Virus genome (UHGV): UHGV-0212524 | DNA from: a virus | Reading direction: 5' to 3' (one strand) | DNA length: 64,000 bases | Shown: positions 1 to 64,000 of the stretch, in pieces | Layout of the letters: each line of letters begins with the position of its first letter | How positions within the stretch are numbered: position 1 is the first letter of the stretch | The notes under the pieces: generated by a model | What the model was told of the DNA's origin: nothing | Database searches by the model: none | What the model saw: the letters and a program-made list of their open reading frames with translations, nothing else | Position numbers and translations under genes: made by a program

Positions 1-50
1 AATGTCGTGCAAAGGCGGTCGAATGGCCGCCTATTACGCATGACGAGAAA

Positions 51-500
51 GTGGCTCTTTTTTTGAGATATAACAAAGACTTGAAGAGATTAGGTGGATT
101 AATGCGCTTAACGGAACGTCAGGTTTTTGCTAAGATTTCGAGCAGCGAGTTGCGTAAAGAAGTAATTCCACACCTATCCTTTTTAGGGCAGGTTTATGCA
201 ATGACGACAGAGGAATTTTTATCAACCCAAGGTAGCGAACGGCCACATATTCGGTTTTCCGTCGTAGGTGAACCTGATACGGTAGGTGAAATCGATTTTA
301 AGATGCTGTATCGCAGAATAAAAGATGATGGGTTTATACATGTTAAACGATTATCAGAAACTTCTGTGGTGATTTATCATCGCACTGATCAGGATTTGTT
401 AGGGTGTGTTATAAGGCTAACAAATTTACGTAGTTTTTACGTTGATTTACTTACAGACTTTTATCCGGAACCTTGGTGTTTTATAGATGAAAATAAATGA
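51..500 (+). CDS. hypothetical protein (149 aa)
   Basis: Intact ORF at head of a same-strand gene train; no recognisable motif. Confidence 0.5.
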   Translation: MALFLRYNKDLKRLGGLMRLTERQVFAKISSSELRKEVIPHLSFLGQVYAMTTEEFLSTQGSERPHIRFSVVGEPDTVGEIDFKMLYRRIKDDGFIHVKRLSETSVVIYHRTDQDLLGCVIRLTNLRSFYVDLLTDFYPEPWCFIDENK

Positions 501-699
501 CGGATATATCATTTCAGCAATCGTTTCAACTGCGTTGATTGTAGCGATGTTGATGTTCTACGTTAAGACGTCTGACGAATCACGTAGAGACTCCCTTTAT
601 CGTGAATGTATGTCAGGCACTACTGTAGATAATCCACGCTACGCTGAATTAGTAATGGCGTGTACGGAATACGCTAATCGAATGGGAGGAGGGAAATGA
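487..699 (+). CDS. small membrane protein (70 aa)
   Basis: Hydrophobic segment ISAIVSTALIVAMLMFYV; start overlaps the upstream stop. Confidence 0.45.
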   Translation: MKINDGYIISAIVSTALIVAMLMFYVKTSDESRRDSLYRECMSGTTVDNPRYAELVMACTEYANRMGGGK

Positions 700-893
700 A
701 AATTTGGTTGCCGATTCTAGTTTTTATCGTTATTGCAGGGGCACTCGCAAGTGCTGAGTTAGATAGCCGTACTTTAGAAACGAAACGTGAATTGTACCAG
801 GACTGTATAAAGGATTATACACCGGGTACAGAGCTTCATGCACAAGCTGTAAAAAGTTGTGCGTTGATGGCTGAATCGCAGACTCGCTCCTAA
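696..893 (+). CDS. small secreted or membrane protein (65 aa)
   Basis: N-terminal hydrophobic segment WLPILVFIVIAGALASA; ATGA overlap with the upstream gene. Confidence 0.45.
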   Translation: MKIWLPILVFIVIAGALASAELDSRTLETKRELYQDCIKDYTPGTELHAQAVKSCALMAESQTRS

Positions 894-1267
894 TGCGTAT
901 CTGGACGCTACAACTCGCTAAGTGGCGGTTAGCTAAGCAGAAAGGATTTCACGCGGTGGATATCACCGTGAAGTCAGGTCGAAAGGAACTCGCCCCCGAC
1001 TGGGATTTCCTAATGGCGTATAAATCTTCTGTCAAGGACGCTGCCGCTGAACGTGAGTACACGATAAAGTATTTGTACAAACTCGAACGACTGTTAGATA
1101 CTGATGCCGAAGTTTTAGTGTCGTTACTCAGACACGATGACTTGGTTTTGATGTGTTATTGTCCCGCAGGTAAGTTTTGTCATCGACACTTACTGGCGAA
1201 CAAACTTCAAGAAGTGGGAATGATGTTTGGTATCGACGTTGTGTTGTGTGGAGAATTAACCGAATAA
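893..1267 (+). CDS. DUF488-like protein (124 aa)
   Basis: C-terminal CYCPAGKFCHRHLLA resembles the conserved Cys...CHR signature of the DUF488 family (recalled, not searched). Confidence 0.45.
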   Translation: MRIWTLQLAKWRLAKQKGFHAVDITVKSGRKELAPDWDFLMAYKSSVKDAAAEREYTIKYLYKLERLLDTDAEVLVSLLRHDDLVLMCYCPAGKFCHRHLLANKLQEVGMMFGIDVVLCGELTE

Positions 1268-1333
1268 AAAATTCTATCGAAATCTTCCGGAAAAATCACT
1301 AATCATTCTTGATTTTTAACTACAGAATAGTCT

Positions 1334-1377
1334 CCTACCGCCCGATTCTATGGGCGGTAGGTGTTTTATTTTTTTTT
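1334..1377 (+). terminator. rho-independent terminator
   Basis: Inverted repeat cctaccgccc / gggcggtagg followed by a T-run (gtgttttatttttttttg). Confidence 0.75.
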
Positions 1378-1393
1378 GATCTCGGAGGGTTAA

Positions 1394-1957
1394 GTGGCCA
1401 CACCATACGTACCTGATTTGAGTCTGACCTCAGCAGAGCTAGTGGTCGCTTTAATCAATCACGATAATGGGTTACAGCTTACGCTAAACGAAATACGTAT
1501 TAGCGGGACCGTAACAAACTCATCTCCAACAACTTCGCGTCGTAACACCATTACCGAAATCAGTAAAATCAGAAAACCAGATGGTGCGTCTGTTGTGGTT
1601 TATTACGACAGACTCGACGCAGATGAAGTATTAACGTATGAACCCATTCTGATTTCGTTAGACGGTACTGAAGACAACGTTCGTGACATTCTTAGTGTTG
1701 TAAATGAATTCTGCGGAACGAACTTACAACCCGAGGATTTACGTGCTTCAGATATCACTTTAGGTAACGATCCCATTTCCGTTAACGTTGCCGACGATTC
1801 TCCTGCGTGGATGAACGCGTTTATGGTGACGTTGTTTGATACAACCGAACGGGCATTAGCAAACGAAGAAGATGCAATCTTCTGTATTGGTGACAATGCC
1901 GTTCTTACATTCGAGGTTACAGATGGCGACAGCACTGAAGAAGACGAGACTCCATGA
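1394..1957 (+). CDS. hypothetical protein, paralog family A (187 aa)
   Basis: N-terminus PDLSLTS and an internal ...NLQP.DL... segment shared with the 11521..12033 product; weaker similarity to 19498..20346 and 20360..20839. Confidence 0.6.
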   Translation: MATPYVPDLSLTSAELVVALINHDNGLQLTLNEIRISGTVTNSSPTTSRRNTITEISKIRKPDGASVVVYYDRLDADEVLTYEPILISLDGTEDNVRDILSVVNEFCGTNLQPEDLRASDITLGNDPISVNVADDSPAWMNAFMVTLFDTTERALANEEDAIFCIGDNAVLTFEVTDGDSTEEDETP

Positions 1958-2384
1958 GCTCGAAAGCTACGCAGGCACACCGCAGGGCGGGGTACTGCTG
2001 TATAGCAAAGACAATAAAGAATATAAAATTGATGTTGATAAGTTAGCCCCGGTTGCGACAGTCACCACGGTTAACGGTTCGAATAATGCCGCCACGTTGG
2101 ATTTCAATACCAGCACTGACATTATTCTGGTGTTAAACGATCCCACTACTACGGTGACGTTCGCAGCCCTTACTAACGTTGCGGAAAATACCCGTTTCGA
2201 AGTAATGCTAACGTTTAAGCAGGGAACAGGGGCGAATAAAGTAACCTGGCCTGAAAACGTTAAGTGGCCTCACGGTGCAAAACCGGTTTTATCCTACACG
2301 GCAAATGCGGAAGACACTCTGTCGCTTTATACCCTTGACGGGGGTGCCACTTGGAAAGGTTCTCTTCTTGCAGCGGGTTACTAA
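1923..2384 (+). CDS. tail-fibre N-terminal adaptor-like protein (about 153 aa from internal ATG)
   Basis: MATALKKTRLHELESYAGTPQGGVLLYSKDNKEYK parallels the N-terminus of the 1488-aa fibre (MAKAVKKIRLHDLRPYTGDIGEGVLLFSKDEKDYK); the track ORF begins at 1872 but the homology begins at the ATG at 1923. Confidence 0.55.
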   Translation: MATALKKTRLHELESYAGTPQGGVLLYSKDNKEYKIDVDKLAPVATVTTVNGSNNAATLDFNTSTDIILVLNDPTTTVTFAALTNVAENTRFEVMLTFKQGTGANKVTWPENVKWPHGAKPVLSYTANAEDTLSLYTLDGGATWKGSLLAAGY

Positions 2385-5300
2385 ATGAGAAAACATTTTC
2401 AGCGTCACGCGATTAGCTACGCGTTATCGTTAGCTTACGGTCACCAATCCTTCGTTACCCGGAATACGGGAACGACTAACGACGCACATATCGATCATTA
2501 CATTCAAAACGAAGAAGGTGTTCTGTCGAATAACCGTCATTTCATCGCTGATACCATGGCGGAATACCAACCGAACGGTGACGCAACGACCGAGGGTCAG
2601 TCGTTACACATTATCGGTTATTGCCACATGTATATCGCAACAAAAGACGAAAGATGGTTAGATGCTGCGAAACACGCCTGGGATGCGTACAACACGTACT
2701 TCTACGCCGGACAGCCTATTCCGACAACACCCCAGCGTCGGATTTGTAACTGGTTAGTAAACGGGAAAGAACCGGTATTAGCACACTATCCTATTCACCC
2801 TACGGAACCTACCAACGGCGGGTATAAATGTGTTCCTGTAAGGTTTACAAATGGCCAATGTAAGATACCGCACGGTGCACCTTTCTGGGGAGAGTATTTG
2901 GATATCTGTACGTTTGCATATCGTGGCCACCCTGCCTGGGCCGCGATTAACGCAGATGTACAGATTATCAAGGAAGACAAAGAAGGGTCGATTAATTGGG
3001 AAGACGTTTTAACTCACGTTATTACTAATCCTGATAAGCCTTACGAAAGCACAGCTTGGGTCGATTGGCCAACACTGCTAAATAATACTACAGGTTACAC
3101 CCCGCTTTGGGGCGGCTCTGCAACAAAAGCTCCTAAACACGACGTTGACTGGATAATTGCCTGGACGGGTAACAAAATCCAGGATGGTGAAATTATTGAG
3201 ACGGGATTAGCAGACGCTGATAAAGGTACCGTACAGTTAAAAGACACACAGTTAAACGGTGTCTATTTAATTAACTACGCGGTAAAACTTCCTGTCGAAC
3301 ACGGCGGTTACGAATTTAAACGTAATGAGCCGTGGCACAACCGTCCGGTCCACACACCGTTCTTAGGGTCGAAAAACCAATACGGTAACGCCGCTGATGC
3401 TGAACTGTGGTTTATCGACGCCTGTTATTTGCTGTGGCGAATCACAGGTGAAGAGAAATACAAACAAGCATTAGACTGTGCTTTCTACACCGCACATGAG
3501 TACACGTATATTGATGCGACAGATAAATTCTTCCGTCGTTCTACCGCTGCGGATACACCGTTTACTGACGGTATTTCGTACGATTTCGATTACCCAGATA
3601 CCGTAAGTGCCACCTACGGCCGTGATGAGAATGGAGACATTACCATCCACGTGCCTGAAGCGGCGCAGCACTTTATGGAGCAAAAAGCGGTTAGGTTCAG
3701 GATTAACAAAGACTCTAAACTACGTGTCACGTACGGTGGAGTTTGTAAGAATGGCGATCCTGTCTACTGTAAAGTGATGGTGAACATTAACCCTGCGAAA
3801 GCTGATACCGAGGAGGTAAACTGGTACGGTTTAACCTTACCTCGGTCTACGGTAAATACCGTTAAACAGTACGATGTTGACTTAGGCCAACTTTCCCGTA
3901 TTACCACCCCAGAAGGGGGAGACTACCTGATAGCTGAAGCCCGTGCGTGTTCGGACTACGGTGGTTGTACGTGGGAAGAACGTTTTGAGGATAGCATTTA
4001 CGATGGTCGCGCGGGTACCGTGGTAGAAGCGGAATTTCCTGATGACAGTGCCGGGTTTATTATCGGGTTTTGGTTAACCGCTGAAGAGAAGGTAAAACCC
4101 GTTTCTATTGTTTACCGTGCAGACGCAGATTTTAACTTGCGTTTAGTCGACAGTGATAACTGGCTTTGGTGGTGGATGTTACCCAACACAAACAACGAAT
4201 GGCGTCAGGTAACGTTGAATCCGGATGAAGCCACACTTTCCGGTTATCAGCCAGACCACACAGACGCTGACCCTAAACCTTCAGCACCGAATTTCGATAA
4301 GGTGGATCAGGTCACGATTCTTCCTGACTCCACAGTTGACCATGCACACTTTGCTTACTATTGTGTTAACGATGTCCCACCGGTCTTTAATAAAGACGAT
4401 GGTTATATTTTAACCTTCCGTATTGCCTTACGCGGTGGTGCAGAGTTTGATGCAAAGGTGGGTGATTGTACGATTGTAGATTACCGATTGGATTCGTTAG
4501 CGTACTGTCCGGGTACGATACCGTTCACGAACAGCTACTTAGAAGGTTCAGAACAGTTAGGTGCTTGGCACGGGATGCCTTATCCAGGTTATCAGTATCC
4601 GTTTATGTACAGTATCCACAAAGACGACCGGTATAAGTTGTGGTTAGATAACCAGATTCAATTCCTGCACGATTCGCAGTTGGCTTACCAACAGCAAATT
4701 GGGGAATTAGGACCTGGTTGCGCAGCTTATATCTGGAACCGTTGGGACAACTACAGCTACGGAGAAGCGGATACCTGGACGACGTTCCATTGGGGTGATG
4801 ACCATCCTTGGGCAGGGTATCAGCCTCGCGCGTTTCATGCTGCGTGTCGGTGTTGGTACGAACTGAAACTGCGAGGTAAAGACGTTCCCGAGGCGTTAAC
4901 AACCTATATTGACAACTGGGTGAATTGGCTAGGTGGGTTTGTGGATCGGTTTAACGGCCACACTCCTAACGAGTTCCCTACAGCACCGGATAAAGCTGTT
5001 TGGGTGGAAAACGACTTCACCGCACATATGTGTGGGTTGTGGTTAGCAGGGTGTTGCTGGGCATTACTCGCCGGTGCAACGAATCCGAACTACGAAAAAG
5101 TGGTTAATGCGGCAATTAAGGAGTTAGGTGAAGGGTTTACGATTACCTCAATTCCGAATAAGCCGATTAATGGAGCGTGGTCTCCAGCCGCTCGAGAGTC
5201 TTCTGATAACGGAATGGCTTATGGGTTCTACACTGGAGAAGTGCTACGTGCGTTAGGTCTCTACGTTACTTATAAAACCTACGGACCCAACGCTAATATT

Positions 5301-5390
5301 TATCGTGACTTAGCGATTACTGACCACAGTCAAGCGGTCTTAGACGTTACGTTAACGATAGAAGATGTTCCATTAAAACCGGAGCAATAA
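2385..5390 (+). CDS. large virion protein, putative tail spike or receptor-binding protein (1001 aa)
   Basis: 1001-aa ORF directly after, and in frame with, the adaptor-like gene; Trp/Tyr-rich; no catalytic motif recognised. Confidence 0.5.
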   Translation: MRKHFQRHAISYALSLAYGHQSFVTRNTGTTNDAHIDHYIQNEEGVLSNNRHFIADTMAEYQPNGDATTEGQSLHIIGYCHMYIATKDERWLDAAKHAWDAYNTYFYAGQPIPTTPQRRICNWLVNGKEPVLAHYPIHPTEPTNGGYKCVPVRFTNGQCKIPHGAPFWGEYLDICTFAYRGHPAWAAINADVQIIKEDKEGSINWEDVLTHVITNPDKPYESTAWVDWPTLLNNTTGYTPLWGGSATKAPKHDVDWIIAWTGNKIQDGEIIETGLADADKGTVQLKDTQLNGVYLINYAVKLPVEHGGYEFKRNEPWHNRPVHTPFLGSKNQYGNAADAELWFIDACYLLWRITGEEKYKQALDCAFYTAHEYTYIDATDKFFRRSTAADTPFTDGISYDFDYPDTVSATYGRDENGDITIHVPEAAQHFMEQKAVRFRINKDSKLRVTYGGVCKNGDPVYCKVMVNINPAKADTEEVNWYGLTLPRSTVNTVKQYDVDLGQLSRITTPEGGDYLIAEARACSDYGGCTWEERFEDSIYDGRAGTVVEAEFPDDSAGFIIGFWLTAEEKVKPVSIVYRADADFNLRLVDSDNWLWWWMLPNTNNEWRQVTLNPDEATLSGYQPDHTDADPKPSAPNFDKVDQVTILPDSTVDHAHFAYYCVNDVPPVFNKDDGYILTFRIALRGGAEFDAKVGDCTIVDYRLDSLAYCPGTIPFTNSYLEGSEQLGAWHGMPYPGYQYPFMYSIHKDDRYKLWLDNQIQFLHDSQLAYQQQIGELGPGCAAYIWNRWDNYSYGEADTWTTFHWGDDHPWAGYQPRAFHAACRCWYELKLRGKDVPEALTTYIDNWVNWLGGFVDRFNGHTPNEFPTAPDKAVWVENDFTAHMCGLWLAGCCWALLAGATNPNYEKVVNAAIKELGEGFTITSIPNKPINGAWSPAARESSDNGMAYGFYTGEVLRALGLYVTYKTYGPNANIYRDLAITDHSQAVLDVTLTIEDVPLKPEQ

Positions 5391-5411
5391 TAACCCGCTT
5401 ATAAAAATGTT

Positions 5412-5445
5412 GGGGGAGGTGCTTTACCTCCCCCAGATCTTTTAG
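5412..5445 (+). terminator. putative terminator hairpin
   Basis: gggggaggt / acctccccc inverted repeat then a short T-tract. Confidence 0.4.
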
Positions 5446-5468
5446 CTCCCGATAGAGAATTAAATATC

Positions 5469-8400
5469 ATGGCTAAAGCGGTAAAGAAAATTCGTTTACA
5501 CGATTTACGTCCATACACCGGGGATATAGGTGAAGGTGTTTTACTTTTTTCCAAGGATGAGAAAGATTATAAGTTACCTGTCCGTGAGATCGTTGCAGAT
5601 ATTGACACCGTACGTAATGCGGTGTCTGATGCACAAACAGCAGCAACACAATCACAAGAAGCTGCAACTCAGGCTACACAAGCAAAGAATTTAGCAGAAA
5701 CAGCAAAACAACAAACTGACACCGTTGCGGCTACAGTTGCTCAACAAGCGCAAACTGTAACCGAAAAAGCAACTGAAGTCGGTACAAAACACACTGAAGT
5801 GTTAGCCGCGAAAACGGCGGTAGATACCCAGGTTGTGTCCGTTAATGAGAAAGCGCAAGCGGTAGCGGCAAGCGAGGCCAACGTCACACAAGCGGTGACT
5901 ACCGTTACGAAGAAAGCAGAAACTGTTGCCACACAAGCCGGTCAAGTCGAACAGTCGCTTACGGCAGTTAACGAAGCTGTCGCGTCGGTAGAGTCGTCAA
6001 AAGCCGCTGTAGAAGCTACAGCAACGCAAGTTACCACAGACAAAGAAACCGCAGAGAATGCGGCAACGCGTTCTGAGGCAGCGGCTAAGCGTGCAGAAGA
6101 AATCGCTGCAAAAGGTAACGTTGATGCAACAACGACCAGTAAAGGTATCGTTAGACTTAATAATACCTTAAGCAGTGACTCTGTTACTGAAGCGGCTACG
6201 CCGTCAACGGTTAAGCAGTTAAATGAAGATTTGCAGTTAAAAGCAAACCGTCACAACCCAACTTTTACCGGTGTGGTAAAAGCACCAACACCTGCTTCGG
6301 ATTCTAACGACACGAGCGTCTCAACGACCGCATGGGTACGGCAAGCGATTGCTGAATTAGTGGACTCTTCACCCGAGACGTTAGATACGTTATCAGAAAT
6401 TGCAGCTGCGTTAGGAAACGATCCTAACTTTGCGACAACGATGACGAACCAACTCGCGGGTAAACAGCCGTTAAGTCCGTTACTGACAGCGATTGCCGCA
6501 GTCACCACCGCTGCAAACAAACTCCCTTACTTTACCGGTAGTAATCAGGTAGGGTTAGCGGATTTCACCTCGACTGCGCGTGATTTGTTAGCGAAAGGGT
6601 CGACGGCAGATATCATTAACTTCCTGGGTTTGAAAACCACTGTTGATAAAGCTGCGGGTGCTATGCAACGCAGTTCTAACGGTGCCGATATTCCAGATAA
6701 AGTCACCTTCGCGAAGAACATCGGGTTGTCAGCAGAGACGTATTTGAAGTTTAATGGGGAAATGGCAGTAGATGCGGATATCAACACCTTCGGCCCAGTC
6801 GAAGCGTTTATGGGTGTCTGGTCTAAAGCCACGTCTACGAATGCAACAATTGCAAAGAACTTCCCGGAAGACGATGCAGTTGGTTACTTAGAGGTATTCA
6901 AAGCAGGTAACTACAGCGGAAGCCAACGTTTTACCATACGTAACGGTAACGTCTATACTCGTCGTTTAACAGGAACCTGGAACGGTACTAACGGCCCTTG
7001 GTCGCCCTGGAGAATGACAACTACCGCGAACCGTCCGCTCTCCACCACTATTGACCTTAACACTTTAGGTGGTGTTGAACACATGGGTCAGTGGCGTAAC
7101 TCCAGTTCTTCTCTTGCGACGTTCGATCGTCATTATCCCGAAGAAGGTGGTAATGCTCAAGGTGTATTAGAAGTAATGGAAGGTGGTCTCTACGGACGTA
7201 TGCAACGTTACACCACTCGTCGTGGTACGATGTATGTCCGTGGGTTGACTGCGACTTGGGATGCGTCTAATCCACAGTGGGAAGATTGGATTCAAGTTGG
7301 GTATCAGGTAGACGGTGCCTACTATAAGGGTAGCTTTAATGACTTAACTAAACCTGGTCGTTTTAGTGTTACCGGTGAGGCTACTGACGGTCCGTTAACA
7401 GACTCTGCTGGCGCAACCTTGTTAGGTGTTTGCGAAGTTACCTTACGCTTAGACGGTTCAGGCGTTGAACAAAATTATACCACATACGGTACAGGCGCAA
7501 CTACGAAAGGTCGCAAGTTCCAACGAATTCGTACAGGAAACGCCTGGAGCGAATGGCGAGAGATTTTCACATCCTATTCACTCCCGTTGGCTTTAGGGAT
7601 CGGTGGGGTTGCTGCCAAGGTCGATCCGTTAGACTGGCAAACCTTCGATTTCGTTCCTGGCCAGATGATAAGTACACCGTTGAATACCATGAAAAACATT
7701 CCTGCGGGAATGGATTGGGGTGTTATTGACGGTAACTTGGTCAGTATTCTCGTAGGGGCGTCAGAGGACACCGGTACTGGTCGGAGTATGTTGGTCTGGC
7801 GCGGTACAGTGTCTACTGCTAACTATCGCTTCTTTGCAGTACGTATCGCTGGCGAGAAGGGTAGCCGTACGATTACGCCACGACAGATGCCTGTGTTGAA
7901 CGCAGCCCACACTTGGGCAGAGAAACAGACCTTTGCAAAAGGGTTAGCAGGTGAGTTAACCGGCAATGCTTCAACCGCCACTAAGCTCCAGACTGCGCGT
8001 AGAATTGGCGGGGTCGCTTTCGACGGCAGCGGCGACGTTAACCTCCCAGGTGTTAACCAACAAGGTAATCAAAACACCACAGGTAACGCCGCGACAGCCA
8101 CTAAACTTCAAACCGCCAGAAATATTAACGGTGTGAAATTCGATGGCTCTGGAGACATCAATATCAACACCTTGGTAGGTCGTGGACGGGTTACCGCTCT
8201 GACCGGGTCGAACAAGGGTACACCTGGTATCCAGATGTACGAAGTTTACAATAACGGTTATCCAACCGCCTATGGTAACTTGCTGCACTTAGGTGGTGCT
8301 AATGCGCTAGGCGAAGGTGAGTTGTTAATTGGTTGGTCGGGCACGAGTGGTGCACACGCACCCGTTTATATTCGTAGTCGACGCGATACGGCTGATGCGC

Positions 8401-9935
8401 CGTGGTCAGATTGGGCACAAGTTTATACTGCCCGTGACAGTATTCCTGGTGTAAATACCACCGGTAATCAGGATACTACTGGCAATGCCGCTACCGCGAC
8501 GAAACTGAAAACCGCTCGCAGAATCGGCGGCGTTACCTTTGACGGTACTGGGGATATCAATTTACCGGGGGTTAACCAGCAAGGCAACCAGAATACGACA
8601 GGTAATGCAGCGACCGCTACTAAGTTACAAACAGCACGTAAGATCGGCGGTGTTAACTTTGACGGTTCGCAAGACATTAGTCTGCCCGGTGTAAACCAGA
8701 CGGGTAATCAGTCGACTACCGGAAACGCAGCCACGGCAACAAAGTTGCAGACAGCGCGTACCATTAACGGTATCGCATTTGACGGTACTAGAAATATATC
8801 GTTAGGGCCTGCCGATATAGGTTGTCCGGCTTCGCCCACTGGTTGGTTGGAGACTGGTAAAGACGGCGGCGCAATAACTACAGCACAGCTAGTGACGTTA
8901 TTGCAAAATAACGGCGCGTTTACCACAAAATCATGGGTTGCTCGCTGTGCATGGGCTTATGCTGCTAGTGCGTCCATACCGAACAGCGAGACGGGTTGTG
9001 GTGTTATTCCGTTAGCTGGGGCTGTTATAGAAGTGATTAGTAACAGCGCAAACAACTACACGATCCGTATAACGACCCCCACAACGACGAGCGTCGGCGG
9101 CGCACTCACTAATGCGGAGTTTATCTACGTAAATAACGGTGATGCTTACTCACCAGGTTGGCGTCGCGCTTACAATACGAAAAACAAGCCAACTGCTGCG
9201 GATGTTGGGGCGTTGCCATTATCTGGCGGTCAATTGAATGGTGTGCTGACGCTGCAAAATGTGAGTCAGCCTCTCAAGACGCCGGGTGGCGGCATTCTGG
9301 CAAATGATGGAAATTTATACATCAATAAGTCAGGATTTGCAGGCTGGATTGATGCGCTGTTTTTGAAGAACAGCGGCGGTACTGTCACTGGCGATTTAAC
9401 GGTTAACGGTAAACTGGTTACGAAGTATGCTGATTTCCGAATCGCTTACGGTAGCTGCGGTTTCATTTTACGTAATGATGGTGCCAATACCTATTTCTTA
9501 GTAACCGACTCCGGACAAGCCGCAACGGGTTCCTGGAACGGACTACGTCCGTTGTATTTTAATAACTCTAACGGTCAAGTAACCTTTGGTCATAACATTT
9601 CTAGCAACGGTAACGGTTCGTTTAACGACGTACAGATTCGTTCTGACCGTCGCAACAAACGTAATCTGGTGAAGCTGGATAAGGCTTTGGATCGGTTAGA
9701 AGCGCTTACCGGCTATCTGTACGAGGTTCAACATCCAGACGACGGTTGGAACACTTCGGTAGGTCTAATTGCTCAAGACGCATTAGAAGCGTTACCTGAA
9801 CTTGTGTCTGAGGATGATGATGCCATTTCAGGCGAAAAACGTTTACGTCTAAACTACAATGGCGTTATTGCGCTGTTAGTAGAGGGTATGAAAGCGTTGC
9901 GTCAAGAGGTTAACGAAATTAAAGGAAGATCCTAA
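5469..9935 (+). CDS. long tail fibre protein with tandem fibre repeats and C-terminal intramolecular chaperone domain (1488 aa)
   Basis: Ala/Thr/Gln-rich region; about six repeats of GNAATATKLQTAR.IGGV.FDGSGD.NLPGVNQQGNQNTT; near the C-terminus SDRRNKRNLVKLD matches the Ser-Asp-x-Arg-x-Lys autocleavage signature of endosialidase-type (peptidase S74) chaperone domains. Confidence 0.85.
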   Translation: MAKAVKKIRLHDLRPYTGDIGEGVLLFSKDEKDYKLPVREIVADIDTVRNAVSDAQTAATQSQEAATQATQAKNLAETAKQQTDTVAATVAQQAQTVTEKATEVGTKHTEVLAAKTAVDTQVVSVNEKAQAVAASEANVTQAVTTVTKKAETVATQAGQVEQSLTAVNEAVASVESSKAAVEATATQVTTDKETAENAATRSEAAAKRAEEIAAKGNVDATTTSKGIVRLNNTLSSDSVTEAATPSTVKQLNEDLQLKANRHNPTFTGVVKAPTPASDSNDTSVSTTAWVRQAIAELVDSSPETLDTLSEIAAALGNDPNFATTMTNQLAGKQPLSPLLTAIAAVTTAANKLPYFTGSNQVGLADFTSTARDLLAKGSTADIINFLGLKTTVDKAAGAMQRSSNGADIPDKVTFAKNIGLSAETYLKFNGEMAVDADINTFGPVEAFMGVWSKATSTNATIAKNFPEDDAVGYLEVFKAGNYSGSQRFTIRNGNVYTRRLTGTWNGTNGPWSPWRMTTTANRPLSTTIDLNTLGGVEHMGQWRNSSSSLATFDRHYPEEGGNAQGVLEVMEGGLYGRMQRYTTRRGTMYVRGLTATWDASNPQWEDWIQVGYQVDGAYYKGSFNDLTKPGRFSVTGEATDGPLTDSAGATLLGVCEVTLRLDGSGVEQNYTTYGTGATTKGRKFQRIRTGNAWSEWREIFTSYSLPLALGIGGVAAKVDPLDWQTFDFVPGQMISTPLNTMKNIPAGMDWGVIDGNLVSILVGASEDTGTGRSMLVWRGTVSTANYRFFAVRIAGEKGSRTITPRQMPVLNAAHTWAEKQTFAKGLAGELTGNASTATKLQTARRIGGVAFDGSGDVNLPGVNQQGNQNTTGNAATATKLQTARNINGVKFDGSGDININTLVGRGRVTALTGSNKGTPGIQMYEVYNNGYPTAYGNLLHLGGANALGEGELLIGWSGTSGAHAPVYIRSRRDTADAPWSDWAQVYTARDSIPGVNTTGNQDTTGNAATATKLKTARRIGGVTFDGTGDINLPGVNQQGNQNTTGNAATATKLQTARKIGGVNFDGSQDISLPGVNQTGNQSTTGNAATATKLQTARTINGIAFDGTRNISLGPADIGCPASPTGWLETGKDGGAITTAQLVTLLQNNGAFTTKSWVARCAWAYAASASIPNSETGCGVIPLAGAVIEVISNSANNYTIRITTPTTTSVGGALTNAEFIYVNNGDAYSPGWRRAYNTKNKPTAADVGALPLSGGQLNGVLTLQNVSQPLKTPGGGILANDGNLYINKSGFAGWIDALFLKNSGGTVTGDLTVNGKLVTKYADFRIAYGSCGFILRNDGANTYFLVTDSGQAATGSWNGLRPLYFNNSNGQVTFGHNISSNGNGSFNDVQIRSDRRNKRNLVKLDKALDRLEALTGYLYEVQHPDDGWNTSVGLIAQDALEALPELVSEDDDAISGEKRLRLNYNGVIALLVEGMKALRQEVNEIKGRS
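7951..8820 (+). repeat. tandem in-frame tail-fibre repeats (about 40 codons each, two blocks)
   Basis: Repeated nucleotide and protein units inside the fibre gene; the same repeats generate look-alike antisense ORFs. Confidence 0.8.
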
Positions 9936-10717
9936 TGGCAGTTGTCGGCGTAGGTGGTTGGATTGGTTCTTCAGCAAAAGCTGAAACTGGTAACGATTGG
10001 ATGTCTGGCGCGATGCGCACACTTGGTGTGCCGGTTCCAGGCTGGATGTCGCAATTGGCGGGAAAATCAAAAGAGGTTCAGTATTCGATCGGGGCTAATC
10101 ACAATTACAATAAAGATACGCTTATTAACTATTTACGTTCTATAGGCTCTAATGCTGTCGTTGTGACCATTACAGGGGATTTAGTGTCTTATAGTAGCGG
10201 GGTTCCTTGTTTAGAATTCCCTAGCAATCTTCCAAATTCGTATATTACACTCATCATCAATCCTGGGGTTACAGTATACGGCAGAGGAGGCAACGGCGGT
10301 TCTAACTCACCAGGCGGTGCAGGTGGAACCGCAATACAGAACGGAATAGGAAACAGACTGCGTATAACCAACCGTGGCGCTATTGCCGGAGGCGGTGGCG
10401 GCGGTGGCGGCGGTAACAGGGGTAGACTAATATTTGGTGGTGGCGGTGGTCGCCCATTCGGTGCTGGTGGGTCTTCCTCACATATGAGTTCCGGTGCAGC
10501 TGCTGGTACTATTTCCGCTCCTGGTAGAGGATCTGTTGGTGAGGGGTCTCTTAGTGCATATACAGGCGGTTCGGGTGGTAATGTCGGTGCTGCTGGAGGA
10601 AGATGTAATACTCATGGTAACGGTACAGAATATAACGGCGGAGCCGCTGGTGCAGCCGTTAGAGGTAATGCGCCAAGATGGGACGCAGTAGGTGCAATAT
10701 ATGGTTCACGTGTTTAA
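9935..10717 (+). CDS. glycine-rich protein, possibly fibre-associated (260 aa)
   Basis: TAATG stop/start overlap with the fibre gene; poly-Gly tracts (GGGGGGGGGNRG); N-terminus paralogous to the next gene. Confidence 0.55.
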   Translation: MAVVGVGGWIGSSAKAETGNDWMSGAMRTLGVPVPGWMSQLAGKSKEVQYSIGANHNYNKDTLINYLRSIGSNAVVVTITGDLVSYSSGVPCLEFPSNLPNSYITLIINPGVTVYGRGGNGGSNSPGGAGGTAIQNGIGNRLRITNRGAIAGGGGGGGGGNRGRLIFGGGGGRPFGAGGSSSHMSSGAAAGTISAPGRGSVGEGSLSAYTGGSGGNVGAAGGRCNTHGNGTEYNGGAAGAAVRGNAPRWDAVGAIYGSRV

Positions 10718-10777
10718 TTTGAAAAAGTATGGGGATACTCACTCCCCTCCTCACACCTTTCAAAAGGATAGGGTATA

Positions 10778-11281
10778 ATGGGGGTAGCATCTGGATGGGT
10801 CGGTTCTTCGGCCAAGAACGAAACGGGCGAACAATGGATGAGTGCTGCTGGTAGTAAATTAGGATTGGGTAGACCTTTTATGATGAGTCAAATGGTGGGC
10901 CGATCTCTTGGCTGTAAAATCGCAACTGCTGCATATAGCGATTCAATGGCTAAATTTTGGGGTGCGGTGGGACCAAACTGGCCGTTAGCGCAGAAAAATA
11001 AAGGGACTATTCAGAATCCTGGTAGCTGCGGCGTAGGCACACTTATTGGTATCCAACTACTATTGATCACATTGGCTGCTGATGCAAAACCAAGTTTAGC
11101 GGTCTATTTACAAGGTGGGAGAGCTTCTAACATCACCGTAAATCTAGGCGGCAACACTTGTACGGTAGCCTATCAGCAGGTTATTAATGGTCAACATTAT
11201 TACTGGACCTCTAACATTAGCACTGCTTTCCAAAACGTGATGAAATCAACCGGCACATTAAGAGATTTGAAGATTAGTTAA
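10778..11281 (+). CDS. hypothetical protein, N-terminal paralog of the glycine-rich protein (167 aa)
   Basis: MGVASGWVGSSAKNETGEQWMSAAG versus MAVVGVGGWIGSSAKAETGNDWMSGA. Confidence 0.55.
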   Translation: MGVASGWVGSSAKNETGEQWMSAAGSKLGLGRPFMMSQMVGRSLGCKIATAAYSDSMAKFWGAVGPNWPLAQKNKGTIQNPGSCGVGTLIGIQLLLITLAADAKPSLAVYLQGGRASNITVNLGGNTCTVAYQQVINGQHYYWTSNISTAFQNVMKSTGTLRDLKIS

Positions 11282-11310
11282 TAATTTTCAAGCGAATGTG
11301 CTTGAAAACG

Positions 11311-11428
11311 TAATCGGGGGGGGGGGTGAAATGTTTTTAGCCACCATTTTATGTCTCCCCAAGCATAGGAGGTAACCATACGTGGAACATTTCACGCCTG
11401 TTTGGGCGTTAACTTAAGTAAAAAACGA
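11311..11428 (+). repeat. degenerate duplicate of the leader and 5-prime end of gene 11521, with a G11 homopolymer
   Basis: About 95 nt near-identical to 11453..11555, including the ggaggtaaccatacgtggaaca start region; the copy encodes only MEHFTPVWALT then a stop; G-run at 11316..11326. Confidence 0.7.
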
Positions 11429-11520
11429 TCACTCGAATCTGCTATAAAAAGCAATCGGGGGGTGGTGAAATGTTTATAGACAACTTTTTATGTCTCTCCA
11501 ATCATAGGAGGTAACCATAC

Positions 11521-12033
11521 GTGGAACAATTCACGCCTGATTTGTCGTTAACTTCACTTAACATGGTTATTTCACTGGTTAACCATGACCTCCAGCTCGA
11601 CCTGCAAGAGAACGAGGTTGAAGTCAGCGACGTAAAGACCAGTAACGAAATGGATCGTGACACCACTGCTGTTGTAAAGATAAAACGTCCTGGTAACAGA
11701 ACGTTACAAATCTATTACAACCGTTTAACCGCAGAGCGGTGGTTAAACCAGCAACCTATTCTGGTAAAGGTTTCCGGTAATGGTTTTACCGCACACGATC
11801 TAATCGACGGAATTAACGCGGCTTGCGGTTGTAATTTACAACCCGACGATCTTACCGACGAATCATTTACCGTAGGGAAAGACGCTGTAACGTTACAGGT
11901 TTCACCCAACTCGTTAGGTTATAAAGGCCAATTCTCCGTTCTGGTTTTCGGTAACGACGAAGAAGCCGCTGTAGTAAAAGACAACGATTTAATCGTTACC
12001 GCAGATAATCGCGTCTTAACCTTTGGTGGTTAA
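11521..12033 (+). CDS. hypothetical protein, paralog family A (170 aa, GTG start)
   Basis: Paralog of the 1394..1957 product; RBS ggagg upstream. Confidence 0.6.
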   Translation: MEQFTPDLSLTSLNMVISLVNHDLQLDLQENEVEVSDVKTSNEMDRDTTAVVKIKRPGNRTLQIYYNRLTAERWLNQQPILVKVSGNGFTAHDLIDGINAACGCNLQPDDLTDESFTVGKDAVTLQVSPNSLGYKGQFSVLVFGNDEEAAVVKDNDLIVTADNRVLTFGG

Positions 12034-12191
12034 TAGTGGCTGAACTGGTAGGAAAGGTACGCATTCGCGAGCTACCGACACTTTCAGAAGACATCACTGG
12101 TGTGGTGGTGTTAGCGTCTATTGCCTGTTAAGATCGTTATTACGCATCTTACAGGGACAACGCTTTCTCAGAACGGAATGAAATAAATATT

Positions 12192-12236
12192 AGGTAGTAG
12201 GGGCTAAGCCCCTACTACCTTTCTTTTTTATTTTTT
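12192..12236 (+). terminator. rho-independent terminator
   Basis: ggtagtaggggc taag cccctactacc followed by tttcttttttattttttct. Confidence 0.75.
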
Positions 12237-12283
12237 CTCAGATATATATTACCTAGGGGAGAGCGAAATTTACATTCGCTCTA
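12237..12283 (+). promoter_or_regulatory. conserved promoter-like motif plus downstream hairpin (copy 1 of 4)
   Basis: ctcagatatatattacctagg followed by the stem gagcgaa / ttcgctc. Confidence 0.5.
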
Positions 12284-12407
12284 TTAGTTATAGCCGAAAG
12301 GAGGATTAGTTCTATCACCCGTATTATCTGTTCTGGTGAATTGGGTGAAGATAAAAAATCGTGTTTGATAAATTAGTTGAAGACTACGTTAAGAAAGAGG
12401 GACAATT

Positions 12408-12851
12408 ATGAAACCAAATACTACTAACGGCATTATGTTACTTTGTGATTCTGAAACGTTAGCAAATCGTATTCGTGGTTTGATGCAAGTACGTTGGCAG
12501 CAAAAGGTTTGCGTGGACTATGCTGCACCGTTTGTTCACGTTACCTGGCTACCAGAAGCTAACGATTTTAAAGAGAGTATAACCACGAGAAGAATTAAAG
12601 ATTGGTTAATGGCAATCATTAACAAACGGATTACCGTTATCAATTTCCAGTTGTTCGGTAGTAAAGAAGAACACGATACCTTAAAACGCTGTTTAAGGGG
12701 ATTGGATCTTGCCTTTTCTGTTCGTGGAAACTGTTACACAGCGTTCTTCATCGGTTCTCTTGAGTTATTTCAGGGAACATTAAACATTCAACTAAAAGAA
12801 GATTACGGGATCGTAAATAAGATTGATTTCGAATTCCCAGCAATGATTTAA
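12408..12851 (+). CDS. hypothetical protein (147 aa)
   Basis: Intact ORF with RBS gagggacaattATG. Confidence 0.55.
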   Translation: MKPNTTNGIMLLCDSETLANRIRGLMQVRWQQKVCVDYAAPFVHVTWLPEANDFKESITTRRIKDWLMAIINKRITVINFQLFGSKEEHDTLKRCLRGLDLAFSVRGNCYTAFFIGSLELFQGTLNIQLKEDYGIVNKIDFEFPAMI

Positions 12852-12862
12852 GGAGGAGTAGC

Positions 12863-13705
12863 ATGTTTCAGTTCGAACTCACCGAAGAAGAAAAGGTTAT
12901 CAACAAGTTTAAAATTTCCCCTATCCCTACTGAGGATCAAATTAAAGAAATCACTGAGCTACAAAACACGTACACGTTTTACTATAAAGTTAAATCAGAA
13001 GCGTTTAACATTTTCTGGGTAGAAGGCGAGGTCGATTTCCCTAACAAGCTCATTAGTGCGGTTATGGATATTTTAGTACGGGCTGTTGAGACGCCTAAAG
13101 ATCCAGAAATTCCGGATCAAATGACTTGTAGGCTAAAAGACAAGCCAACTGCGAAAGACGTCGCTTACTTCACAGACGAGATTCCACTTACCCCCAAACA
13201 GGCAGGTAAAATCGGTTCGATATTATACCTTTTTTACAACGACAAATTCACTTATCTGGTTGAAAACAACGTGCTTAAAGTGAACTATGAAGGTGCTACT
13301 TATCGCGCTTTTTTAAATAACCTATTGAATGACATAGAGAAAGAAAATATTCTGCTATTTACAGTTGAGGATATTAGCGAGGCCGATGCTGCCGAGTTTA
13401 TTCGCGCAGTGAAAGATGAACACGAACACCATCTATTTATAATTTATCAAAGCAAATATCTTGAAGGTAACCTGAATCTCTTGATCCCAAACAAACCATG
13501 GGTTCTTAAAGTTCTGGAACCCCTTGCGCAGAAAATTAAGAGAGATGGTGAATATTTTAAACACGTTCTCAAGAAATACGAAAAAGAAATCAGCGAACGA
13601 CTTTCACGCCACTTTTTTGGACAGCTAGAAGCTCACGTTGGCGAATACGCCCAGCTGTTTGATAGATTTTGTAACGAGATGAGAGAAGTTCGGAATCTTA
13701 AATAA
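12863..13705 (+). CDS. hypothetical protein sharing a roughly 50-aa module with the 17664..18830 product (280 aa)
   Basis: LLFTVEDISEADAAEFIRAVKDEHEHH resembles LISFQGIGKGEADEFMRIVVHEHKEK and LLTITTIGKEDADTFMRDITRWF. Confidence 0.55.
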   Translation: MFQFELTEEEKVINKFKISPIPTEDQIKEITELQNTYTFYYKVKSEAFNIFWVEGEVDFPNKLISAVMDILVRAVETPKDPEIPDQMTCRLKDKPTAKDVAYFTDEIPLTPKQAGKIGSILYLFYNDKFTYLVENNVLKVNYEGATYRAFLNNLLNDIEKENILLFTVEDISEADAAEFIRAVKDEHEHHLFIIYQSKYLEGNLNLLIPNKPWVLKVLEPLAQKIKRDGEYFKHVLKKYEKEISERLSRHFFGQLEAHVGEYAQLFDRFCNEMREVRNLK

Positions 13706-13747
13706 CGAAGGCTTAATTACCCCACTATTTACCTAAAGGAGCATTAA

Positions 13748-14263
13748 ATGTCTGTAACAATCAACATGAATCTTTATACCAAACGTGAACGTCAAATCTT
13801 GGCTAATCAGCCAGGTGTTACTACGATTGACGGTAAACCTATCGACCCATTAAAAGTCGTTGTCGCACACAACTGTTTCGAGAAAGACTGGGACATCATG
13901 TATTTCCGTTGCCGTTCTGTCGCCAACGCACTTACCCAGCTCTCGAATTATCATCCTGGCCCAGTATTAAAAGACTGGGTTTGGTTAGTCCCTAAAACAC
14001 CTTCAGCGATTGAGTATCCGTCGGGTATGGTCTATATTCGTCCTGTCGCTTATCCAGAACGTTTAAAAGAATATCTGGAGGTTATCTGGGACCGACCTCG
14101 TAAAGAGCTGGTGACGATTATCCGTTTACTTCAAATGTGCGATATCCCCAATGTTTCGAATCTGAAACTTACGTCTCGCGATATTAACCAGGCTTACTGG
14201 GAACTAGAGTGGACAGAACCGAAATTCGAAAACACTAACCGTATTTTCTTGCACCGGGGGTAA
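13748..14263 (+). CDS. hypothetical protein (171 aa)
   Basis: Intact ORF preceded by the conserved tttacctaaaggagcattaaa leader. Confidence 0.55.
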   Translation: MSVTINMNLYTKRERQILANQPGVTTIDGKPIDPLKVVVAHNCFEKDWDIMYFRCRSVANALTQLSNYHPGPVLKDWVWLVPKTPSAIEYPSGMVYIRPVAYPERLKEYLEVIWDRPRKELVTIIRLLQMCDIPNVSNLKLTSRDINQAYWELEWTEPKFENTNRIFLHRG

Positions 14264-14265
14264 AA

Positions 14266-14547
14266 ATGTTAGATTGGTTGTTGGGTTTAATTAACTCACG
14301 TCAACAGGAGCTTTATAAAGAAAACACGCGGTTACGGCAGCAGCTTAGTAACAATCGTCAAACCAAACGACAGTTAATTCGGATGGTAAAACAACAGGCG
14401 CGCTGTATACGCGATATCGATTATCAGTATCACCGTCTGAATACCTTAGACCCAACAACAAAAGCTTTAGGCAGTACGATTGGACACGCACGGAAAGTCA
14501 GTCACGACGCGTTAGTTCGAATCGACACAATAGAAGAGAAGCTGTGA
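14266..14547 (+). CDS. hypothetical coiled-coil protein (93 aa)
   Basis: Gln/Arg-rich heptad-like sequence. Confidence 0.5.
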   Translation: MLDWLLGLINSRQQELYKENTRLRQQLSNNRQTKRQLIRMVKQQARCIRDIDYQYHRLNTLDPTTKALGSTIGHARKVSHDALVRIDTIEEKL

Positions 14548-14589
14548 TATAACCCCTCTCAGGAATTCCTGAGAGGGTGGAGTAACAAT

Positions 14590-14964
14590 ATGTCATTACT
14601 GTTATACAAATTCAGATGTTGGCTAGACACCTCGTTTAAAACCTGGGCTTGTGGTGAGAATGTCAGAACGATCGTTAAAGCAACAGACTGGTATACCGAA
14701 ATTGTGGTACTCCCTGACGGTAAACTAATTAATGTTCAGGTACGCAATATCACCGTCAGGATAGGTCGTAAAGGCGGTGCTATTTTTCTTCCCGAACTCT
14801 ATCTGGTTTCTGCATTGGAACTGAAAGCAGGACCGATGTTATTTGGTCGAACAGCGCAACACTATTTCGATACGCTTATTAAACTTAGTAATAGTGTAAA
14901 GAAATTAGGTGAGTCGGTCCATAGATTTATTAAAGAAACTGAACGAACTACGGTGGAGATTTAA
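14590..14964 (+). CDS. hypothetical protein (124 aa)
   Basis: Intact ORF; a GC-rich hairpin (14554..14577) lies upstream. Confidence 0.5.
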   Translation: MSLLLYKFRCWLDTSFKTWACGENVRTIVKATDWYTEIVVLPDGKLINVQVRNITVRIGRKGGAIFLPELYLVSALELKAGPMLFGRTAQHYFDTLIKLSNSVKKLGESVHRFIKETERTTVEI

Positions 14965-14967
14965 AAG

Positions 14968-15276
14968 ATGGAAAGTAAAATCACGAACACATCAGCACCT
15001 GAGAACATTGTCAACTATATTCTCAGTGGCGGATTGTTAGAAGACAATAAAGAAACGTGCGATAAACTCGTTTCTCAACTACTGCCGATTCGTTCAGAAT
15101 ACTGCGAAGTCGTTATCTTGGGTTCTGAGTATTGCGTACGTTCTTACTGTCGTCGTTTCGAAGCCTTACGTGTTCCACGTACGTTAGGTGGCGTGATACT
15201 CTTAGTCTCTAACTTTCACAATGCACACGTTCGTGTTGCAACCTGGATTGCTAACGGTGGTAACAATGGTTTTTAA
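14968..15276 (+). CDS. hypothetical protein (102 aa)
   Basis: Intact ORF. Confidence 0.5.
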   Translation: MESKITNTSAPENIVNYILSGGLLEDNKETCDKLVSQLLPIRSEYCEVVILGSEYCVRSYCRRFEALRVPRTLGGVILLVSNFHNAHVRVATWIANGGNNGF

Positions 15277-15574
15277 ATTGTTAGGTTTCGGAAAATGCAA
15301 AGAGTGTGCAAAGCACGAAGAATATATCAAGTTATTAGAAGAAACAGTTGAAACGCAAAAAGAACTTATCTCTGAATACCGCGCGAAAACCGGTTCAGTG
15401 GAATATCTGACCATCCTTGTTTGTGCTATTGCTGAATTGGGTTGTGAGGGAAAATTACCTAAAGAAGAGATATTAAAATTATTAAAAGAAAAAACAGAGT
15501 TCTACCGTAAAGAAATTGATGATTATAAACGTGAAGTTATAAGAGCGAATTGGGAGGTTATTAATGAAGCGTGA
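15266..15574 (+). CDS. hypothetical coiled-coil protein (about 102 aa from internal ATG)
   Basis: Track ORF begins at 15221 and would overlap the previous gene; the ATG at 15266 gives a short start/stop overlap instead. Confidence 0.45.
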   Translation: MVFKLLGFGKCKECAKHEEYIKLLEETVETQKELISEYRAKTGSVEYLTILVCAIAELGCEGKLPKEEILKLLKEKTEFYRKEIDDYKREVIRANWEVINEA

Positions 15575-15845
15575 AACGGTTGTATTTCGTAGTAATGGTG
15601 ATGTGGTTTTGTATCGTGGTAAGAAACGTATTCGTACGTTAGAATACCGAGAAGCAAAACGTTTTGTTGAAGAGTGTGCATGGTTAATGCATTACGAAGG
15701 GAACTATCGTGCTATCTTAGAAGCACCGCGTTTAGAACGTGCGGTTGCACAGATGGCGATAGGTAATCCTAAGAACTGTTACCTGGCACGTAAGCCAAAA
15801 TACCTACAGCGGCTTTCGTTAGGTAGCTTTATTGCGGGGTTTTAA
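15564..15845 (+). CDS. hypothetical protein (93 aa)
   Basis: Intact ORF with start overlap typical of coupling. Confidence 0.5.
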   Translation: MKRETVVFRSNGDVVLYRGKKRIRTLEYREAKRFVEECAWLMHYEGNYRAILEAPRLERAVAQMAIGNPKNCYLARKPKYLQRLSLGSFIAGF

Positions 15846-15856
15846 TAAAAATAATT

Positions 15857-15897
15857 TCAGATATATATTACCTAGGTGAGAGTTCAGCTACTCTCAC
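15857..15897 (+). promoter_or_regulatory. conserved promoter-like motif plus hairpin (copy 2 of 4)
   Basis: tcagatatatattacctaggtgagagttcagctactctcac; the downstream leader is nearly identical to copy 4. Confidence 0.5.
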
Positions 15898-15927
15898 TTA
15901 ACTAAAACCATTTTAGGAGCATATACC

Positions 15928-16422
15928 ATGAACTTCACTAGACTTGATTACACTAACGAATTAGTTGACAAAGAAAAATACAAATTCACCGTTGACTTGG
16001 GTTACGGATTACTGGACGTAGAAAAAGATGTTCTGCACAAAGAATTCCGTGAGCAGTTCGGTGCTTTGTTCTGCGCAGGTTTCCGCAGAAACACTATTGA
16101 TATCGGTTACAGCGCAACAGCGTATACCGATGAAGAAATGTTTAAGCTGGTAACACAGATTATCGGAACGCGTGGAGCTAATCGTCTTAATTATTCCAAC
16201 GAACTTGTTTCGAAAGAGCATTACAAGTTCACCGTTAGACTACCTGCACACCTCACAGAAGAAGATAAGAACATCCTCTACAAAGCCCTCCAAACCGAAT
16301 TCGGTAAATCGCTCAAAGTAGGGTTCCGTAGTCGTAGTATCGATATCGGAATTAGTGTGGATGTGTGTAGTGACGATGACCTTTACGAATTAGTTTCGGA
16401 AGTTATCGGAAAACATCTCTAA
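15928..16422 (+). CDS. hypothetical protein with internal tandem duplication (164 aa)
   Basis: Two roughly 80-aa halves: LDYTNELVDKEKYKFTV...FRRNTIDIGYS... and LNYSNELVSKEHYKFTV...FRSRSIDIGIS... Confidence 0.6.
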   Translation: MNFTRLDYTNELVDKEKYKFTVDLGYGLLDVEKDVLHKEFREQFGALFCAGFRRNTIDIGYSATAYTDEEMFKLVTQIIGTRGANRLNYSNELVSKEHYKFTVRLPAHLTEEDKNILYKALQTEFGKSLKVGFRSRSIDIGISVDVCSDDDLYELVSEVIGKHL

Positions 16423-16468
16423 ACCTAAATTAACACTTCGACTTGTAAATCTAAAAGGAAAAATAAAA

Positions 16469-17233
16469 ATGAAAACTATCGAATTCAAAAACAGCAACGT
16501 ACGCGAGCAAGGACACATTATCACGAGCTTCCTGAAAAATTCTACACCGCATTTAGCTTATCAATTCTACGGGAACGAACTTAAGATTGCCGGTTTTGAT
16601 GAAGTTGAATTAAATAGGGCAAACGAATTCATTACCGACGTTATTGCCGACGAAGCTACCTGTTTAGTTCTGAACTTTGTTAAACCTGGAGAAGACATAA
16701 AGTCTGCCGAGAAGTTATTTATGGCAGTTTCTGAGAAACTATACGGTATCGTTGAGGTTGATAGCAATAACTATATTGTTTATTTTAAGCATTCTCCAAA
16801 GAAAAACCTCACTAAACTCAGAGAGTTTTTTGAACACAACCCTTCATACTGCGTAGATCTTTACACCCTCGCTTACGACGGAAAAGTACATCCTAACAAC
16901 CTTATTCGTTATGACTATATTCCGCATGTACCGGGAAGATTCGAGGCTACGGAATGGTTCTTATTACACAAAGATCGGATTGCTTATTACAATTACGAAG
17001 AGATCAAAGGAATTGTAGACAAAATCAATGACGACTACTTACAAACTCGCGAAATGTTTTGCGTGACTGTAAGAGCTAACGGATTAACTTCGTTCACTTG
17101 TGACAACCGCGTCGGTCGTCGCGTCTACGATCTGCTAATAAAGGAACTCGACAAACTTACTCCGGTAAAAGTTGGTGTTAACTATTTAAATTGGATAAAG
17201 GCAGGATTAATTGATGAAAACCCTAAATTCTGA
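16469..17233 (+). CDS. hypothetical protein (254 aa)
   Basis: Intact ORF with RBS aaaggaaaaataaaaATG. Confidence 0.55.
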   Translation: MKTIEFKNSNVREQGHIITSFLKNSTPHLAYQFYGNELKIAGFDEVELNRANEFITDVIADEATCLVLNFVKPGEDIKSAEKLFMAVSEKLYGIVEVDSNNYIVYFKHSPKKNLTKLREFFEHNPSYCVDLYTLAYDGKVHPNNLIRYDYIPHVPGRFEATEWFLLHKDRIAYYNYEEIKGIVDKINDDYLQTREMFCVTVRANGLTSFTCDNRVGRRVYDLLIKELDKLTPVKVGVNYLNWIKAGLIDENPKF

Positions 17234-17642
17234 TTTGCGTGATTACATTCGTAAATACCCAGCCAGTATTCCGGTACTGGCTTCACTCTCTTTATCGGGT
17301 ATGGACCTTAATACCTTAACGGTAGAAAAATTCCACGAAGTGGTGAAGTCGTCGTATCAAATTGTTACCGATATGTCAGTGCGGAAACGTGCTGACTACC
17401 CAGACGGCGATTTCGGTACAGAGATGTTCACAGACTACGCAGTTGCGTATCTGATGGGACGTCACTTTATCGATAAACTCAATACGGCTGTAGAAGGAGA
17501 AACAGTCACGGAAATTGTTAATGCTTGGCAGCAACGTATTGTGAGTGACGCTTACTGTCGTCAAGCCTTAAAGAAAATGTCGGCGGTAGCATTAACCAAT
17601 GACCAACGTGCTTTAGAGTTCCTTAAGCACAACTACGAATAA
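17211..17642 (+). CDS. hypothetical protein, paralog of the 18900..19331 product (143 aa)
   Basis: Same length and shared pattern (D.R.YIR..P, EYP.G..G) with the later gene. Confidence 0.55.
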   Translation: MMKTLNSDLRDYIRKYPASIPVLASLSLSGMDLNTLTVEKFHEVVKSSYQIVTDMSVRKRADYPDGDFGTEMFTDYAVAYLMGRHFIDKLNTAVEGETVTEIVNAWQQRIVSDAYCRQALKKMSAVALTNDQRALEFLKHNYE

Positions 17643-17663
17643 TTTACCAAAAGGAAAAGTACC

Positions 17664-18830
17664 ATGTTTAATATTGAGATTACACCGCTCGTTAAAACTG
17701 AAATCCGTCCGGTTCCTGAAGCACAGTTACTCGATCAACTTTATCGTATATTCCTGGATAAAGGTGTGCATTTCCGTGTAGAACAAGTCAACGATGAAAG
17801 CATCGTGTTCTACTGGACTCACAGCAACGATTACCTTTGCGACACTATCGCGGTGGAAATCGGTGAGTTGCTCAACCCGGTAGAAACAACCGAGACAGAG
17901 CAACCGAAAGTCGAAGAGCAGCAGAAAGACGAACCGCACGTCCTCTGGTACGAAGGCGAAAAGATTAAGGATATTAAAGAGGCGTTAGAGACCTTCTATC
18001 CCGATGATTTAGGCATTTACTGGGATAACAGCAAACTCGTCGTTCGATTGAAGAATGACGATCGTAACCTCATGGAAGAAGTACGTTCTGTCGCTGAGCT
18101 GATCGATAACGACACCGTTCGACTTATTTCGTTTCAAGGTATCGGAAAAGGTGAAGCGGACGAATTCATGCGTATAGTTGTTCACGAACACAAGGAGAAA
18201 ATTCGCCAGTCTAATTATGCTGGCGATACTCTAACTGTGCTTGTTGATAATGACCCTGTTGTTATTAATCAACTGAACATCTGTATGCGTAAGTTAACAA
18301 AGAAAATTTTTCTTAACCAACTCGAAGAAGGGGAGCAACCGCGTGAAGAGTCCGATGTGTTGAAAGCCTTTACATACACTGGTCCAGATGCCGAAGCGAT
18401 TAATGACACTTTGACAGCATTCTATTCTACCAAGGTAGAGACCAAACTCGAGGGCGAAAAACTCACCTTTAAATGGAAATGGTGGAACATTGCTTTTGAA
18501 GAAGAAATTCATAGTCTCATTAATGAGATTGTTGACAACCGTCTACGTCTTCTAACAATCACTACTATTGGGAAAGAAGATGCCGATACGTTTATGCGTG
18601 ATATCACTCGTTGGTTTCCTGAGAAAGTCCGTCAGTGGACTTACAAAAACGATACACTTACCATTCTACTCAACTATGAACCCGGTATTATTGGAAAGTT
18701 AAAAACTCATCTGCGTGACTTGTGGTCAGTTCGTTTTCTTAATAATAACGAGCACTTACTCGACGCGTACTTTAGAGAAATATCTTCTGGCGTAGGTTGC
18801 AACTGCCCTAACTGTCAGAAGCATCGCTAA
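17664..18830 (+). CDS. hypothetical protein with internal repeats and C-terminal Cys cluster (388 aa)
   Basis: Repeated module (see 12863..13705); C-terminal GCNCPNCQKHR suggests a small zinc-binding knuckle. Confidence 0.55.
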   Translation: MFNIEITPLVKTEIRPVPEAQLLDQLYRIFLDKGVHFRVEQVNDESIVFYWTHSNDYLCDTIAVEIGELLNPVETTETEQPKVEEQQKDEPHVLWYEGEKIKDIKEALETFYPDDLGIYWDNSKLVVRLKNDDRNLMEEVRSVAELIDNDTVRLISFQGIGKGEADEFMRIVVHEHKEKIRQSNYAGDTLTVLVDNDPVVINQLNICMRKLTKKIFLNQLEEGEQPREESDVLKAFTYTGPDAEAINDTLTAFYSTKVETKLEGEKLTFKWKWWNIAFEEEIHSLINEIVDNRLRLLTITTIGKEDADTFMRDITRWFPEKVRQWTYKNDTLTILLNYEPGIIGKLKTHLRDLWSVRFLNNNEHLLDAYFREISSGVGCNCPNCQKHR

Positions 18831-18847
18831 TTAACTAAAATCGTCCA

Positions 18848-18875
18848 AGGGGTGGTAAACCACCCCTCTATTATT
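18848..18875 (+). terminator. putative terminator hairpin
   Basis: aggggtgg taaa ccacccct followed by ctattattgtattt. Confidence 0.4.
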
Positions 18876-18899
18876 GTATTTACCTAAAGGAGCATTAAA

Positions 18900-19331
18900 A
18901 TGTTTTTCGTATTAAAAGATGATATCCGTAACTACATTCGCAACAACCCGATTGCCCTGGGCGTTTTAGCAGGTTTCTGTCGTCCAAATACTGATTTCGA
19001 TTTAGTTAAGTTAGAAGAATATCAGGAAATTGTGAATACTAACTACATGCACATCTGTAGCTGGGGTAAACGTCCTCGTGAAGAGTATCCCGCAGGTGAA
19101 TTAGGCGACTCTATGCATCGTGACCAGAATCTGATGCACGAATTCGTTGAATACACACTGGAAAATCTTAACTATCCGCTTTTAGTCGACACTGTACCAG
19201 AAATGGTTGACGAGTGGTTAAGTCGTGTTTACAACGACCCTACTGCCAGCACTCTACTGAGTCAGATGTCGCAAACTTCTCGTGATATCGACACCCGGAC
19301 CCTGATGTACCTAGCACACAACGTTCGCTAA
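18900..19331 (+). CDS. hypothetical protein, paralog of the 17211..17642 product (143 aa)
   Basis: Paralogy as above; preceded by the conserved tacctaaaggagcattaaaATG leader. Confidence 0.55.
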   Translation: MFFVLKDDIRNYIRNNPIALGVLAGFCRPNTDFDLVKLEEYQEIVNTNYMHICSWGKRPREEYPAGELGDSMHRDQNLMHEFVEYTLENLNYPLLVDTVPEMVDEWLSRVYNDPTASTLLSQMSQTSRDIDTRTLMYLAHNVR

Positions 19332-19338
19332 CCTCTCT

Positions 19339-19392
19339 CCGCTATAGGCTTCGGTCTATAGCGGAATTAATTTTCTTTCCCTTTTCTTTTTT
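19339..19392 (+). terminator. rho-independent terminator
   Basis: ccgctatag gcttcggt ctatagcgg followed by a T-rich tract. Confidence 0.6.
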
Positions 19393-19497
19393 GTTATTTT
19401 GACGCTACTTTACTTACACCCTACCCGACTATTCCTATGCTGGCTGAGGGATGTAAAACGACCTCTTAAACCTTTTTACTTACTGTGAGTTAACGCG

Positions 19498-20346
19498 ATG
19501 TCTCTTACGTCAAAACAGAAACTGCTAAAACTCATCAACACTGAAAACAATATTAGTCCACCGTTGACTTTCAGTGATGTTGATATCGGAGAACCTACCG
19601 GTACTGGGGTTGATACCCAGGTGGTTCTGACCTCTAAACTCAAAGGCGATGAGTCTACTACTTTAACAGTGACTTACCACCGTCGTAATTTACCTGACTA
19701 CTTAACCGGTGAGTTGGTATTCGGTAACGACAGTGTGGTAACCGCATCAGATTTGCTTAATGCGATCAACGCAAAATACAGCCTAAATATTTTACCCTCG
19801 GATATCGTTGACGCAAAAGTTGAAGGCGAAACCCATCAGCTTACCGCTAACGAGAAATCTTACGAGTGGTGCGGTGTAGTAACGCTTACGCTGCATGATC
19901 CTATTGACCTGACTGAACTTTTACCAGTTACTCAATTAGAGAATCTGGTAGAGTATCCGTCCACTAAGAAAGGTAACGCTGCGGTTTATTCACACCCGAT
20001 TGATTTCACCGCAGAAAAAGATTACCTTGACCCGATTACTATCAACGACACCGTAGACTTGGTAGAGTTAGCCTCTAAACTGGATGGCGTCGTTGATGAG
20101 AAATGGGTAAGTGTACCTAAGAACGCGGCTAACAACCTGTACGGTGCTAAAGTTATTTACGATGGTCCAACCGCAGGTTACGAAGGCGCAAATACGAAGT
20201 TCACTCGTGTGTTGGTGCTAACGCTCAGCCCGCTGTGTTCTAACCTGACCGGTAACCTGTTAATTCACTTTAACGGTACCGATCGTCCGAAGTCGAAGAT
20301 TGAATTAGCACAGACTAATCCGGTCTTACCGGGATTCTTAGATTAA
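19498..20346 (+). CDS. hypothetical protein, distant paralog family A (282 aa)
   Basis: Segment SDLLNAINAKYSLNILPSDI resembles the ...NLQP.DL... segment of family A. Confidence 0.5.
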   Translation: MSLTSKQKLLKLINTENNISPPLTFSDVDIGEPTGTGVDTQVVLTSKLKGDESTTLTVTYHRRNLPDYLTGELVFGNDSVVTASDLLNAINAKYSLNILPSDIVDAKVEGETHQLTANEKSYEWCGVVTLTLHDPIDLTELLPVTQLENLVEYPSTKKGNAAVYSHPIDFTAEKDYLDPITINDTVDLVELASKLDGVVDEKWVSVPKNAANNLYGAKVIYDGPTAGYEGANTKFTRVLVLTLSPLCSNLTGNLLIHFNGTDRPKSKIELAQTNPVLPGFLD

Positions 20347-20359
20347 GAGGATTACAGTA

Positions 20360-20839
20360 ATGACCAATCAAGAAACTATCTTCGACCTTATTAAAAAGGC
20401 TAACCCGGACGCTGAGTTCGACACCACCAAAGTCACGCTGGGCGATCCGGTTGTGACCACCGGTACTTACAATACCGAAATCACAGTTGCGTCAATTAAG
20501 AATCTCGGTTACACTAACGAACAAACGTTCCAGTATAACCGCATTGACGCAGGTTTGTATTTCCTGAACGTATTACCGAAACTGTTGGTAGAATCTGCAA
20601 CGACTACCGCTGACTTACTGCCCGTCATTAACGAGCAGTACAGCCTAACCCTTACAGAAGACGACGTGTGGGTAGAACAGGTTGGTGAGTTACCGTTGGA
20701 CGGTAGCGCAATCGAACACGGTATTTTCTTCCGTCCTGAGTGTCTGACTTGGGTCGGCGGTTTTACGGTGCGTGTTGCACGTAAACCGGCTGTTGAAACA
20801 CCGCCAGCTAAGCCATCACGCGCTAAGAAGAAAAAATAA
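20360..20839 (+). CDS. hypothetical protein, paralog of the 19498..20346 product (159 aa)
   Basis: ADLLPVINEQYSLTLTEDDV parallels the neighbouring gene; Lys-rich C-terminus. Confidence 0.5.
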   Translation: MTNQETIFDLIKKANPDAEFDTTKVTLGDPVVTTGTYNTEITVASIKNLGYTNEQTFQYNRIDAGLYFLNVLPKLLVESATTTADLLPVINEQYSLTLTEDDVWVEQVGELPLDGSAIEHGIFFRPECLTWVGGFTVRVARKPAVETPPAKPSRAKKKK

Positions 20840-20843
20840 TTAC

Positions 20844-20880
20844 AGGGTGGGGGTAATCCCCACCCTCTTTTCTTTTTTGT
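20844..20880 (+). terminator. rho-independent terminator
   Basis: agggtggggg taat ccccaccct followed by cttttcttttttgt. Confidence 0.75.
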
Positions 20881-20902
20881 GTAAAAGAGGAGTTAAACGA
20901 AA

Positions 20903-21493
20903 ATGGCTGAACGTTGGTCTAAAGAAGGTATCATTGAATCCAAAACCGATTTGGAAGGCGGGTACGTCAACGACCCTGACGACTTAGGTGCAGAAACGAA
21001 CCACGGTATCACGGTAACGACTGCACGTGAGTACGGTTACACAGGGAAGATGAAAGACCTTACCCGTGCACAAGCATTCGATATCTACGATCGCGGTTGG
21101 TGGAAGAAGCTCAAACTTGATGAGATTTTCGCTATCTCACCGTTACTCGCGGACCGGATGTTTGATTTTGGTATTAACGCAGGTCGTGCCAACTGCGTGA
21201 AATCGCTACAGCGTATTCTCAACGTGTTGAACAACGAAGGTAAACTCTACGCGGACATCGATACCGACGGCGGTATGGGGCCTAAAACGCTGGGCGCGTT
21301 GAACGCGTACCTGAAATATCGTAAAGATGAAGGGCTAAGCATTTTAATCTTTGCGTTAATCTCGCACCAAGTAACTTACTACACGGAAATCTCCGAAAAA
21401 CGTAAGAGAAACGAGAAATACACCTACGGTTGGTACGGCCGCGTCTTCAGAGAAATGGCAGATTATGCGGTAAAAGCGGGGTTAGTAAAATGA
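20903..21493 (+). CDS. endolysin, glycoside hydrolase family 108-like with peptidoglycan-binding domain (196 aa)
   Basis: N-terminal LEGGYVNDPDDLGAETNHGIT matches the GH108 signature (EGGY.NDP.D.GG.T..GIT); the C-terminal half resembles the PG_binding_3 type usually fused to GH108. Confidence 0.75.
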   Translation: MAERWSKEGIIESKTDLEGGYVNDPDDLGAETNHGITVTTAREYGYTGKMKDLTRAQAFDIYDRGWWKKLKLDEIFAISPLLADRMFDFGINAGRANCVKSLQRILNVLNNEGKLYADIDTDGGMGPKTLGALNAYLKYRKDEGLSILIFALISHQVTYYTEISEKRKRNEKYTYGWYGRVFREMADYAVKAGLVK

Positions 21494-21594
21494 ACTGGTT
21501 TGCTAAACTCTTAGCGTTATTGTGGAAAGCGTTAACGTCTGGACGGAAACGTAAAGACGAAAAACGTGGACAAGAGTTCTTCTGGTTTTTGTAA
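21490..21594 (+). CDS. possible small amphipathic peptide (34 aa)
   Basis: ATGA overlap with the endolysin stop; MNWFAKLLALLWKALTSGRKRKDEKRG...; below the ORF-track length cutoff. Confidence 0.25.
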   Translation: MNWFAKLLALLWKALTSGRKRKDEKRGQEFFWFL

Positions 21595-21600
21595 GGAAAG

Positions 21601-22275
21601 GTGTGGGTAATGGAAAAGCTTCAATATAAACGTTTAGATAATAAGTGGTTTGTATTAACGGAGGATTACCATTATCCGTTTACGTTACGTGAGATTTATC
21701 ACGACCACGTACACTTAGACCGTGCGGTTTATTTAACCGGTGTATTACCTGACACGCAACTGTGGTTAACCGCTCCGAAAGGGTTCGTTACCGATTTAGC
21801 GTCAATTCCTGAACACTTACAGGGAATTTTCCATCCTGACGGACCGTGGGCACCTGCGGCCTGCATTCACGACTTACTCTATCAAAAATGTAACACGGAG
21901 CGTAGCTATCCCATGACACCGGGTGGTAACGTTTCGCGTATTATCGATAAAGAGTTCTCTGACTTAACATTCCTGCGTATTATGCAGTCGTTGGAAATCT
22001 CGCCGTATATCTGCCAAACATTTTATAAAGCCGTGGCGGGGTTCGGTTGGGATGCTTACGTAGACCCTAACGCGAAGCCGTCTTATACCACTAACGATTA
22101 CCGTACGTTAGATTACAATCGAAACTATTTGTTCGTTCGTGAGTTTAAGGAGCCTGCTATTCCTGACCACGAACGTGTTGATATCACCACAGGTTGTCCC
22201 GTTAATGTCAAATACTTGAACATCAAACGGGCTTTTCTGTCTGGGAGGGAAGATGTTTCATCCAAATCCGAGTAA
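21601..22275 (+). CDS. DUF1353 family protein (224 aa)
   Basis: FVTDLASIPEHL ... ACIHDLLY matches the DUF1353 signature (TD.ASIP ... HD.LY), recalled. Confidence 0.55.
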   Translation: MWVMEKLQYKRLDNKWFVLTEDYHYPFTLREIYHDHVHLDRAVYLTGVLPDTQLWLTAPKGFVTDLASIPEHLQGIFHPDGPWAPAACIHDLLYQKCNTERSYPMTPGGNVSRIIDKEFSDLTFLRIMQSLEISPYICQTFYKAVAGFGWDAYVDPNAKPSYTTNDYRTLDYNRNYLFVREFKEPAIPDHERVDITTGCPVNVKYLNIKRAFLSGREDVSSKSE

Positions 22276-22768
22276 CTTTAAACTCAAAGAGTTAGTACCA
22301 CAATCGTACATCGCCAAATACGGTGATTCTGCAATTCGGTTTATGAACCCGTTGTTAATGATTTCGCTACAACAGATTCGTAACCGTTTCGGCAGAATGG
22401 TGATTAACTCGTCTGCTGCGCAACAGCGTGGCCTAAGAACCTTAGACTTTTTCATCAACCAAGAAAAGCCTAAGGGTGGTAACTATAAACAACGTGCGTT
22501 ACAACTCTACTCTGATTCAGGGAGTCAGCACAAGTTCGGTAATGCATTTGACGCAACACTGTTAGACTCAACGGTAAAACAAGTCCACGACTATATCGCC
22601 GCTAATCCTGACGAATTTCCGTTCATTCACTTTATCGAATGCGACATCAGTTGGTTACATATCGACGTTCGTAACCAACCGAATATCACGTTCTGGTCAC
22701 CGAATCGCGGTACTGTGAAAGTCGTGAAACAAAGCCCTATCGATTGGAGCGCCTTAGTTAAAATCTAA
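22253..22768 (+). CDS. peptidase M15-like zinc peptidase (171 aa)
   Basis: IRNRFGRMVINS, SQHKFGNAFD and WLHIDVR match the S.H..G.A.D and H.D.R zinc-ligand motifs of M15/VanY-type peptidases. Confidence 0.65.
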   Translation: MFHPNPSNFKLKELVPQSYIAKYGDSAIRFMNPLLMISLQQIRNRFGRMVINSSAAQQRGLRTLDFFINQEKPKGGNYKQRALQLYSDSGSQHKFGNAFDATLLDSTVKQVHDYIAANPDEFPFIHFIECDISWLHIDVRNQPNITFWSPNRGTVKVVKQSPIDWSALVKI

Positions 22769-22860
22769 GCGCATAATCCTTAACTTAGGGTGATTGTACA
22801 TTATTTTGTATAAACTGTCTTAGAACGCATTCTAGAGCGTTTTACGGACAAAATAAGCCT

Positions 22861-22883
22861 ACCCTCCTGCTAAGCAGGAGGGT
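22861..22883. terminator. bidirectional terminator between convergent genes
   Basis: accctcctgc taag caggagggt, flanked by T-rich sequence on both strands. Confidence 0.6.
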
Positions 22884-22888
22884 ATTTA

Positions 22889-23368
22889 TTATTCTACCGG
22901 GTGCAACATAGTGCCGGTATCCGGAATGCTGCCTTCGTGACATCTGAAGAACGTTACACCTTTACCTTCACCCGTTTTGTAGTTGACGGTAGAATACGCA
23001 AACGTTGGGGTTTTCGACAGTAACCCGTTTACACGGTAATAGCGCTCACCGGTAACAACGTTTAAGTTACCGTCCACCTTGCCTAACAGGTCTTTATAAA
23101 GTTGCGGAGATTCAATTTTACCTTCGTCCCATGTAGCGACCCAATTCGCCCCTGTATCCATGACTAACACCGAAAGGGGCATCAGTTTTAGGCTAGACGG
23201 TACCGGTTTAAAATCGTCGAATTCTTGAGAAGCAGCTGTACAGGTGTAAATGACCATATCGTGTTGGTCAACAGGTACGGTGGAGAACTGACCTTCTGCG
23301 TTCGGCTGAATAGCACAACTTGCCAATGTCATTACAAAAGCAACGACCACGAGAATGCGTTTTAGCAT
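22889..23368 (-). CDS. lipoprotein (about 159 aa from internal ATG)
   Basis: MLKRILVVVAFVMTLASC gives a signal peptide with lipobox L-A-S-C; track ORF extends to 23428. Confidence 0.6.
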   Translation of the reverse strand: MLKRILVVVAFVMTLASCAIQPNAEGQFSTVPVDQHDMVIYTCTAASQEFDDFKPVPSSLKLMPLSVLVMDTGANWVATWDEGKIESPQLYKDLLGKVDGNLNVVTGERYYRVNGLLSKTPTFAYSTVNYKTGEGKGVTFFRCHEGSIPDTGTMLHPVE

Positions 23369-23506
23369 AATCTCACCCTTATTAAAATTAAGAAAAATTA
23401 ATTTTTTCAGGTTAGCGCCTACTGCCAACCGTCATATCTATATTTTAGGAAATGTCTAAAATAACATTCTTATGCAATCCACCCCTACCACTTACGAGGT
23501 AAAAAG

Positions 23507-24043
23507 ATGGCTAAAACCTTCAAACTGCAGTTCGTCGAAGCTGTAATTGCTAAAAACCCAGGAACCGCTTCTAATCTGACGGTTGATGATGTCGATTTTG
23601 GTGCTGTCGAAGCGCACAGCGGTACCGGTGGTCGTAACACCAAAATTACGCTGACCGCCAAGGCAGAAAGCCAGAACTTCAAAGGCGAGAAAGAATTCCA
23701 CTACATTCGTCTGGCTTCTCAAGACCTGATCGGTGCCAAAGCTTACGAAAAAGCCGGTAGCCTCGATCTGGAAAACTCTGCCATTGTAACCAAACTGAAC
23801 GAAGAAATGGTTACTAAAGGTTATGTCGATGACTATTTCGCTGAAAGCGAACTGACCATTGAGAAAACTGACGGGGATAGTGGTGCTAAAGTTTACACTG
23901 TCAAAGTAAACGATGCACACATTAAATTCCTGGCTGGTACTATTGCCACCTTCACTTATTCCAACCCAGCTCCTGAGAAGGTAGCGCTGAGCGGTCTGGA
24001 AGGTGAACTTGATGGCTTCACTGCACCGGGTGTCGGTGGCTAA
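23507..24043 (+). CDS. hypothetical protein, paralog family B (178 aa)
   Basis: Paralog of the next gene (both contain NFKGE and end in DGELDGFTA); codon usage visibly biased (ctg/ggt/acc). Confidence 0.6.
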   Translation: MAKTFKLQFVEAVIAKNPGTASNLTVDDVDFGAVEAHSGTGGRNTKITLTAKAESQNFKGEKEFHYIRLASQDLIGAKAYEKAGSLDLENSAIVTKLNEEMVTKGYVDDYFAESELTIEKTDGDSGAKVYTVKVNDAHIKFLAGTIATFTYSNPAPEKVALSGLEGELDGFTAPGVGG

Positions 24044-24052
24044 GTAAGTTAA

Positions 24053-24078
24053 ATCGGGGGGGGTGACCTCCCCCGATA
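24053..24078 (+). terminator. hairpin, weak terminator
   Basis: atcgggggg / cccccgat inverted repeat with a G8 run; poor T-tract. Confidence 0.35.
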
Positions 24079-24112
24079 TTTCTCTAACTTGTTCTATTAA
24101 GGACCTAAGATA

Positions 24113-24643
24113 ATGGCCGCTACTAACCAGATGATGTTGGTCGCGCTTTATAATGCTGCTAACGCTGAGCTACCGCATCAGATTACAGATAAAGAAGTGT
24201 CCTTTGGTCTCCCTACTGCGCTGGAAGGCGAAAGTAAGAATACCAAAGTTACCATGACCGCACTACCGGGTTCTGAGAATTTCAAAGGCGAAATCGAACT
24301 GCATTACGATCGTCTGGAGCCGGGTGTTGTAGGACGGATTGAACTAACTGACGATCTGTCTCGTTGGGTTCAAGAAAATGAACTCCGCGCTTGGTTACAG
24401 CTATACATCAACAAAGTAAAACCTGACGACGCTATCGCGCCAGGTGACGTTGTGTACAGCACCGAAGACCAGAAAGACGAACATGAAAACGTCACTCTGC
24501 GTACCGTGACATGCACCGTTACTGAACAGAACCTCCGTTATAAACCGGGTGTAATGGCAACTTTCGTAATTACACCGAAGGTAGTCGATAATCGTATTGA
24601 CCTGGCCACCACCGACGGTGAATTGGACGGTTTTACTGCTTAA
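24113..24643 (+). CDS. hypothetical protein, paralog family B (176 aa)
   Basis: Paralog of the 23507..24043 product. Confidence 0.6.
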   Translation: MAATNQMMLVALYNAANAELPHQITDKEVSFGLPTALEGESKNTKVTMTALPGSENFKGEIELHYDRLEPGVVGRIELTDDLSRWVQENELRAWLQLYINKVKPDDAIAPGDVVYSTEDQKDEHENVTLRTVTCTVTEQNLRYKPGVMATFVITPKVVDNRIDLATTDGELDGFTA

Positions 24644-24680
24644 CCGCTAAGTCAACTACTATAACAAAAAATAATAAGTT

Positions 24681-24716
24681 TACCTACCTCCTTTACGGAG
24701 GTAGGTATTTTTTATT
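24681..24716. terminator. bidirectional terminator
   Basis: tacctacctcc tttac ggaggtaggta followed by ttttttatt; abuts the stop of the convergent minus-strand gene. Confidence 0.7.
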
Positions 24717-25386
24717 CTAATCCCATTTCCAGCGCAAGTGCACGGATCGTGTCGTAGTCACGCTGTTCGGCGTACTGACGAATTTCACTTTTCTGGGCAG
24801 ACATCGCGTTGTGTAGCTGTTGGTCACGTTTCACAATAGCCGCCATTAACGCTTTACATTGCTCCAGCGTAAACGGTTCTATACGTGTATTCGACGTGTC
24901 CAGCCAATAATCCGGTGCAGTTTCAGACTGGATATATTGACCCAGCATCTGACGAGAGGTTTCATCCGCTTGGAAATGATGGCCGTCAACTTCGATATAA
25001 CCGTGACGCTGGTCTTCGTATCGGTGTTCAATTTCCAACATGATTTTCTGGATATCTAAATAGATATAGCGAGACGTCGAGCGCATATTCGAACGAATCT
25101 CGTCCAGGTTAATCTCCAGAACGTCAGTAATGAATTCTTTTGCTTTGTTCAGTGTAAACTTCGCCTCAATAGGAGACATTTCGTAAGTTTGCATCTGAGC
25201 TAAAGCTTCTTCATCACTCATCCCTTCAATCAACTTATAGTGCAGTAATGCACAGAACCCCGTACGACCACGGTCTTCGTTACCTACACGTTCCATGTAG
25301 TTACCGTGGCGGTCAATTGGCAGATCGTGCGCGAAATAACGCGCCCGAATCTCTTCTTTCGTTAAGCTTTTGTTAGAAGCAGACAT
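24712..25386 (-). CDS. hypothetical protein, last gene of the radical-SAM cluster (224 aa)
   Basis: Intact ORF; overlaps the upstream gene by about 25 nt; no motif recognised. Confidence 0.55.
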   Translation of the reverse strand: MSASNKSLTKEEIRARYFAHDLPIDRHGNYMERVGNEDRGRTGFCALLHYKLIEGMSDEEALAQMQTYEMSPIEAKFTLNKAKEFITDVLEINLDEIRSNMRSTSRYIYLDIQKIMLEIEHRYEDQRHGYIEVDGHHFQADETSRQMLGQYIQSETAPDYWLDTSNTRIEPFTLEQCKALMAAIVKRDQQLHNAMSAQKSEIRQYAEQRDYDTIRALALEMGLE

Positions 25387-25952
25387 TCTTCTTCTCCAAC
25401 CATACCTAATTCTTGCAGCAAGCCAAAATCAACCAACTGGAAGGTTTCAGAGAGATCGTTTGACCACACCACGTTTGCAATGTCGCGTTCTTCATCCGTT
25501 AACTGTGGTAACACATTTTCGTTGAACGTCTGATGCTCTACGTAATAAGCATCGTAGATAGACGTAGAACGCAAGCAACGGATTGGCAGACGCGGGAAAG
25601 ACACCGCTAATGCAGCAATAGATGCGCTACTCGGATTCTCCGCAGAATAACGAAGCAATTCGATCTTGTGGCGTGGGTAATCCAGTACGCGTTGTTCGAA
25701 ACCCGGATTACGTTTTTCGATTTCCACAACGGACTCATGGCCTGTCTCTGTACAGTAAACGGGAATCATCACGTTTAGCCCGTACTTAATCAACAGAGGT
25801 TTAATCTCATCTGTAAAGTCTTCACCAGGGATAATGGCGTGAACGTTATAGAGTTTGTGTTTGCGCAGAAAACGCTCAACCAGGTGGAGTTTACGCTTCG
25901 TAAAATTGTGGATCAGAATTGATTTCATTATTTGCCTCAGTAGGTTGTGCAT
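25362..25952 (-). CDS. hypothetical protein in the radical-SAM cluster (196 aa)
   Basis: Intact ORF overlapping both neighbours (start may be the internal Met at 25928). Confidence 0.5.
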   Translation of the reverse strand: MHNLLRQIMKSILIHNFTKRKLHLVERFLRKHKLYNVHAIIPGEDFTDEIKPLLIKYGLNVMIPVYCTETGHESVVEIEKRNPGFEQRVLDYPRHKIELLRYSAENPSSASIAALAVSFPRLPIRCLRSTSIYDAYYVEHQTFNENVLPQLTDEERDIANVVWSNDLSETFQLVDFGLLQELGMVGEEECLLLTKA

Positions 25953-27225
25953 TTAACGCACGTTTAGCTTGCTCACGCTCACGCGTACATTTCGGACAGT
26001 AACAAACAGACGAATCGTGCAGTGACGATGCGTGGACGGTGCCTGTACGTTGACGCCAGTATTCTGCCGCCATCAGTTTTGCGGTCGTCCAACCACATTG
26101 ACGTCGTTCAGCGTGGTACGCCTTACGGTCTTCCAGTGTCCCTTCACCGTTTTCGTAGGAAGCAGCTGCACAGCTCCCACAACCGTGTTTCATCGGACAA
26201 CCTAAGCACGTTTCAGGATAGTTGGTGTATTGCGTCTGAATCTCTTCCAGCAGTTTCCCGCCGTCTAAGCTAACAAACTCACGACCGACTAACTCAAACA
26301 CCGCAGAGCGTGACGTTACCGTTGACATGAATCGGTTACAACCATACACCTTACGGTCAAAACCTAAACAAGTCATAAACGTCAACGTCCCACAGAACGG
26401 ACGTAAACGTTCAGGGTTATAACGGTGCGTGTCGTCGTACAGCAGTTTATCACGCCAATCTGGGTCCCAAATCTGACGGAAATCCAGACCTTCAGGAATG
26501 ATGTGGGACAACACGTTACGTGGATTGGTGTGCAGCCCTTTCTCAATCCAATAATCCATCACCTCGATCATCTGCAACGCAATATCCGTTGCCATGCTCC
26601 GTGGAAGGATATCTTCGTACGTCACGTTACCCGAAATCGTACCACCACCCGCAATATCGATTAACGACTTCATACTCGCCGCGTAATGCGGGAGGGTTTC
26701 GGTTGTAAAGGTTGCCTTGATACCCAGTTCAGCAATACCCACTTCTTTTAAGTAGTTATAGCCACGAACAGCGGCTTCGTAAGAACCCTGACGCGTCGTG
26801 GTAAAGATACGATAACGGTCATGGACTTCTGGCAGCCCGTCGATAGACACACCGATGGAGAGTTTGTCTTTCCAACGCTCGACGATCTCACGGTTTAACG
26901 GACGGTCTAACAACGTCCCGTTCGTGGAGATACTGAACATATACGGTCGATTATGCTCCTTACACAACTGTTCTGCGGTTTCAAACGCCGCTAACAGCAG
27001 TTTCGGTTGCATAAAAGGTTCGCCGCCGATGATATCAATAATGACGTCGATGTTCGGAATATCTTTATCACGCTCAAAACAGGCGTGTAAGAAATCCACG
27101 ATATCCGCCGCTTTGTTATTACGCGGATACTTACGTTCGTAACAATACTCACAGTCTAAGTTACAAGACAGGTTCGTTACCACCTGGTAAGTACGTTGTG
27201 AACGTGGTGCTTCATTATTGCTCAT
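25891..27225 (-). CDS. radical SAM enzyme with SPASM-like C-terminal Cys-rich domain (444 aa)
   Basis: N-terminal CNLDCEYC (CxxxCxxC binding site for the SAM-cleaving 4Fe-4S cluster); C-terminal cysteines (CLGCPMKHGCGSC ... CYCPKC) typical of auxiliary-cluster SPASM/twitch domains. Confidence 0.8.
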   Translation of the reverse strand: MSNNEAPRSQRTYQVVTNLSCNLDCEYCYERKYPRNNKAADIVDFLHACFERDKDIPNIDVIIDIIGGEPFMQPKLLLAAFETAEQLCKEHNRPYMFSISTNGTLLDRPLNREIVERWKDKLSIGVSIDGLPEVHDRYRIFTTTRQGSYEAAVRGYNYLKEVGIAELGIKATFTTETLPHYAASMKSLIDIAGGGTISGNVTYEDILPRSMATDIALQMIEVMDYWIEKGLHTNPRNVLSHIIPEGLDFRQIWDPDWRDKLLYDDTHRYNPERLRPFCGTLTFMTCLGFDRKVYGCNRFMSTVTSRSAVFELVGREFVSLDGGKLLEEIQTQYTNYPETCLGCPMKHGCGSCAAASYENGEGTLEDRKAYHAERRQCGWTTAKLMAAEYWRQRTGTVHASSLHDSSVCYCPKCTREREQAKRALNAQPTEANNEINSDPQFYEA

Positions 27226-28132
27226 CTTTGCTTATCCTTTTACGCTCTGCATAAATCACGCGTTTAATGTACTCGTAAGCACCTACCCCGATAGAGCAAG
27301 CAAGCTGATTGCACCCACCGTTTAAGATAGCCGGTGCATTCTGAAGCTGATGTTCTGTTCCATCTGCGTTCAAATACAACTCTTCGCTACAGACATTACA
27401 CTCGTTTTCGAAAATCTTGCTGACAGACACGCCGCACGATTCTCCGGTTTGGACGTTCAGCCGTTCCATATTCTCCTGAATCTTTAAATAACCATAAACG
27501 AAGTTCATGATGTGATCGGGAGACAACGGTTTTGGCATTTGGGCATCAAACATCAGAGAAAACGCACGGGGACGATAGTGGTACATCGCACGATGTAAAT
27601 CCACAATATCTTCATACCAGCGCTTATCGGCTAACTGGTCACGCGTAATCACAGCCCAGGTTTGGAAGTTATCGAGTTCGTATAACGCTTCCAGTGCTTC
27701 GTGGCTATCCTCTTCAATAAAGCGCATAAAAGGGCGCTCAGAACGTTTGTAGCCATCAATTGATACAAACACATGCTCAAAGTCTTTTAGCAGCGTAAGA
27801 TGCGATTTACGCAGTTTTAAGCCGTTGGTATACAAGTGATGCTCAAGGTGCGGATGAGACACTTTCAGTTCGTTAACGAAATCCTCAATCTTACGTTGGA
27901 CGAGTAGCGGTTCACCACCCGTCCAATGTATTTCCTTAATAGCTGGATTCTCTTGTAGTAATTCCAGGATACGTTCGCGTTGAAAAGCACGAGACGAATC
28001 TTCACGATTCATGTAGTAGGCTCCACCGCAGAAACTACAGTCTAGGTTACACTTAGACGTCGTAACTACGGACAATATAGTGGGTTTATCGTACAACTTC
28101 GTCGAGATCCTGGATTCCACATTGTCTATCAT
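27215..28132 (-). CDS. radical SAM enzyme (305 aa)
   Basis: TSKCNLDCSFCGG (CxxxCxxC) and GGEPLL glycine-rich motif; C-terminal cysteines (CNVCSEE, GGCNQLAC); 11-nt overlap with the downstream radical SAM gene. Confidence 0.75.
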   Translation of the reverse strand: MIDNVESRISTKLYDKPTILSVVTTSKCNLDCSFCGGAYYMNREDSSRAFQRERILELLQENPAIKEIHWTGGEPLLVQRKIEDFVNELKVSHPHLEHHLYTNGLKLRKSHLTLLKDFEHVFVSIDGYKRSERPFMRFIEEDSHEALEALYELDNFQTWAVITRDQLADKRWYEDIVDLHRAMYHYRPRAFSLMFDAQMPKPLSPDHIMNFVYGYLKIQENMERLNVQTGESCGVSVSKIFENECNVCSEELYLNADGTEHQLQNAPAILNGGCNQLACSIGVGAYEYIKRVIYAERKRISKDEQ

Positions 28133-28152
28133 TGCAGGTTGCTCCAGTATTT

Positions 28153-29040
28153 TTAAATATAATCGATGGCGAATAAAGGATCTTCGTCGAAGTTAACACC
28201 GGGTTTTAAAATCAGTGGCGAATTATACGCTTCCAGTAAACGGTTAAGTTCGTTGTAGCGGCTATTCATCCGTTTGAGGTCTTCTAAGGTCACAACACGG
28301 TCAAGCATCGGCTTAACTGCTTCGGCTTCTTCGTCAGTCAGTTTAACTTTCGACAGCAAGAAGCTGACGAGTTTGGAAATGTCCGCTTCGGTAGCTGGGC
28401 TCTGACCAAAACGTACCTGAACCATATGCTGCATCCACGGTTTACGAATGCGTTTCGTAATCACGTGTTCGTCAGTGATGGCTTTCCAAACCGAACGTTC
28501 ACGAATCCATTCGAACTTATAGCTGTACGCCATTAAGTCGGCCAGATGCGTAATTCCGAGTTCTTGATAGCCTTCAATATCGATATACGGTTCCGTATCA
28601 AAATACTCTTTGGTATCTTTTTCAACCAACGCGTAATAGTTAGGGAACGCACCCAGGTAGTCTGGACTCCACCAACGACGGGCCATTGGTTTAGCATCGA
28701 GTTCTTCAAACGGTGTGAACATAAGTTCTAAGTCAACTGTATTATTTAACACACCGTCGCTAAAGAAATATTTACCGTCGATAAGTTTACCGCGTTGTGA
28801 GTTGTCACCGGTAAAGACAACGATGCTTTCGCCAACCATATCACGAATTTTGAACGTATTCTCAACCGTAAAGTTGTCACGATTAGCGATATGACGACCA
28901 CGCACTTTCGGCCATTCCCCAGGAATCATGGCAATTAAGCGTACATCATCAGCAAGATGGTGACGTACCGAATCAGGGGAAGAGATGTGAAGTGGATGAT
29001 TGAACGTTGTCGTATATGCAAGATGTAGATCGTTCTTCAT
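28153..29040 (-). CDS. hypothetical protein in the radical-SAM cluster (295 aa)
   Basis: Intact ORF between the peptide genes and the radical SAM genes; no motif recognised. Confidence 0.55.
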   Translation of the reverse strand: MKNDLHLAYTTTFNHPLHISSPDSVRHHLADDVRLIAMIPGEWPKVRGRHIANRDNFTVENTFKIRDMVGESIVVFTGDNSQRGKLIDGKYFFSDGVLNNTVDLELMFTPFEELDAKPMARRWWSPDYLGAFPNYYALVEKDTKEYFDTEPYIDIEGYQELGITHLADLMAYSYKFEWIRERSVWKAITDEHVITKRIRKPWMQHMVQVRFGQSPATEADISKLVSFLLSKVKLTDEEAEAVKPMLDRVVTLEDLKRMNSRYNELNRLLEAYNSPLILKPGVNFDEDPLFAIDYI

Positions 29041-29161
29041 TGATTACTCCAATTATTTCACGGGTAGTATCTTTAGCGTCTAGCTCAGACCCAACATAAA
29101 CAGCAGCTTTGTTATCAAGGATGGTTTCGAAGGGCTTGGTATGGAACCACCACCAGAAGAC

Positions 29162-29371
29162 TTACCTGCCTCCCCCTGCACCTTTACTACAGCTACCACT
29201 GCACGCCCAGCTACAACTCCCATTACAGTTATAGTGAGTTAACGGTAATCCTGCCAAGTTATTCGTTGAGGACACCGTACCCTGATTAGCAATATAGTTA
29301 TTCGCATCTGTGGTTTTAATGTAGCCTTCAACCTGACCGATTCTGTCTCGAATATTTTTGAGGGAAATCAC
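29162..29371 (-). CDS. Cys-rich leader-core peptide, short paralog (69 aa)
   Basis: Leader MISLKNIRDRIGQVE... then HYNCNGSCSWACSGSCSKGAGGGR; paralogous to the two longer peptides. Confidence 0.6.
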   Translation of the reverse strand: MISLKNIRDRIGQVEGYIKTTDANNYIANQGTVSSTNNLAGLPLTHYNCNGSCSWACSGSCSKGAGGGR

Positions 29372-29381
29372 TTCTCACCTC

Positions 29382-29777
29382 CTATCGTCCTGTGCACGAC
29401 GAGCAGCCACCGGTACAGCTACTGGAGCACGATGCTGTACAGCCGCCCGTACAAGTGCCCGAGCACGCATTAGCGCACCCACCCGAACAACTCCCCGAAC
29501 ACCCTGAACAGCTACTTGAACACCCTGACGTACAGTTTGCAGAGCATGAAGAACCGCAACCACCAGACGCGTTCCCTGTACAGCCACCAGAGCAACTCGA
29601 GCAGGTAAAGGAACACGTGCCCGCACAGTCATAATGCGCACGATTCCGACCACCGAACAGGTCCGCGTTATTCGTGGCCTTATTGCGGATGTAGTTCTGT
29701 ACACCTGTGGTGTTTTTCAGCGCGATACTATCGACGTTATTAAGACGTCTTACTAATTCAGCTAATCCAACCGCCAT
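29382..29777 (-). CDS. Cys-rich leader-core peptide, RiPP precursor-like (131 aa)
   Basis: About 48-aa leader then a core of about 25 Cys in a C-x2-3-C ladder (CAGTCSFTCSSCSGGCTGNASGGCGSSC...CTGR) with only Cys/Ser/Gly/Thr/Ala/Asn. Confidence 0.65.
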   Translation of the reverse strand: MAVGLAELVRRLNNVDSIALKNTTGVQNYIRNKATNNADLFGGRNRAHYDCAGTCSFTCSSCSGGCTGNASGGCGSSCSANCTSGCSSSCSGCSGSCSGGCANACSGTCTGGCTASCSSSCTGGCSSCTGR

Positions 29778-29786
29778 TTCTTCCCC

Positions 29787-30179
29787 CTATCGACCAGAGC
29801 AACCGCCGGAGCAAGCACCCGAACAGTTATGCGAACAACGCCCAGTACAACTTCCAGTACAGGTACTTGTACAACTGCTAGAACAAGCCCCCGAGCAGCC
29901 AGAGCATCCCGAACAGTTGCCCCCACAGGACGAAGAGCAGCTACCCACGCACGACGCTGAACAGTTTCCTGAACAGCTCGAGCAACCGTGAGTACATCCG
30001 TTAGAACATGTCCACGAACACGCTCCTCCGCAGTCTAAACGCGAAGGCGTCCAACCGGAAAACGAATCTGCCGCGTTATGCGCTTTCGATGCGACCTGCG
30101 CATTGACACGAGGGCCGGTAGCGACTGTATTTTCTACTGTGGTTAACCGATCGCGCATTTGTTTAACACTAATCGCCAT
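29787..30179 (-). CDS. Cys-rich leader-core peptide, RiPP precursor-like (130 aa)
   Basis: Leader MAISVKQMRDRLTTVEN... then CGGACSWTCSNGCTHGCSSCSGNCSASC...CSGR; RBS aaggaag upstream. Confidence 0.65.
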   Translation of the reverse strand: MAISVKQMRDRLTTVENTVATGPRVNAQVASKAHNAADSFSGWTPSRLDCGGACSWTCSNGCTHGCSSCSGNCSASCVGSCSSSCGGNCSGCSGCSGACSSSCTSTCTGSCTGRCSHNCSGACSGGCSGR

Positions 30180-30203
30180 TACGCTTCCTTAAAATTAAAA
30201 TAG

Positions 30204-30235
30204 AGGAGGAACCAGCCATAAGCATAGTTCCTCCT
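30204..30235 (-). terminator. hairpin between the fibre gene and the Cys-rich peptide genes (terminator or attenuator)
   Basis: On the minus strand aggaggaac ...loop... gttcctcct followed by ctattttaatttt. Confidence 0.45.
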
Positions 30236-30244
30236 GTAATTAAA

Positions 30245-31450
30245 TTATTTCGTACCCGCTTCCGCCTGTACGTCATCACGAGACGTCAGGTTAGCGTTAA
30301 CGTGTACTGGGGCCTGAACCACACCACCGTATCTCTTGTGGAGATAACCGGTGTGCGGGTTATCTGCCGCGATGTGGTTTTGTAGGTTCTGGTTCGCTTG
30401 ACTGATTGCGTTCGTGTTATTGTTAACTTGCTGTTTAAGCGCATCCAGGTTCTGTTGTACCTGATCGATTTTCTGATCGGTTTCTTGACCCTGTTGCTCT
30501 AACGCGGCAACACGCTGAATAACCTGATTCAGTTTTGTGTTTAAATCGTTGATGCTCTTTTGCAGTTGTAACACTAACGAGTTCAGGTTCGCTAACGCTA
30601 AGGCCATTTTCTGGTAGTTTTGAGCAACCACGTTAAGTTGGTCGTTCCACGCTTCCAGAGAGTTGACAACAGCGTCAATACGCTTACCTAAAGCTTCGTC
30701 CGCTTTCTTCAGTGCATTGATTTCCGTAATCGTTGCGTCGATGGCAGACTGGACGTCACGAATAAGCGCACGGATTTCAGTTTCTGTTAACCCGTTAACC
30801 TGATGAATATCAAGATGGTGAACGTTACCGGTTGCGTTGATGTGTGCATTTAAAGCGTCTAAGAAGTCATTTTTCAGGCTTTCTAAAATCGCTTTAATGT
30901 TCTCTAACTGTACCGCGTCACCGGAACTGATCGCATCTTTAATACCCGCCAATACGGTAATGATATATTCAAAACCGTAGATGTCACCCACGTCTTTATA
31001 CGTCGGTGCAGATGGGAATGTATCCGGTACGTTACGCAGGTCTTTAAACGCAATCGTACGGTTATCGAGGTTTAATTCAGCAATCGCCTGTTCGATAGCC
31101 ACAATGTTCGCAGACTGTGGACCACCAACGACCTGCGCAGATACCGTAATATCTGTTGGAATCGCTGTGTTAGTGACCACCACCGCCATAACAATCTCGC
31201 GGTTTTTAGTCAGCTTTTCATAAGTCGGGTGTGCAAAAATCAACTCATAATCGGTACCACGTTCGTAGGTTGCATCCGGTCGGTTAGCAACACGTAAACG
31301 GAACGTGTCCGCAAAGAACGGGCCGTCAGGAAAAGCAAAAGCACGGTTTACTTTACCTGTACCTAACGTAATCTGACGCTCTACAGCGTTAGACGTTAGC
31401 GAGCCCGTTAAATCTAAAGGATATTGATAAACAATGGAGGCCATGGCCAC
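30245..31450 (-). CDS. short coiled-coil fibre protein with shared fibre N-terminal anchor motif (401 aa)
   Basis: N-terminal FPDGPFFADTFRLRV...GTDYELIF matches the anchor motif of the three large fibres; the C-terminal 200 aa is heptad-rich (LNSLVLQLQKSINDLNTKLNQVIQRVAALEQQ). Confidence 0.65.
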   Translation of the reverse strand: MAMASIVYQYPLDLTGSLTSNAVERQITLGTGKVNRAFAFPDGPFFADTFRLRVANRPDATYERGTDYELIFAHPTYEKLTKNREIVMAVVVTNTAIPTDITVSAQVVGGPQSANIVAIEQAIAELNLDNRTIAFKDLRNVPDTFPSAPTYKDVGDIYGFEYIITVLAGIKDAISSGDAVQLENIKAILESLKNDFLDALNAHINATGNVHHLDIHQVNGLTETEIRALIRDVQSAIDATITEINALKKADEALGKRIDAVVNSLEAWNDQLNVVAQNYQKMALALANLNSLVLQLQKSINDLNTKLNQVIQRVAALEQQGQETDQKIDQVQQNLDALKQQVNNNTNAISQANQNLQNHIAADNPHTGYLHKRYGGVVQAPVHVNANLTSRDDVQAEAGTK

Positions 31451-31484
31451 TCTCCTTTATTCGAGACGTCCTTGTCTCGAGTCA

Positions 31485-34400
31485 TTAAGATGTAAACATA
31501 AGATTGAACTGGAGTTTGTCGATATCGCGAGTTTCCGCCGGATTCACGGCATCGTACGCGGTCGCTACGTAAACGGTTAGCGTACCGTTAGCGTAAGACG
31601 ATTTCACCGGTGGGTTAGTTCCGGTCTGACCATCTCGGACAATGAGCGTAGGTTCACTCGGGAGATTGTCAAACTGACCCTTGACCGCTTTATACACCAA
31701 ACCAGATTGCGCAGCCAGTTCAGTGTCCGTAAAGACAAAGAACGGTGTGTCGATATCAGCCTGCTTGACGATGGTGTTCGATTCAACGTCAATCAACTGT
31801 ACCGCCCCAAACTTCGTACGATAACTTTCATACTCGTTCTTCGGAATAACGAACGTGACATGAACACGAACCTCCTCGGCAGGTTTAAACCCACTGTGCT
31901 CTTTTTCCAGGTACTGGTTGGCGGTTAACGTTACCGTTTGTTCAGTCATCGTACCACCGGCCTGGTTTAATGCATACCGAGCTTCAACAATACCGGTTGG
32001 TGCAGCAAGTCGTAGTTTCAGAGCACGATTCGCCGTTCCTGGATTACCTGGCACCTGAACACGCAAACTCAATGCTAAGTAAGCATTCGTTCCGGTAGTC
32101 GGTTTCGTATACGCACCAATCCATTTCATGTTCGCAGACGCTGCCTGCATGTTCTCAGAAGCAGTGGCTGTCGCAATGTTAGCAGCTACCGCTTTCTGCC
32201 AGAATTGGTCAGCGCAGTTCTCATACGCTACCCTGGCCACGCTCTTATAACCCGAATACGTTTCCTGAATTGGTAACTTAGGACGCGTCGTAATGCCGGA
32301 CAGTGAACCCCATTTCTGACCGTCAACATACCCTTCACCTTTCGACGCAGACGCCGTAGGTGCTTTAACGGGCTTGTTAACCAGTGTTAATAGAGGACCC
32401 GTCTTTCTGTCAAACGCTGCTGCTACATCGTGTTGGTCGATAATTGCTGCGTGGTCTTCCAGTTCTTTCACACGACCCAAACGTTTTACTTTGTCGATAC
32501 TGATACCAGTAATACGGCTGGAATCGGTGGTTACTGTCCCAACGAACAGTCTTGTTGAGGTATCGGCTAACTGCTCCAAACCGATGCGGTATTGCGCGGT
32601 AGAACCCGACACCTCAGCGTGCACGTAGAACGTCTGGTTAGCGTGATTGGATGGGAACTCACTGCTTAAATCCACAGACCACGTTGGGAGTGTGTAACTG
32701 CTGCTACCGAAATCTAATTTGACTTCTTCTGTCAAATACAGAATCCAACCTTCCGCTGTTTCCACACCGGCAATAATAACCGCCTGACCTCCGGTTGAGA
32801 ACGTCGTGTCGTTAACGAACTCTGCGGCTGTATACGCGTTACCTGAACAGAAAACACGGTCAGCTTTAGAGTAAATCAACGCCATCTTGTCCCAATCACC
32901 GGCACCCATATAGCACCCAGATTCTGGTCTATGTTCAGGGGCCATCTGCCGTAACTGTGATTTACCTGCAACGCGTGTCCAACCTGAACCAGGGTCGAAG
33001 GTATATTTAGCAGCGTAGCCCAGGGCGTTTAAGTCCCCGATATTTCGGGTAGTTAACGTATAAGGTAACCAGATACCGAAGTTAGTTCCATCCGCAGATG
33101 CAAAAATAGGCTGCCCCACGCGCCTCGTTTTACCTCCCGCTCCCCCATTTAGTGACTGATAACTTAAACCATAATCGAGGTCTAAGAACCAGTCCACCAA
33201 CTTAAAGGTGGCTGAGTTGAAACGTAAGTAGCCGTTCTCTTTAGATGGGCTCACCATGAAGTAATAGATGTCAAGAATTCGACGTCCGTTACTTGAGGTT
33301 TTCATGCACGAAACTTGCAACAAGTCAAATTCGCACACGGTGTTGATACCCAACATCCAAAGAGCAAACAATGCATTACCGGTTTGATGTGCAGCACTAA
33401 TACGTTCGTTCGCGTAACCATTTGCTTGACCAGATGGCGCACCGTCAACGATCATCCGAATCATTTTCTGCCGATCGGCTTCTTCTAGCGTTAAGCGTTC
33501 GGAAGACAATGCGAAGTTACCGTAGATGTTACGATACGGGAACGTTTCTGCTTTGGTCAAATACCAGCCGTTCAACTGTCCATGACGCTCCTCAGGGATC
33601 ATGCACGCAGCCATACAGCTAAGCTGCTCGTAAAGCGTTGGATCGACTTCACGACGGTTGTTGTTCGGACCGTACCCACTATACCCAGAAACATCGTAAG
33701 GTTTGTTCGGATCAACTTCCACTTCGATCGTGTAACGGTTACGAGGGTTCGATAACCAGACCTTATTCGAACCACCAATCCCTACTGGATAAGACAAACC
33801 GATGGTGTAAATGGAGCCACGGCCTTTATCCCAGGTAAACGTTCCTTCGCCCGAGGTGTTGTTTGGGTTATCGTAACGCAGATAATCGAAAAGCTCTCTG
33901 CCTTGTGTACTCTTAATAGAAACATTAGGCATTTGGTCCGCATCGGCAATTTGCCAACAGGAAAGCATCATTCCTGTACCGTTGGGTTTAGCATACGTCG
34001 CGAAACAACGGTTGTTTGCCTGGCCACCACCCCACTTACGATTGGTTCCTACAGTTGAACCATCTGCGAACGAGAGTGTAGTAGTAGCATCAGCCTTGAT
34101 GGGGAAGCGTTCGCGGCCTTCTAACGTAACCTTGCCCGTCAACGTATCGATTGTAAAACTTGTTGCCCATTGAAGGAAATTAATCGTCGTACCGTCGGCC
34201 GCTGCAAACCACACGGTAGGCATATGGTTCACACGAATCACGCTATCGCGCACAGCACACGCGTGGTTACATTCTGGACCGTGAACAAAGTTACGCCCGA
34301 TCGTCCATTTAGCACGACCCTCCGGTGTGAGATATGTAAAGAATTGACCCGTTTGCGACTCTTCGGTTTTCTGACCAATACGCAAGCAGAGGTTATCTCC

Positions 34401-36671
34401 GAATTGTCCCATCTCGCCGGTTAGAGTTACACGTTCAAATTCTAACGTAGTGTTAGTAGACAAATCGGCCTTACGTAGACGCCAAGCTGCTACGGCGTAA
34501 GCGGAGTTATTTACCGTTGAACGGAGAAGATAAACGTAGTCCTCAACCAACACGACATCGTCAGCTTCCGGCCACGGGTTCCAGGTTTGTTCCACAGTAC
34601 CACTGGGGTTGCCGTTACGGTACACGGGCATCGTAACGCGACATACCACCGTGTGCTTAGTGTGGTCCATCGAGCCATTAAACAGCACCAAATAACGGTT
34701 ATTGTCAGAACCCAGGCAAATAATCGCTTCCTGGCCACCGATCAATATCGCTATTAGGGTCACCCCAGGATATTTACTCATCCCGGCAGGGTGATATTTC
34801 ACTGAGGTCTGCTGCGGATTTACAAACGCGTTTGACGTGTCAATGTCAGCATAGCCGTAATAAATAGCTTCCGTACCCGGCACGCCGTTAGAACCGTTAC
34901 GGAGCGAATAAACCTTACCCTGCTGATACCCAACAACCCCTTTCTGGTAGGACTGGTTTTTGGTATAGCCTGCGTAGTTACCTAACGCTGGGATAGGTAA
35001 GAAGTTCTTGTTACCGAATTTCGCTCCACCTACCGTCCACGCCGGTAAGATGGTATTCAGTTTATCAGAGACCTTCTTAATCTCTTTTGCGAACAACCAG
35101 CCTTGACGCGACGTGACAGCTTTATCGTTAGTGGTGTCAATTGCATCCCAGAGCTGTAAGATACCGTCAACCGTTGCACTACCAATCGGGACGTTATCCA
35201 AGTCAGCAGTGGTGTGGGTGTGCGTTTTCAAACTCTTGTTTTTCAACACGTTCGTTAACGCTTTTGTCACAGGCTTATCACTCGGTATGGTGTTATCCAT
35301 CTTATCGATACCGAAATCGGTTTTCGTTAAGGTTAACACCATATTGTCGCCTGTTTTAACAAACCCTTTACCGTTAACGGTATAGTCATCGTCAACGTAC
35401 AAGTCCAAGCGGTCTTTTAATTCTGTTACAGCTTTCTGGGAGATAGCAGTACCTAACGCCGCAGACGTAGAGATATTCGTAATCGAGAACAACCCATAAA
35501 CTGATTCGGACGCCGTGGGAATATTCGCGTTTAACGTAACCGGGTTAGTCTGTTTTGCGGTACCGTACGGTTTTACAGTGTCTGACGCTTTGAAATACGC
35601 GTTTGCTTCAAGCAACGTTACTGACGTCAGATACATGTTCACCATTTCTGGTGTAACCAGGTACACGGAGTTATAAACTGGCGCTAATACGTCCTGTTCC
35701 GACCCCGAGTGAACCCAAAGCGTATTCAGACCCGCACTGAATTCAACCGCTAAACCCGATTCGTTGTTGTCCTGGTCTGCTTTAATCACCAACGGTTGTG
35801 GCGAGGTAATTAACCACTTATCACCACGAATACTGATGATGTGGCCACCTGACGTTTTAAACGTTAATTCATTACCGTTCGTGGTACCCCATCGACCGTA
35901 AACGGTGCCGAGGGCTTCACCCATTAACTGGTCAACGTCCGATTGCTCAATACCCGCTGAACCCATCAGCGTAGCCAACTCGTCAATCGTCAACCCAAAC
36001 GCTTTTGTAGCGTCAACAGCACGACCTAATACCGGGAGAGCAGCAATGTCATCAGTGGTATAATGATGCGCGTTAGGGTTACGGTGATGCTGGTATAACT
36101 CTTCGTCGAAAACCTTTTTACCGTTCTCGTAAATCAAGTTAGTGACTTCACTGAACGCAGCATCTAATTCCGTAGAACGTTTGATGATTTTCTTGCGAAT
36201 GTCTTCTAACGCCTTAACAACCTCATCCCTCAGAATCGCTTCTTCTAAGTTAGCAGGCGGGTCGATAGGCTGAATAACCGGCGCATACGCCATTAGTTCA
36301 GACCAGTCCACGTTACGTGGGTCTTTCAGGTCAGTACGAACTAAGAACTTCCCGATTTCAGATTGCGGTACACGGTATTGACGTGCTACCCCTAAAATCT
36401 CATATTCGATTTCTGTTGCAGTAAGCAACATAAACCCGCCGTAAATCTGATCTTGTTCAGCTTCTGCGAGTTCTTTAAAGTAATAGCCTAAATAGTAGTC
36501 CAACCCCTCAATCAGAGTACGACGTCCGTTAGGCGCGGTATCGTCGGCTACTGTGAGTTTTAATCCGATACGATAAAAAGGTCCTTCAGGCGGAATGACC
36601 ACGTTAAATCGGTTAGGGTACGTCGCTGTGCTTAGCGTACCGTTAAACTGCGCCGCGTCTTCTCTCGGCAT
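31485..36671 (-). CDS. large tail fibre or tail spike protein (1728 aa)
   Basis: N-terminal anchor motif PPEGPFYRIGLKLTV...GLDYYLGY shared with neighbouring fibres; size and position in the structural block. Confidence 0.7.
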   Translation of the reverse strand: MPREDAAQFNGTLSTATYPNRFNVVIPPEGPFYRIGLKLTVADDTAPNGRRTLIEGLDYYLGYYFKELAEAEQDQIYGGFMLLTATEIEYEILGVARQYRVPQSEIGKFLVRTDLKDPRNVDWSELMAYAPVIQPIDPPANLEEAILRDEVVKALEDIRKKIIKRSTELDAAFSEVTNLIYENGKKVFDEELYQHHRNPNAHHYTTDDIAALPVLGRAVDATKAFGLTIDELATLMGSAGIEQSDVDQLMGEALGTVYGRWGTTNGNELTFKTSGGHIISIRGDKWLITSPQPLVIKADQDNNESGLAVEFSAGLNTLWVHSGSEQDVLAPVYNSVYLVTPEMVNMYLTSVTLLEANAYFKASDTVKPYGTAKQTNPVTLNANIPTASESVYGLFSITNISTSAALGTAISQKAVTELKDRLDLYVDDDYTVNGKGFVKTGDNMVLTLTKTDFGIDKMDNTIPSDKPVTKALTNVLKNKSLKTHTHTTADLDNVPIGSATVDGILQLWDAIDTTNDKAVTSRQGWLFAKEIKKVSDKLNTILPAWTVGGAKFGNKNFLPIPALGNYAGYTKNQSYQKGVVGYQQGKVYSLRNGSNGVPGTEAIYYGYADIDTSNAFVNPQQTSVKYHPAGMSKYPGVTLIAILIGGQEAIICLGSDNNRYLVLFNGSMDHTKHTVVCRVTMPVYRNGNPSGTVEQTWNPWPEADDVVLVEDYVYLLRSTVNNSAYAVAAWRLRKADLSTNTTLEFERVTLTGEMGQFGDNLCLRIGQKTEESQTGQFFTYLTPEGRAKWTIGRNFVHGPECNHACAVRDSVIRVNHMPTVWFAAADGTTINFLQWATSFTIDTLTGKVTLEGRERFPIKADATTTLSFADGSTVGTNRKWGGGQANNRCFATYAKPNGTGMMLSCWQIADADQMPNVSIKSTQGRELFDYLRYDNPNNTSGEGTFTWDKGRGSIYTIGLSYPVGIGGSNKVWLSNPRNRYTIEVEVDPNKPYDVSGYSGYGPNNNRREVDPTLYEQLSCMAACMIPEERHGQLNGWYLTKAETFPYRNIYGNFALSSERLTLEEADRQKMIRMIVDGAPSGQANGYANERISAAHQTGNALFALWMLGINTVCEFDLLQVSCMKTSSNGRRILDIYYFMVSPSKENGYLRFNSATFKLVDWFLDLDYGLSYQSLNGGAGGKTRRVGQPIFASADGTNFGIWLPYTLTTRNIGDLNALGYAAKYTFDPGSGWTRVAGKSQLRQMAPEHRPESGCYMGAGDWDKMALIYSKADRVFCSGNAYTAAEFVNDTTFSTGGQAVIIAGVETAEGWILYLTEEVKLDFGSSSYTLPTWSVDLSSEFPSNHANQTFYVHAEVSGSTAQYRIGLEQLADTSTRLFVGTVTTDSSRITGISIDKVKRLGRVKELEDHAAIIDQHDVAAAFDRKTGPLLTLVNKPVKAPTASASKGEGYVDGQKWGSLSGITTRPKLPIQETYSGYKSVARVAYENCADQFWQKAVAANIATATASENMQAASANMKWIGAYTKPTTGTNAYLALSLRVQVPGNPGTANRALKLRLAAPTGIVEARYALNQAGGTMTEQTVTLTANQYLEKEHSGFKPAEEVRVHVTFVIPKNEYESYRTKFGAVQLIDVESNTIVKQADIDTPFFVFTDTELAAQSGLVYKAVKGQFDNLPSEPTLIVRDGQTGTNPPVKSSYANGTLTVYVATAYDAVNPAETRDIDKLQFNLMFTS

Positions 36672-36765
36672 CGTAAAGACTCCTACTTTTAAATAAAATG
36701 GATACCCCTCCCCATTACAGGGAGGGGTTACCTACGGACACACAACTGCCCGCAGGCAGCCTGTC

Positions 36766-39700
36766 CTAAGTACGATCCCCTAACTGCTTCCCGTTAAGTT
36801 CACGTTTCAGTACAGAAAGTATCCATTTCCACGCTTTACTCGTGATATGGTACGGATTGCGTTTCTCCATTAAGAACTGCTTTTCACCGCTACGCAGTTC
36901 GAAGCTCTGCGCATTAAGCTGATCCTGACGAGTGCTTTGCTCATCAGTCACGTCTAACGAACAGGTAAAGTTAAGCTCGTAACCTTCGGGATTATCACCC
37001 GGCGGGTCTAAGACAATATAGATGTCCTGACCTACACGTAAGTCGGTGGCCGTGATACTAATCGCTTTACCTACGTCAGCACTGGTTGACAGAGCAAACT
37101 CTGCGCTATCAGTAGACGCTAAGAATGGGTCTTTCCCTGCGTCGCCGATAATCACCTTACCTGGCCAGTTACTTTTTATCGTTCCTGACACTTTTGCAAT
37201 TCGGTACTGTTGTTTATCGGCACCTTGTGCAAAACGGAGAATGAGTTTGTGACGATAACGACTTGCAGCAGCCTTAGTCGTACTCCACTCGTTGTTCCAG
37301 GAAGTATGCAGTTCGTTTTTCTTCGCCATCAGCGCACCGCGAGACAGCTTACGATCAAAGAACTGCGCAGGTAACTGCCCATCGTGAGAAACCGCAACGT
37401 TTCCCTGACCAGTTGGCAAGGCAATGCTCTCCGTGGCACGGTATTTTTGACTAATCTCATAAGTCGCAGGGTCAATCACAGACTGACTATAATCAGCGTC
37501 TTTGTTATCAGCCAAATACCCAACGGATGAATCCAAATACGACTCAAACAACGAACGTAAGTAATGATACTTATCAATGTCGATGTTGTTCGTAACCGGA
37601 TCAATCAGTGCGTGGCTAATTGTTACTCGGCATTTCGCGCTCAGTTCTTTAAACGACAACCCTATTCCGTCACCGGTGAAATAATCCACCAAGTCAAACG
37701 GGAATTGAATCTCCAATTGACGTTGTTTAACTGTCGTCGTCCCAAACTGCGAGAACGACAACGCTAAACGTAACACACGCGTACTTACGTTATAACGGTA
37801 ACGAATCATCCCACGAGGTGCATGGTTTGCAGAGATTTTATCTCGGGTGGCACCCCAGCCAATCAAATCGAGAATCGCGGGGTTGGTTTCTTCACCGTTG
37901 AACAACACGTCCTTAAACGTTGCATTCACCGCTGTTTCCCCAGACTCTTCCATTACCAACGGAATGTCAGTAACGTCTGAAACTGAACGGGAACCAATCC
38001 CCAACTTACACGCTTTGTCCGTCAGGTCAATACGTACATAACGACGTTTAACACTCGCCCCTTGCGTTGACGTACATAGCACCAAATCTGGTGCGGCAGT
38101 AAGTGCTTGTGTTCCACCGACGTCGTCAACATCGAATGCAAACGAACCTTCGAACGTCGGTGCGTTGTTTTCTTTCGGGTTAAACGGTGTAAACCAGCAA
38201 TACGGTGTAGCACCTTCAGGCATCACAACGTACTGAAGACTGGACTTCACGTTTTGGTTGTGTGCGTAAGTATAAAGACCGCGACTGACAAGATGGAAAA
38301 CATCACCTGTTCCGGCTGTTAACGCTTTCCTAAAGATACACGCTCTTGGTTCGGCAATAGCACGGTTTAATAACGGCAAACGTGGGTTATCCGTTAACGC
38401 CCAGTCCACAGAACTGAGTCCGTGTGCTTTACGCGTGTCGATGTGTTCACTAACCTCGGCACTTTTCCCGAAATCAAACGTGGTTTCGAACCCTACCGTT
38501 TTATTCGCGTAATTCTCACCAGCAACAATATCAACGTAACCGATATAACCACGTTCAGGATCAACTGCGATGCTCTGAATCGGTTCAGCACGCGAATACA
38601 GAGAGCCTGTGAGCATGTTAACGTACAGATAGTGACGAATCCCTACGTGCGTGGTAACAAACTCCTGGAGAAGCTCTACGCGCGTTTCAGGGCCACTGAA
38701 GTAAACAGGGTAATCCCCATCGTAAACTTCAAACTGTACCGCTGCGGACTTAGCCGTGTCACTACATTCAGCTTTAACCGCAATCGTGTAGTTTTCAACG
38801 TCTGCTGACGTTTCATACACTGCAACGAGTGGAGATTCGCCTGAAGCTGCTAGGTTACCGTTGATATAAACGGTTACCGGTCCGCCCCCTGCGGCATAAA
38901 CCCAGAGCTTCGATTGGTACGCCCTTACACGCGTTTTTGCCAGAACCGTAACGACTGACTGGTCACCCATCTGTGTAGCAGTTTTACCTACCGGGACAGA
39001 CTGGAACCCCATCAACGGCGGTTCTTCAATACCCGTCCAGTTGATTCCCGTACCGTTACTCACCTTACCCGTAGGCCAGGTCAGTTCAAGCTGGTTATTC
39101 GGTGAGAACCAGTTAAACATCGGGGTGGTTTGCAGGTCAATCGCACCAGTAACGGTGCTGTCGCCTTTCGTCCCGTCCAGCAAATAGAAATATTTCAAAT
39201 CCTGAACGGAGATTGACGTACCCTGGCTATTAAAGCGCCAGTCTGCACCTTTCACAGCAGCAAAATCAGTTACCGTGCCTTCTTTCGCGTTTGCAATTGC
39301 AGCAGCCACCACATCTAAACGGGCTGAAAGCTCTTTTAAGATGTTCGGTACCACCGCACGGTTTTCAACTAAGCCGTTCTGGTTAGTTGCGTAACGACCG
39401 ATGCCGTAAATCGACTGCGAGGCTTTATAAATGCCTAACTCTGACCAGTCGTGATGGTGTCCGACGTCTGCTAAACCACTAACCGAAGCATTCAGTGCGG
39501 TTGACAACGGTTTGTCGAGGTCTGCGGTGTTATCCGCTTGCCCTAATCCCAGGTCAGCTTTTGTGATTGTCCTGGAACCGTCGTTCATCGGTTTACCGTT
39601 AATCATGGTCGTTTTAGTCACGTACCCTGATAAGTCGGTTGAATACGGCGTTAATGACGCAGGGGTTGCAGCAACCCCAACCGTTTCTGTGCCTTTACCG

Positions 39701-40950
39701 GTTTTAAGTTTAACAACACCTTTTTCAGCGGTGGTCGCTTTCGTCGGGTCGATAGTCCCCACGATAGGATCGGCACGAGAACCTTTACCGGTAAAACTAA
39801 TCCCGTTACGGCCTTCGATATACACTTTGGAGTCATCAGGATCGCTACCGCCACTCCCGCCAGCATCAGGGTCTTGCTGATACTCCATCAGCGCTGTGGT
39901 GGTCAACAACGGGTTACCGTTCAGAGTGAGTTTGTTCATCCCTAAAGCGTCACCGGTTGACTCGATACGTAAGGTGTTTTTACCCGCACGCCAGTTAATG
40001 TAACGTCCCGCACCTGTGCCTTCCAGATGCCCTACCGCCAATACCACAGAACCGTTGGATTTTAACGTAAAGCCATCATTCGCAAAAATGATTTCGGACT
40101 CACCATTTTTCGAACGGAACTGTGCGCGGTTTCCAGACACCGTACAGTTAAACACGCCCCGTACTTCCGAAGAAATCCAGTGGGAGATATACGTGTCAAT
40201 AACTGACTGTGGTAAACGAAACGCTTTCAGTTCTTCCGTTAACGCTTTTAATTTTAACCCGTACGCCATAAAGGTGTCAGGTGTTTTCAGGTTAACGGGA
40301 TGGGCATTAATTTGTGCGCTCGTGGTTTCGTGCGGGTTCGTCGCGGCGATATGTGCTGGGTAGTTAAACGCTTCGATTTCTTTCCCCAACGCAGCCACTA
40401 GCGCTTTAACTTCGGCTAATTTATCTTTAATTAGCTGGTTAGCATCATCGGTTTTCAGCTCGATATCGTGAATCGCTGACGCTAAATATTTTTTGTTCAG
40501 CAAGTCCGCCCAGGACGTTGCCGCTGGCGTAGCCGGGTATAACGACGGTCTACCGTCTAACAACAGCCAGTCTGCACTGACCGGGTTATTCAAATATTTC
40601 ACCAGCTCGTCGAGCATGTCAACGAACGGGTCGTAGAACGTACCGCCGAGCATTTGCCCTTCAAAGGTTACAATGCCTTTGATGGATGGGTTGATAAGGT
40701 GTACCCCACAATACACGTTGGCTGCTACCGAGTCATCCAGTTCCGTCAGCTGATATTGCAGTTCGTAATCCACCCCACGGCTCAGTGGGGTGGTTGAACC
40801 TGGTTGTCTGACGACTAAGTCTTCAAAGAACGGGCGATGGTCTAAAATCACCACCCGGTCGTTGTTGTTTTCTGACCCGATGATACGCTCCTCTAAGAAG
40901 TGATTCTCGGTTTTCGTCCCCCGAGGATCGTAAGGATACGCTTTCATCAA
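36766..40950 (-). CDS. large tail fibre or tail spike protein (1394 aa)
   Basis: N-terminal HRPFFEDLVV...GVDYELQY anchor motif. Confidence 0.7.
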   Translation of the reverse strand: MMKAYPYDPRGTKTENHFLEERIIGSENNNDRVVILDHRPFFEDLVVRQPGSTTPLSRGVDYELQYQLTELDDSVAANVYCGVHLINPSIKGIVTFEGQMLGGTFYDPFVDMLDELVKYLNNPVSADWLLLDGRPSLYPATPAATSWADLLNKKYLASAIHDIELKTDDANQLIKDKLAEVKALVAALGKEIEAFNYPAHIAATNPHETTSAQINAHPVNLKTPDTFMAYGLKLKALTEELKAFRLPQSVIDTYISHWISSEVRGVFNCTVSGNRAQFRSKNGESEIIFANDGFTLKSNGSVVLAVGHLEGTGAGRYINWRAGKNTLRIESTGDALGMNKLTLNGNPLLTTTALMEYQQDPDAGGSGGSDPDDSKVYIEGRNGISFTGKGSRADPIVGTIDPTKATTAEKGVVKLKTGKGTETVGVAATPASLTPYSTDLSGYVTKTTMINGKPMNDGSRTITKADLGLGQADNTADLDKPLSTALNASVSGLADVGHHHDWSELGIYKASQSIYGIGRYATNQNGLVENRAVVPNILKELSARLDVVAAAIANAKEGTVTDFAAVKGADWRFNSQGTSISVQDLKYFYLLDGTKGDSTVTGAIDLQTTPMFNWFSPNNQLELTWPTGKVSNGTGINWTGIEEPPLMGFQSVPVGKTATQMGDQSVVTVLAKTRVRAYQSKLWVYAAGGGPVTVYINGNLAASGESPLVAVYETSADVENYTIAVKAECSDTAKSAAVQFEVYDGDYPVYFSGPETRVELLQEFVTTHVGIRHYLYVNMLTGSLYSRAEPIQSIAVDPERGYIGYVDIVAGENYANKTVGFETTFDFGKSAEVSEHIDTRKAHGLSSVDWALTDNPRLPLLNRAIAEPRACIFRKALTAGTGDVFHLVSRGLYTYAHNQNVKSSLQYVVMPEGATPYCWFTPFNPKENNAPTFEGSFAFDVDDVGGTQALTAAPDLVLCTSTQGASVKRRYVRIDLTDKACKLGIGSRSVSDVTDIPLVMEESGETAVNATFKDVLFNGEETNPAILDLIGWGATRDKISANHAPRGMIRYRYNVSTRVLRLALSFSQFGTTTVKQRQLEIQFPFDLVDYFTGDGIGLSFKELSAKCRVTISHALIDPVTNNIDIDKYHYLRSLFESYLDSSVGYLADNKDADYSQSVIDPATYEISQKYRATESIALPTGQGNVAVSHDGQLPAQFFDRKLSRGALMAKKNELHTSWNNEWSTTKAAASRYRHKLILRFAQGADKQQYRIAKVSGTIKSNWPGKVIIGDAGKDPFLASTDSAEFALSTSADVGKAISITATDLRVGQDIYIVLDPPGDNPEGYELNFTCSLDVTDEQSTRQDQLNAQSFELRSGEKQFLMEKRNPYHITSKAWKWILSVLKRELNGKQLGDRT

Positions 40951-40960
40951 AAAATTCTCC

Positions 40961-43900
40961 TTAATCGCGAATGATTACCGCCTGCACTTTATTGTTGGTG
41001 TCGATAAACGACATTACGCGCTCCTTGTTAAGATAAGGAGGTATCGGTAACGCAGCGTAATCCGCCAGGCTGTTATTAAACTCGGTTGCCACTAGCGCAT
41101 TAAGCGTTTCAGGGTCTGAGCTTGTCCCGGCCAATTCCATGACGCGTACACGATTTAACGAGGAGTAGTTGCTGATATAATCCAACAGCGTACCGTAGAG
41201 TTTGTTCCCGGTTATGCTGTCTGTCGTAGAACGGATATTAGCACGCACTTCGTCCTCATAAAGTCCCCCTAAACCGTAGTAAATAGGGGTGTACGGATCG
41301 TTAACGATAGGCGCGAGGTTGAACCCAGTTAAACGGTCGGTCAGCGAGATTTTCTGCGTAGTACCACCTGCCGCCGTACAGCTTACGTATTTATCTGCCG
41401 CAGACAAATACACCACAATAGTGTAAACAGTACCTGCTAAGGTCAGCGTTGCGTTAAACGTTAATTCGTTATTCGCACCACGCGTGTGGGTAAATGATAC
41501 GTCAGGATGTAACGTACTCCACGGTGCTGGGGTAACGCGTTTGGTCGGCGTGAAACCTAACACCACGGATTTCCCGTTACCGAAGTTTAAACCAAACCCG
41601 GCGTAACAATACTCACCGTTACTGTCGGTTAAACGATAACCACGGGTGATAAGTAACGACAACCGCATAAACTCGTCTTCGGTATTTTTCCAGCAAGCCA
41701 GGATGGTTTCTAGCACCGTTCCGGTTTTTGCGTTGCTTTCGGTTTCCCAACTGACTCGCATCCCCGCATTGTTAAATACCGGGAACAGGTTGTGGATAAA
41801 CCCGTGAACGTTATCACTTACCCCTTTTGCATCAAACACCCACTTCGACGCAAGCTGGTCGTATTTCACACCATCGAGTGCTTTATATCCACCGCCAACC
41901 ACATAACGCCAGTCTGCTTCGCCACGCACAACCGCTTGAAGTCCAGAAGCCCAGCAGGGCGCACCTACTGTTAAATTGCTTAACCCCAGCACTGCACGTG
42001 AAGCAGAACGCTGAATGTGTGCGTTATCATTGGCGACGTGGTCTTTCAGCTCACGGAAATCGCCTAACCGTGTCACGTTACGTAGTTCAGTAACGAACAC
42101 TTCAGAAAGGTCGTTAATACCGATTAGACCCACGCGCGTCATGGTATCCGTTTCAGCCTGACTGTAGCTGTCGTGAATAATGTACTTCGCTTTGTTATCG
42201 ACAATGTCAACAAAAATCCCTGCGTAAATTTCCTTATTCAGATTCGGGAAACGTTCAGTGACGTTAACCGACATCAACGGCACGTCGTACGTTTCGCCGC
42301 CAACGAAATACGTGGAAGCAGGAAGTGTCACTAGGATTTTGTCTTTAACCGTAACGTCAATTAGGTCGTTACCGGACTTACCAAAGCGAATAATGTCAAC
42401 GCGCGCACCCGAGTCAACCCCGCCGACGGTATTCTCCAAATCTTCAATCTGGGAAGTCTGCGCCATCACCACACTACCGTCGAGCGCTAAAGTGGCATCA
42501 TCCACTTCCAGACCGAATTTAATCAGGCCCCGTTTCGTGGTGTCTGCGTTCGCAACACCGAATACGGAAGACGGGTGTTGGTGAACCTTCGGTGAGTATT
42601 TGTCCAGCTCGGTCTGCTGTGCAACAGAAATCGGTAAGTCAACGTCCGGGGTATTCGCAACGTTACCTAAACCAAAGGTAATTTTGTCGATAGTAACCGA
42701 ACTGGTAAGCTGCATGTCGTTGATGTACGACTTGGCGGCAACTAACTTACCGGTAAACTCTGCGTCCAGTTTTTCAATTAACGCAGGGGTTGCTGCGAGG
42801 TTTTCAGCCGTACCGAATTCGTCCGTTAACTGCCAACACGCTAACGTAGTAACGTCTTCGGCAACCGGAAGAATAAACGTTGCGACAAACGGCGACGCTT
42901 TAATCCCGCTACCCGTAAGTTCCACTGTAGCTGTAGTTGCACCGTAGAATAATCCCGTACCGCCTGCGGTATTGCCCGGCAAATACGGCGCTACCGTAGT
43001 GGGGTCTAAGAGTTTCTTACCGCGCCACAGTAATCCACGGTCATCAGGATATAGCACAAGCTGGTTATCTCCCGCTTGCAACGTTACCGGGTTGTTACCC
43101 ACGTTAACGTCAGTAGAACCTTGACCGATGAACTTAATGGATTTCGGATCAACGACAAACTGAGCACCTAAACGTCTCTCGTCAACAACGCCAGGTGCTT
43201 TCTTAATGGTAACCGTGTTACCTTTGTTTTGCGAACTAATATTGACGCCGTCAGCAACATTATTGATCAGCGATTTAAAGTGGTGCTGATTCTCTAATGC
43301 TTCTAACGCAGCGTCCATGTTATTGAAGTTAATCCGACCGCTATACGTTTTACTGTTTACGGTAATAACGACGTCAAACACATTCCCTGTACGCTTCAGT
43401 TGAAAACGTAGCGTAAAATCCCCATCCGGTATTGCCGGATTAGGAGCTTGCGAAATATACCGAACTGCCGGTACAGGACTACCGTAACCGTGCAACGCCA
43501 GTTCGATAGTAAGAGTACCGGACCAGACTTCACCGGTAATCTCTACGTACTTACCGGAGTTACTACCGGGATTTTCGTAGAAACGAAAACCAACCCTACC
43601 GACCGCTTCATTACCAGACGCTGTTTTACGTCCGGTAACAATAAAGTCAATATCTTGCAGGTTGGCAGGTACCGCATTAAAGTTAGCACTGAAACCGCTT
43701 TTCGTTCCTGTATAACGAAGCGCACCGTGATATCTGTGGCCACTACTAACATAGCTTTCACTAAAATAAGGACTCACGTACTTCGACATCGACACTGGGT
43801 CGACTTCAGTAGTAAATGACGTAAAGCCGGGGAGCGTTGTAATCGTGCCGTTAACGTTCTTGCTCGCTGATTCACGAAGCAGTTTTTTCTGGGCGGTTAA

Positions 43901-45283
43901 CGTTGCCTGCGTTGGGTACTTAGCGTTTACGTAATCGGTTAATTGCTCCTTAGTTTTCCCGTAGGCTAATGCTGCGTCGGATGCAATGCCGTTTAATTCT
44001 AACGCACGAATCGGACCCCAGGTGTCAGCGTGTGGGTTATCCTTACGGGTGACGTGTTCGTGCGCAGGCGCGTTGCGATAGAGCTGTTCTACTAACTGAT
44101 GGTACTTAACGATTAACTGATAAACGTCGTTACTTACGTCTGCTTCTGGCGCACCAGGTAACGCAAGGAATTGAGCATAATCGTTCTCAGCCGCCCACCA
44201 GTTTAAGTTAACGTTGGTTTTGTACTTCAGCCACTTCGCAACATCCGTTTTGGTGTAACCTGCTGAGAATTCGTCTGGCGGTGTGTCAACGTTAAAGGTG
44301 TAGTCCATGGACTGTTTGTTAGTCGTCACCTCGATAACGTATACACCGTTACCCGGTTGACGAACAACGCTAAACGTTAATTCGCCTTTTAATTCATCGT
44401 CGGTCAAACCGTTGATTAACGTATAATCATAATCGGTCGAACCACTGCCTAACGCAACTGTCAGTCGTAGGCTGATTTTACGTTGTTTTAATTGGAGACG
44501 AAGGATACTTGCGCCACCGTTCGCGTAGCACAACATCCAATCGATTTGTTCGTTCGGATTAATACTCCCCATATTCGGAAAAATAGCCGGAATACGGTAT
44601 TTCATCGACAGGGAATATTCATTTAACGTGGTGGTTTTGTACGTAACGGAGAAACGGCGTTTAGCGGTATTGTAAGTATACCCACCTTTGTTGTCGTACG
44701 TTGCGTACTGTTCAGACGTGATAACCGTACCATTAGCACGATGCTCGATATCTAACGTGTTACGTGCAATCGGGTCTACCCGATTCACCACGTTACCTAA
44801 CGAATCACCTAAGCCTGCAATGGCCTGCATTAATTCCAGTTCACCTTTCCAGTTTTCCCAGTCGAACTGAATATCGACCGGTGGAAAGTAAACTTCGCCG
44901 ATAACGGTATCCCATTGACACGCAGACGGGTATTTATCTTTATTGAGTTCGCGTTCTGCGGTAATCTGTTCTTGGGTCGCTTCACCACAACCTACGGCGT
45001 GGTAATCTACCGTGAAATTCGATTTGTATTTGTCATTAACAATCCAAATCATCCCGTGCACGAGATAGGCTGTGCGCAACATACCGGTCTCGTACGGGTG
45101 TGTAATAACGTAATCGTCGCCTAAGGTCAGTATTTTGCCGCCGCTCTTGACCACCAGGGATGTGGTGAAAAAAGGGGCGTGGGCAGGTACCAACATTCGG
45201 TACTTCGTACCAATGACGGCGACCGCTTCACCGGTTATTTTATTCCCCGGTTCTTTGAAGTGTGGGTCTAGGACGACAGCCAT
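40961..45283 (-). CDS. large tail fibre or tail spike protein (1440 aa)
   Basis: N-terminal HAPFFTTSLVV...GDDYVITHPY anchor motif. Confidence 0.7.
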   Translation of the reverse strand: MAVVLDPHFKEPGNKITGEAVAVIGTKYRMLVPAHAPFFTTSLVVKSGGKILTLGDDYVITHPYETGMLRTAYLVHGMIWIVNDKYKSNFTVDYHAVGCGEATQEQITAERELNKDKYPSACQWDTVIGEVYFPPVDIQFDWENWKGELELMQAIAGLGDSLGNVVNRVDPIARNTLDIEHRANGTVITSEQYATYDNKGGYTYNTAKRRFSVTYKTTTLNEYSLSMKYRIPAIFPNMGSINPNEQIDWMLCYANGGASILRLQLKQRKISLRLTVALGSGSTDYDYTLINGLTDDELKGELTFSVVRQPGNGVYVIEVTTNKQSMDYTFNVDTPPDEFSAGYTKTDVAKWLKYKTNVNLNWWAAENDYAQFLALPGAPEADVSNDVYQLIVKYHQLVEQLYRNAPAHEHVTRKDNPHADTWGPIRALELNGIASDAALAYGKTKEQLTDYVNAKYPTQATLTAQKKLLRESASKNVNGTITTLPGFTSFTTEVDPVSMSKYVSPYFSESYVSSGHRYHGALRYTGTKSGFSANFNAVPANLQDIDFIVTGRKTASGNEAVGRVGFRFYENPGSNSGKYVEITGEVWSGTLTIELALHGYGSPVPAVRYISQAPNPAIPDGDFTLRFQLKRTGNVFDVVITVNSKTYSGRINFNNMDAALEALENQHHFKSLINNVADGVNISSQNKGNTVTIKKAPGVVDERRLGAQFVVDPKSIKFIGQGSTDVNVGNNPVTLQAGDNQLVLYPDDRGLLWRGKKLLDPTTVAPYLPGNTAGGTGLFYGATTATVELTGSGIKASPFVATFILPVAEDVTTLACWQLTDEFGTAENLAATPALIEKLDAEFTGKLVAAKSYINDMQLTSSVTIDKITFGLGNVANTPDVDLPISVAQQTELDKYSPKVHQHPSSVFGVANADTTKRGLIKFGLEVDDATLALDGSVVMAQTSQIEDLENTVGGVDSGARVDIIRFGKSGNDLIDVTVKDKILVTLPASTYFVGGETYDVPLMSVNVTERFPNLNKEIYAGIFVDIVDNKAKYIIHDSYSQAETDTMTRVGLIGINDLSEVFVTELRNVTRLGDFRELKDHVANDNAHIQRSASRAVLGLSNLTVGAPCWASGLQAVVRGEADWRYVVGGGYKALDGVKYDQLASKWVFDAKGVSDNVHGFIHNLFPVFNNAGMRVSWETESNAKTGTVLETILACWKNTEDEFMRLSLLITRGYRLTDSNGEYCYAGFGLNFGNGKSVVLGFTPTKRVTPAPWSTLHPDVSFTHTRGANNELTFNATLTLAGTVYTIVVYLSAADKYVSCTAAGGTTQKISLTDRLTGFNLAPIVNDPYTPIYYGLGGLYEDEVRANIRSTTDSITGNKLYGTLLDYISNYSSLNRVRVMELAGTSSDPETLNALVATEFNNSLADYAALPIPPYLNKERVMSFIDTNNKVQAVIIRD

Positions 45284-45350
45284 TATCTACTCCTATAGTC
45301 CGTGGGCGTCGAGTTCATACTATGACTTGAATCTATTGAGGAAAAGAGCT

Positions 45351-46613
45351 GTGACTACTGCTTATCAAGTGCGGCCTGACAGCGCTTTTGGCTTCTCTCG
45401 AGAGACCCGTACCTGGGGAGCCATCGACGTCACGCAACCCTTAGAAACCTTGTGTTCTGATTACCATATTTTCGAAGTCGGTCTGAGTGCGCTTGGTAAA
45501 GACTATACGTTAATTAGCCAATATCACCTCGCTGACTTACAAAACCGTACCGATACGTTACAAGACTGGCTGAATGAAAAAGCCGGTGTGGTTATCTCTG
45601 CGTTGAAAGACGGTTTACCGACGTTAGAGTTTGATTGGGCACACTACCAATCGATTAATGCCGATGTTCCAGTAGAAACCTACCTGTGTCCTCCCGGTTA
45701 CCATTACAGTCAAGATTTCAGTATAGACGATGCTGACGACGTTGTGATTGTTTGCGAAGATAAATGGAAAGACAAATACCGTAACGGGGTGTTGTACAAC
45801 ATCAACGGTCAATGGGTACCACATCAGTCGGATACAGTTGGTGTACGTTTACCGGGCGCGGGTAAGATAGTACGTCGTGCAGGGACACCGGATATCGGCT
45901 GCATGGTCTTTAGTAAATTGGGGAATGTTAAAACGTACCCCATTGCTAACTTGACCCTAAACAAACTCGACACCACCCGTGACTATTATTCCACGTTAAT
46001 GATTTCTTTACCGGAATCTATTACGGGTAAAACCGTGGGGTTTGTTATCGGGGGTCTGATACACTGGTTACCGGTTACTGGGTACTTCTCCGACAAAGCC
46101 ATTATGGTCTCGTTACCGAACTTTGACGTTGCGCGTACTGTGTTAGAAACCCGACGTTATTACGACTGGGATAGCATCGGTGTTGGCGATCTGTCATCCC
46201 CGACCAGCGTACAGCGTATCCGCAACCCAGAAACATTAAAGGCGCTTTTAACCCACGAGTCGTCGTTTATCTTTACGGTGGATAATCCGTATCTGGAAGA
46301 AGAAGTTGTGGGGGTTTCTCACAACGCTATCTGGGGACGTTTATACCTTAAAGATCCTAATGACCCTGATGGGGAAAAACAGCTGGGCTATCTGTTAAAC
46401 CGCTTCGGTAAAACCGTTGCTTATTGGCCGACGTGGGAAGAAGGGGAATGGGTATTTAACACCACGGAATTCGACAGTCAAAACTACGTGTTCCGTGAGG
46501 CCCGTTGGTATAACCAGAAGAAAATTAACGATGCACAGGCAATCGTAGGACCTTTCGGTCCCTGGGAAAAAGTCTATTTGGAAATGCATCGTTTCCGTGC
46601 AAGAAAAAAATAA
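45351..46613 (+). CDS. hypothetical protein (about 420 aa; start uncertain)
   Basis: Track ORF begins at 45135 but that would overlap the divergent fibre gene start; the in-frame GTG at 45351 has the RBS gaggaaaag upstream. Confidence 0.45.
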   Translation: MTTAYQVRPDSAFGFSRETRTWGAIDVTQPLETLCSDYHIFEVGLSALGKDYTLISQYHLADLQNRTDTLQDWLNEKAGVVISALKDGLPTLEFDWAHYQSINADVPVETYLCPPGYHYSQDFSIDDADDVVIVCEDKWKDKYRNGVLYNINGQWVPHQSDTVGVRLPGAGKIVRRAGTPDIGCMVFSKLGNVKTYPIANLTLNKLDTTRDYYSTLMISLPESITGKTVGFVIGGLIHWLPVTGYFSDKAIMVSLPNFDVARTVLETRRYYDWDSIGVGDLSSPTSVQRIRNPETLKALLTHESSFIFTVDNPYLEEEVVGVSHNAIWGRLYLKDPNDPDGEKQLGYLLNRFGKTVAYWPTWEEGEWVFNTTEFDSQNYVFREARWYNQKKINDAQAIVGPFGPWEKVYLEMHRFRARKK

Positions 46614-46618
46614 GTAAC

Positions 46619-46657
46619 CTCCTACCCTCTAAGAGGGTAGGAGTAGCACGTTTTTTT
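46619..46657. terminator. putative terminator between convergent genes
   Basis: cctcctaccctc taaga gggtaggag, then a T7 run. Confidence 0.5.
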
Positions 46658-46660
46658 CAC

Positions 46661-46870
46661 TTAGTCTTTTTTGTAGACAATCGCGTTACCGTGCAGTTTG
46701 TTGTTACCGGAAATACCGATAACTTTAAACGCTTCACCGCCGATCTTTTCAGCTTCGACAGCCAGCTTAGCAGTAACGTCGTCTACGGTATCACCGAAAG
46801 CGCTTACGTTACCAATTTTCTTGAACTCTTCAGGAATGTGTTCAGCAGAAGAGAATTCTTTAATAGCCAT
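46661..46870 (-). CDS. DUF1471 (YdgH/BhsA/McbA-like) domain protein lacking a signal peptide (69 aa)
   Basis: KIGNVSAFGDTVDDVTAKLAVEAEKIGGEAFKVIGISGNNKLHGNAIVYK closely resembles the enterobacterial BhsA-type domain (recalled: ...GTISA...L..KA.E.GA..FRI.S..G.N.LHGTA.IYK) but has no N-terminal signal sequence. Confidence 0.6.
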   Translation of the reverse strand: MAIKEFSSAEHIPEEFKKIGNVSAFGDTVDDVTAKLAVEAEKIGGEAFKVIGISGNNKLHGNAIVYKKD

Positions 46871-47069
46871 AGCTACTCTCCAGTTAAAGAAAGGAAGGAC
46901 TGTATCGTGTTACAACCAAAGCATAAGATAGCTCCTCCCCGAAGGGAGGAGTGAGTGCGCGAAAAAAGTGGCCTGCTTAACTAAACGATGAGGTTTAAGA
47001 AAAGTGTTGATAAGAAGCTTACCAACGTCAGGTCACAATATATAATACCAGCGTAAGAAAAAGGGGAAA

Positions 47070-48035
47070 TCAGCGTGGGCCTGAAGTTGGGCCATGGACG
47101 CCGTCGTGGATGTGTACGCTGAAGGTAATACCGGAAATCACCGCATCCTTAACCGTAAAGATACCCACGCCTTCGCCCGTACCACCGTATTTGAAGTTCT
47201 TAGCAACTTCCAAATTACCGGTGAACATCGCTTCGTTACCTTCTTGCTTAAAGTTCGGCGTTTTATACGTTGTTGAACCAGAAGCTTCAGTTAGCCAGGT
47301 TTCTGTTTTAAAGGTAACCGATTTCGACGCTTCGGTATTCCGAACTTCGCATTTCTCATTAATCGTTTTCGTTTCCAGGTTAATCGAACGTTTTGCGTAA
47401 ATGAACGCATCTTCTTTGTTGATGTTCACTTTCGAGAGCATCGCGTTCTCAAAACCTAAATCGTCTTCCACCGAGTTAATGTAATACTTATTCCCTTTAT
47501 GGTCAACGCACTGCCACGACCCGTTAGCGTTATCGAATTGGAATAACCACGCCGCTTTCTCCCCATTCACCATACTTGTTCTTAGGGTAACGTGTTTGTC
47601 AATCGTTGAGACGTTTAACACATACGCGTTCGACAAGTCATCCGCCATCTGGTTTTCCGGGTCAGCCGACCACGCGTAAACCGCATCCTCTAATCGCTTA
47701 ACGTTAGCGAAATTCAAATCAATCCAAAAATAAATATCAGTTTGCCCTAGACGTAGCAAGATAACGTAATCTTCTCGCTTAACGTCTGGGGAATTAATTC
47801 GGTTGGAATTAAATTTCCACCACTTTGCAGTAATCGTGTTACCGGTTTTAATCGTTAGGTTGTCGATAGCACCCCCAGTATCGTGTACCTTTTCAGCGGT
47901 TGAGGAAACTGATTGTACAACGGTAGGGTTCGCAAAGTTGGTTTCAATTGGTATCACTTTTACCCGATCTGTACCACGGGGTTTGTCTTCCGCGACGATA
48001 CCAATCGAGAAAAAGTCAACGCTGGATTTCTCCAT
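47070..48035 (-). CDS. hypothetical protein, possibly virion structural (321 aa)
   Basis: Intact ORF; beta-rich composition; C-terminal GITFSVHIHDGVHGPTSGP; no confident family assignment. Confidence 0.5.
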   Translation of the reverse strand: MEKSSVDFFSIGIVAEDKPRGTDRVKVIPIETNFANPTVVQSVSSTAEKVHDTGGAIDNLTIKTGNTITAKWWKFNSNRINSPDVKREDYVILLRLGQTDIYFWIDLNFANVKRLEDAVYAWSADPENQMADDLSNAYVLNVSTIDKHVTLRTSMVNGEKAAWLFQFDNANGSWQCVDHKGNKYYINSVEDDLGFENAMLSKVNINKEDAFIYAKRSINLETKTINEKCEVRNTEASKSVTFKTETWLTEASGSTTYKTPNFKQEGNEAMFTGNLEVAKNFKYGGTGEGVGIFTVKDAVISGITFSVHIHDGVHGPTSGPR

Positions 48036-48063
48036 TAGGTCGTTCCTTAGATCGGAAATGAAT

Positions 48064-48115
48064 TCAGATATATTTTACTTAAGTGAATAGGGGCTGAACT
48101 CGCACTTCAGCCCCT
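48064..48115 (+). promoter_or_regulatory. conserved promoter-like motif plus hairpin (copy 3 of 4)
   Basis: tcagatatattttacttaagtga followed by the stem aggggctgaa / ttcagcccct. Confidence 0.45.
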
Positions 48116-48421
48116 ATGGGCACGTTTCTTTCGAAACGGAGTTACCATGTGATTAGGAGACAGACCAATGTCTACTGAGAAGAAAAGCGGATTGGACGAA
48201 GTCATCGTACTGTTCAAACGCTACAACCCGGCTATTCCTCGGTAATCATAGTATTACTTAAAATTTACAGATTGTCCCTTTATTCTGCTACTCGGGATAC
48301 CGGTAGGGGGTAGGGGGCAATATGTATACGGATATAAATAGCGGAGGTATACGTAGTATACCGACATACTCTTCCCAGAGGAACGTAGTGACTCCCTTAT
48401 TCCATTTTAGGAGAATATATC

Positions 48422-48979
48422 ATGATTACTATCGAAATGAAACAACAAGCTATTGAGTTTGTTAAGCTGGGTGCAGGTAAACACCAACTTGATTATCCTT
48501 GCGTTATACAGTCTAACGTTATCCGGCCAGGTACAATGATTACCGGTCTTCAAGTTGAAGAATTTGATGGAGATGCTGTGGTTTGGGAACGCCGTTTCTC
48601 ACGACTTAATTATCATAGTGTCGGAGATAGTTTTACCGAAATATTCCGTCATCTGTTTTCCGGTACCGGATGGAAAGTAACGAGTGCGTTCTACGGTGGC
48701 AATGTTATTACCCTTCTAGACAGAGGAGATGCACGTTATCTCGTGAACTTTACTTTCGCAAGACGCTACGCATATTTCCCTAACCCACTTACGTGTACGT
48801 TAAGTAACCCAGGAATACTACTAACAGATAAAGAAGCAGAGGCACTACTTACAGAACTGAAAAAGGACGGTTGTGATATTGATGACTGGGAAACATTGGT
48901 AGGGACAGCAAAAGCACACGGTTGGCATACAGTGCGCAAACTCGGTCAGCAACTGTTGTTCTTAGCTTATAACGTTTAA
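48422..48979 (+). CDS. hypothetical protein, paralog family C (185 aa)
   Basis: C-terminal ...AKAHGWHTVRKLGQQLLFLAYNV shared with the next two genes. Confidence 0.6.
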   Translation: MITIEMKQQAIEFVKLGAGKHQLDYPCVIQSNVIRPGTMITGLQVEEFDGDAVVWERRFSRLNYHSVGDSFTEIFRHLFSGTGWKVTSAFYGGNVITLLDRGDARYLVNFTFARRYAYFPNPLTCTLSNPGILLTDKEAEALLTELKKDGCDIDDWETLVGTAKAHGWHTVRKLGQQLLFLAYNV

Positions 48980-49008
48980 GTAACGAACAACCCTAAAGGA
49001 GAGTAAAA

Positions 49009-50160
49009 ATGCGAAATATTATTTCTAAACCAGGACATGTCAAGATCCTAAAAGAACTGATGGACAGATGCTATAATCAGACTTGGCCTCTGCCAAGCTT
49101 AACCATCGAGTCTTCATTACAACGCGAGTTGTTTGGTTATAACTTGGGCTGCTGTGTACTGAGTGAATACGATGAGATTATCGCGCCTGTCGATGTCTGT
49201 ACTTACGATGAAGAAATTGAAGGTTACCAGTTCGAGGTTTACACAAATTCTGGACTAAATTACCGTAAACTCGTTGTTAGAGAAAAGAGTAGCGGCCGGA
49301 AGATTATGTTTAAGGTCTTCCCAAGCGGTAAAGTCAGTAGTTTATGTTTTCAGCTTGAGCAAGTGTCCTTTCACGGTGCAGCTATTTTAACTAAACCAGA
49401 ACTCGCGTTATTAAGTGGGTTAATTGGTTTTGAAGCAAAAACCATCAAAGTTGAGCAGGAACTCACACGAAACGATTTCGGCTCGACCTGGTACGAAAGT
49501 TTCTTCCGCTACGAAATGTTAAGTGATAAAGCTATCAAGCTCACTTACCGTTCTACCGACGATCTCGTTTACCACATTTTAATTAGCGGCGAACCCCACC
49601 TGATTATTGAAGACAAAGGAGAAAATCAAATGTCTGCCTTAAGAGACGAATTAGCCCAATTCATTCGTGACGTCGAAGAGAAAAGCAAGAGCGAACACAT
49701 TTTCTCACAACGCTATCCTGAACTTATTGACGAGACCACCGATAGTGTCGTCGACGGTATACGCATTTTCCCAAGTGGTCTTGCAATCTACCGACTGCCC
49801 AGCGTTAACCAGCTTAAAGTCATGGAAATGCTAAAAGACGTTTTAGCAGAAGCGGGTTGGGAATATCGTTTCGATTGCAATTTCGAAGGGATGGCGTTAT
49901 TCGTTACAAAGAAAAATTATACGTTGTCAATCGATCTGCCCAAAAGTCAATATTACAGTTTCTTCCCGAAAGCGGATGACCGCACTGAAAAAGAACCTGC
50001 GTTGTTACTCGATGCGGCAGAATCCAATACGCTAATGATGCGTCTGCGGATGGTTGACAAAAAGTTAAATACCGGCCATTTAACGACGATCGGTAAAGAT
50101 TACGGTTGGAAATCTGTCGAACCGTACGGCAGTCAGCTGCTGTTTGTTGCTGACCTTTAA
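49009..50160 (+). CDS. hypothetical protein, paralog family C (383 aa)
   Basis: C-terminal ...GKDYGWKSVEPYGSQLLFVADL. Confidence 0.6.
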   Translation: MRNIISKPGHVKILKELMDRCYNQTWPLPSLTIESSLQRELFGYNLGCCVLSEYDEIIAPVDVCTYDEEIEGYQFEVYTNSGLNYRKLVVREKSSGRKIMFKVFPSGKVSSLCFQLEQVSFHGAAILTKPELALLSGLIGFEAKTIKVEQELTRNDFGSTWYESFFRYEMLSDKAIKLTYRSTDDLVYHILISGEPHLIIEDKGENQMSALRDELAQFIRDVEEKSKSEHIFSQRYPELIDETTDSVVDGIRIFPSGLAIYRLPSVNQLKVMEMLKDVLAEAGWEYRFDCNFEGMALFVTKKNYTLSIDLPKSQYYSFFPKADDRTEKEPALLLDAAESNTLMMRLRMVDKKLNTGHLTTIGKDYGWKSVEPYGSQLLFVADL

Positions 50161-50186
50161 TAAGTGAAAATACACTTTCTCTAACT

Positions 50187-50212
50187 GCCGCGCTTTAGTC
50201 GCGGCTTTTGTT
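50187..50212 (+). terminator. rho-independent terminator
   Basis: gccgcg ctttagt cgcggc followed by ttttgtt. Confidence 0.6.
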
Positions 50213-50227
50213 AAGAAGGAAATAGAA

Positions 50228-51001
50228 ATGAAAGTCCATTTAGACGATATCTTTAAAACCGAACCGTATATGATCGAAGGCCCGCTAACGTCGCTACTAT
50301 TTGCCGATAGACTAGATCGAACGTTGCAATTACAATCGGTCGAATCTGCACCGATTAACGATGTAGAGCGCTACGAGCGCATCAACCATACGCGGGGTGA
50401 GTATCGTCGCTATAAGCCAAACTCACTAACCATCAAGCTTTGGAAAGTGAGCACAGGTAAAGTATTAACTTATCGCGCTGTTGGTAGTTATTACATTCAA
50501 CAGGCCAAAGAGTGGTTAGAAAAAGTTAAAGAACTGAACTTCGATCTACTGAGCAAAAAACTGCGCGATCATAACGCCAGTTTGCCGATACGTAATTATT
50601 TCTCCACGATTGAAAATAGTCGTTGCTTCGTTTCCAGCAAGTCTATGATATCGCCTGGGGCTGATGTTCAAACAACACTGAAAGATGTGATTGTGAAGAA
50701 AATCTTTCATGAATCTGAACACGTTGGATTTCGTATCTATTTAACGCACAAGAGGCCATTTACCGTGATTCATGTTGTTACCGCACCCGAAGGCTCGGCA
50801 GTCGTACGTGAACTTCCTGACGCACGTGACCGTAGCCCTAATGAGCCACTTTACTTAATGTCAGGAACAAAATCAGAATCTTTGATGTCCCGTTACAGCA
50901 TGGTTGATGTTGTTGATACTGCTATGAAGTTAGGTTGGAAAGAAGTACAGCAGCACGGCAAACAATTGCTGTTTATCGCAGATGTAAATCTCAATAACTA
51001 A
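50228..51001 (+). CDS. hypothetical protein, paralog family C (257 aa)
   Basis: C-terminal ...AMKLGWKEVQQHGKQLLFIADVNLNN. Confidence 0.6.
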   Translation: MKVHLDDIFKTEPYMIEGPLTSLLFADRLDRTLQLQSVESAPINDVERYERINHTRGEYRRYKPNSLTIKLWKVSTGKVLTYRAVGSYYIQQAKEWLEKVKELNFDLLSKKLRDHNASLPIRNYFSTIENSRCFVSSKSMISPGADVQTTLKDVIVKKIFHESEHVGFRIYLTHKRPFTVIHVVTAPEGSAVVRELPDARDRSPNEPLYLMSGTKSESLMSRYSMVDVVDTAMKLGWKEVQQHGKQLLFIADVNLNN

Positions 51002-51013
51002 AGAGGTGGTACC

Positions 51014-51592
51014 GTGTACCGATTAATAGAAATGAGAAAAGACGTTTGGTTGGAAAACCTCGTCGATGGGGAGCTTGAGGGAATAGAGCTTTCCTTACCA
51101 GAGAGAGCGGACACGGTATTGGCCTTTCTGGTAAAACAGGCAGACCGTGAGCCGGTAGGAATTTTCACTGTGGACTATAAAGATCCGCGAGGAATTCATT
51201 TACGGAACATTTGCAGTGGTTTGGAAAACTTACCGGCTAATCCGTTCTTAAACTACGCAAAACGTAAACTCCAACCGGGACAACACCTCTGGGTAACGTT
51301 ATCGCCTGACGTTAGGATCATACGTGACGATTACTCGGCGTTTGTACAGGCAACGAAAGTCAGTCTGTATAACCCGAACGCAGAGCGTACCGATATGCCG
51401 TTTATAATTACCTTAGAAGACGATGGAACGCAAGAAGGTATCGAGGCAATTACGGAATTAGTAAACTCTTATCCGGTTGCCACTATCGAGATAGAAAACC
51501 CAAGCCGTTTACAATTGGGTGACCTGCTCGAATGGATCGAACTGAATACAGAATTCTTAATCAATTCTCGTCAGTATCGATTCGACGTTTAA
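51014..51592 (+). CDS. hypothetical protein (192 aa)
   Basis: Intact ORF with RBS aagaggtggtaccGTG/ATG. Confidence 0.55.
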   Translation: MYRLIEMRKDVWLENLVDGELEGIELSLPERADTVLAFLVKQADREPVGIFTVDYKDPRGIHLRNICSGLENLPANPFLNYAKRKLQPGQHLWVTLSPDVRIIRDDYSAFVQATKVSLYNPNAERTDMPFIITLEDDGTQEGIEAITELVNSYPVATIEIENPSRLQLGDLLEWIELNTEFLINSRQYRFDV

Positions 51593-51596
51593 CAAC

Positions 51597-51626
51597 GGTG
51601 GGGTGTAAACCCCACCTTTTTTTTGT
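51597..51626 (+). terminator. rho-independent terminator
   Basis: ggtggggtg taaa ccccacc followed by a T9 run. Confidence 0.75.
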
Positions 51627-51647
51627 TCTCTAACATTAAAAATAATC

Positions 51648-51688
51648 TCAGATATATATTACTTAGGTGAGAGTACAAAAGCTCTCAC
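51648..51688 (+). promoter_or_regulatory. conserved promoter-like motif plus hairpin (copy 4 of 4)
   Basis: tcagatatatattacttaggtgagagtacaaaagctctcac; the downstream leader cttaactaaaaccattttaggag is shared with copy 2. Confidence 0.5.
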
Positions 51689-51718
51689 TTAACTAAAACC
51701 ATTTTAGGAGTATTAACG

Positions 51719-52090
51719 ATGAAAAGCGAATTGTTCAAAGACCCGTTTGTTGTATTACTGATCGTTACTCGCGCTGCCACTAACCCAGAAGACCTGAAAC
51801 GTTTACTTGCCAACGAAGCATACCTTATCGAACAGCGTGACGCGCAGTTAGCCAAACCACACGCTGAAGGCCAGGTGAAAGACCTTATCTCTATTTTCCG
51901 TAACGAAGAATGGCGTAAAAACAACCAGCTGTCCGACAACCTGACGGTTGCAATTGCAAAACTCTTGACACTGTTCAATCTTGACAAAGACATTAACCAA
52001 AGCCTTTCTACAGAAGAACGTCTGGAGATGATAAGAGGTATCGGAGATAGCTATACGCAGATTAAAGCATTCCCCAACACAGTTATTTAA
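51719..52090 (+). CDS. hypothetical protein (123 aa)
   Basis: Intact ORF downstream of promoter-like copy 4. Confidence 0.55.
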   Translation: MKSELFKDPFVVLLIVTRAATNPEDLKRLLANEAYLIEQRDAQLAKPHAEGQVKDLISIFRNEEWRKNNQLSDNLTVAIAKLLTLFNLDKDINQSLSTEERLEMIRGIGDSYTQIKAFPNTVI

Positions 52091-52136
52091 TTTCATGTTT
52101 TGTGGGAACTTCCCCATAACCCGAAGGAGCATTTCA

Positions 52137-52598
52137 ATGAAAACCTTTACCACATTCTTAATAACCATTTTAACTTTCGGCCTCAATAGCGCACACGCCG
52201 CTATCAATAGCTGGGAACAAATACAAAACCCTGGCCAGGTAGTTTACGAAATCGAAGACACCGCCGGAAACGGACTGTCTATCAACTGTGACACTGAAAC
52301 TGCGAATCGCAAATTTTACGGTCGGATGGTTTGGTATTACGGGGAACCCGTAGGTGCAACTAACGCTGAAGATAACACGATGGATATTGTCGTAAACGGC
52401 AAAACCTATAACATCCCTACCGTGGACGGTAGTGACAAAGCAGAACTCGCTTGGGTTGCTTTCGTTAATGCTATCGGTAATGCCAAAACTTTCAGTGTGA
52501 GTATCAATGGTAACGATGCCGCTAACTTTACCGTAGAAGGCGATCGTTTATCTGAAACTTTCTTCCAGAACTGTGGACACACCCGTCCTAACAAATAA
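52137..52598 (+). CDS. small secreted protein 1 (about 153 aa from internal ATG)
   Basis: Signal peptide MKTFTTFLITILTFGLNSAHA; RBS aaggagc; track ORF begins at 52095. Confidence 0.55.
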   Translation: MKTFTTFLITILTFGLNSAHAAINSWEQIQNPGQVVYEIEDTAGNGLSINCDTETANRKFYGRMVWYYGEPVGATNAEDNTMDIVVNGKTYNIPTVDGSDKAELAWVAFVNAIGNAKTFSVSINGNDAANFTVEGDRLSETFFQNCGHTRPNK

Positions 52599-52620
52599 CT
52601 AATAATCTTTTTTAGAGTGC

Positions 52621-53013
52621 GTGAAAATGAATATCAGAACTATACTTTATACCATCATTATTTTCTGTGCAATCGGTATTACTGGCACTTATGCTTTCGG
52701 CGATTCGGACGTCCGCCATTACGAACCGGCTCCTGACTCACCCATTATCAACCCGGACGAGTCACCTACGTTAATGCGCAGTTTCGGTAAACTGCAAGTT
52801 TATCGCTTAGTACGCGGTGAAACGTGTACCGGATTACTCATTGCCGACACCCGTGCACAAGTCTACCAACGTCTGACGGATATCGCCTGCGAACAACCAA
52901 AAGTCATGTCGGTCAGTATTCATCCGTTAGAGGTCGGAAACTATACTGCTGTGGACTTCTTCCATAATGCAGAACTGATTGGCCGTATTACTTTAAATCG
53001 TAGCGCTGAATAA
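52621..53013 (+). CDS. small secreted protein 2 (130 aa)
   Basis: N-terminal hydrophobic signal-like segment ILYTIIIFCAIGITGTYAFG. Confidence 0.5.
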   Translation: MKMNIRTILYTIIIFCAIGITGTYAFGDSDVRHYEPAPDSPIINPDESPTLMRSFGKLQVYRLVRGETCTGLLIADTRAQVYQRLTDIACEQPKVMSVSIHPLEVGNYTAVDFFHNAELIGRITLNRSAE

Positions 53014-53031
53014 TTTAATGGAGAATTTACA

Positions 53032-53514
53032 ATGAAACGTTTACATACCCTGATGTTCTTCGTGGCTATTCTGTTCACAGGCTTTACCTTTAACGCAGAA
53101 GCGGCTACCGTAAAACAAGCACTTAGCTGTAACCCGGAAGCCTGGGCTGAACAACCTGGAGCGTGTCCTGATATCAACACACTCTATACTGACGATGCGA
53201 CTTATAAAGCCGCAATCGATAAAGCGTTGAAACCGGTCGGACTAGACGGATTATTCGGTAAAGATGGTGTAATGAATGGTCCTGGCGGCGATGTTATTCC
53301 CGTGCAAATCAACGGCAAAGTCTGGCTTGAGTCTACCGCTTGCAAAAGCAATGCTTGTGGTTGGGAATACATCACGACGCTTTATAACCCTCAGACCCAT
53401 GTCGTAGTAGGTTACTATTACAACGTCGACCCAGGTTATCTGGTTTGGTTTGGCGATATCGGCGTTAATGAATTCGCCTATCTGGTTAAGAAATACGTAG
53501 CTGCGGTTAACTAA
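53032..53514 (+). CDS. small secreted Cys-containing protein 3 (160 aa)
   Basis: Signal peptide MKRLHTLMFFVAILFTGFTFNAEA; four Cys in the mature part. Confidence 0.55.
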   Translation: MKRLHTLMFFVAILFTGFTFNAEAATVKQALSCNPEAWAEQPGACPDINTLYTDDATYKAAIDKALKPVGLDGLFGKDGVMNGPGGDVIPVQINGKVWLESTACKSNACGWEYITTLYNPQTHVVVGYYYNVDPGYLVWFGDIGVNEFAYLVKKYVAAVN

Positions 53515-53529
53515 TTTAAGGAGTCTGTC

Positions 53530-53940
53530 ATGAAAACGTTTATCAAAACTTTACTCGTTGCTGTAACTGTTCTGTTCTCTCTTAACGTAGCAGCAAAAAC
53601 AGTAAAACTACCGGCGGGTATCAAATACGTCAACAGTACCGACGAATTCTACTGCACAGAAATTGACGGTCTGTATTGCCAGACAAAGAATTTGTTTGAA
53701 TACAAAGGTAACAGGTATGTTTTCGTTGTTGAGCAAGGCGGTGCCTGGTGCTACGACAGCCCTATGTCGGTGCTCAATCTGGAAACTTGGAAAGCACAGA
53801 AAATTGAATACAAAGACAACCAACTGTGTTCAGGCGAAAACAAACCGTTCTTCAAAATCAAAAATGGTGTGCCGACTGTAGGTGTTATCGACACCTCTGG
53901 AGCACCCATCGTTGTCGCTCAGGACAAACTTAAAATCTAA
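53530..53940 (+). CDS. small secreted Cys-containing protein 4 (136 aa)
   Basis: Signal peptide MKTFIKTLLVAVTVLFSLNVAA; four Cys. Confidence 0.55.
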   Translation: MKTFIKTLLVAVTVLFSLNVAAKTVKLPAGIKYVNSTDEFYCTEIDGLYCQTKNLFEYKGNRYVFVVEQGGAWCYDSPMSVLNLETWKAQKIEYKDNQLCSGENKPFFKIKNGVPTVGVIDTSGAPIVVAQDKLKI

Positions 53941-53950
53941 GGAGTAAACC

Positions 53951-54340
53951 ATGCGTCTTATCTGCGCTTTGTTGGCGTTTTTCTCAATCGGAGTTATGGC
54001 TTCTACACACATCGACGATTTATTACTTACCCCGGCAACGAACACAGACTATCACTACAACCCACCGGGTTTTGAAGTCTGCGAAGGCGATGCAGGCGAG
54101 TGCCAAGAAGTTGGCGCAGATGGACGCTATATACTCGTAAAAGCAGACGGCGGAACAACCTGCCCTGCGGGTTATTATTTCGTACTTGACGCTGTAGCAA
54201 AAGAGGTGCTTCCTGTAACGACCAAAACGTGTGACCCCACAGTTGTACTAACGCTTGCGAAAAGCAAATCACGTGACCGTCATCTTATCGTCATCGAAGA
54301 ACGCGGTGAGATGCTAGGCGCTATCGAATTAGATTACTGA
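53951..54340 (+). CDS. small secreted Cys-containing protein 5 (129 aa)
   Basis: Signal peptide MRLICALLAFFSIGVMAS; four Cys. Confidence 0.55.
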   Translation: MRLICALLAFFSIGVMASTHIDDLLLTPATNTDYHYNPPGFEVCEGDAGECQEVGADGRYILVKADGGTTCPAGYYFVLDAVAKEVLPVTTKTCDPTVVLTLAKSKSRDRHLIVIEERGEMLGAIELDY

Positions 54341-54351
54341 TGTGTAGTCTT

Positions 54352-54390
54352 GACCCCGGTTCGTTCCGATTCGTCCGGGGTCCTTTTTAC
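54352..54390 (+). terminator. rho-independent terminator
   Basis: gaccccgg ...loop... ccggggtc followed by ctttttac. Confidence 0.6.
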
Positions 54391-54419
54391 GACCTGTTTT
54401 ACCTAAAGGAGAATTAAAA

Positions 54420-54896
54420 ATGCGTTTATCTAATGTTTATCAAGCGGCCCAATTCCATCACGAACTGACGGCTAAGCCTGAGTATATTCGCCACAACTTA
54501 ACGGTGGCTTGGAAACTGTTATTGATTGCTGATGCAGCACGACACAACGACCAGGAAACTATTATCAAAACCGTGCGTACTTTACGCCCTATTGATCTGG
54601 AAACAATTTGGTCGTTTGACTTAACTCGAATTTATCATCGTCGCTTTAATGCGGCGGTGGATGCGATACGTCCTTATTTCCACTATTTGCAAGCAACATC
54701 AGACTGTGGTCCATCCTTAGAGTGGGTCTTGGTACAAAGCGTATGGAGCGATTACATTTATCTCCTATCTTTAGAGACGGGTGAATGCATTATCGCTAAC
54801 GAGGTATTCTCAACCAACGCTGAAATGTATCGTTCCCACGCTACTATCCAGGGTGTCTCACAGCCTATCTTATCACTCACGCACTTAGGGCTGTGA
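54420..54896 (+). CDS. hypothetical protein (158 aa)
   Basis: Intact ORF preceded by the conserved ttttacctaaaggagaattaaaaATG leader. Confidence 0.55.
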   Translation: MRLSNVYQAAQFHHELTAKPEYIRHNLTVAWKLLLIADAARHNDQETIIKTVRTLRPIDLETIWSFDLTRIYHRRFNAAVDAIRPYFHYLQATSDCGPSLEWVLVQSVWSDYIYLLSLETGECIIANEVFSTNAEMYRSHATIQGVSQPILSLTHLGL

Positions 54897-54904
54897 TTAG
54901 CCCG

Positions 54905-54933
54905 GCCCCGCTGTGTACGGGGCTTCTTTTTTG
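54905..54933 (+). terminator. rho-independent terminator
   Basis: gccccg ctgtgta cggggc followed by ttcttttttg. Confidence 0.7.
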
Positions 54934-54950
54934 CCCAAGGAAACTGAAAC

Positions 54951-55559
54951 ATGAACGAAATTACTTTGGTTCGTTTTATTGAAGCGATGCGTCAAAACGA
55001 AGCTAATCCACACTCTCCGTTATTTATTGATTTGATGGAAGAAGAAGTAGAAGGGTTCTTAGCGTACCCGCGTTTGAAAGCATATTTTGAACGTAAAACA
55101 CCAACCGCTTACGAAAAGCTAATGTACGCGTTAGATAACCGTACTACGTTGAACACCACACCGTTTAAAGCGCTGGAAGCAATAGACCCTACCGGGGGTG
55201 CAGGTATCCCACAACGTGTTGTGTTCTACTACATCGACAACGGGCGTATTAAGGCCGACGTTGTAAATTGGATCTCTGAAGGGGAAATCCCAGAAACGCG
55301 TACCTTTAACCTCTGCCCAGTGGAAGAAGGTTGGGTTGCAGGAACACATTATTCCTATCCGTACCAAAGCATCAAATCGCCATATCTGTATCCGGTGTAT
55401 TTGGATGACGTTACACCAGGGAAATGTGTTCCCGTTACCAATCTGATTTGTTTACTGACGATGGAAGTTGTTGCGTCAGATGCAGGCCAGGCTTGGGTTG
55501 AGCAATCGAAAAATATCCAAAACTGGCAGGAGATGGGTTACAAACTCTACCAGCCGTAA
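54951..55559 (+). CDS. hypothetical protein (202 aa)
   Basis: Intact ORF; no Mre11/SbcD phosphoesterase motifs seen. Confidence 0.55.
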   Translation: MNEITLVRFIEAMRQNEANPHSPLFIDLMEEEVEGFLAYPRLKAYFERKTPTAYEKLMYALDNRTTLNTTPFKALEAIDPTGGAGIPQRVVFYYIDNGRIKADVVNWISEGEIPETRTFNLCPVEEGWVAGTHYSYPYQSIKSPYLYPVYLDDVTPGKCVPVTNLICLLTMEVVASDAGQAWVEQSKNIQNWQEMGYKLYQP

Positions 55560-55565
55560 TACCGC

Positions 55566-55614
55566 GAGAGAACCTTCGGGTTCTCTCCCTTCTCTTTTAT
55601 TTTTTTTCTTTTTA
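55566..55614 (+). terminator. rho-independent terminator
   Basis: gagagaacc ttcg ggttctctc followed by a long T-rich tract. Confidence 0.75.
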
Positions 55615-55625
55615 CACCACGCTCC

Positions 55626-58148
55626 GTGAATATGGAGGTGGACATGTTAAAAGTTGAACGTATTGTACTTAAAGGATTTACCGGAATGGGGTTACACGAA
55701 ATCGAAACCTTCGATTTTACTATCCATTCCCCAACCACCATTATCCTCGGTGGTAACGGCTGCGGTAAGACCAGCTTACTGTCCGTGTTTCTACCTATCG
55801 CACCTTCGAAATCCGAATTCCGTGACGGGGGTTCTTACACCAATATCTGTTTGGTTAACGACCATCGTTACAAATTTAAGGTTGCACGTAAAGGCAACTC
55901 ATTGGTTTGCGATATCGAGAACCTGACGACGGGTACCAAAATCGTCGAGCAAGGTAATGCGAAAGTGTATAACTCTCGCGTAGAAGAAATCACGGGCATT
56001 ACAAAAGAGATTAAAGAGTTACTGAACGGGGAAGTGCTTTTAACGGATGCAGGAACGGAACTGCGCCGTAAGTGGTTCTACCGTTTAAGTACGTCAGACT
56101 TAACTTACGCGTTAGGTTTTTATCAACGTTTACGAAAAAACCTGACGATGCTAAACGGTGGTATTGAAATCACCAGCCGCAAGATTGCAGAGTTGCGTAC
56201 CCGCGTAATTGATAACGAAGAGGAACGTCAGCAATTAGCAACGCGGTTAAAAGCGTTAGAAGCGGATTTACGTGAACTCAACAAACAGATTGAACAACTG
56301 CCTGGTCTGAATCGTGACGTTACGGTGGCAACGATTCAATCGCTATTGCTTAAAATCGAAGCACCGATTAATGCTATCTTGGAACACCGTGGCGGATTAC
56401 CTACGGAAGAACAAGTAGAGGAAGCACGACGGATTGAAGCCACTGCCCGTGAAGCGGTGGTCTCTGCTGAAACAGAACTATCCATGCTAAACAAAGATTT
56501 GTCTTTGTTGATGGACGAGTCCACTCGCCAAGATTACCTGATGCGGAATCACGAGGGGTTAAAAAACACGGTTGCGAAACTACGCGAGTTAATAAAGCAG
56601 TGGGACACTGAGCACCTTTTCCCTGAACTGTTTGCAGAGACCGTTAACATCGACCAGCTTAAAGCAGCAACCGATGCGCGTGTCTGGGGACAACGTTTAG
56701 GAACAACACTGGATGCTATTAAGTCAACGGAGCGGTTGAACGTACTGGAAGAGAAACTGTTGACCTTAGACCAAAACTCATCTGGGTTGCGTGACAGGTT
56801 ACAGCGTGTTGAAAATGTATTGCAGAATCTCAACCACGAACGGAATCACTATTTGGAAACCGCCGAGGTTGATTGTCCGCAGTGTCAATTTAAATTCCGT
56901 CCGGGTGTCCGTCGTTCTTTGCCTGAATTGGAAGAAGCCATTCGTGGACAAATGGAGCAACGTAATACGTTACAGACTCAACTTGATTCCGTATTGCGAG
57001 ACCGTACGGAATTAGAGTCGGACGTTAATTACATGCGTCAAGTACGGGAAATCGTTTTAACATACTCGAAAGACCCGGTATTGAGTTTGTTCTTTAAACG
57101 TCTCCAGGAGCGGAATGTCTTTACGGATAACCGCAGTCAGTTTGGCAGTCTGTGCGCAGAGTTCGATCGTGAACTTTATTCCGCAATTGAGTACCACGAA
57201 ACGAAACAGCGTTTTGCTAAAGCGGAAAAAGAGTGGGAAAATGCGGTTGCAGCGGTAGGTAACGTTGACGGTGCACTACAGCAGAAAATTGCCTTCCAGC
57301 AGGAACGTTTGGGTAAGGCAACAGAAACGCTCTCAGAGCGCCGTAGAGAGCACGCAGTTGCTAATGATACCTTTTGTTATCTAAACGAACTTAAAGTCAC
57401 TGTAGACAATTTTAATGCGGTTTTTGAGCGTTTAGAGAACGACGTTAAGGTAACATTAACCAACACGGTGGTCGAAACGTTATTAAACGCCCGAGAAAAC
57501 AAGTTGGATGCGTTCACCACAGCACGGGAAAGGTACCGTCAGATGGAAAACGAACTCAACCAACTTACTGCGTTAGAAAAGGAGTTATCGGATTTACAAG
57601 CGCAGCAATTTAATAACAAGCTGATGATTCAAGCGTTCTCGCCCGAGAAAGGGGTATTACGCAAATACTTCTACAACGCTATCGTGAGAATCACAGAATT
57701 AATGACGCGATATATCGAACAAGTCTGGACCTACCCTATGCGGGTCATGCCGTGTGACTTAACCGACGGTGACTTAGACTACACGTTCCCAGTGCAGTTG
57801 AAAACTCATCCTGAACCGGTACCTGACGTGCGGAAAGGGTCGAAAGCGCAGCGGGCCATCTTTAATTTGATGTTTCGTTTAACCGCTTACAAAGCCCTGA
57901 AACTTCATCAGTATCCGCTACTGTTGGATGAACCGTCAGAAGGGATGGATGAGGAACACCGAAATAATCTTGTCGGGTTTATTAAAACCCTGGCGAATTC
58001 CGGTGAGTTCTCTCAGTTACTGGTGGTATCTCACGAAGCAGAAATTCATTCAAAACTTAACGAAGCCGCATACTGTGTTATTGAACCTGAAGGCGTAACA
58101 CTGCCTGCGGTTTACAACGAAGGAGTAAAAATTGTCTACGCAAACTGA
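55626..58148 (+). CDS. SbcC/Rad50-like SMC-family ATPase (840 aa; start may be the Met at 55644)
   Basis: N-terminal Walker A ILGGNGCGKTS; long coiled-coil middle with CPQC (zinc-hook-like); C-terminal Walker B LLLDEPSEGMD and H-loop VVSHEA. Confidence 0.7.
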   Translation: MNMEVDMLKVERIVLKGFTGMGLHEIETFDFTIHSPTTIILGGNGCGKTSLLSVFLPIAPSKSEFRDGGSYTNICLVNDHRYKFKVARKGNSLVCDIENLTTGTKIVEQGNAKVYNSRVEEITGITKEIKELLNGEVLLTDAGTELRRKWFYRLSTSDLTYALGFYQRLRKNLTMLNGGIEITSRKIAELRTRVIDNEEERQQLATRLKALEADLRELNKQIEQLPGLNRDVTVATIQSLLLKIEAPINAILEHRGGLPTEEQVEEARRIEATAREAVVSAETELSMLNKDLSLLMDESTRQDYLMRNHEGLKNTVAKLRELIKQWDTEHLFPELFAETVNIDQLKAATDARVWGQRLGTTLDAIKSTERLNVLEEKLLTLDQNSSGLRDRLQRVENVLQNLNHERNHYLETAEVDCPQCQFKFRPGVRRSLPELEEAIRGQMEQRNTLQTQLDSVLRDRTELESDVNYMRQVREIVLTYSKDPVLSLFFKRLQERNVFTDNRSQFGSLCAEFDRELYSAIEYHETKQRFAKAEKEWENAVAAVGNVDGALQQKIAFQQERLGKATETLSERRREHAVANDTFCYLNELKVTVDNFNAVFERLENDVKVTLTNTVVETLLNARENKLDAFTTARERYRQMENELNQLTALEKELSDLQAQQFNNKLMIQAFSPEKGVLRKYFYNAIVRITELMTRYIEQVWTYPMRVMPCDLTDGDLDYTFPVQLKTHPEPVPDVRKGSKAQRAIFNLMFRLTAYKALKLHQYPLLLDEPSEGMDEEHRNNLVGFIKTLANSGEFSQLLVVSHEAEIHSKLNEAAYCVIEPEGVTLPAVYNEGVKIVYAN

Positions 58149-58332
58149 TTGGTGGCGTCAGTTACTAAGCGTTTTAGGGTTTAGCGTCATGGTGCTGGTT
58201 GCCATTCTGTACGTGCTATTTTGTATAACGGCGATTTTATGGGTGGTCTTAGCGTACGCGATTAGACTCGCCTGGGGTTCAATTTGGCACCAACGCGAAT
58301 GTGAGTGGCGGTGTGTTGGAGGGAAGTCATGA
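58132..58332 (+). CDS. small membrane protein (66 aa)
   Basis: Hydrophobic segments LLSVLGFSVMVLVAILYVLFCITAILWVVLAYAI; overlaps the upstream stop. Confidence 0.5.
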   Translation: MSTQTDWWRQLLSVLGFSVMVLVAILYVLFCITAILWVVLAYAIRLAWGSIWHQRECEWRCVGGKS

Positions 58333-58650
58333 TTGAGGGTATTCTGTTAACACTTGGGTCGTTGTGGGTTATTGGGAAATCTCTCAACTGGCTGATTAAT
58401 AAGTACGGATGGGCTTTCAAAGGCTCTACGCACAGTTAAGTTAGAACCCCCTCCTGGGTAACTGGGAGGGCGTTTTACGAGGGAAAACCATGACTGTTGT
58501 CAATACTACCAATGCTGCAATCGGCGCTTTATATAACGCGGAACTAACATGGGGTGCGGGTTTTATTACCGTACTGCTTCTCGCCGCAGCCGCTTTTATC
58601 ATTGGACGTTGGTTTTAATTTCATCTTTTTGCGTCTGTAAGGTCTGATAA

Positions 58651-59094
58651 ATGGAAATTTATTTGTTGAACGCACTTTCTAAAATCGGTGAAGAACAAGC
58701 GAAAGATTTACTCGCACTCCATTACCGTTACTTAGATCACCAAGCAACGATGCTGAAAATCAAAACCGCTGTACCGAAATTAAACGTGCGTCAACTGATC
58801 GAAGGCAACTGTGTTGTTCTGATTTATATCGACGATGTTGCGGTAGGTTATTGCAGTTACCGTAATCGCAACGGGGTACTCAAAATTCGTTCGTTATACG
58901 TGCTGCCTGATTACCGTCAGCGCGGGGTAATGAAAGAAATCTTCAAAGCGATAGCCGCTGATGAAGCATTCGGTGAAATTGCCATTGGGATGTACACGAA
59001 GTGCAAAGAAGCGAAAGAGTATTTCATTCGTCGTGGCTACAAAGCAACCTATTCTCACGATAAAGAATGGGTGGATTTCAGCAAAACTTTCTAA
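58651..59094 (+). CDS. GNAT family N-acetyltransferase (147 aa)
   Basis: LYVLPDYRQRGVMKEIF fits the GNAT acetyl-CoA-binding motif A (V..yR..G.g..L), preceded by a beta-strand-like VVLIYIDDVAVGYCSY. Confidence 0.6.
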   Translation: MEIYLLNALSKIGEEQAKDLLALHYRYLDHQATMLKIKTAVPKLNVRQLIEGNCVVLIYIDDVAVGYCSYRNRNGVLKIRSLYVLPDYRQRGVMKEIFKAIAADEAFGEIAIGMYTKCKEAKEYFIRRGYKATYSHDKEWVDFSKTF

Positions 59095-59160
59095 AACAAT
59101 AAAGGCTCTCTTGACGTTCCTCACTATGAGTGTGAGATTTTTACGTCAGGAGAGCTACTT

Positions 59161-59397
59161 ATGTTAAACAGTTTCGGTGTAGGTGGAATGGATACAAGCA
59201 TTTGCTGGAAAGAATACGAACGCGCAAAAGCATTTCTCCAGCATCCCAACGTGGGCAAGATCGGTCAGGTGTGTTTTGGTAAACCTGAACTGACGGCCTG
59301 TATTCAAGGCGCGTTAGGAACGCTGCCACCTGAATCACCTTTCGAGCCTAAGGAGAATCCAGATGTTACCAGGAACCCAAACCCCGTACCTATTTAG
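59161..59397 (+). CDS. hypothetical protein (78 aa)
   Basis: Intact ORF. Confidence 0.4.
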   Translation: MLNSFGVGGMDTSICWKEYERAKAFLQHPNVGKIGQVCFGKPELTACIQGALGTLPPESPFEPKENPDVTRNPNPVPI

Positions 59398-59737
59398 TGA
59401 ACCACTGGATAACAGCGACATCTTACAAATCTGTTATCAGTGTCACGAAATCGGTGGCAGTGAACTTACGCGGGTTAATAAACTACTGTGGCTGATTCCA
59501 GAAATCGAATTACCGTTCGTTAAACCGAGTTTGTGGCGTCGTGGTGCGTGTCGTGAAGCGTATATGCTGTCAAGATTTAACATTAATCTGGAGAAGGTCT
59601 GGGAGAAGATGAACGACGCCCAAACCCGAGAACAGATTACGCACACGCTGGAATTGCACCTTGCCATGAAACGCCTCGGTCTCGAGCATGAAGGGCTAGA
59701 GTCCGTTATCAGTCAATGGGTGAAAAGGAATCGTTAA
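59363..59737 (+). CDS. hypothetical protein (124 aa)
   Basis: Intact ORF overlapping the previous gene. Confidence 0.45.
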   Translation: MLPGTQTPYLFSEPLDNSDILQICYQCHEIGGSELTRVNKLLWLIPEIELPFVKPSLWRRGACREAYMLSRFNINLEKVWEKMNDAQTREQITHTLELHLAMKRLGLEHEGLESVISQWVKRNR

Positions 59738-59810
59738 TGTCTAAAACGTATATAGCGATTTTGGTTGAGTTAGCGATTGGCGGAACGCGGTTTATCCCTG
59801 TGCATCAATT

Positions 59811-60335
59811 ATGCTTACCTCACTCGGTAAGACCGTTATGCTAACGATACTTCCAGAATCGGTTATTGACAACGACCTGTTTAACGCCCCTGAGCGCTTC
59901 AAGGTCGTTACGATAAATTGCGTAGGGGCAATGGGTCGGGGTATCGCTTTAGCGTGCAGAGAACGCTATCCTGAGCTTTATCAGGACTACCGAGAACGTT
60001 GCTTCGCTAACGAAATACGAATAGGGAATGTGTACGTTTATCCCGAGGAAAACTGCATTCTCTTACCAACAAAAACACATTGGAAACTGAAATCCCAGGT
60101 TTCTTATGTTATCGCGGGTATCACCGCGTTGGCAGATGCCGCAGAAAACTTAGAGGGTGGGGTGGCTTTACCGCCGTTAGGGATGGCTAACGGTTGGTTG
60201 ACAAAAGCTGAACGTCAACAAATCTTTTTGTTTATCGAAAAGAAACTCGTACCAAGGAGACAACAATACTGTTTCTATTTACCCGATACGCTTTACCAAG
60301 AAGCAAAACCTTTAATTCCAAACCTTTTTAAATAG
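59811..60335 (+). CDS. macrodomain protein, TARG1/DarG-type (174 aa; alternative start at 59838)
   Basis: DLFNAPERFKVVTINCVGAMGRGIALACRERYPELYQDY matches the recalled GDLF...VNCVGVMGKGIA..FK..YPE signature of TARG1/DarG-type (Macro_2) macrodomains. Confidence 0.6.
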   Translation: MLTSLGKTVMLTILPESVIDNDLFNAPERFKVVTINCVGAMGRGIALACRERYPELYQDYRERCFANEIRIGNVYVYPEENCILLPTKTHWKLKSQVSYVIAGITALADAAENLEGGVALPPLGMANGWLTKAERQQIFLFIEKKLVPRRQQYCFYLPDTLYQEAKPLIPNLFK

Positions 60336-60408
60336 ATATTATCATTAGGGCACACAACAAAGGAGTTCCAGCTGTCCGCGCCGTGATTTCGTTCTACGGA
60401 ACACGGAA

Positions 60409-61122
60409 ATGTATAAATCCAACTGGAGAACTAGTATGTTTCGTATTTTCTTTCTTTTACTGGTAACACTTTTCGCGTTTAACGCATACGCATCCAAATC
60501 CGCGCCCAATGCCAAACACCATCGTGAATTCGAAATGATTCAAGACCGTTTCGAACGGGTAAAACCGTTGATTGTGGAAATCTCTCGAAAGCAGGGTGTC
60601 GATCCTAATTTGATGACCACGCTAATCTATCGAGAGTCACGGTTTAATCCGAAGGCGTATAATCGAACGTCTAAAGCGCACAGTCTGGTTCAGATGCTAC
60701 CGAGCACAAAGCGCAATTTGCTAAAACTCTACGGTGCCGAAATCGGACTTAGTCGCAATGCGGATTTGTACAATCCTCGTAATGCGGTGCTATTGGCTTC
60801 CGTCTACGTTAAACATTTAGAAAAGGGGTTGACTAAACGACTCAAACGCAAGCCCACTATTGCAGAAATTGCATTGGCTTATCACTGGGGTGAAAGTGGT
60901 GCACACGCCAGGATTAAAAGCAAGTCTCGGGCAGCACAACGAGAAATGGCGAGCTTTATGAAAGATGCAACGTTCTACAGTGCGAAAATCGACAAGCCTG
61001 TAGCATCTCGTCAGCTTGCGTTTGCGAAGAAACCAGAACGCCAGATTCAGTTAGCGGAAGTTAACCGAATTTGGGATACGATAAACACCAGTTTTCCATT
61101 TAAACAAGGAGTCACCCTTTGA
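60409..61122 (+). CDS. secreted lytic transglycosylase, SLT domain (237 aa)
   Basis: Signal peptide FRIFFLLLVTLFAFNAYA; LIYRESRFNPKAYNRTSKAHSLVQMLPST fits the SLT motif with catalytic Glu (E-S...A.S.....G..Q). Confidence 0.65.
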   Translation: MYKSNWRTSMFRIFFLLLVTLFAFNAYASKSAPNAKHHREFEMIQDRFERVKPLIVEISRKQGVDPNLMTTLIYRESRFNPKAYNRTSKAHSLVQMLPSTKRNLLKLYGAEIGLSRNADLYNPRNAVLLASVYVKHLEKGLTKRLKRKPTIAEIALAYHWGESGAHARIKSKSRAAQREMASFMKDATFYSAKIDKPVASRQLAFAKKPERQIQLAEVNRIWDTINTSFPFKQGVTL

Positions 61123-61628
61123 GCATCGTTGTAACCGATTGGTATAAAGGTATCACTAAGGCTACCCAACTTACTGCCCAGGACGTATATAGCATCGTTC
61201 GTAGCAGTAGCGAAGACCAGATAAAGTCCGACGAAGACTTTGCAACGCGTCATGAGTTTTACGATGCCCTTAAAACGGCTTTCGGTGATGACGAAGAAGA
61301 AGGTTTAGAGTTTGACTGGAACGTCAACCTTGCCTTGTTGTGGATTTGCGGATTACGTCCGAGTGTGAAAGACACGGAGCAAGGGAAAGTTCTGTTGTGG
61401 CACTACACCGGTAAATACAATCCAAACCAGGTCTTTAAAGAAGCGTATATGGAAGCCACTGTAGAGTTACAGAATCTGCTGTTGGGTGAGAACACCTACT
61501 GCCAGCGTAGCTTCCTGACGATTCTGGAGAAACTGGCGACTACGCACAAAATCTGGCGTCAGGCAGATGCCCCTGAACACATCTTCGTTCTGGAATTTGC
61601 CGTGATTCCAAACCAGCCGTTCTTTTAA
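61119..61628 (+). CDS. hypothetical protein (169 aa)
   Basis: Intact ORF with start/stop overlap. Confidence 0.5.
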   Translation: MSIVVTDWYKGITKATQLTAQDVYSIVRSSSEDQIKSDEDFATRHEFYDALKTAFGDDEEEGLEFDWNVNLALLWICGLRPSVKDTEQGKVLLWHYTGKYNPNQVFKEAYMEATVELQNLLLGENTYCQRSFLTILEKLATTHKIWRQADAPEHIFVLEFAVIPNQPFF

Positions 61629-61634
61629 TACTTG

Positions 61635-61672
61635 CCCCTAATCCGATTGGATTAGGGGTACTTTTATTTATT
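61635..61672 (+). terminator. rho-independent terminator
   Basis: cccctaatcc gatt ggattagggg followed by tacttttatttatt. Confidence 0.65.
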
Positions 61673-61691
61673 CCCCTAAAGGAGCAAAGGT

Positions 61692-62171
61692 ATGTTGAAG
61701 TTTATCTGGCGTTACCCAACCCGCTTTTGGTTCGTGGTATTAGAGGTAGTCACCGTTCTACTGTTAGTGACGTTCGTAAACGTCCCTACGAAACAAATGG
61801 TGATTTTCTGCGTATTCGTGGCTATACCGCTGTGGGTGTTTGCAAAGATTATTAAGTTTTGCATGATAAGCTGGGCGAACTACACCTGTCCATTTAAACC
61901 CAGAGAAATCATGAATTGGCTGATGTATATCGAAGACCGTTTACCCGCTCAGTCTAAAACACTGGGCTGGGAATCGATGTTGGATATTGCGCTAGAAACG
62001 AATGCAAAATTCCCTGGGTCAAAGAATCCTTATTTGTTGCTGGCTGTTATTGTTGCTCAGCAGAAACGTGCGGGTGAGCGCTGGTTACCGGAAGAAGCGA
62101 AAGACTATATTCGTAAGCACCCGAAAGCTTTCTATTCCGTAGGTCAATGGCGTAACCTCCCACTTTTCTAA
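61692..62171 (+). CDS. membrane protein with two predicted TM helices (159 aa)
   Basis: FWFVVLEVVTVLLLVTFV and MVIFCVFVAIPLWVFAKII hydrophobic helices. Confidence 0.5.
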   Translation: MLKFIWRYPTRFWFVVLEVVTVLLLVTFVNVPTKQMVIFCVFVAIPLWVFAKIIKFCMISWANYTCPFKPREIMNWLMYIEDRLPAQSKTLGWESMLDIALETNAKFPGSKNPYLLLAVIVAQQKRAGERWLPEEAKDYIRKHPKAFYSVGQWRNLPLF

Positions 62172-62223
62172 CTTTTTACAAAACCCTTAGTTGATTTGAA
62201 CAAACCTAAAGAGGACTATTAAA

Positions 62224-63168
62224 ATGACTTTTCCATCTGAAGTAATCTACACACTGGCTAATATTTTTCGCCGTGGCCATAATTTCCCACAGTTCCGGAA
62301 ATCGGCAGATGTTACAGCCGACTTTCTGTTTAATTATCTAATTGGTACCGATCCTGCAAGCGTTACGCAGGAAACAATTATGGATATTGAACGTGTCTCA
62401 GAAATCATCCCGATCGACTACGCCTCTGGGTATCAAGACGGTGCTAAGTTCAACTTTGCAATGGGTATGCGTCGAGCTTCCATTGACATTAAGCCACGCA
62501 CGAGTAACGAATCCCTTCCAGTAGCAAACTACAATCACGAAGCTCACGGTAACTGGTTAGTTGTTGTAGAGCAGGGTAAGAATCAGTATGAAGTCGTCGC
62601 GGCTAAAGAAGAAACCTATTTCGACCTGGGTCAGATTTCTCGTACTGAAGAAATCTTTTTTAATGCACGTCAGGGCAATATCGGTGTAACTGGAAGTACG
62701 GTTTGTTTCATTCTAAGCAGCTGGCCGCATATTGGTTACGTCTTAACCAACGCCTCCAAAACATTCCACACTTTAAAAATAGAGCACAGTCATAAAGTGC
62801 TGGGTGATTTGTTTGCTGCCGACGACGAACTACCAGTCCCTGGTACAGAAGTCGCTGTCTGTGAAAACTACGATGATCTGAAATCTGTGCTCGTTAAACG
62901 TGATGTTTTCGAATCGTTAAACCTGGATTTCCCTGGTGACGAAAAAGAAATATCCGTAGCTGACCTGGTAGAAGCATTGTGTCAGAAAGACCAAGCTAAT
63001 GAGATCAGTGACGAAGAAGCGGAACTCTTCCAAGTTCAACAACTCGTCAGCAAGGTTATCGGCGGACAGGAAATCGTTGACACCCTTATGGCTTTACCAG
63101 CGAAGAAACGCACTCAAAAGTACATTCGTGAACTGGTTCTTAAAAATCTGGGTCAAGCCAAAAAGTAA
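62224..63168 (+). CDS. hypothetical protein, paralog family D (314 aa)
   Basis: N-terminus MTFPSEVIYTLANIFRRGHNFPQFRK...ADFLFNYLIG parallels the next gene. Confidence 0.55.
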   Translation: MTFPSEVIYTLANIFRRGHNFPQFRKSADVTADFLFNYLIGTDPASVTQETIMDIERVSEIIPIDYASGYQDGAKFNFAMGMRRASIDIKPRTSNESLPVANYNHEAHGNWLVVVEQGKNQYEVVAAKEETYFDLGQISRTEEIFFNARQGNIGVTGSTVCFILSSWPHIGYVLTNASKTFHTLKIEHSHKVLGDLFAADDELPVPGTEVAVCENYDDLKSVLVKRDVFESLNLDFPGDEKEISVADLVEALCQKDQANEISDEEAELFQVQQLVSKVIGGQEIVDTLMALPAKKRTQKYIRELVLKNLGQAKK

Positions 63169-63176
63169 TATAAGTC

Positions 63177-63212
63177 CCCTACTCCTCCGGGAGTAGGGTT
63201 ATTCTTTTTTCC
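63177..63212 (+). terminator. rho-independent terminator
   Basis: ccctactcc tccg ggagtaggg followed by ttattctttttt. Confidence 0.7.
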
Positions 63213-63228
63213 ATCTTAGGAGTATTAA

Positions 63229-63777
63229 ATGTTTCCATCATCCGAATATTTAACCCACCTGGCTTACGGTATTCGCCGTGGTTCTGTTTTCCGTACACGT
63301 TTAAAGGATATAAATTTCCTGGCTAATTTCTTATTCGACCGTTTGGGTGACGGCAATAGCGTTTACAAAAAGATCACCACAACACAACTTTATTCCCTTA
63401 TAGCAGCGTCCGAAATTGTACCCACAGATATTTGGCGATTCAAACGGTATTGCGAGGAAATTACAATCAGTTTTCTTGATCATTCTCCGATTACCGTTGA
63501 AATCGTCGATCGCGTTGACATTAATAGCGAAGTATCAGGTTGGAAGATTCTGTTCGACTGTGGCAATCGTTATGCGGTACTTGGTTCCTCTGATGAACGT
63601 GACTTCCCATTCGACAAACCCTACTATTACCTCAACGAAGATGAATTCCCGGATAAAGAATCCAATATCTTTTTAAACGGGAATACCGTTTACTTCATTT
63701 TTCGTACCTGGAACGATGTTGCTGGTATGATTGCTCAAGGCGTCATCGATTACCGTAAACTAGAAGTCGACATTTAA
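63229..63777 (+). CDS. hypothetical protein, paralog family D (182 aa)
   Basis: N-terminus MFPSSEYLTHLAYGIRRGSVFRTRLK...ANFLFDRLG. Confidence 0.55.
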   Translation: MFPSSEYLTHLAYGIRRGSVFRTRLKDINFLANFLFDRLGDGNSVYKKITTTQLYSLIAASEIVPTDIWRFKRYCEEITISFLDHSPITVEIVDRVDINSEVSGWKILFDCGNRYAVLGSSDERDFPFDKPYYYLNEDEFPDKESNIFLNGNTVYFIFRTWNDVAGMIAQGVIDYRKLEVDI

Positions 63778-63789
63778 AATAAAAGCTAC

Positions 63790-63823
63790 CCTACTCCCGA
63801 AAAGGAGTAGGTTAATTTCTTTT
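63790..63823 (+). terminator. rho-independent terminator
   Basis: cctactcc cgaaaa ggagtagg followed by ttaatttctttt. Confidence 0.65.
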
Positions 63824-64000
63824 AGTAACTAACCCGTTAGCTTTAAGAATCTCTAAAATCTGGTTGTTTAACTATTTTAATTTTTTGTTTTCGTTTGTCA
63901 ACTAAGTAAACTGTTCTGACAACGGAATAGCATCACGAATTTTCCTTTTCCTAGATGCTTCCATTTTCAGGTGTTGCTCCTACTTCACTTTCCATTCATA

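What the first reader, a model, noticed from the sequence alone, without database searches (positions are those of the whole stretch)
30245..45283. Four co-oriented fibre proteins sharing one N-terminal anchor motif
The products of 30245..31450, 31485..36671, 36766..40950 and 40961..45283 share an N-terminal motif (P..GPFF ... G.DY.L) but have unrelated distal parts, one being a long coiled coil. Together with the plus-strand 1488-aa fibre and the 1001-aa spike-like protein, this gives at least six candidate receptor-binding proteins in the window, suggesting a branched multi-specificity adsorption apparatus.
Basis: partly seen in the sequence, partly recalled or inferred. Interest (0 to 1): 0.45.

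Follow-up and report, generated by a model that had tools for sequence, protein, structure and literature searches.

The report
Jumbo-phage baseplate fibre paralog cluster
Four neighbouring genes of a Salmonella-type giant phage encode the already described phiKZ gp131 / SPN3US gp167-170 family of baseplate fibre proteins. Their shared N-terminal domain is the part that bundles the chains and docks them to the baseplate, so this is a real but largely known feature.

Summary
All four minus-strand proteins (A 399 aa, B 1728, C 1393, D 1440) carry one homologous N-terminal domain. Profile-profile probabilities between the ortholog groups are 92-99%, and no other ORF in the window has the domain.

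The feature is not new. The genes are the syntenic orthologues of SPN3US gp167-gp170, of which gp168-170 are the published "paralog family C" of baseplate/fibre candidates. Their N-termini are homologous to phiKZ gp131/133/134/135. The divergent neighbour (45351-46613) is the phiKZ gp130 / SPN3US gp171 homologue, and phiKZ fibres dock beneath gp130.

In the 2026 phiKZ cryo-EM atlas, six gp131-like N-domains plus a six-helix bundle form the base of each of 12 fibres, as a candidate hetero-hexamer. The four proteins are therefore more likely subunits of one composite fibre than four independent fibres. My inference is A3+B+C+D.

B, C and D also share a colinear trunk of about 500 residues with a conserved HxH motif, so "unrelated distal parts" is only partly true.

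Conservation falls from N- to C-terminus in B-D, and variation among close relatives of D lies outside the N-domain. Both fit host-facing distal parts.

Interest is modest. This is a new member of a known kind.

The parts
45351..46613 (+). G, 420 aa: homologue of phiKZ gp130 and SPN3US gp171, an outer-baseplate protein beneath which the fibres dock in phiKZ. It is transcribed divergently from D.
   Evidence: BLASTP gives 77% identity to SPN3US gp171, 81% to Asesino gp191, and E 7e-11 to phiKZ gp130. The start at GTG 45351 is set by alignment to the orthologues and by a GAGGA upstream. The same divergent arrangement is seen in phiKZ. SPN3US gp171 is an essential tail protein (PMC5105663).
40961..45283 (-). 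D, 1440 aa: orthologue of SPN3US gp170 and Asesino gp190. Class-II (gp131-like) fibre subunit.
   Evidence: Residues 1-494 are 67% identical to SPN3US gp170, and residues 654-1440 are 43% identical. The N-domain matches phiKZ gp131 with E 5e-7.
43193..43795 (-). Lineage-specific insertion in D, residues about 497-697. It is absent from the Asesino, SPN3US, Stratton and Phobos orthologues and holds the most variable stretch among close relatives.
   Evidence: One search shows 97-100 gap positions per 100-residue block in all four orthologues. tblastn finds no match in 50,697 phage records. Residues 541-600 have the highest minority-residue fraction, 0.127, among 89 close relatives.
36766..40947 (-). 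C, 1393 aa: orthologue of SPN3US gp169 and Asesino gp189. Class-II fibre subunit.
   Evidence: It is 48% identical to SPN3US gp169, and the N-domain matches phiKZ gp131 with E 2.5e-8.
31485..36671 (-). B, 1728 aa: orthologue of SPN3US gp168 and Asesino gp188. Class-II fibre subunit.
   Evidence: It is 50% identical to SPN3US gp168 and 57% to Asesino gp188. The B-group N-terminus matches the phiKZ N-terminal alignment with probability 97.9%.
32430..32753 (-). Conserved 'island' module in the distal part of B (residues 1307-1414). It is also present in D 981-1089 and in many other jumbo phages.
   Evidence: hhalign of B against D gives probability 96.4%. Residues 1301-1400 are 50% identical in Stratton and 36% in Phobos, while the flanks are at or below about 20%. 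tblastn finds the module in EL, RaK2-like and Agrican-like phages. pLDDT is 80-89 in the AF2 model.
30245..31444 (-). A, 399 aa: orthologue of SPN3US gp167 and Asesino gp187. Class-I (gp133-135-like) subunit made of an N-domain, helices and a long coiled coil.
   Evidence: It is 77% identical to SPN3US gp167 and matches phiKZ gp135 with E 5e-13. The AF2 model has mean pLDDT 80.
30368..30784 (-). Coiled-coil rod of A (residues 221-359).
   Evidence: AF2 predicts a single helix 221-359 with pLDDT 86-98. Coiled-coil family matches are seen.
30920..31444 (-). gp131-like N-terminal domain of A (about residues 1-175).
   Evidence: AF2 gives a beta-sandwich over residues 10-125 with pLDDT about 90.
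36147..36671 (-). gp131-like N-terminal domain of B.
40423..40947 (-). gp131-like N-terminal domain of C.
44759..45283 (-). gp131-like N-terminal domain of D.
   Evidence: It is nearly invariant among 89 close relatives, with 4-8 variable columns per 60.
35151..36146 (-). Trunk of B after the N-domain (to residue about 507). It is colinear with C and D and ends in the conserved ...DNT..DKP...HxH fibre motif (HTH at residue 484).
39391..40422 (-). Trunk of C after the N-domain (to residue about 519), with NPH at 204 and HHH at 497.
42515..44758 (-). Trunk of D after the N-domain (to residue about 923), interrupted by two inserted regions. NPH is at 416 and HQH at 901.

Best explanation
The window comes from a phiKZ-related jumbo phage of the SPN3US/Asesino type. 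The four genes are its copies of the gp131-family peripheral baseplate fibre proteins.

Shown or taken from the literature:
- Each protein starts with a beta-sandwich N-domain of about 125-170 residues, followed by helices.
- In phiKZ, six such N-domains plus a six-helix bundle form the base of each of twelve fibres. The fibres dock under gp130, whose homologue G is encoded next door.

Inferred architecture:
- The domain falls into two classes. Class I holds A and phiKZ gp133/134/135. Class II holds B, C, D and phiKZ gp131.
- phiKZ uses one class-II protein three times plus three different class-I proteins. This phage has the reciprocal gene set.
- The most likely fibre is therefore A3 + B + C + D. 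Three copies of A would form a coiled-coil rod of about 20 nm. B, C and D would run together through a homologous trunk of about 500 residues, whose three HxH motifs could form a metal site. They would then separate into three different host-facing distal parts.

Confidence by step: about 0.85 for family membership and the docking role, and about 0.45 for the A3BCD stoichiometry. The stated 0.7 is for the explanation as a whole.
For: Orthology and synteny
- The gene order (G reversed, then D, C, B, A) is conserved with Asesino, SPN3US, Stratton, Phobos and pVa-21.
- phiKZ has the same gp130 (reverse) / gp131-135 arrangement.

Homology to phiKZ
- BLASTP: A-gp135 5e-13, C-gp131 2.5e-8, D-gp131 5e-7, B-gp131 1e-3.
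- hhalign of each ortholog group against the phiKZ N-terminal alignment gives probability 97.9-99.8%.

Virion location
- SPN3US gp167-171 are all detected in virions.
- gp168-170 are absent from a tailless mutant (PMC5694885).
- gp171 is an essential tail protein and gp168 a tail protein (PMC5105663).

Assembly
- The phiKZ atlas places six gp131-like N-domains plus a six-helix bundle at each of 12 docking sites, as a candidate gp131x3 + gp133 + gp134 + gp135 (PMC13250141).
- phiKZ TnSeq finds no insertions in gp131-135.

Two classes
- The NJ bipartition {A orthologues + gp133/134/135} against {B, C, D orthologues + gp131} has 98% bootstrap support.

Stoichiometry hint (SPN3US spectral counts per kDa)
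- gp168 1.08, gp169 1.41, gp170 1.00, against the 12-copy portal at 0.93.
- gp167 is 1.90. That is 1.5-2.4 times the trio across four data sets, by my arithmetic.

Fibre character
- 14 of 66 representative proteins carrying this N-domain end in a Peptidase_S74 fibre chaperone. Others carry Collar, Gp53-like_C or collagen domains.
- HxH lies in one alignment column in every B, C and D orthologue.

Host-facing distal parts
- Identity to orthologues falls from 74-86% at the N-terminus to 13-45% at the C-terminus in B-D. A stays flat at 65-83%.
- Variation among 89 close relatives of D avoids the N-domain and peaks in the inserted regions and near the C-terminus.
Against: - No structure or interaction data exist for this phage or for SPN3US fibres.
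- The phiKZ hetero-hexamer is itself described as a 'candidate', built by fitting AlphaFold3 models into density of about 4.5 A.
- Spectral counts are only semi-quantitative. A 3:1 ratio of A to each long protein would also arise if A3 paired with homotrimers B3, C3 and D3 at separate sites.
- Many family members end in an S74 chaperone, which is typical of homotrimers. The N-domain is therefore compatible with homotrimeric fibres.
- The position of gp131 within class II is unresolved: the B+gp131 grouping has 38% bootstrap.
- The distal folds could not be established. The AF2 model of B 529-1728 has mean pLDDT 56, so receptor binding is inferred only from conservation patterns.
- The six-helix bundle is shown only as helices 159-202 in the model of A. 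For B-D it rests on alignment.
Confidence: 0.7

Rival explanations
1. Four independent, probably homotrimeric, fibres or spikes each use the same N-terminal anchor to plug into equivalent sockets. This would give a branched apparatus with several independent specificities.
For: - The N-domain is a widespread N-terminal module on proteins of 159-2164 aa with many different C-termini. There are 3331 cluster representatives, and the domain always lies at residues about 1-175.
- 14 of 66 sampled representatives end in the S74 chaperone typical of homotrimeric fibres.
- The distal parts of B, C and D differ and evolve fast.
Against: - The phiKZ density shows six N-domains from different paralogues at each docking site.
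- All phiKZ paralogues lack transposon insertions on a single host.
- The set of one A, one B, one C and one D in fixed order is conserved across at least five genera-level lineages, rather than varying in number as exchangeable receptor-binding proteins do.
- A has no variable distal part.
- Three fibre types cannot be spread symmetrically over 12 sites of two kinds, if the phiKZ layout is conserved. This point is an inference.
Confidence: 0.22
2. The proteins are structural parts of the enlarged outer baseplate, acting as struts or scaffold, and do not bind receptors. Adsorption would be done by other proteins such as the F + Gp38 fibre.
For: - No recognisable receptor-binding or enzymatic Pfam or NCBIfam domain is found in B, C or D.
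- The window encodes a bona fide T-even type adhesin elsewhere.
- A is uniformly conserved, like a structural strut.
Against: - The steep N-to-C conservation gradient in B-D fits host-facing parts better.
- D 200-400 is conserved with Salmonella phage SPN3US (63-69%) but not with the Erwinia phages (12-28%).
- Micro-variation is concentrated in the inserted and C-terminal regions of D.
- The phiKZ atlas places the gp131 distal domain at the fibre tip.
- The fibre-type motifs KP...HxH and NPH are present.
Confidence: 0.07
3. They are head or packaging proteins, as the PHROG category of phrog_2163, phrog_8078 and phrog_7557 states.
For: The PHROG functional category is 'head and packaging', with the description 'virion structural protein'.
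Against: - SPN3US gp168-170 are missing from tailless particles, and gp168 is listed as a tail protein.
- phiKZ gp131 was located at the baseplate periphery.
- The PHROG category appears to be a default assignment for 'virion structural protein'.
Confidence: 0.01

Closest known systems
Salmonella phage SPN3US gp167, gp168, gp169, gp170. gp168-170 are 'paralog family C' of Ali et al. 2017 (PMC5694885). The Erwinia phage Asesino orthologues are gp187-190.
   Same: - They are one-to-one syntenic orthologues. A is 77% identical, B 50%, C 48%, and D 67% then 43% over its two aligned parts.
- The divergent gp171 neighbour is the same.
- The downstream genes, including the radical-SAM pair and the DUF4376 protein, are the same.
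- Protein sizes match: 190, 153 and 44 kDa.
   Different: - D carries an extra segment of about 200 aa (residues about 497-697) that has no match in the phage collection.
- The C-terminal thirds are only 13-45% identical.
- The published family lists only gp168-170. The gp167-type protein A is shown here to carry the same N-domain, and PHROG phrog_2163 already groups them.
Pseudomonas phage phiKZ gp131, gp133, gp134, gp135 with gp130 (Sycheva et al. 2012; cryo-EM atlas PMC13250141).
   Same: - The N-terminal domain plus the following helices and NPH motif are homologous.
- There are four N-domain paralogues in one co-oriented cluster, divergent from the gp130 homologue.
- The proteins are located in the tail and baseplate.
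   Different: - The paralogue make-up is reciprocal. phiKZ has one gp131-class and three gp133-135-class proteins, while this phage has three gp131-class and one gp135-class.
- The long proteins here are 1.4-1.7 thousand residues, against 771 for gp131.
- No sequence similarity is found to the gp131 propeller domain. The propeller-like fold of B is only weakly suggested.
- The short class-I protein here ends in a 139-residue coiled coil.
N-terminal anchor domain of podophage tail fibres: T7 gp17 (PDB 7boz), Carin-1 Dpo31 (8ck1), Klebsiella phage Kp9 (7y1c).
   Different: No Foldseek match reaches E 1e-3, there is no Pfam Phage_T7_tail hit, and the virion context differs (myovirus outer baseplate). 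Treat this as a lead, not as membership.
Branched multi-tailspike systems with shared N-terminal adaptor modules (CBA120 TSP1-4, G7C gp63.1/gp66, RaK2). This comparison rests on my own knowledge.
   Same: Several large tail proteins are encoded side by side, with conserved N-termini and divergent distal parts.
   Different: Those systems use homotrimeric beta-helix depolymerases that hang on one another through dedicated adaptor domains. Here no beta-helix or depolymerase domain was detected. The phiKZ precedent is co-assembly of the paralogous N-domains themselves into one hexameric base.

Membership tests
phiKZ gp131-like baseplate fibre paralog family (includes SPN3US paralog family C) | N-terminal domain homologous to the N-termini of gp131/133/134/135 | tested here: met
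   BLASTP E ranges from 5e-13 to 1e-3. hhalign gives probability 97.9-99.8% and E 4.5e-13 to 1.8e-27 for each of the four ortholog groups.
phiKZ gp131-like baseplate fibre paralog family (includes SPN3US paralog family C) | Several paralogues in one co-oriented cluster, next to and divergent from the gp130 homologue | tested here: met
   D, C, B and A lie on the minus strand. G (45351-46613, plus strand) is 77% identical to SPN3US gp171 and matches phiKZ gp130 with E 7e-11.
phiKZ gp131-like baseplate fibre paralog family (includes SPN3US paralog family C) | Present in virions and dependent on the tail | not testable with these tools
   Known only through orthologues. SPN3US gp167-171 are detected by MS, and gp168-170 are absent from the tailless mutant.
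phiKZ gp131-like baseplate fibre paralog family (includes SPN3US paralog family C) | Helical segment after the N-domain that can contribute to a six-helix bundle | tested here: inconclusive
   The AF2 model of A has helices at 159-174 and 177-202, with pLDDT 57-76. For B-D the segment is supported only by alignment to A and C. No multimer prediction was possible.
phiKZ gp131-like baseplate fibre paralog family (includes SPN3US paralog family C) | Distal beta-propeller domain as in the gp131 C-terminus (PDB 4GBF, from memory) | tested here: inconclusive
   There is no sequence similarity beyond the N-terminus. The AF2 model of B 529-1728 has mean pLDDT 56. Its Foldseek matches are propeller enzymes (GH43, GH32) with TM at or below 0.33 and large rmsd.
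T7 gp17-type N-terminal fibre anchor (Pfam Phage_T7_tail) | Sequence match to the family profile | tested here: not met
   No Pfam hit in the N-terminal region of any of the four at E <= 0.01.
T7 gp17-type N-terminal fibre anchor (Pfam Phage_T7_tail) | Same fold as the gp17 N-terminal domain | tested here: inconclusive
Trimeric phage fibre shafts with HxH metal sites (T4 gp37/gp12 type, own knowledge) | Conserved HxH motif in register in the chains of the shaft | tested here: met
   HTH, HHH and HQH lie in one alignment column of B, C and D, and an HxH is kept at that position in all 18 orthologues examined. Metal binding itself was not tested.
Branched tailspike systems (CBA120 / G7C / RaK2 type) | Beta-helix depolymerase or other enzymatic receptor-binding domain in each protein | tested here: not met
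   No Pfam or NCBIfam domain is found in B, C or D.

The most novel reading that the evidence does not exclude
The fibre of SPN3US-type phages is an asymmetric hetero-hexamer, A3 + B + C + D. A heterotrimeric trunk splits into three different distal heads, so each of the 12 baseplate fibres would carry three distinct host-binding parts.

Compared with phiKZ, the same hexameric base was diversified in the opposite subunit class. phiKZ has three class-I proteins and one class-II protein, while this phage has one class-I and three class-II. That would be an example of reciprocal paralogue expansion within one conserved socket.
Probability: 0.4. Interest if true: 0.6.

Novelty: new member of a known kind. 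Interest (0 to 1): 0.3.

Why it matters
For annotation, these four 'hypothetical' or 'virion structural' proteins and their neighbour G can be named as gp131-family baseplate fibre subunits and the gp130-like docking protein. This phage type appears in hundreds of Salmonella, E. coli and Shigella isolate assemblies.

For biology, the reciprocal paralogue pattern gives a concrete, testable prediction about how chimallivirus fibres are built. It also indicates which parts to engineer for host range: the distal thirds of B-D and the inserted regions of D.

It also corrects the count of independent receptor-binding devices in this window. The likely picture is one composite gp131-type fibre, one T-even-like fibre with a Gp38 adhesin, and one conserved glycosidase-like tail protein, rather than six separate devices.

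Tried and rejected
- The word-indexed protein search with the four-sequence N-domain alignment returned only 13 short fragments. The exhaustive profile search was needed instead.
- Single-sequence PDB searches with B, C and D found nothing relevant.
- A profile search of the PDB found only a fibre linker motif in 9d93 'tail collar fibers gp4' (E 3.6e-11) and nothing for the N-domain itself. The phiKZ atlas chains were not found, either by sequence or in the fold library, whose entries run to 2026-04-08.
- I tested whether the D insertion (about 497-697) duplicates the earlier inserted region of D. The Smith-Waterman score equals the shuffle mean (z about 0), so this is rejected at sequence level.
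- The AF2 model of B 529-1728 was poor (pLDDT 56). Its propeller-type Foldseek hits are treated only as a hint.
- The sigma-70 promoter and terminator scan was at chance level: 20 against 19.9 and 21 against 20.4. These phages use their own RNA polymerases, so it is uninformative.
- The Goslar cryo-EM preprint could not resolve the fibres. The SPFM paper does not name the selected fibre genes.
- The PHROG 'head and packaging' label is rejected on SPN3US mutant proteomics.


Full report
**What is in the window**

Positions 30245-45283 hold four consecutive minus-strand ORFs. I call them A (401 aa as listed), B (1728), C (1394) and D (1440). Reading the start regions shows that A most likely begins at the ATG at 31444, with an AGGAG 7 nt upstream, giving 399 aa. 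C most likely begins at the ATG at 40947, giving 1393 aa. The genes are tightly packed: D to C is 10 nt, C to B 94 nt, and B to A about 40 nt.

**Is the N-terminal similarity real?**

In a four-way alignment of the first 170 residues, P-F-[FY] and G-x-D-Y-x-[LI] are invariant. Pairwise BLASTP alone would not settle the question. A-C (2e-7) and B-C (1.5e-18) are significant, but A-B, A-D and C-D over the N-terminus are not (E 0.5-2.4).

I therefore collected the orthologues of each protein from five related phages: Asesino, SPN3US, Stratton, Phobos and pVa-21. I then compared the ortholog-group alignments of the first 230 residues by hhalign. All six paralogue pairs are significant, with probability 92.3-99.3% and E 5e-7 to 8e-21. 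An HMM of the domain finds exactly these four among 406 six-frame segments of the window. The 1001-aa protein (E) and the 1488-aa protein (F) do not have it.

**The similarity goes well beyond a motif**

Full-length profile comparison gives the following matches:

- B 20-507 with C 28-519, probability 99.7%
- C 168-519 with D 382-923, probability 98.7%
- B 197-512 with D 413-928, probability 96.5%
- B 1307-1414 with D 981-1089, probability 96.4%, a second shared module

B, C and D thus share a colinear trunk of about 500 residues. It consists of the N-domain, helices, an NPH-type motif, and a module ending in ...DNT..DKP......HxH. The HxH falls in one alignment column and is kept in every orthologue examined. 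D has two large inserted regions within the trunk. "Unrelated distal parts" applies only to what lies beyond these modules.

A is different. It has the N-domain, two helices (159-202), and then a single 139-residue helix (221-359, pLDDT mostly above 90) in an AlphaFold2 model with mean pLDDT 80. This confirms the "long coiled coil".

**What the proteins are**

The region is syntenic with Erwinia phage Asesino gp187-190 and Salmonella phage SPN3US gp167-170. Identities to the SPN3US proteins are 77% for A, 50% for B, 48% for C, and 67% then 43% for the two aligned parts of D.

SPN3US gp168, gp169 and gp170 are the published "paralog family C". They were described as baseplate or tail-fibre candidates similar to phiKZ gp131 and are absent from a tailless mutant (PMC5694885; PMC5105663).

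I checked the phiKZ link directly:

- A matches gp135 with E 5e-13, C matches gp131 with 2.5e-8, D matches gp131 with 5e-7, and B matches gp131 with 1e-3.
- Each ortholog group matches the phiKZ gp131/133/134/135 N-terminal alignment with 97.9-99.8% probability.
- The ORF transcribed divergently from D (true start about 45351, 420 aa) is 77% identical to SPN3US gp171, an essential tail protein. It is homologous to phiKZ gp130 (E 7e-11).
- phiKZ has the same arrangement, with gp130 on one strand and gp131-135 on the other.

**How it most likely works**

The 2026 cryo-EM atlas of phiKZ (PMC13250141) reports twelve peripheral fibres docked beneath gp130. Each base is made of six gp131-like N-domains and a six-helix bundle. 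The authors interpret this as a candidate hetero-hexamer, gp131x3 + gp133 + gp134 + gp135. A phiKZ transposon screen found no insertions in any of gp131-135 (PMC12676376). This argues that the paralogues are non-redundant parts of one machine rather than optional alternative receptor binders.

A neighbour-joining tree of the N-domains gives 98% bootstrap support for a split into two classes. One class holds the A orthologues with phiKZ gp133/134/135. The other holds the B, C and D orthologues with gp131. phiKZ therefore has three class-I paralogues and one class-II, while this phage has one class-I and three class-II.

If the hexameric socket always takes three of each class, the fibre here would be A3 + B + C + D. 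This is my inference. It agrees with the SPN3US spectral counts per kDa:

- gp168 1.08, gp169 1.41 and gp170 1.00, close to the 12-copy portal at 0.93.
- gp167 at 1.90, which is 1.5-2.4 times the trio over four data sets (the arithmetic is mine and the method is semi-quantitative).

The proteomics does not exclude A3 paired with homotrimeric B3, C3 or D3 at separate sites. Three such fibre types could not be distributed symmetrically over 12 sites of two kinds, if the phiKZ layout holds.

**Evidence that the distal parts face the host**

Identity to orthologues falls from 74-86% in the first 100 residues to 13-45% at the C-terminus in B, C and D. A stays flat at 65-83%.

D residues 200-400 are conserved with the Salmonella phage SPN3US (63-69%) but not with the Erwinia phages (12-28%). 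D also carries an insertion of about 200 residues (about 497-697) that is absent from all four orthologues and has no match in 50,697 phage records.

Among 89 close relatives of D from public assemblies, the N-domain is almost invariant. Variation peaks in the inserted regions and near the C-terminus.

The distal folds themselves remain unresolved. The AlphaFold2 model of B 529-1728 is poor (pLDDT 56), and its Foldseek matches to beta-propeller glycosidases have low TM-scores.

**Breadth of the N-domain family**

An exhaustive profile search found 3331 cluster representatives at E <= 1e-3, of which 2299 are at E <= 1e-10. In the 150 best hits listed, nearly all carry the domain at residues about 1-175, in proteins of 159-2164 aa. 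Of 66 sampled representatives, 14 end in the Peptidase_S74 fibre chaperone. Others carry PKD, Collar, Gp53-like_C or collagen domains.

**The "six receptor-binding proteins" claim**

E (2385-5390) is 76% identical at protein level to the Asesino 'putative tail-associated protein'. It has full-length relatives in many phage types, some annotated as glycosidase or colanic-acid degradation.

F (5469-9935) has a Gp34-type trimerisation domain and an S74 chaperone. Its first 218 residues have no match in the phage collection. It is followed directly by a 260-aa T-even-type Gp38 adhesin (Pfam GP38 3e-69). That adhesin is 70-80% identical to those of RB49-like phages and to none in jumbo phages.

The phage probably does have several adsorption devices. 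The four proteins of this finding most likely count as one composite device.

**Verdict**

The feature is the known gp131 / paralog-family-C fibre cluster of phiKZ-related jumbo phages, so this is a new member of a known kind.

What may be new here:

- The explicit placement of the gp167-type protein in the family.
- The two-class reciprocal pattern, with its A3BCD prediction.
- The lineage-specific variable insertion in D.

Noticed in passing
window 5469-10717 (+): The 1488-aa fibre F (Gp34_trimer and Peptidase_S74 domains) is followed directly by a 260-aa T2/RB49-type Gp38 tip adhesin (Pfam GP38 3e-69, Gp38_N 1.5e-15). The adhesin is 70-80% identical in protein, and about 80% in DNA, to those of 165-kb T-even phages. 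No jumbo phage appears among the listed best hits. This looks like horizontal acquisition of a T-even distal fibre module by a phiKZ-like phage. The first 218 residues of F have no match in the phage collection.
   Followed up: partly
window 2385-5390 (+): The 1001-aa protein E is 76% identical to the Asesino 'putative tail-associated protein' and 71% to the Proteus phage 7 'glycosyl hydrolase'. It has full-length relatives at 27-47% identity in many unrelated phage groups, including rV5-like phages, 121Q, and several siphophages and Vibrio phages. It lacks the gp131-like N-domain.
   Followed up: partly
window 24712-30179 (-): Directly downstream of A on the same strand lie two paralogous 130/131-aa ORFs (both phrog_6085), a 295-aa ORF, two radical-SAM proteins (27215-28132 and 25891-27225), a 196-aa ORF and a DUF4376 protein (24712-25386). 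The radical-SAM pair and flanking ORFs keep their order in Asesino, SPN3US, Stratton and Phobos. Whether the radical-SAM enzymes act on the fibre proteins is unknown.
   Followed up: partly
whole window (from relatives of D, 40961-45283): More than 90 protein clusters that are 81-93% identical to D come from Salmonella enterica, E. coli and Shigella isolate assemblies. They often lie on contigs of about 220-227 kb, and one cluster has 625 member sequences. This jumbo phage type is thus common in sequenced isolates, as a carrier state or a co-cultured phage. No near-identical match to the two stretches searched (1-12500 and 30245-45283) exists in the phage collection used.
   Followed up: no
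N-domains: 30920-31444, 36147-36671, 40423-40947, 44759-45283: The gp131-like N-terminal domain defines a large family, with 3331 representatives at 50% clustering, yet it has no Pfam-A or NCBIfam model.
   Followed up: partly
window 32430-32753 (-), B residues 1307-1414; also D residues 981-1089: A compact beta module is conserved as an island inside otherwise unrelated distal regions. It is shared with virion proteins of phage EL, Agrican-like Erwinia phages, RaK2/121Q-like phages and others (phrog_3573). Its function is unknown. C may hold a degenerate copy at 749-846, with hhalign probability 26-56%.
   Followed up: partly
window 36704-36728 (-) and 46619-46643: Two strong hairpins, each with an 11-bp stem and 7 G-C pairs. 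One lies in the 94-nt gap between C and B. The other lies just after the stop of G, between convergent genes. Overall terminator-like counts are at chance level.
   Followed up: no
protein P0233 (from the exhaustive search, not in the window): A 1313-aa protein matches positions 43-75 of the N-domain profile, the PFF...GxDY stretch, in 17 separate places. A piece of the domain therefore exists elsewhere as a tandem repeat.
   Followed up: no
window 12001-20000: G+C drops to 39-42% here, against 46-50% in the fibre regions at 2-12 kb and 26-46 kb.
   Followed up: no

Follow-up and report, generated by a model that had tools for sequence, protein, structure and literature searches.

In the Enterobacterales, the DUF1471 proteins, among them BhsA, McbA, YhcN, SrfN and YdgH, are abundant and are associated with stress and biofilms. 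Most members of the family carry a Sec signal peptide and are periplasmic (PMC4092069), and for one of them, the host protein YdgH, function requires periplasmic localisation (PMC11705850). The fold, as described by Eletsky et al. 2014, consists of a short N-terminal strand, a second strand, a long helix lying on the sheet, and a third and a fourth strand. The closest described phage protein is gp172 of Salmonella phage SPN3US (SPN3US_0172 / YP_009153466), which is recorded as a 'DUF1471 domain-containing protein', and some GenBank/RefSeq records already annotate the phage gene as a DUF1471 or BhsA protein. In the literature that we searched, however, we found no paper that ties DUF1471 or BhsA to jumbo phages, and the phage family as a whole is a signal-less DUF1471 variant that is undiscussed in that literature.

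We analysed a window of 64,000 nucleotides of viral DNA, in which the gene of interest occupies positions 46661..46870 on the minus strand, with its ATG at 46870..46868 and its TAA at 46663..46661. The product, MAIKEFSSAEHIPEEFKKIGNVSAFGDTVDDVTAKLAVEAEKIGGEAFKVIGISGNNKLHGNAIVYKKD, is a 69-aa signal-less DUF1471 (BhsA-like) protein, the ortholog of SPN3US gp172 and a member of PHROG 8068. Reading of the sequence places a Shine-Dalgarno motif, GGAGAG, 5 nt before the ATG (46876..46881, minus strand), and aligned upstream regions of relatives have GGAG or TGGAG at the equivalent position. An in-frame TAA is present 13 codons 5' of the ATG (46910..46912, minus strand); the 13 in-frame codons between the two, HDTVLPFFNWRVA, include no ATG, GTG or TTG, and further in-frame stops lie beyond. 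With a stop at this distance and no intervening start, an N-terminal extension is ruled out. The preliminary description had seen no extension before a stop in the upstream frame, which is correct, and the search for alternative starts that it recommended yields none that restores a signal peptide. Its concern that the start might be mis-set can be laid to rest in view of the upstream stop, the position of GGAGAG and the use of the same start in all orthologs examined.

The start is equally stable across the family, as the orthologs are 66-82 aa long and the N-termini of the phage homologs, which read M(S/A)IKE-, MKEF- or MQQF-, begin at a position common to all 28. This uniformity bears on the possibility that the missing signal peptide is an annotation artefact or the mark of a decaying remnant, that is, that the true start lies upstream together with a signal peptide, or that the ORF is a fragment left by the pseudogenisation of a host gene once captured. 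We found nothing in favour of this explanation, which is excluded by the sequence and to which we assign practically no probability: in addition to the upstream stops and the constant length and start, two terminator-like hairpins separate the gene from its upstream neighbour, the gene is under strong purifying selection, and peptides of the ortholog, SPN3US gp172, have been detected by mass spectrometry. The ORF is a genuine gene and not a chance ORF, as judged from its full-length match to PHROG 8068 and from dN/dS.

Profile searches place the protein within DUF1471. Against Pfam PF07338 (YdgH_BhsA-like) it scores 40.3 bits (E=3.4e-10, with residues 17-67 aligned to profile positions 2-55 of 55), above the gathering score of 27 bits, as do the orthologs SPN3US gp172 (43.5 bits) and CR5_163 (51.1 bits). 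The best of five NCBIfam models for DUF1471 is BhsA (NF047859) at 47.4 bits, and the aligned model positions, 30-85 of 85, correspond to the mature part; because this score falls below the 90-bit equivalog cut-off of the model, the window protein is BhsA-like rather than BhsA. A sequence search of the PDB gave matches to YahO (2ma4/2noc). The AlphaFold2 model, computed from 65 homologs, has a pLDDT of 85.7 and the order b1-b2-helix-b3-b4 (strands at residues 4-6, 16-26, 47-54 and 59-68, helix at 29-42), and its best Foldseek matches in the PDB are the solved DUF1471 domains YdgH-I, YdgH-III, SrfN and YahO. The topology predicted by this model is that of the DUF1471 fold of Eletsky et al. 2014.

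What distinguishes the protein from its bacterial relatives is its N-terminus. The maximum 9-residue Kyte-Doolittle hydropathy within its first 30 residues is 0.52, and this maximum ranges from 0.09 to 1.96 in 28/28 phage-type homologs as compared with 2.11 to 3.0 in 37/37 bacterial homologs, every one of which has a typical MK...AxA signal. The 69-aa phage protein is in effect mature BhsA preceded by a methionine, with no Sec signal peptide, and since the export signal has been lost, the protein is made inside the infected cell. The profile score relative to the gathering score, the predicted fold and the low hydropathy all sustain the original proposal of a BhsA/YdgH-like domain encoded without a signal peptide, including the HMM search against DUF1471 that had been suggested as a check, and the 37 bacterial homologs agree with its statement that the relatives normally carry one.

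Over about 10% of a 24-kb query, the window DNA shares only about 74-76% identity with Salmonella phage SPN3US and with the Erwinia phages phiEaH2 and Asesino, to which it is related, and on account of this limited similarity it does not belong to a described phage; judged from its sequence, it represents a new SPN3US-like jumbo phage. The DUF1471, baseplate and gp171-like proteins of the window are identical to those encoded by L014, an IMG/VR contig of 224.8 kb. The match to PHROG 8068 (E=1.1e-31) extends over residues 1-69 and profile positions 1-70 of 70. Using tblastn, the gene was found in 60 phage records, all of them jumbo phages of 197-251 kb with Salmonella, Erwinia, Escherichia, Cronobacter or Proteus as hosts, and IMG/VR contributed 16 additional loci, all on contigs of 107-248 kb. 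The order of a baseplate gene followed by the DUF1471 gene, then a convergent gp171-like gene and then a fibre gene is retained in 28/28 loci examined, which represent five named genera (Seoulvirus, Erskinevirus, Machinavirus, Wellingtonvirus and Derbicusvirus) together with uncultivated contigs, and across these loci the divergence of the DUF1471 protein follows that of the neighbouring proteins. The gene is under purifying selection, with dN/dS of 0.03-0.19 between the window gene and its closer orthologs. It is a vertically inherited core gene of the SPN3US-like clade, belonging to a family that is already catalogued clade-wide as PHROG 8068 and of which the window gene is a new member.

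A single-sequence homology search returned only 4 proteins, owing to its word filter, and a profile search was needed to recover the family. Among 5.8 billion proteins, the profile gave phage-type matches at 96-130 bits, then a gap, and then bacterial BhsA-type matches at 45-71 bits from Yersinia, Serratia, Leclercia, Kluyvera, Pantoea and others, all of the named ones being Enterobacterales. An exhaustive HMMER search of 1.84 billion representatives gave 178 proteins at E<=0.001, only four of which are phage-type (109-120 bits, matching from residue 1); the next-best proteins score at most 71 bits and align from about residue 27-31, after the signal peptide. Short bacterial matches in this search, considered as further signal-less DUF1471 proteins, turned out to be fragments or to have mis-set starts.

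In a neighbour-joining tree the phage copies fall into one clade, with a bootstrap of only 39/100 on 55 columns, so that a single capture is likely but not proven. The phylogeny with host homologs that the preliminary description called for thus upholds monophyly of the phage clade but gives it little statistical weight, whereas the host origin that it suspected agrees with our finding that enterobacterial BhsA proteins are its closest cellular relatives and that the cultured phage relatives all infect Enterobacterales. The probable history is a single capture of a host bhsA-like gene by the clade's ancestor, with vertical inheritance from then on.

Additional DUF1471 copies and records were encountered in the course of these searches. 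A second copy in the window was considered and rejected, as tblastn gave only a weak match of 47 aa (3984-4124, plus strand; 34% identity, E=0.03) inside a 1001-aa ORF at 2385..5390, which is probably due to chance. In Wellingtonvirus, a second signal-less DUF1471 gene directly follows the first, at L005:4287-4847 (Erwinia phage Wellington gp189) and at L010:4305-4871 (pEa_SNUABM_11). In this second copy the DUF1471 domain is N-terminal; it scores 29.7 bits in Pfam, where the gathering score is 27, matches the window model with a Foldseek TM of 0.88, and is followed by an acidic low-complexity tail of about 120 aa. The first copy also ends in an acidic C-terminal tail, which is short. An NCBI record named 'TPA: DUF1471 domain-containing protein [Salmonella enterica]' (P0003, from a 23-kb contig) is phage-type, signal-less and 75% identical to the window protein, and most likely represents a jumbo-phage contig within a bacterial assembly.

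The surroundings of the gene suggest a small transcription unit of its own, for which the terminators are supported and the promoter is putative. Between the convergent DUF1471 and gp171-like genes lies a bidirectional intrinsic terminator with an 11-bp stem flanked by an A-run and a T-run (46619..46643); its folding z-score is -5.4, 0/200 shuffles are equally stable, and it is identical in L013, the closest metagenome relative. On the other side, a GC-rich hairpin, CTCCTCCC-TTCG-GGGAGGAG, with a UUCG loop (46932..46951, minus strand) is likely the terminator of the upstream baseplate gene, and a second terminator-like hairpin is located 3' of that gene (47006..47026, minus strand). Directly downstream of the first hairpin, six bases past it, is the sequence TATGC, whose TATG (46922..46925, minus strand) has its G 52 nt before the ATG and constitutes a putative promoter and start site for a phage RNA polymerase. 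TATG is invariant in 10/10 aligned upstream regions, a region otherwise only 44% identical, and is also found in L013. The late promoters of the phiKZ nvRNAP are TATG, with transcription beginning from the G, and the middle promoters have in addition AAanTTACc near -24 (PMC4666361). In SPN3US-type phages an (A/T)TTTAC element occurs at about a -24-like distance, between the upstream hairpin and TATG; that stretch is missing in the window and its nearest relatives, and the window shows no enrichment of TTAC-N15-18-TATG, with 11 occurrences versus 10.65 expected. From the invariance of TATG and its resemblance to the phiKZ promoter we infer, by analogy, that the DUF1471 gene has its own phage-polymerase promoter.

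Several other non-coding features were observed. The stretch at 46926-47069 (minus strand), which separates the baseplate gene from TATG, is conserved relative to L013:4610-4803 to a degree no lower than the DUF1471 coding sequence, and contains the motifs GCCACTTTTTTC and TAT(T/A)(A/G)TGTGAC, which recur across genera; it has no Rfam match and a folding z-score of only -1.9, and an Rfam search of 46400-47300 gave nothing near gathering scores. The 1440-aa fibre gene (minus strand, start 45283) and the gp171-like gene (plus strand, start 45351) are divergent, and between them, at 45316-45326, is a palindrome, TCATAcTATGA, in which both strands carry a TATG, some 27-36 nt ahead of the respective start codon; it could be a bidirectional phage-polymerase promoter. 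Near-identical stretches at about 15853-15927 and 51644-51718, with the sequence AAT(T/C)TCAGATATATATTAC(C/T)TAGGTGAGAG...CTCTCACTTAACTAAAACCATTTTAGGAG, precede the genes starting at 15928 and 51719, and the genes starting at 13748, 18900, 54420 and 61692 have in common a GC hairpin followed by TTTACCTAAAGGAG(C/A)ATTAA. These upstream sequences look like repeated regulatory cassettes.

The gene is embedded among tail genes. Its upstream neighbour (47070..48035, minus strand) encodes a baseplate assembly/spike-like protein of 321 aa, the ortholog of SPN3US gp173 (PHROG 3216, tail), and its convergent neighbour (45351..46613, plus strand, GTG start) encodes a gp171-like protein of 420 aa, the ortholog of SPN3US gp171 (PHROG 3337), which in SPN3US is an essential tail-associated protein (PMC5105663). 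Pfam searches with three neighbouring proteins gave no matches at E<=0.01, and the 'Mu gp45 spike' annotation in the record of pSal-SNUABM-04 was not reproduced for the baseplate protein of the window. Three consecutive giant ORFs of 1728, 1394 and 1440 aa, located at 31485-45283 on the minus strand, are positional counterparts of SPN3US gp168-170, which are baseplate/tail-fibre candidates of 'paralog family C' (PMC5694885). Identity to the counterparts in the closest contigs is 88-95% for the 1440-aa protein, which is lower than the 91-100% of the adjacent gp171-like protein.

Proteomic data on the ortholog, SPN3US gp172, bear on whether the protein belongs to the virion. Ali et al. 2017 detected gp172 in virions from a single CsCl gradient (6 PSM, 81% coverage) at an SC/M of 0.86, near the 0.93 of the 12-copy portal and the 1.0-1.4 of the fibre candidates; it was named the smallest virion protein and was missing from 47(am1) particles, and the authors wanted its status resolved (PMC5694885). 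Reilly et al. 2020 labelled it 'Tail', with the remark 'Unusually high abundance in cell' (PMC7411985 Table S2). These reports, together with the location of the gene between tail genes in 28/28 loci, speak for a genuine structural component of the tail or baseplate, stable and of low copy number, for which a signal peptide would not be needed because virions assemble in the cytoplasm. The spectral counts in the second study point the other way: gp172 gave 6 PSM in the WT sample, 3 in the single-gradient sample and 2 in the sample containing only heads, the highest count, 13, came from the crude differential-centrifugation sample, and there were 0 in dual-gradient tailed phage and in four tail-containing gradient samples, including tail-containing proheads, even though gp171 and gp173 are present in both (PMC7411985). 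In a later and deeper study of 2023, carried out in triplicate with a more sensitive instrument and a 1-cm gel, gp172 is not among the 102 phage proteins of dual-gradient virions, although the list, whose smallest protein is 10.5 kDa, includes gp171, gp173 and even non-virion proteins with only 2-3 spectra (PMC10052503). A stable structural role is disfavoured by these later proteomes, and the original authors had themselves regarded the status of gp172 as unsettled, so we judge such a role very improbable.

Read most simply, these data describe a protein, gp172, that reaches very high levels in infected cells and is attached to particles loosely if at all; the low PSM counts (0-13) could be noise. 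The remark on its abundance in the cell probably goes back to Weintraub et al. 2019 (J Virol 93:e01833-18). We found no further virion proteomes of the SPN3US-like clade in the literature searched.

We tentatively propose, with somewhat less than even confidence, that the window protein, abundant in the cytoplasm, is an accessory to the baseplate/tail-fibre module with only loose binding to tails, as opposed to an exported stress protein or a stable structural one. This assembly-accessory role is put forward just as tentatively, its basis being confined to gene position, abundance and loose co-purification, with data that come from SPN3US gp172. In such a scheme, the signal-less DUF1471 protein would stay in the cytoplasm, which is the site of virion assembly, would accumulate to high levels through transcription from the putative phage-polymerase (TATG-type) promoter, and would serve as a soluble accessory to the adjoining baseplate/tail-fibre module; it would be overproduced, its binding to tails would be loose or transient, and it would be mostly shed from mature virions. 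Loss of the signal is to be expected if the protein must act where virions assemble, and the combination of high abundance, weak tail association in gentle preparations and loss on stringent purification fits a morphogenetic accessory made in excess. Moreover, because YdgH works only in the periplasm, a signal-less copy is unlikely to do the host job during infection. The suggestion in the preliminary description that a host-derived domain has been repurposed in the cytoplasm is plausible in this light, gp172 being unusually abundant in cells and absent from dual-gradient virions, yet first reported as a virion protein. Against the accessory reading, synteny in the structural modules of jumbo phages is conserved whatever the function of a gene, and we know of no precedent for a host-derived envelope-protein domain acting as an assembly factor.

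Several of the same observations can be accommodated if the protein is a moron-like auxiliary host mimic that is unrelated to virion assembly, an abundant signal-less BhsA domain that acts on host biology, which we consider possible but rather unlikely. In one version, it would act in the cytoplasm as a decoy for, or a binder of, a partner of DUF1471 proteins or of their precursors; in another, it would act only after lysis, being set free together with the progeny and binding an enterobacterial envelope or glycan component, with effects such as changed aggregation or the masking of debris. Bounded by a terminator on each side and preceded by a promoter-like motif, the gene appears to be an autonomous unit inserted between structural genes, and the abundance of gp172 in cells and its absence from clean virions suit a role of this type, as does the expansion of the family in Wellingtonvirus, where the second signal-less copy has a long acidic tail. 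The protein is also BhsA-derived, with both the DUF1471 family (PMC4092069) and the hosts of all cultured relatives belonging to the Enterobacterales, and another DUF1471 protein, SrfN, binds sulfated polysaccharides (PMC4092069). However, DUF1471 proteins have no known partner, an extracellular role exercised purely after lysis would not in itself demand the loss of the signal peptide, and the weak 'Tail' association in single-gradient preparations would be left unexplained.

A further scenario, which we regard as quite unlikely, is that the virulent phage makes in bulk, in the cytoplasm, a 'pre-matured' host periplasmic stress domain that reaches the envelope without Sec, either through release at lysis or loosely bound to tails, and there binds the BhsA-type DUF1471 ligand to the benefit of the progeny. 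If this were true, the phage protein would offer a soluble, abundant and export-free handle on the DUF1471 ligand, a question that dates back to the sequencing of the E. coli genome. Apart from any particular role, purifying selection has maintained a signal-less copy in at least five genera, with an ortholog reported as abundant in cells, which indicates that the periplasm is not the only place where the domain can be of use. SPN3US is a tractable system in which to find a DUF1471 binding partner because amber-mutant genetics and published proteomes exist for it. As regards annotation, the name 'multiple stress resistance protein BhsA', used in some records, should be avoided for the phage gene, and its product should not be entered among confirmed virion proteins. 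The finding is a modest one, as the family had been catalogued already and no new mechanism is revealed.

With BhsA/YcfR (ComC) and the other single-domain DUF1471 proteins of Enterobacterales, the window protein shares the domain over its full length, corresponding approximately to mature BhsA plus Met, and its local identity to BhsA of Yersinia, Serratia, Kluyvera and Pantoea is 40-57%; it differs from them in being phage-encoded and in having no Sec signal peptide, which all of the bacterial proteins compared (37/37) possess, and the phage-type proteins form a separate clade about 40 bits from any cellular protein. SPN3US gp172 is likewise 69 aa long, signal-less and syntenic, but only 43% identical. 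The predicted model superimposes on the solved DUF1471 domains YdgH/SssB-I (2m2j), YdgH-III (4evu), SrfN (2jna, 2ma8) and YahO (2noc, 2ma4) with TM scores of 0.61-0.74 (query-normalised) at a sequence identity of 18-21%, and the solved domains are all periplasmic or secreted. RcsF, the archaeal Se-binding protein (SeBP), YbjQ/UPF0145 and DUF74, which rank directly below the DUF1471 structures in Foldseek and have the same alpha+beta topology, are fold relatives of DUF1471 in Eletsky et al. 2014 as well. None of these four shows sequence similarity to the window protein, which also lacks the RcsF cysteines.

Two comparisons concern role and gene organisation rather than fold. T4 gp57A is an example of the small non-virion factors that assist tail-fibre or baseplate assembly in myoviruses, and by analogy, drawn from general knowledge, it too is small, made in quantity, encoded in a tail-gene region and not a stable virion component; the window protein has no homology to it, and a chaperone activity is an analogy only. 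Phage morons are autonomous promoter-gene-terminator units that lie between structural genes. The DUF1471 gene resembles them in being flanked by terminators, in having a promoter-like motif of its own and in its host origin, but differs in that it resides in a virulent jumbo phage, is core to its clade and not of sporadic occurrence, and would depend on a phage RNA polymerase for its transcription.

Follow-up and report, generated by a model that had tools for sequence, protein, structure and literature searches.

What could five adjacent small genes of a jumbo phage be doing when all of their products carry the N-terminus of an exported protein? To our knowledge, phage-encoded periplasmic proteins have seldom been characterized, and the few that have, such as T4 Spackle, control entry into the cell or exit from it. 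The DNA analyzed here, hereafter called the window, is a 64,000-nucleotide stretch of UHGV virus genome UHGV-0212524, and is part of a new SPN3US-like jumbo phage of Enterobacteria of approximately 222 kb. Assemblies of E. coli, Shigella, and Salmonella isolates contain this phage as contigs of 221–226 kb, which is consistent with a long residence in which host-protecting genes pay off.

Gene Layout of the Locus

The features of the locus are collected in Table 1. Five successive open reading frames, denoted p1 to p5, occupy the plus strand from 52137 to 54340 exactly as first described. A good Shine–Dalgarno sequence precedes p1, p3, p4, and p5, and for p1 the adopted ATG with gaaggag on its 5′ side is a better start than the first ATG of the reading frame at 52095. 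A strong terminator-like hairpin ends the preceding transcription unit, and both the cassette and a variable gene at 51719–52090 are located 3′ of it. Purifying selection was detected on all five cassette genes (dN/dS 0.04–0.21). Outside the cassette, the window encodes an SLT lytic transglycosylase (Pfam SLT, E = 3.3e-14, above the cut-off; phrog_4067 “transglycosylase”, 5.6e-47), which has a predicted signal peptide ending in AYA↓SKS and whose homologue is labeled as a putative endolysin in related phages. A protein with two hydrophobic segments is encoded at 61692–62171, after this SLT gene.

Table 1. Coordinates and predicted properties of the features in and around the five-gene cassette (arrows mark predicted cleavage sites).
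Feature	Position	Strand	Description or basis	Predicted signal peptide or site	Cys of mature protein
Strong intrinsic-terminator-like hairpin	51597..51616	+	8 bp (6 G-C) then T8; terminator scan		
p1	52137..52598	+	153 aa; ATG at 52137	residues 1–21, AHA↓A	51, 146
p2	52621..53013	+	130 aa; GTG start	TYA↓F; hydrophobic stretch of ~19 residues	69, 90
Segment shared with CP4-type E. coli islands	52641..53970	+	DNA alignments; same gene order and spacing		
p3	53032..53514	+	160 aa	residues 1–24, AEA↓A	33, 45, 104, 109
p3 loop C104-K-S-N-A-C109, counterpart of the Ivy inhibitory loop CKPHDC	53341..53358	+	alignment with E. coli Ivy		
p4	53530..53940	+	136 aa	residues 1–22, VAA↓K	42, 50, 74, 100
p5	53951..54340	+	129 aa	residues 1–17, VMA↓S	44, 51, 71, 94
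Weak terminator-like hairpin just 3′ of p5	54363..54381	+	terminator scan		
Strong terminator-like hairpin after the weak one	54904-54924		terminator scan		
SLT lytic transglycosylase (predicted exported, putative endolysin), outside the cassette	60409..61122	+	Pfam SLT and phrog_4067		

Predicted Export and Disulfide Formation

Export was predicted by rule, using the n-, h-, and c-regions and the −3,−1 rule. Each of p1 to p5 starts with a K/R-containing n-region followed by a hydrophobic core and a site fitting the −3,−1 rule, which agrees with the original prediction of Sec-type N-termini in five adjacent genes. A signal-peptide-like N-terminus was seen in only 2 of the 57 other window ORFs of at least 100 aa, and the signal peptides are kept in the homologues of 10 related phages. 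The N-terminus of p3, MKRLHTLMFFVAILFTGFTFNAEA↓A, is kept in all p3 alleles. The cores of p1 and p2 are Thr-rich and fall below a stricter signal-peptide heuristic, and p2 may be an uncleaved signal anchor because of the length of its hydrophobic stretch. A proper lipobox was found in none of the five N-termini. Lipoprotein status of p2 and p5 was considered and rejected, as the Cys in the hydrophobic region (IIFC in p2) misfits a lipobox; p4 and p5 possess AXA-type sites with no Cys at +1.

Four cysteines are located in each of the mature proteins p3 to p5, as had been noted at the outset, and two more are found in each of p1 and p2. Their number is even in all five proteins, and their positions are invariant or nearly so among the homologues. 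The mature p1–p5 have a Cys density of 1.5–3.6%, compared with 1.29% for the remaining window ORFs. From these sequence features, p1–p5 look exported and disulfide-bonded.

p3 as a Divergent Relative of Ivy

Profile searches and structure modeling identified p3 as a divergent, predicted periplasmic protein of the Ivy family with four cysteines. It matched the NCBIfam Ivy model (NF007443) at E = 5.4e-4 (19.8 bits, below the equivalog cut-off of 180) and the Pfam Ivy model (PF08816) at E = 0.025 (15.2 bits, below the cut-off of 21), while hhalign gave E = 3e-4 at approximately 21% identity to Ivy. In the latter alignment CKSNAC falls on CKPHDC, and the surrounding ACKSNACG matches ACKPHDCG of E. 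coli Ivy residue by residue in both hmmsearch and hhalign. The weak PHROG match of p3 is phrog_13619, the same one that is defined by E. coli Ivy, and an independent third-party annotation of the same p3 sequence also reads Ivy. The predicted structure of p3 contains the antiparallel β-sheet and flanking helices of the Ivy fold, for which the model confidence is moderate (mean pLDDT 63, and below 50 for loop residues 105–110) and the structural alignment with Ivy contains only approximately 10–13% identical residues. A Foldseek search of this model against predicted viral structures (BFVD) gave no match at E < 0.1. Among 50,697 phage records, a single one contained canonical Ivy.

A C-x4-C loop of the disulfide type is present in p3 at the conserved Ivy position, with both Cys invariant in 16 alleles. 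The loop reads CKSNAC or CKANAC in the phage alleles and CKANAC, CKANTC, or CKAHAC in the alleles of E. coli islands, of which only the K and the two Cys are constant. The Ivy consensus CKPHDC with its central His is hence not reproduced in the phage allele, where Asn replaces this His, which we take to be the key lysozyme contact needed to inhibit C-type lysozyme. The p3 alleles are only 63–66% identical between sister phages whose p5 is 80% identical, and one phage allele is 96–97% identical to a chromosomal allele. The variability is greatest in the N-terminal region, the loop, and the residues leading up to the loop, and such allele turnover is typical of interaction surfaces. Comparison of phage and chromosomal p3 indicated purifying selection (dN/dS 0.08). 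Ivy proteins inhibit C-type lysozyme, MltB of P. aeruginosa, and, weakly, MltA/B of E. coli, and Ivy itself belongs to the Rcs regulon (PMC10139938). The Ivy-like fold suggests inhibition of a muralytic enzyme, which provides a testable handle on the cassette, and the SLT transglycosylase of the phage is a candidate target of p3.

Relatives of p1, p2, p4, and p5

By sequence comparison, p1 is a homologue of E. coli YfjT/YkfB. It aligned with YfjT over 133 residues by BLASTP (E = 5e-14) and by hhalign (97.2%, E = 3e-11), with conservation of C51, C146, W26, INC, and Y.IP, and both proteins match phrog_3429, a family for which there is no Pfam model. A tblastn search with p1 gave no match in the 50,697 phage records. 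PDB profile matches of p1/YfjT to an immunoglobulin V domain were non-significant (E = 0.03 or worse) and were dismissed.

The other three proteins, p2, p4, and p5, are paralogues, of which p2 is probably a distant one. The family of p4 and SPN3US gp181 aligned with the p5 family at 97.3% and E = 1.7e-11 by hhalign, and p2 aligned with the p5 family at 51% and E = 1.5e-4 with both Cys superposed; two Cys are invariant over 34 sequences of the p2/p4/p5 family. The individual assignments are phrog_9424 (6e-42) and weakly phrog_5248 for p2, which is 50% identical to SPN3US gp180; phrog_8968 (1e-37) for p4, whose counterpart is SPN3US gp182 and which is a paralogue of p5 and SPN3US gp181; and SPN3US gp183 as the counterpart of p5, which is predicted to be all-β.

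Profile comparison makes it probable that p2, p4, and p5 are also distantly related to YfjS/YafY, which are lipoproteins of E. coli. The p5 and YfjS families aligned over 90 columns by hhalign (72%, E = 3.4e-5) with the PP.F, C.GYY, and second-Cys motifs in register, and YfjS matched the PHROG of p5, phrog_5248, at 4.2e-5; the corresponding value for p2 against YfjS was only E = 0.028. The Pfam model YfjS_YafY (PF20494) scored YfjS and YafY only, and none of the 32 phage and metagenome members of the p2/p4/p5 family at E < 1, so that the link to YfjS comes from profile-profile and PHROG evidence only. YfjS was also not retrieved when the p5-family HMM was searched against 1.84 billion proteins. 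YafY is one of only two among 90 E. coli lipoproteins that activate Cpx on overproduction (PMC6538781), beyond which no functional study was found in the literature on YfjS, YfjT, YafY, and YkfB.

No similarity to known inhibitor folds was detected for p5, for which neither an eight-stranded β-barrel of the MliC/PliC type nor a Pfam MliC match was obtained, and the PDB sequence-profile search with the p5 family found nothing. The inhibitor folds originally proposed for comparison (MliC, PliC, and Ivy) were thus recovered in part, as the Ivy-like fold of p3, while p5 had neither MliC nor any other such fold. The paralogy of p2, p4, and p5, the ties of p1 and p5 to yfjT and yfjS, and the sharing of p2-p3-p4 with E. 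coli islands had been missed.

Conservation in Jumbo Phages

The original prediction considered such a run of genes to be rare in phages, but the run is not peculiar to this phage: 3–4 such genes were found at the same site, 5′ of an SbcC-like gene, in every SPN3US-like jumbo phage examined; synteny of the cassette upstream of this gene was recognized at 11 loci. The cassette is a conserved set of predicted periplasmic proteins across the SPN3US group. The syntenic homologues of p2, p4, and p5 in SPN3US (gp180–gp183), phiEaH2 (AFQ96649-52), and Machina (gp192–194), which belong to PHROGs 9424, 8968, and 5248, are 29–52% identical to the present proteins and all annotated as hypothetical. They share the predicted signal peptides, the Cys pattern, and the location 5′ of two conserved genes and the SbcC-like gene. 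In contrast to the present locus, those of SPN3US, phiEaH2, and Machina are without p1 and p3, and SPN3US and phiEaH2 have a fourth paralogue of the gp181 type at the place of p3. Since the core of p2, p4, and p5 is present in phages without p3, an Ivy-like function cannot be what the cassette originally served.

In the SPN3US papers gp180–183 go unmentioned in the main texts, and they are not in the virion mass-spectrometry table of SPN3US, where gp173 is followed by gp193 (PMC5105663 Table S4). This evidence comes from the homologues in SPN3US. It speaks against the proteins being virion components, one of the outcomes by which the original prediction would have been refuted, and the best reading of p1–p5 is a non-virion cassette.

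A Block Shared with E. coli Islands

The segment shared with CP4-type islands of E. coli comprises a decayed p2, intact p3 and p4, and then the ribosome-binding site and first ~20 nt of p5. The p3 gene was found in 2333 of 5426 complete E. coli genomes (43%), with an island copy that is 94% identical at the nucleotide level. The p2 gene was found in 237 E. coli chromosomes (238 genomes including a phage-like plasmid record) with 74% nucleotide identity, and the examined copy is frameshifted. A same-length E. coli island protein is 76% identical to p4, whose cluster has 1133 members. Both p3 and p4 are intact and widespread in E. coli islands, while p5 had no chromosomal match in the searched E. 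coli genomes. The islands with p3/p4 also carry antirestriction, RadC, and CbtA/CbeA genes, and a dynamin/patatin set that is weakly Leo-like. E. coli was considered as the donor of the whole block and judged unlikely, because p2, p4, and p5 are syntenic core genes in phages of Erwinia, Salmonella, and others, because the island p2 is frameshifted and p5 is only a 5′ stub in the examined strains, and because the E. coli copies have a phage-like GC content of 41–46%. It was unexpected that thousands of E. coli genomes have these genes in islands and in the same order; with the involvement of the families of yfjS/yfjT and yafY/ykfB, this ties a virulent-phage module to a large portion of the y-ome of E. 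coli.

Possible Role of the Cassette

The reading that we prefer, tentatively and at somewhat less than an even chance, is that the cassette is a non-virion periplasmic accessory set that binds or inhibits peptidoglycan-cleaving enzymes, leading to superinfection exclusion or cell-wall protection. The products of p1–p5 would reach the periplasm of the cell, infected or carrier, through Sec and would be stabilized there by disulfide bonds. By analogy with Ivy, p3 would block cleavage of the peptidoglycan by placing its disulfide-closed CKSNAC loop in the active-site cleft of an enzyme that is lysozyme-like or a lytic transglycosylase, and the small β-proteins p2, p4, and p5 together with the YfjT-like p1 may be further periplasmic binding proteins, each with its own target. 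In this way the occupied cell would have its sacculus and envelope shielded from incoming peptidoglycan-degrading enzymes, chiefly the tail lysins that superinfecting phages bring with them, which would amount to superinfection exclusion as known from T4 Spackle. E. coli would use the same activity through the CP4-type islands that captured p2-p3-p4. Export itself, the inhibitory activity, the targets, and the phenotype of the cassette are all what we infer from these comparisons.

Since the phage is predicted to export its own SLT endolysin, control of lysis is an obvious alternative, in which the cassette, or at least p3, would act as an anti-endolysin that holds the periplasmic transglycosylase inactive until a trigger. 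A soluble muralytic enzyme has to be restrained once it is exported, Ivy-family proteins are able to inhibit lytic transglycosylases, the SLT gene is conserved across SPN3US-like phages as is the cassette, and the protein with two hydrophobic segments follows the SLT gene. We nevertheless regard this explanation as unlikely, as most phages with the same SLT endolysin are without p3, and the cassette is 6 kb away from the SLT gene with strong terminators and unrelated genes between them. In addition, p3 and p4 remain intact in E. coli islands, whose examined annotated stretches contain neither an endolysin nor a holin, which argues against a purely lysis-regulating role. Protection might instead be directed against attack by agents other than phages, such that the proteins give an immunity-like protection or tolerance toward animal lysozyme or toward periplasm-acting toxins of competing bacteria (T6SS muramidase/amidase effectors, bacteriocins) and increase the fitness of the carrier cell in the gut. 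A run of small periplasmic proteins is reminiscent of an array of orphan immunity genes, the family namesake Ivy inhibits lysozyme, and the source phage is human-associated and occurs in clinical and enteric isolates; retention in 43% of complete E. coli genomes also fits. The phage p3 allele is, however, without the loop His presumed necessary against C-type lysozyme, no known immunity family in Pfam, NCBIfam, or PDB was matched by any cassette member, and the ancestral cassette resides in virulent jumbo phages of plant pathogens (Erwinia), for which animal lysozyme is irrelevant, making this explanation quite unlikely. The PADLOC defense and exclusion models likewise matched none of the five cassette proteins.

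A role in envelope stress appears distinctly improbable. It supposes that the YfjS/YafY-like p2, p4, and p5 act on the periplasmic sensors of Cpx/Rcs to reprogram the envelope, with p3 and p1 as accessories, and draws on the activation of Cpx by overproduced YafY (PMC6538781), the probable relationship of p5 to YfjS/YafY, and the place of Ivy in the Rcs regulon. The p5–YfjS link is, however, moderate, with negative results from both the Pfam YfjS_YafY model and the HMM search of 1.84 billion proteins, the phage proteins are without the lipid anchor of YafY, and activation of Cpx on overproduction may be non-specific. It is very improbable that the proteins are not periplasmic at all, their hydrophobic N-termini targeting a phage compartment (e.g., the membrane or lumen of the early-infection vesicle in nucleus-forming phages) or virion assembly, or the proteins being minor virion components. 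In its favor, compartments of membrane and protein are built by the phiKZ-related group, of which SPN3US-like phages are members, and export of p1–p5 is a prediction. Against this stand the absence of gp180–183 from the SPN3US virion table, the conserved even numbers of Cys that fit an oxidizing compartment, the maintenance of p3–p4 in E. coli chromosomes, where there are no phage compartments, and the place of Ivy, YfjS, and YfjT in the envelope of cells that are not infected.

An extension of the preferred reading, inhibition of peptidoglycan-cleaving enzymes, is doubtful but has wider consequences. The cassette would be an envelope immunity module born in jumbo phages, of which p2-p3-p4 were captured by CP4-type islands (~40% of E. 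coli); p3 would inhibit phage-borne lytic transglycosylases and lysozymes (tail lysins, exported endolysins), and the YfjS- and YfjT-like proteins would inhibit other periplasmic targets. If this is true, periplasmic proteins that act against phages or exclude superinfection would form a new and widespread class common to a virulent phage lineage and its host, which would also give yfjS/yfjT and yafY/ykfB their first function. Should p3 block phage lysins or transglycosylases, this would bear on host range in phage therapy and explain why the island genes are so widely kept.

Comparison with Known Systems

Ivy (PF08816; E. coli ykfE/ivy; P. aeruginosa Ivyp1 and Ivyp2; PDB 1gpq, 1xs0, and 1uuz) and p3 are both small proteins with a Sec signal, predicted for p3, and share the C-x4-C loop at the same aligned position, the ACK..CG motif, and post-loop motifs. 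Features of p3 that set it apart from Ivy are an additional N-terminal segment, in which a second Cys pair (C33, C45) is found, and a loop without His, though some E. coli p3 alleles have CKAHAC. Ivy is encoded at a core chromosomal locus, whereas p3 is carried by a jumbo phage and mobile islands. The other lysozyme inhibitors, MliC/PliC, PliI, and PliG, are alike in being small periplasmic proteins or lipoproteins of β-structure with a disulfide.

In the gene pairs yfjS-yfjT (CP4-57) and yafY-ykfB (CP4-6), the two families are side by side and targeted to the envelope as in the cassette, with p1 resembling YfjT/YkfB (hhalign 97%) and p5 resembling YfjS/YafY (72%, phrog_5248, the same two Cys), and they reside in the same kind of mobile element as the E. 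coli copies of p2, p3, and p4. The gene order differs from that of the cassette, and YfjS and YafY are anchored in the inner membrane as lipoproteins (lipobox LSAC or LIAC, then D), whereas the phage proteins have predicted sites of the signal-peptidase-I type.

T4 Spackle (gp61.3) is made early, resides in the periplasm, and excludes superinfecting phage by inhibiting the tail lysozyme gp5 (PMC7677548). No similarity between Spackle and the cassette was detected or is claimed; Spackle is a single gene, whereas the cassette is a paralogous set. The cassette may nonetheless work in the way of Spackle, namely as small phage periplasmic proteins with signal peptides, by which a peptidoglycan-cleaving enzyme is inhibited.

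Organization of the Predicted Secreted-Protein Cassette

Five small genes, p1–p5, are closely spaced on one strand of the window, with intergenic gaps of 10–22 nt. Ribosome-binding sites were clear for p1, p3, p4, and p5 and weak for p2, which starts at GTG, while the good site of p1 belongs to ATG 52137 and not to the earlier ATG 52095. The original prediction of five adjacent genes with Sec-type signals was borne out, as every product (5/5) opens with a basic n-region that leads into a hydrophobic core and then a site following the −3,−1 rule. Cleavage was predicted at AHA-A (p1), TYA-F (p2), AEA-A (p3), VAA-K (p4), and VMA-S (p5), and a search for a lipobox gave 0/5. Export of p1–p5 is a prediction from these N-terminal rules. 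Both p1 and p2 have Thr-rich cores, and the p2 core, at ~19 residues, is long enough for a signal anchor. The mature parts contain 2, 2, 4, 4, and 4 cysteines, which confirms the four cysteines claimed for each of p3–p5, and these positions are kept in every homologue aligned. Purifying selection acts on each of the five genes (dN/dS 0.04–0.21), and of the 57 other window ORFs with a length of 100 aa or more, only 2 have an exported-looking N-terminus. Together with the conserved cysteines, this indicates that the run of secreted-looking proteins is real and not a chance product.

Features of the cassette and its surroundings in the window
Feature	Position	Strand	Remarks
Lipoprotein-type ORF	22889-23428	-	Internal Met start gives MLKRILVVVAFVMTLASC; lipobox LASC
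Hairpin	51597-51616		Strong, terminator-like; upstream of cassette unit
phrog_27024 gene	51719-52090	+	123 aa; no secretion signal; immediately upstream of cassette
p1	52137-52598	+	153 aa
p2	52621-53013	+	130 aa
p3	53032-53514	+	160 aa
p4	53530-53940	+	136 aa
p5	53951-54340	+	129 aa
Hairpin	54363-54381		Weak, terminator-like; after p5
Hairpin	54904-54924		Strong, terminator-like; after gene next to p5
SbcC/SMC-like gene	55626-58148		
66-aa ORF	58132-58332	+	Long hydrophobic stretch
GNAT acetyltransferase	58651-59094	+	
Macro-domain-like ORF	59811-60335	+	Weak (Pfam E 6e-4, below cut-off)
SLT-domain lytic transglycosylase	60409-61122	+	237 aa; cleavable-looking signal peptide MFRIFFLLLVTLFAFNAYA-SKS; 'ES' catalytic motif
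Two-hydrophobic-segment protein	61692-62171	+	Two genes downstream of SLT gene

The phrog_27024 gene is present in the window phage and one further cassette-bearing locus (L010) and is absent from two otherwise collinear loci (L007 and L009), so that it represents an insertion/deletion polymorphism at the cassette edge. The lipoprotein-type ORF, which matches phrog_9559, is besides the SLT protein the sole exported-looking ORF outside the cassette. The interval from the SbcC-like gene to the SLT gene contains three genes, of which the 66-aa ORF matches in position SPN3US gp187, a small transmembrane protein according to the SPN3US paper.

Conservation in SPN3US-like Jumbo Phages

The window phage is a new relative of the SPN3US/phiEaH2/Machina jumbo group (~240 kb), to whose counterparts its SbcC/SMC-like gene exhibits 66–72% nucleotide identity. 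IMG/VR contigs of 220–226 kb comprise near-identical phages (99% in p5) and sister phages (~80% in p5). Contigs of 221–226 kb from the same phage type also turned up in the assembled genomes of E. coli, Shigella flexneri, and several Salmonella serovar isolates, and for one urinary E. coli isolate a copy was submitted as a circular 221,873-bp 'plasmid' (NZ_CP173450.1; 85% coverage of window 1-25000 at 93.8% identity). These records suggest that the phage can persist in a carrier state or by pseudolysogeny and that its hosts span several genera. The tail-fibre/receptor-recognising region (8589-10676, +) shares 81–84% nucleotide identity with tail-fibre genes of E. coli plasmid records of ~106–139 kb that contain phage tail genes and are possibly phage-plasmids, suggesting that receptor-binding modules are exchanged between the jumbo phage and such plasmid elements.

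At the syntenic site, which is located upstream of two conserved genes and the SbcC-like gene, every SPN3US-like phage examined carries a run of 3–4 signal-peptide genes that share the Cys pattern. Such runs include SPN3US gp180-183, Machina gp192-194, and a set of four genes in phiEaH2; four are likewise present in a divergent 239-kb metagenomic phage. Homologues of p5 were present in 53 phage records. When families were compared with hhalign, the p4/gp181 family matched the p5 family at 97.3% (E 1.7e-11) and the p2 family matched it at 51% (E 1.5e-4) with both cysteines aligned, and two cysteines were invariant across 34 aligned sequences. The cassette core (p2, p4, and p5) is hence assigned by sequence comparison to one paralogous family. 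This family is rare, since a p5-profile HMM gave 15 matches among 1.84 billion representative proteins. Two entries of the representative protein library (P0048 and P0053) contain SPN3US gp183 peptides in shuffled order, and are probably artefacts or decoys rather than natural homologues. In the mass-spectrometry table of SPN3US virions, the entry after gp173 is gp193 (PMC5105663 Table S4). The lack of gp180-183 there identifies these homologues as non-virion proteins, in keeping with the original reading of the run as exported soluble proteins.

p1, p3, and the YfjS/YfjT Families

No tblastn match of p1 or p3 was obtained in 50,697 phage records, and both are additions in the lineage of the window phage. 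GenBank contains both exact sequences, with third-party annotation, within a Caudoviricetes metagenome-assembled genome. By sequence, p1 is homologous to YfjT/YkfB of E. coli, giving a BLASTP E of 5e-14 to YfjT and 97% in hhalign to YfjT/YkfB; both p1 and YfjT match phrog_3429, and both cysteines are conserved. In the K-12 versions of the E. coli islands described below, yfjS-yfjT and yafY-ykfB stand side by side; the yfjT/ykfB family is that of p1, and the lipoprotein family yfjS/yafY is probably that of p5. The p5–YfjS link is graded as probable rather than proven because the Pfam model YfjS_YafY did not detect the phage proteins, while YfjS matches the PHROG of p5 at 4.2e-5 and the two families align in hhalign at 72% (E 3.4e-5).

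The p3 gene occupies the slot of the fourth SPN3US paralogue, gp181, and its product is the only cassette member that offers a functional handle. It is a divergent member of the family of Ivy, the inhibitor of vertebrate lysozyme, on sequence matches that are weak but agree with one another (Pfam E 0.025; NCBIfam 5.4e-4; hhalign against E. coli Ivy E 3e-4). Both the modelled fold and the loop of p3 are Ivy-like. In all alignments, its loop ACKSNACG falls on the Ivy inhibitory loop ACKPHDCG, and an identical p3 sequence is called Ivy by public third-party, automated annotation. Canonical Ivy was detected in 1 of the 50,697 phage records.

Partial Cassette in E. coli Islands

A block that begins at codon 8 of p2 and ends ~20 nt inside p5 (window ~52641-53970) was found in CP4-type E. 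coli islands, with the same gene order and spacers as in the phage. It is flanked on one side by a GTPase/dynamin/RdcB-like/patatin set and on the other by DUF932, antirestriction, RadC, DUF987, and CbtA-CbeA genes. The p3 copy of strain 2452 shares 94% nucleotide and 96% protein identity with the phage gene (dS 0.23), about as close as a same-species phage copy (dS 0.17). A p3 match occurs in 2333 of the 5426 complete E. coli genomes, and p4 has 76% protein identity to the E. coli copy, whose cluster has >1000 members. Copies of p2 were located in 237 chromosomes (238 genomes with a phage-like plasmid record), the island copy being frameshifted in the one strain examined, and p5 gave no DNA match in E. 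coli chromosomes, where only its ribosome-binding site and first codons remain. Since p2, p4, and p5 belong to the syntenic core of phages infecting several genera and the island copies have phage-like GC (41–46%), the simplest direction is transfer from phage to island, after which p2 and p5 would have decayed while p3–p4 were retained. Alleles of p3 are intermixed; sister phages that are 80% alike in p5 share only 63–66% in p3, which points to repeated exchange of p3 alleles.

Two island loci contain an extra small signal-peptide ORF upstream of the p2/p3 copies (L002 7806-8000, ~65 aa, MKLPVKLLMSLISLVSVIARAGEYKNY...; L019 5388-5642, 84 aa), and in strain 2452 this ORF is annotated as an in-frame fusion with p3 (225-aa CDS). 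Small exported proteins thus seem to accumulate in this island slot. Upstream of p3–p4 in L002, the GTPase, dynamin-family, RdcB-like, and patatin-like phospholipase genes (2215-7670) matched PADLOC LeoBC/LeoA and phospholipase-effector models weakly (E 1e-8 to 1e-4) and may form a defence-like module.

Possible Function of the Cassette

We infer that p1–p5 are periplasmic proteins with a binding or inhibitory role, which would shield the sacculus from incoming muralytic enzymes and thus provide superinfection exclusion or defence. This protective role is favoured tentatively, at somewhat short of an even chance, because p3–p4 remain intact in islands whose annotated stretches contain no lysis genes, and sit there among antirestriction, toxin-antitoxin, and weakly defence-like genes. 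The main rival is lysis control, in which the cassette would restrain the phage's own exported lytic enzyme. Such an enzyme is indeed present, as the SLT transglycosylase (Pfam SLT 3.3e-14) bears a signal peptide and its homologues are annotated as putative endolysin in relatives; the two-hydrophobic-segment protein is a possible holin. How a jumbo phage would keep such an exported soluble endolysin in check is a question that follows from this arrangement. As a sole role, however, lysis control is at odds with the lack of p3 in most phages having the SLT enzyme, with island copies that have no SLT partner in the annotated stretches, and with the 6 kb and terminators separating the cassette from the SLT locus.

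Further rivals to sacculus protection are a role in withstanding animal lysozyme or the toxins of competitor bacteria, and manipulation of Cpx/Rcs signalling by the cassette proteins. The latter is in line with the report that overproduced YafY activates Cpx, an effect it shares with one other E. coli lipoprotein (PMC6538781).

Ivy as a family and the automated Ivy-like call for p3 were already known. No mention was found in the papers searched of the SPN3US-like cassette as a conserved paralogous secreted set, its relation to YfjS/YfjT, or its partial capture by E. coli islands. Enzymes subject to inhibition by Ivy proteins are C-type lysozyme, MltB of P. aeruginosa, and, to a weak degree, MltA/B of E. 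coli (PMC10139938). Unlike canonical Ivy, p3 scores below the family thresholds and has Asn in place of the loop His. For the favoured sacculus protection, a known phage system is T4 Spackle, a periplasmic protein that excludes superinfecting phage via inhibition of the tail lysozyme (PMC7677548).

Follow-up and report, generated by a model that had tools for sequence, protein, structure and literature searches.

The closest described relatives of the gene considered here belong to the AdfM family ("anti-DarT factor macro"), in which Morgan et al. (Cell Rep 2026, PMC13309987) placed PhiKZ gp104, PhiPA3 gp108, Goslar gp83, and Asesino gp217. In their experiments, PhiKZ AdfM strips the ADP-ribose placed by DarT2 from a TNTC single-stranded DNA oligonucleotide, and the N23A substitution lowers this activity (PMC13309987). 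The same protein fully rescues the toxicity of DarT2 in E. coli, and deletion of the PhiKZ adfM gene leads to a multi-log loss of titre only on DarTG2+ clinical strains (PMC13309987). AdfM of PhiKZ, PhiPA3, and Asesino localizes to the phage nucleus; for the Asesino-type subclade the report covers localization only, the catalysis being shown for PhiKZ gp104 (PMC13309987). The active-site residues, N22/K80 in DarG and N23/K78 in PhiKZ AdfM, are numbered here as in a figure legend of that report (PMC13309987).

Other phage factors act against DarT toxins as well. The name AdfM was given independently to T4 Tk.4 on the basis of transposon sequencing on a DarTG2 host (HIDEN-SEQ preprint, 10.1101/2025.11.20.689424). 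AdfN, which comprises T4 30.3 and other phage NADAR proteins, reverses the guanine ADP-ribosylation caused by DarT1 (PMC11825919). AdfA of RB69 and AdfB (ICP1 Gp145) are small proteins without enzymatic activity which are believed to bind DarT (PMC11481870).

The concept of an orphan DarG2-like eraser which guards the DNA of the phage against DarT2, even within the phage nucleus, was thus already published in 2025-2026. The adfM-like gene described below is a further member of the published AdfM family, in an undescribed phage. It lies near the end of a 64-kb stretch of viral DNA (UHGV-0212524), and this whole stretch is called the window throughout.

Gene Position and Start Codon

ORF calling on the + strand of the window yields a reading frame at 59811..60335, which encodes 174 aa plus the stop codon. 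On the opposite strand no competing ORF of at least 40 aa overlaps it. The peptide quoted in the initial annotation, DLFNAPERFKVVTINCVGAMGRGIALACRERYPELY, corresponds to residues 22-56 of this 174-aa ORF. A second in-frame ATG is located at 59838 and gives a 165-aa product, so that two segments can be distinguished:

59838..60335, + strand: adfM-like coding sequence, a stand-alone DarG2-type macrodomain (homolog lengths, exact gene calls, Asesino gp217, AlphaFold)
59811..59837, + strand: upstream in-frame extension MLTSLGKTV, nine codons, without counterpart in the homologs and probably untranslated

A collection of 5.8 billion proteins contains 46 close homologs; almost all have lengths of 161-166 aa, and the alignment with them begins at the second Met. 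The exact 165-aa product appears among the gene calls of two assemblies of independent origin (ENA ERZ27295778 and the Logan contigs of SRR29133893), and a contig of 50-200 kb with exactly this protein is recorded. For the 174-aa product of the window's sequence no record was found, and a start of this type has been called only in one relative, the 98%-identical protein P0001. On the strength of the homolog lengths, the start of the alignment, and the gene calls in two assemblies, the 174-aa reading was rejected for the 165-aa one. These lengths and calls, together with the length of Asesino gp217, are the reason why we take the gene as 59838..60335, and 59838 is most likely its true start. 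The coordinates 59811-60335 proposed initially hold for the ORF; the start of the gene is more likely at 59838. A scan for sigma-70 promoters and terminators around the gene gave nothing above the expectation from shuffled sequence.

Fold and Family Affiliation

The ORF had been read initially as a stand-alone macrodomain of the TARG1/DarG type. A stand-alone macrodomain is what we observed, and its similarity to known members goes far beyond chance, as the phmmer and PADLOC E values below demonstrate. When all PDB sequences were searched with phmmer, the M. tuberculosis DarG macrodomain (5m3i) came at the top with E 2.6e-21, followed by the T. aquaticus DarG macrodomain (5m31/5m3e, E 2.3e-18) and then by the T. 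africanus DarTG fusion. A family profile built from 27 homologs gave 3e-33 for M. tuberculosis DarG, 5e-31 for T. aquaticus DarG, and 8e-4 for human TARG1 in the same database. The match to the DarG model of PADLOC is also strong (E 5.7e-32), and antitoxin_DarG (NF048014) is the sole NCBIfam match (E 1.4e-31). The earlier assignment can therefore be narrowed: its DarG part, more exactly DarG2-type, stands (E ~1e-33), and TARG1 moves to the second tier (E ~1e-3).

The AlphaFold2 model, built on the alignment of homologs, has a pLDDT of 94.4 and a pTM of 0.90. The fold predicted is the expected macrodomain, nearest to DarG and after it to TARG1. Foldseek against PDB placed T. aquaticus DarG first (E 2e-13, TM 0.83, with a range of 0.81-0.83 for DarG structures), then M. 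tuberculosis DarG and the T. africanus DarTG, with TTHA0132 and TARG1 behind them. Human TARG1/OARD1 (PDB 4J5Q-4J5S) represents the second-closest structural family, with a Foldseek E value of ~1e-7 and TM 0.75-0.81 on the target. It belongs to the lysine-based glycohydrolase subclass; of its catalytic Lys-Asp dyad (Asp125 in TARG1), the comparison covered the Lys, which is conserved in the adfM-like protein. It differs in its far weaker sequence match (the profile E value of 8e-4), and it is a eukaryotic protein, best known for the removal of ADP-ribose from Glu/Asp of proteins.

Against the Pfam Macro family (PF01661) the protein scores 20.1 bits and remains below the gathering cut-off of 22, so Pfam alone would leave the macrodomain call ambiguous. 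This is a shortfall in sensitivity and no argument against the macrodomain assignment, because precomputed matches to PF01661 exist for its close relatives P0003-P0010 and the fold is unambiguous.

The exhaustive search of 1.84 billion representatives returned 4,518 relatives at E <= 1e-3. Here, the nearest non-phage relatives are DarG-type macrodomains in several architectures, among them full-length DarG (P0092 and P0053, both scoring above the equivalog threshold) and P0069, a bacterial DarT-macro fusion. These cellular relatives fit the view that the catalytic half of DarG is present here as an orphan copy, the adfM-like gene.

Active Site and Binding Loops

Four elements of the macrodomain active site were located on the DNA:

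59916..59918, + strand: Asn codon AAT, N27 of the 165-aa or N36 of the 174-aa product, equivalent of T. aquaticus DarG N22 and PhiKZ AdfM N23
59925..59942, + strand: GAMGRG, glycine-rich loop 1 for ADP-ribose binding, which aligns with GVMGKG of the DarG structures
60072..60074, + strand: Lys codon AAA of the PTK motif, K79 of the 165-aa or K88 of the 174-aa product, placed by alignment
60171..60197, + strand: PPLGMANGW, loop 2 for binding of the diphosphate and distal ribose, which aligns with PPLG(V/A)GNGG of DarG

Both catalytic residues of such macrodomains, Asn and Lys, are conserved in the adfM-like protein. K79 is the equivalent of DarG K80, of PhiKZ AdfM K78, and of the TARG1-type catalytic lysine, and the PTK motif aligns with gp104 and with both DarG structures. 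Neither N27 nor K79 varies among the 27 homologs of alignment A1, in which identity goes down to 35%, and N27 is also invariant in alignment A3, which includes DarG and T4 Tk.4. The binding loops are preserved to a similar degree, with G30, A31, M32, G33, and G35 of loop 1 and P112, P113, L114, G115, G119, and W120 of loop 2 invariant in alignment A1.

The last of these residues distinguishes the Asesino-type subclade, which has Trp in loop 2 (GMANGW) where DarG and PhiKZ AdfM have Gly (G-NGG). The bacterial DarT-macro fusion P0069 also has GNGW with the same Trp. We considered this residue as a mark of some specificity other than that of DarG but do not retain it as one. Because P0069, which is fused to DarT, carries the same GNGW, the loop-2 Trp says nothing about the substrate either way.

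Missing DarG Half and Lack of a DarT Partner in the Window

How much of the DarG antitoxin does the protein retain? Its NF048014 score is 110 bits against an equivalog cut-off of 250 bits, and the match covers positions 7-154 of the 338 in the model. In alignment A3 the adfM-like protein stops where the C-terminal DarT-binding domain of DarG starts. Lacking this domain and a darT partner, it was rejected as a full DarG antitoxin.

The initial annotation had stated that no DarT-like gene is adjacent, and the same is true of the window as a whole. The tblastn search with P. aeruginosa DarT2 against the six-frame translation of the 64 kb gave nothing better than E 1.6, and Pfam scans of the window ORFs detected no DarT (PF14487), other ADP-ribosyltransferase (ART), NADAR, or second Macro domain. 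The neighbours of the gene are a GNAT acetyltransferase, small ORFs of unknown function, and an SLT endolysin, and they do not form a darT operon.

With DarG (DarG2; PDB 5M31, 5M3E, 5M3I) the protein thus shares the macrodomain fold, the sequence family, and the equivalents of N22/K80. The same chemistry is predicted, i.e. hydrolysis of thymidine-linked ADP-ribose on single-stranded DNA. In contrast to DarG, it has neither the C-terminal DarT-binding domain of ~180 aa nor a neighbouring darT, and it is encoded by a phage, where it serves the attacker and not the host.

Comparison with Phage Counter-Defence Proteins

The adfM-like protein is 62% identical to Asesino gp217 (166 aa) over its full length, with 164 residues aligned (E 7e-78), and its gene is the positional ortholog of gp217, with the same neighbours. 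Among isolated phages, the closest AdfM is ~65% identical. Identity to PhiKZ gp104 is 35% (E 4e-28). In common with the published AdfM proteins, it is a stand-alone DarG2-type macrodomain of ~160 aa with the same Asn/Lys site and the same phage lineage backbone; the difference is that the window gene comes from a different, undescribed phage. PhiKZ gp104 differs from the Asesino-type subclade in that it has neither the GMA(N/H)GW version of loop 2 nor the YLP...IPN C-terminal tail.

The T4 protein of the same name is much more distant. Its gene has the following position:

4923..5390 of the phage T4 record (L007), - strand: tk.4

Tk.4 is likewise a stand-alone phage macrodomain needed for resistance to DarTG2, and the concept of an orphan eraser enzyme is common to both. 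Pairwise comparison with the adfM-like protein gave 26% identity over only 43 residues (E 6e-4), on which ground close homology was rejected. In alignment A3, Tk.4 has Gln in place of the catalytic lysine of the PTK motif of DarG and AdfM. These differences suggest that Tk.4 was probably recruited independently from a different macrodomain lineage, and that T4 Tk.4 and the AdfM proteins of chimalliviruses may use different catalytic solutions. In addition, T4 forms no nucleus.

AdfN is also an orphan antitoxin-like eraser used by phages as a counter-defence against DarT, but it has the NADAR fold. AdfA and AdfB are alike in being phage counter-defences against DarT toxins. AdfB differs in mimicking the C-terminal domain of DarG, which is precisely the half absent from the adfM-like protein.

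Phage Lineage, Gene Order, and Host

By megablast, the 4.5 kb around the adfM-like gene had no match in 50,697 phage records. We therefore regard the phage as undescribed, and only comparison at the protein level is informative. On this level, 30 ORFs of the window are collinear with Erwinia phage Asesino at ~112-180 kb, with 23-80% amino acid identity. At this level the phage can be classed with the jumbo phages of the Asesino/phiEaH2/SPN3US type. Asesino and Stratton have the same succession of genes around the macrodomain, namely SbcC/SMC, GNAT, macro, SLT endolysin. Two of these genes precede the macrodomain gene in the window:

55626..58148: SbcC/SMC-like protein, upstream of the macrodomain gene
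58651..59094, + strand: GNAT acetyltransferase, four genes upstream of the macrodomain gene

The neighbourhood of macro and GNAT genes recurs in the window, Asesino, and Stratton. In the distantly related Serratia phage Moabite (H23), an acyl-CoA N-acyltransferase gene adjoins the macrodomain gene.

Asesino builds a chimallin-based phage nucleus, as was shown experimentally (PMC11724907). The Asesino chmA ortholog (gp039) lies far outside the span which is syntenic with the window, and it is from the collinearity with Asesino that we infer nucleus formation by the window's phage.

Another part of the window bears on the host:

5469..9935, + strand: tail fibre of 1488 aa with the C-terminus of a T-even-type distal long tail fibre
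9935..10717, + strand: Gp38 adhesin, directly after the tail fibre

The Gp38 adhesin is 75-80% identical to those of the E. coli phages RB49, JSE, and PaulHMueller, and neither gene has a counterpart within the syntenic Asesino span. The pair looks like a T-even host-range cassette which has moved into a jumbo backbone of chimallivirus type. The resemblance of the fibre and the adhesin to their E. coli phage counterparts speaks for an Escherichia-like host. For E. coli, active DarTG2 systems have been documented (PMC11825919; 10.1101/2025.11.20.689424).

Proposed Function and Alternative Explanations

If the phage carries in its adfM-like gene an orphan copy of DarG2's catalytic half, then we can ask: What would this gene do during infection? 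In a DarTG2+ host, DarT2 would ADP-ribosylate thymidines of single-stranded phage DNA in the TNTC motif, and these marks would keep the genome from being replicated and, in chimalliviruses, from being packaged. The macrodomain of 165 aa would bind ADP-ribose and hydrolyze the thymidine-ADP-ribose bond by means of Asn27 and Lys79, leaving unmodified DNA. Because the protein has no DarT-binding domain, it is expected to act as a pure eraser enzyme and not as a stoichiometric inhibitor of the toxin. The phage is a member of the Asesino/SPN3US-like lineage of jumbo phages, which form a nucleus, so the protein probably enters this compartment, in which the DNA is housed.

We consider it highly probable that the protein is an AdfM ortholog which erases thymidine-ADP-ribose from single-stranded phage DNA and so neutralizes DarTG2, probably in the phage nucleus. 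The starting point is what was observed directly, i.e. the fold, the DarG-type affiliation, the conservation of catalytic residues, the orphan status, and the orthology and synteny with Asesino gp217; the biochemical and cell-biological behaviour is carried over, by analogy, from the homologs. The initial idea of a lone macrodomain serving as an antidote mimic against an ADP-ribosylating defence has thus gained support from the DarG match, the fold, the active site, and the AdfM homologs (PMC13309987). Several points run counter to this reading. The PhiKZ protein whose biochemistry was tested is only 35% identical, and for the Asesino-type subclade the published experiments comprise localization only. 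The subclade carries Trp in loop 2 in place of the Gly of DarG and PhiKZ AdfM, although the DarT-fused P0069 shares it, and the Pfam Macro score stays slightly under its cut-off. Finally, the rest of the genome, probably ~180 kb, might encode a phage ADP-ribosyltransferase whose marks the enzyme reverses.

The last point leads to the alternative that the protein reverses ADP-ribosylation of something other than DNA, either protein Asp/Glu, as TARG1 does, or RNA. The marks would come from another host defence, e.g. a CmdT-type mRNA ADP-ribosyltransferase, or from the phage's own ADP-ribosyltransferase. TARG1 is the next-best match both in structure and in profile searches, and a published survey found that more than 40% of jumbo phages encode ARTs (PMC9503650). 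Two actinophage homologs (H26 and H40) lie under genes annotated as ADP-ribosyltransferases, which suggests ART-macro fusions, and the window is only about a quarter of the genome. However, DarG surpasses TARG1 by ~30 orders of magnitude in the strength of the match, and the search of the 64-kb window for an ART was negative. PhiKZ gp104, moreover, acts on DNA modified by DarT2, and it is specifically on DarTG2+ hosts that the phage suffers from the loss of gp104 (PMC13309987). A substrate other than DNA therefore appears improbable to us. An equally modest chance is given to the view that the Asesino/SPN3US-type subclade, with its invariant Trp and conserved tail, has a different or broader substrate range than PhiKZ AdfM. 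Its members might then erase, besides the thymidine-ADP-ribose made by DarT2, e.g. modifications placed by a transferase of the phage or by another defence that ADP-ribosylates DNA or RNA.

Much less room is left for a housekeeping ADP-ribose-1''-phosphate phosphatase or O-acetyl-ADP-ribose deacetylase working on small ADP-ribose metabolites. Existing annotation points in this direction, as relatives are labelled "Appr-1-p processing protein" and PHROG 335 is labelled "phosphatase", but these labels are historical transfers from the generic name of the macrodomain. The weak matches to yeast Poa1p (E 0.02-0.05) are ~19 orders of magnitude weaker than those to DarG. The acetyltransferase gene four positions upstream, which is found in the window and in relatives, counts in favour of such a role; against it, the window showed neither tRNA-splicing nor Tpt1-type genes, and the characterized homolog acts on DNA (PMC13309987). 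We regard such a metabolic role as quite unlikely.

A sponge or hydrolase of an ADP-ribose-derived immune signal (e.g. Thoeris-type cyclic ADPR isomers) in place of a DNA repair enzyme is very hard to credit: macrodomains generally bind ADP-ribose derivatives, and the survey speculates that viral ones may target variant cADPR signals (PMC9503650), but the protein has no specific similarity to known anti-Thoeris proteins, the Lys/Asn pair typical of DarG/TARG1 glycohydrolases is strictly conserved, and the homolog enters the phage nucleus, where DNA is present and not the signals (PMC13309987).

The window adds to the AdfM family a member of moderate divergence, from an uncultivated jumbo phage which probably infects Escherichia; this protein is a candidate for comparing the catalysis of the Asesino/SPN3US subclade with that of PhiKZ AdfM. 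It also illustrates that a reading made from sequence alone can recover a real counter-defence gene. The practical value is in annotation, as the relatives still appear under the names "phosphatase", "Appr-1-p processing protein", or simply "hypothetical protein", and the window protein escapes the Macro family of Pfam at its curated threshold.

Other Genes of the Window and of Related Phages

Several other ORFs of the window deserve a record:

893..1267, + strand: 124 aa, Pfam PF22751 "DUF488-N3a, active DUF488-N3 subclade" (44 bits against a cut-off of 27)
25891..27225, - strand, and 27215..28132, - strand: adjoining radical-SAM proteins (Radical_SAM plus Fer4_12)
31485..36671, 36766..40950, and 40961..45283, all - strand: three consecutive giant ORFs of 1728, 1394, and 1440 aa
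1394..1957, 23507..24043, 24113..24643, and three more: six ORFs matching DUF7941 (best E 5e-51)
45135..46613, + strand: 492 aa, TTG start

For the DUF488-N3 domain, the literature search returned no paper which mentions it. The radical-SAM pair is conserved with Asesino gp180 and gp181 (73% and 49% identity, respectively). The three giant ORFs are conserved with Asesino gp188-190, and they are taken as paralogous virion proteins because they cross-match each other's PHROG families (7449, 8078, 7557, 2163). The DUF7941 ORFs appear to represent the expanded paralogous family of "virion structural proteins" to which Asesino gp155-170 belong.

The 492-aa ORF is the most conserved protein of the window, with 80% identity to Asesino, and it overlaps the 5' end of the giant gene on the opposite strand by ~150 nt. 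In Asesino, phiEaH2, and Stratton its counterpart consists of two joined pieces across two annotated ORFs; in SPN3US-type phages it is one piece. This split may reflect a frameshift, mis-annotation, or a fused gene.

A split is also found in the adfM region of the Salmonella phages SPFM1/6/8/12/20 (P0040-P0046), where two hypothetical proteins of 123 and 152 aa are annotated, each covering only 12-16% of the adfM-like query. In SPFM19 (H2), tblastn detected a single uninterrupted match at 51448..51939 with 94% coverage. The split annotation is likely a problem of annotation or of sequencing frame and not a real loss of the gene.
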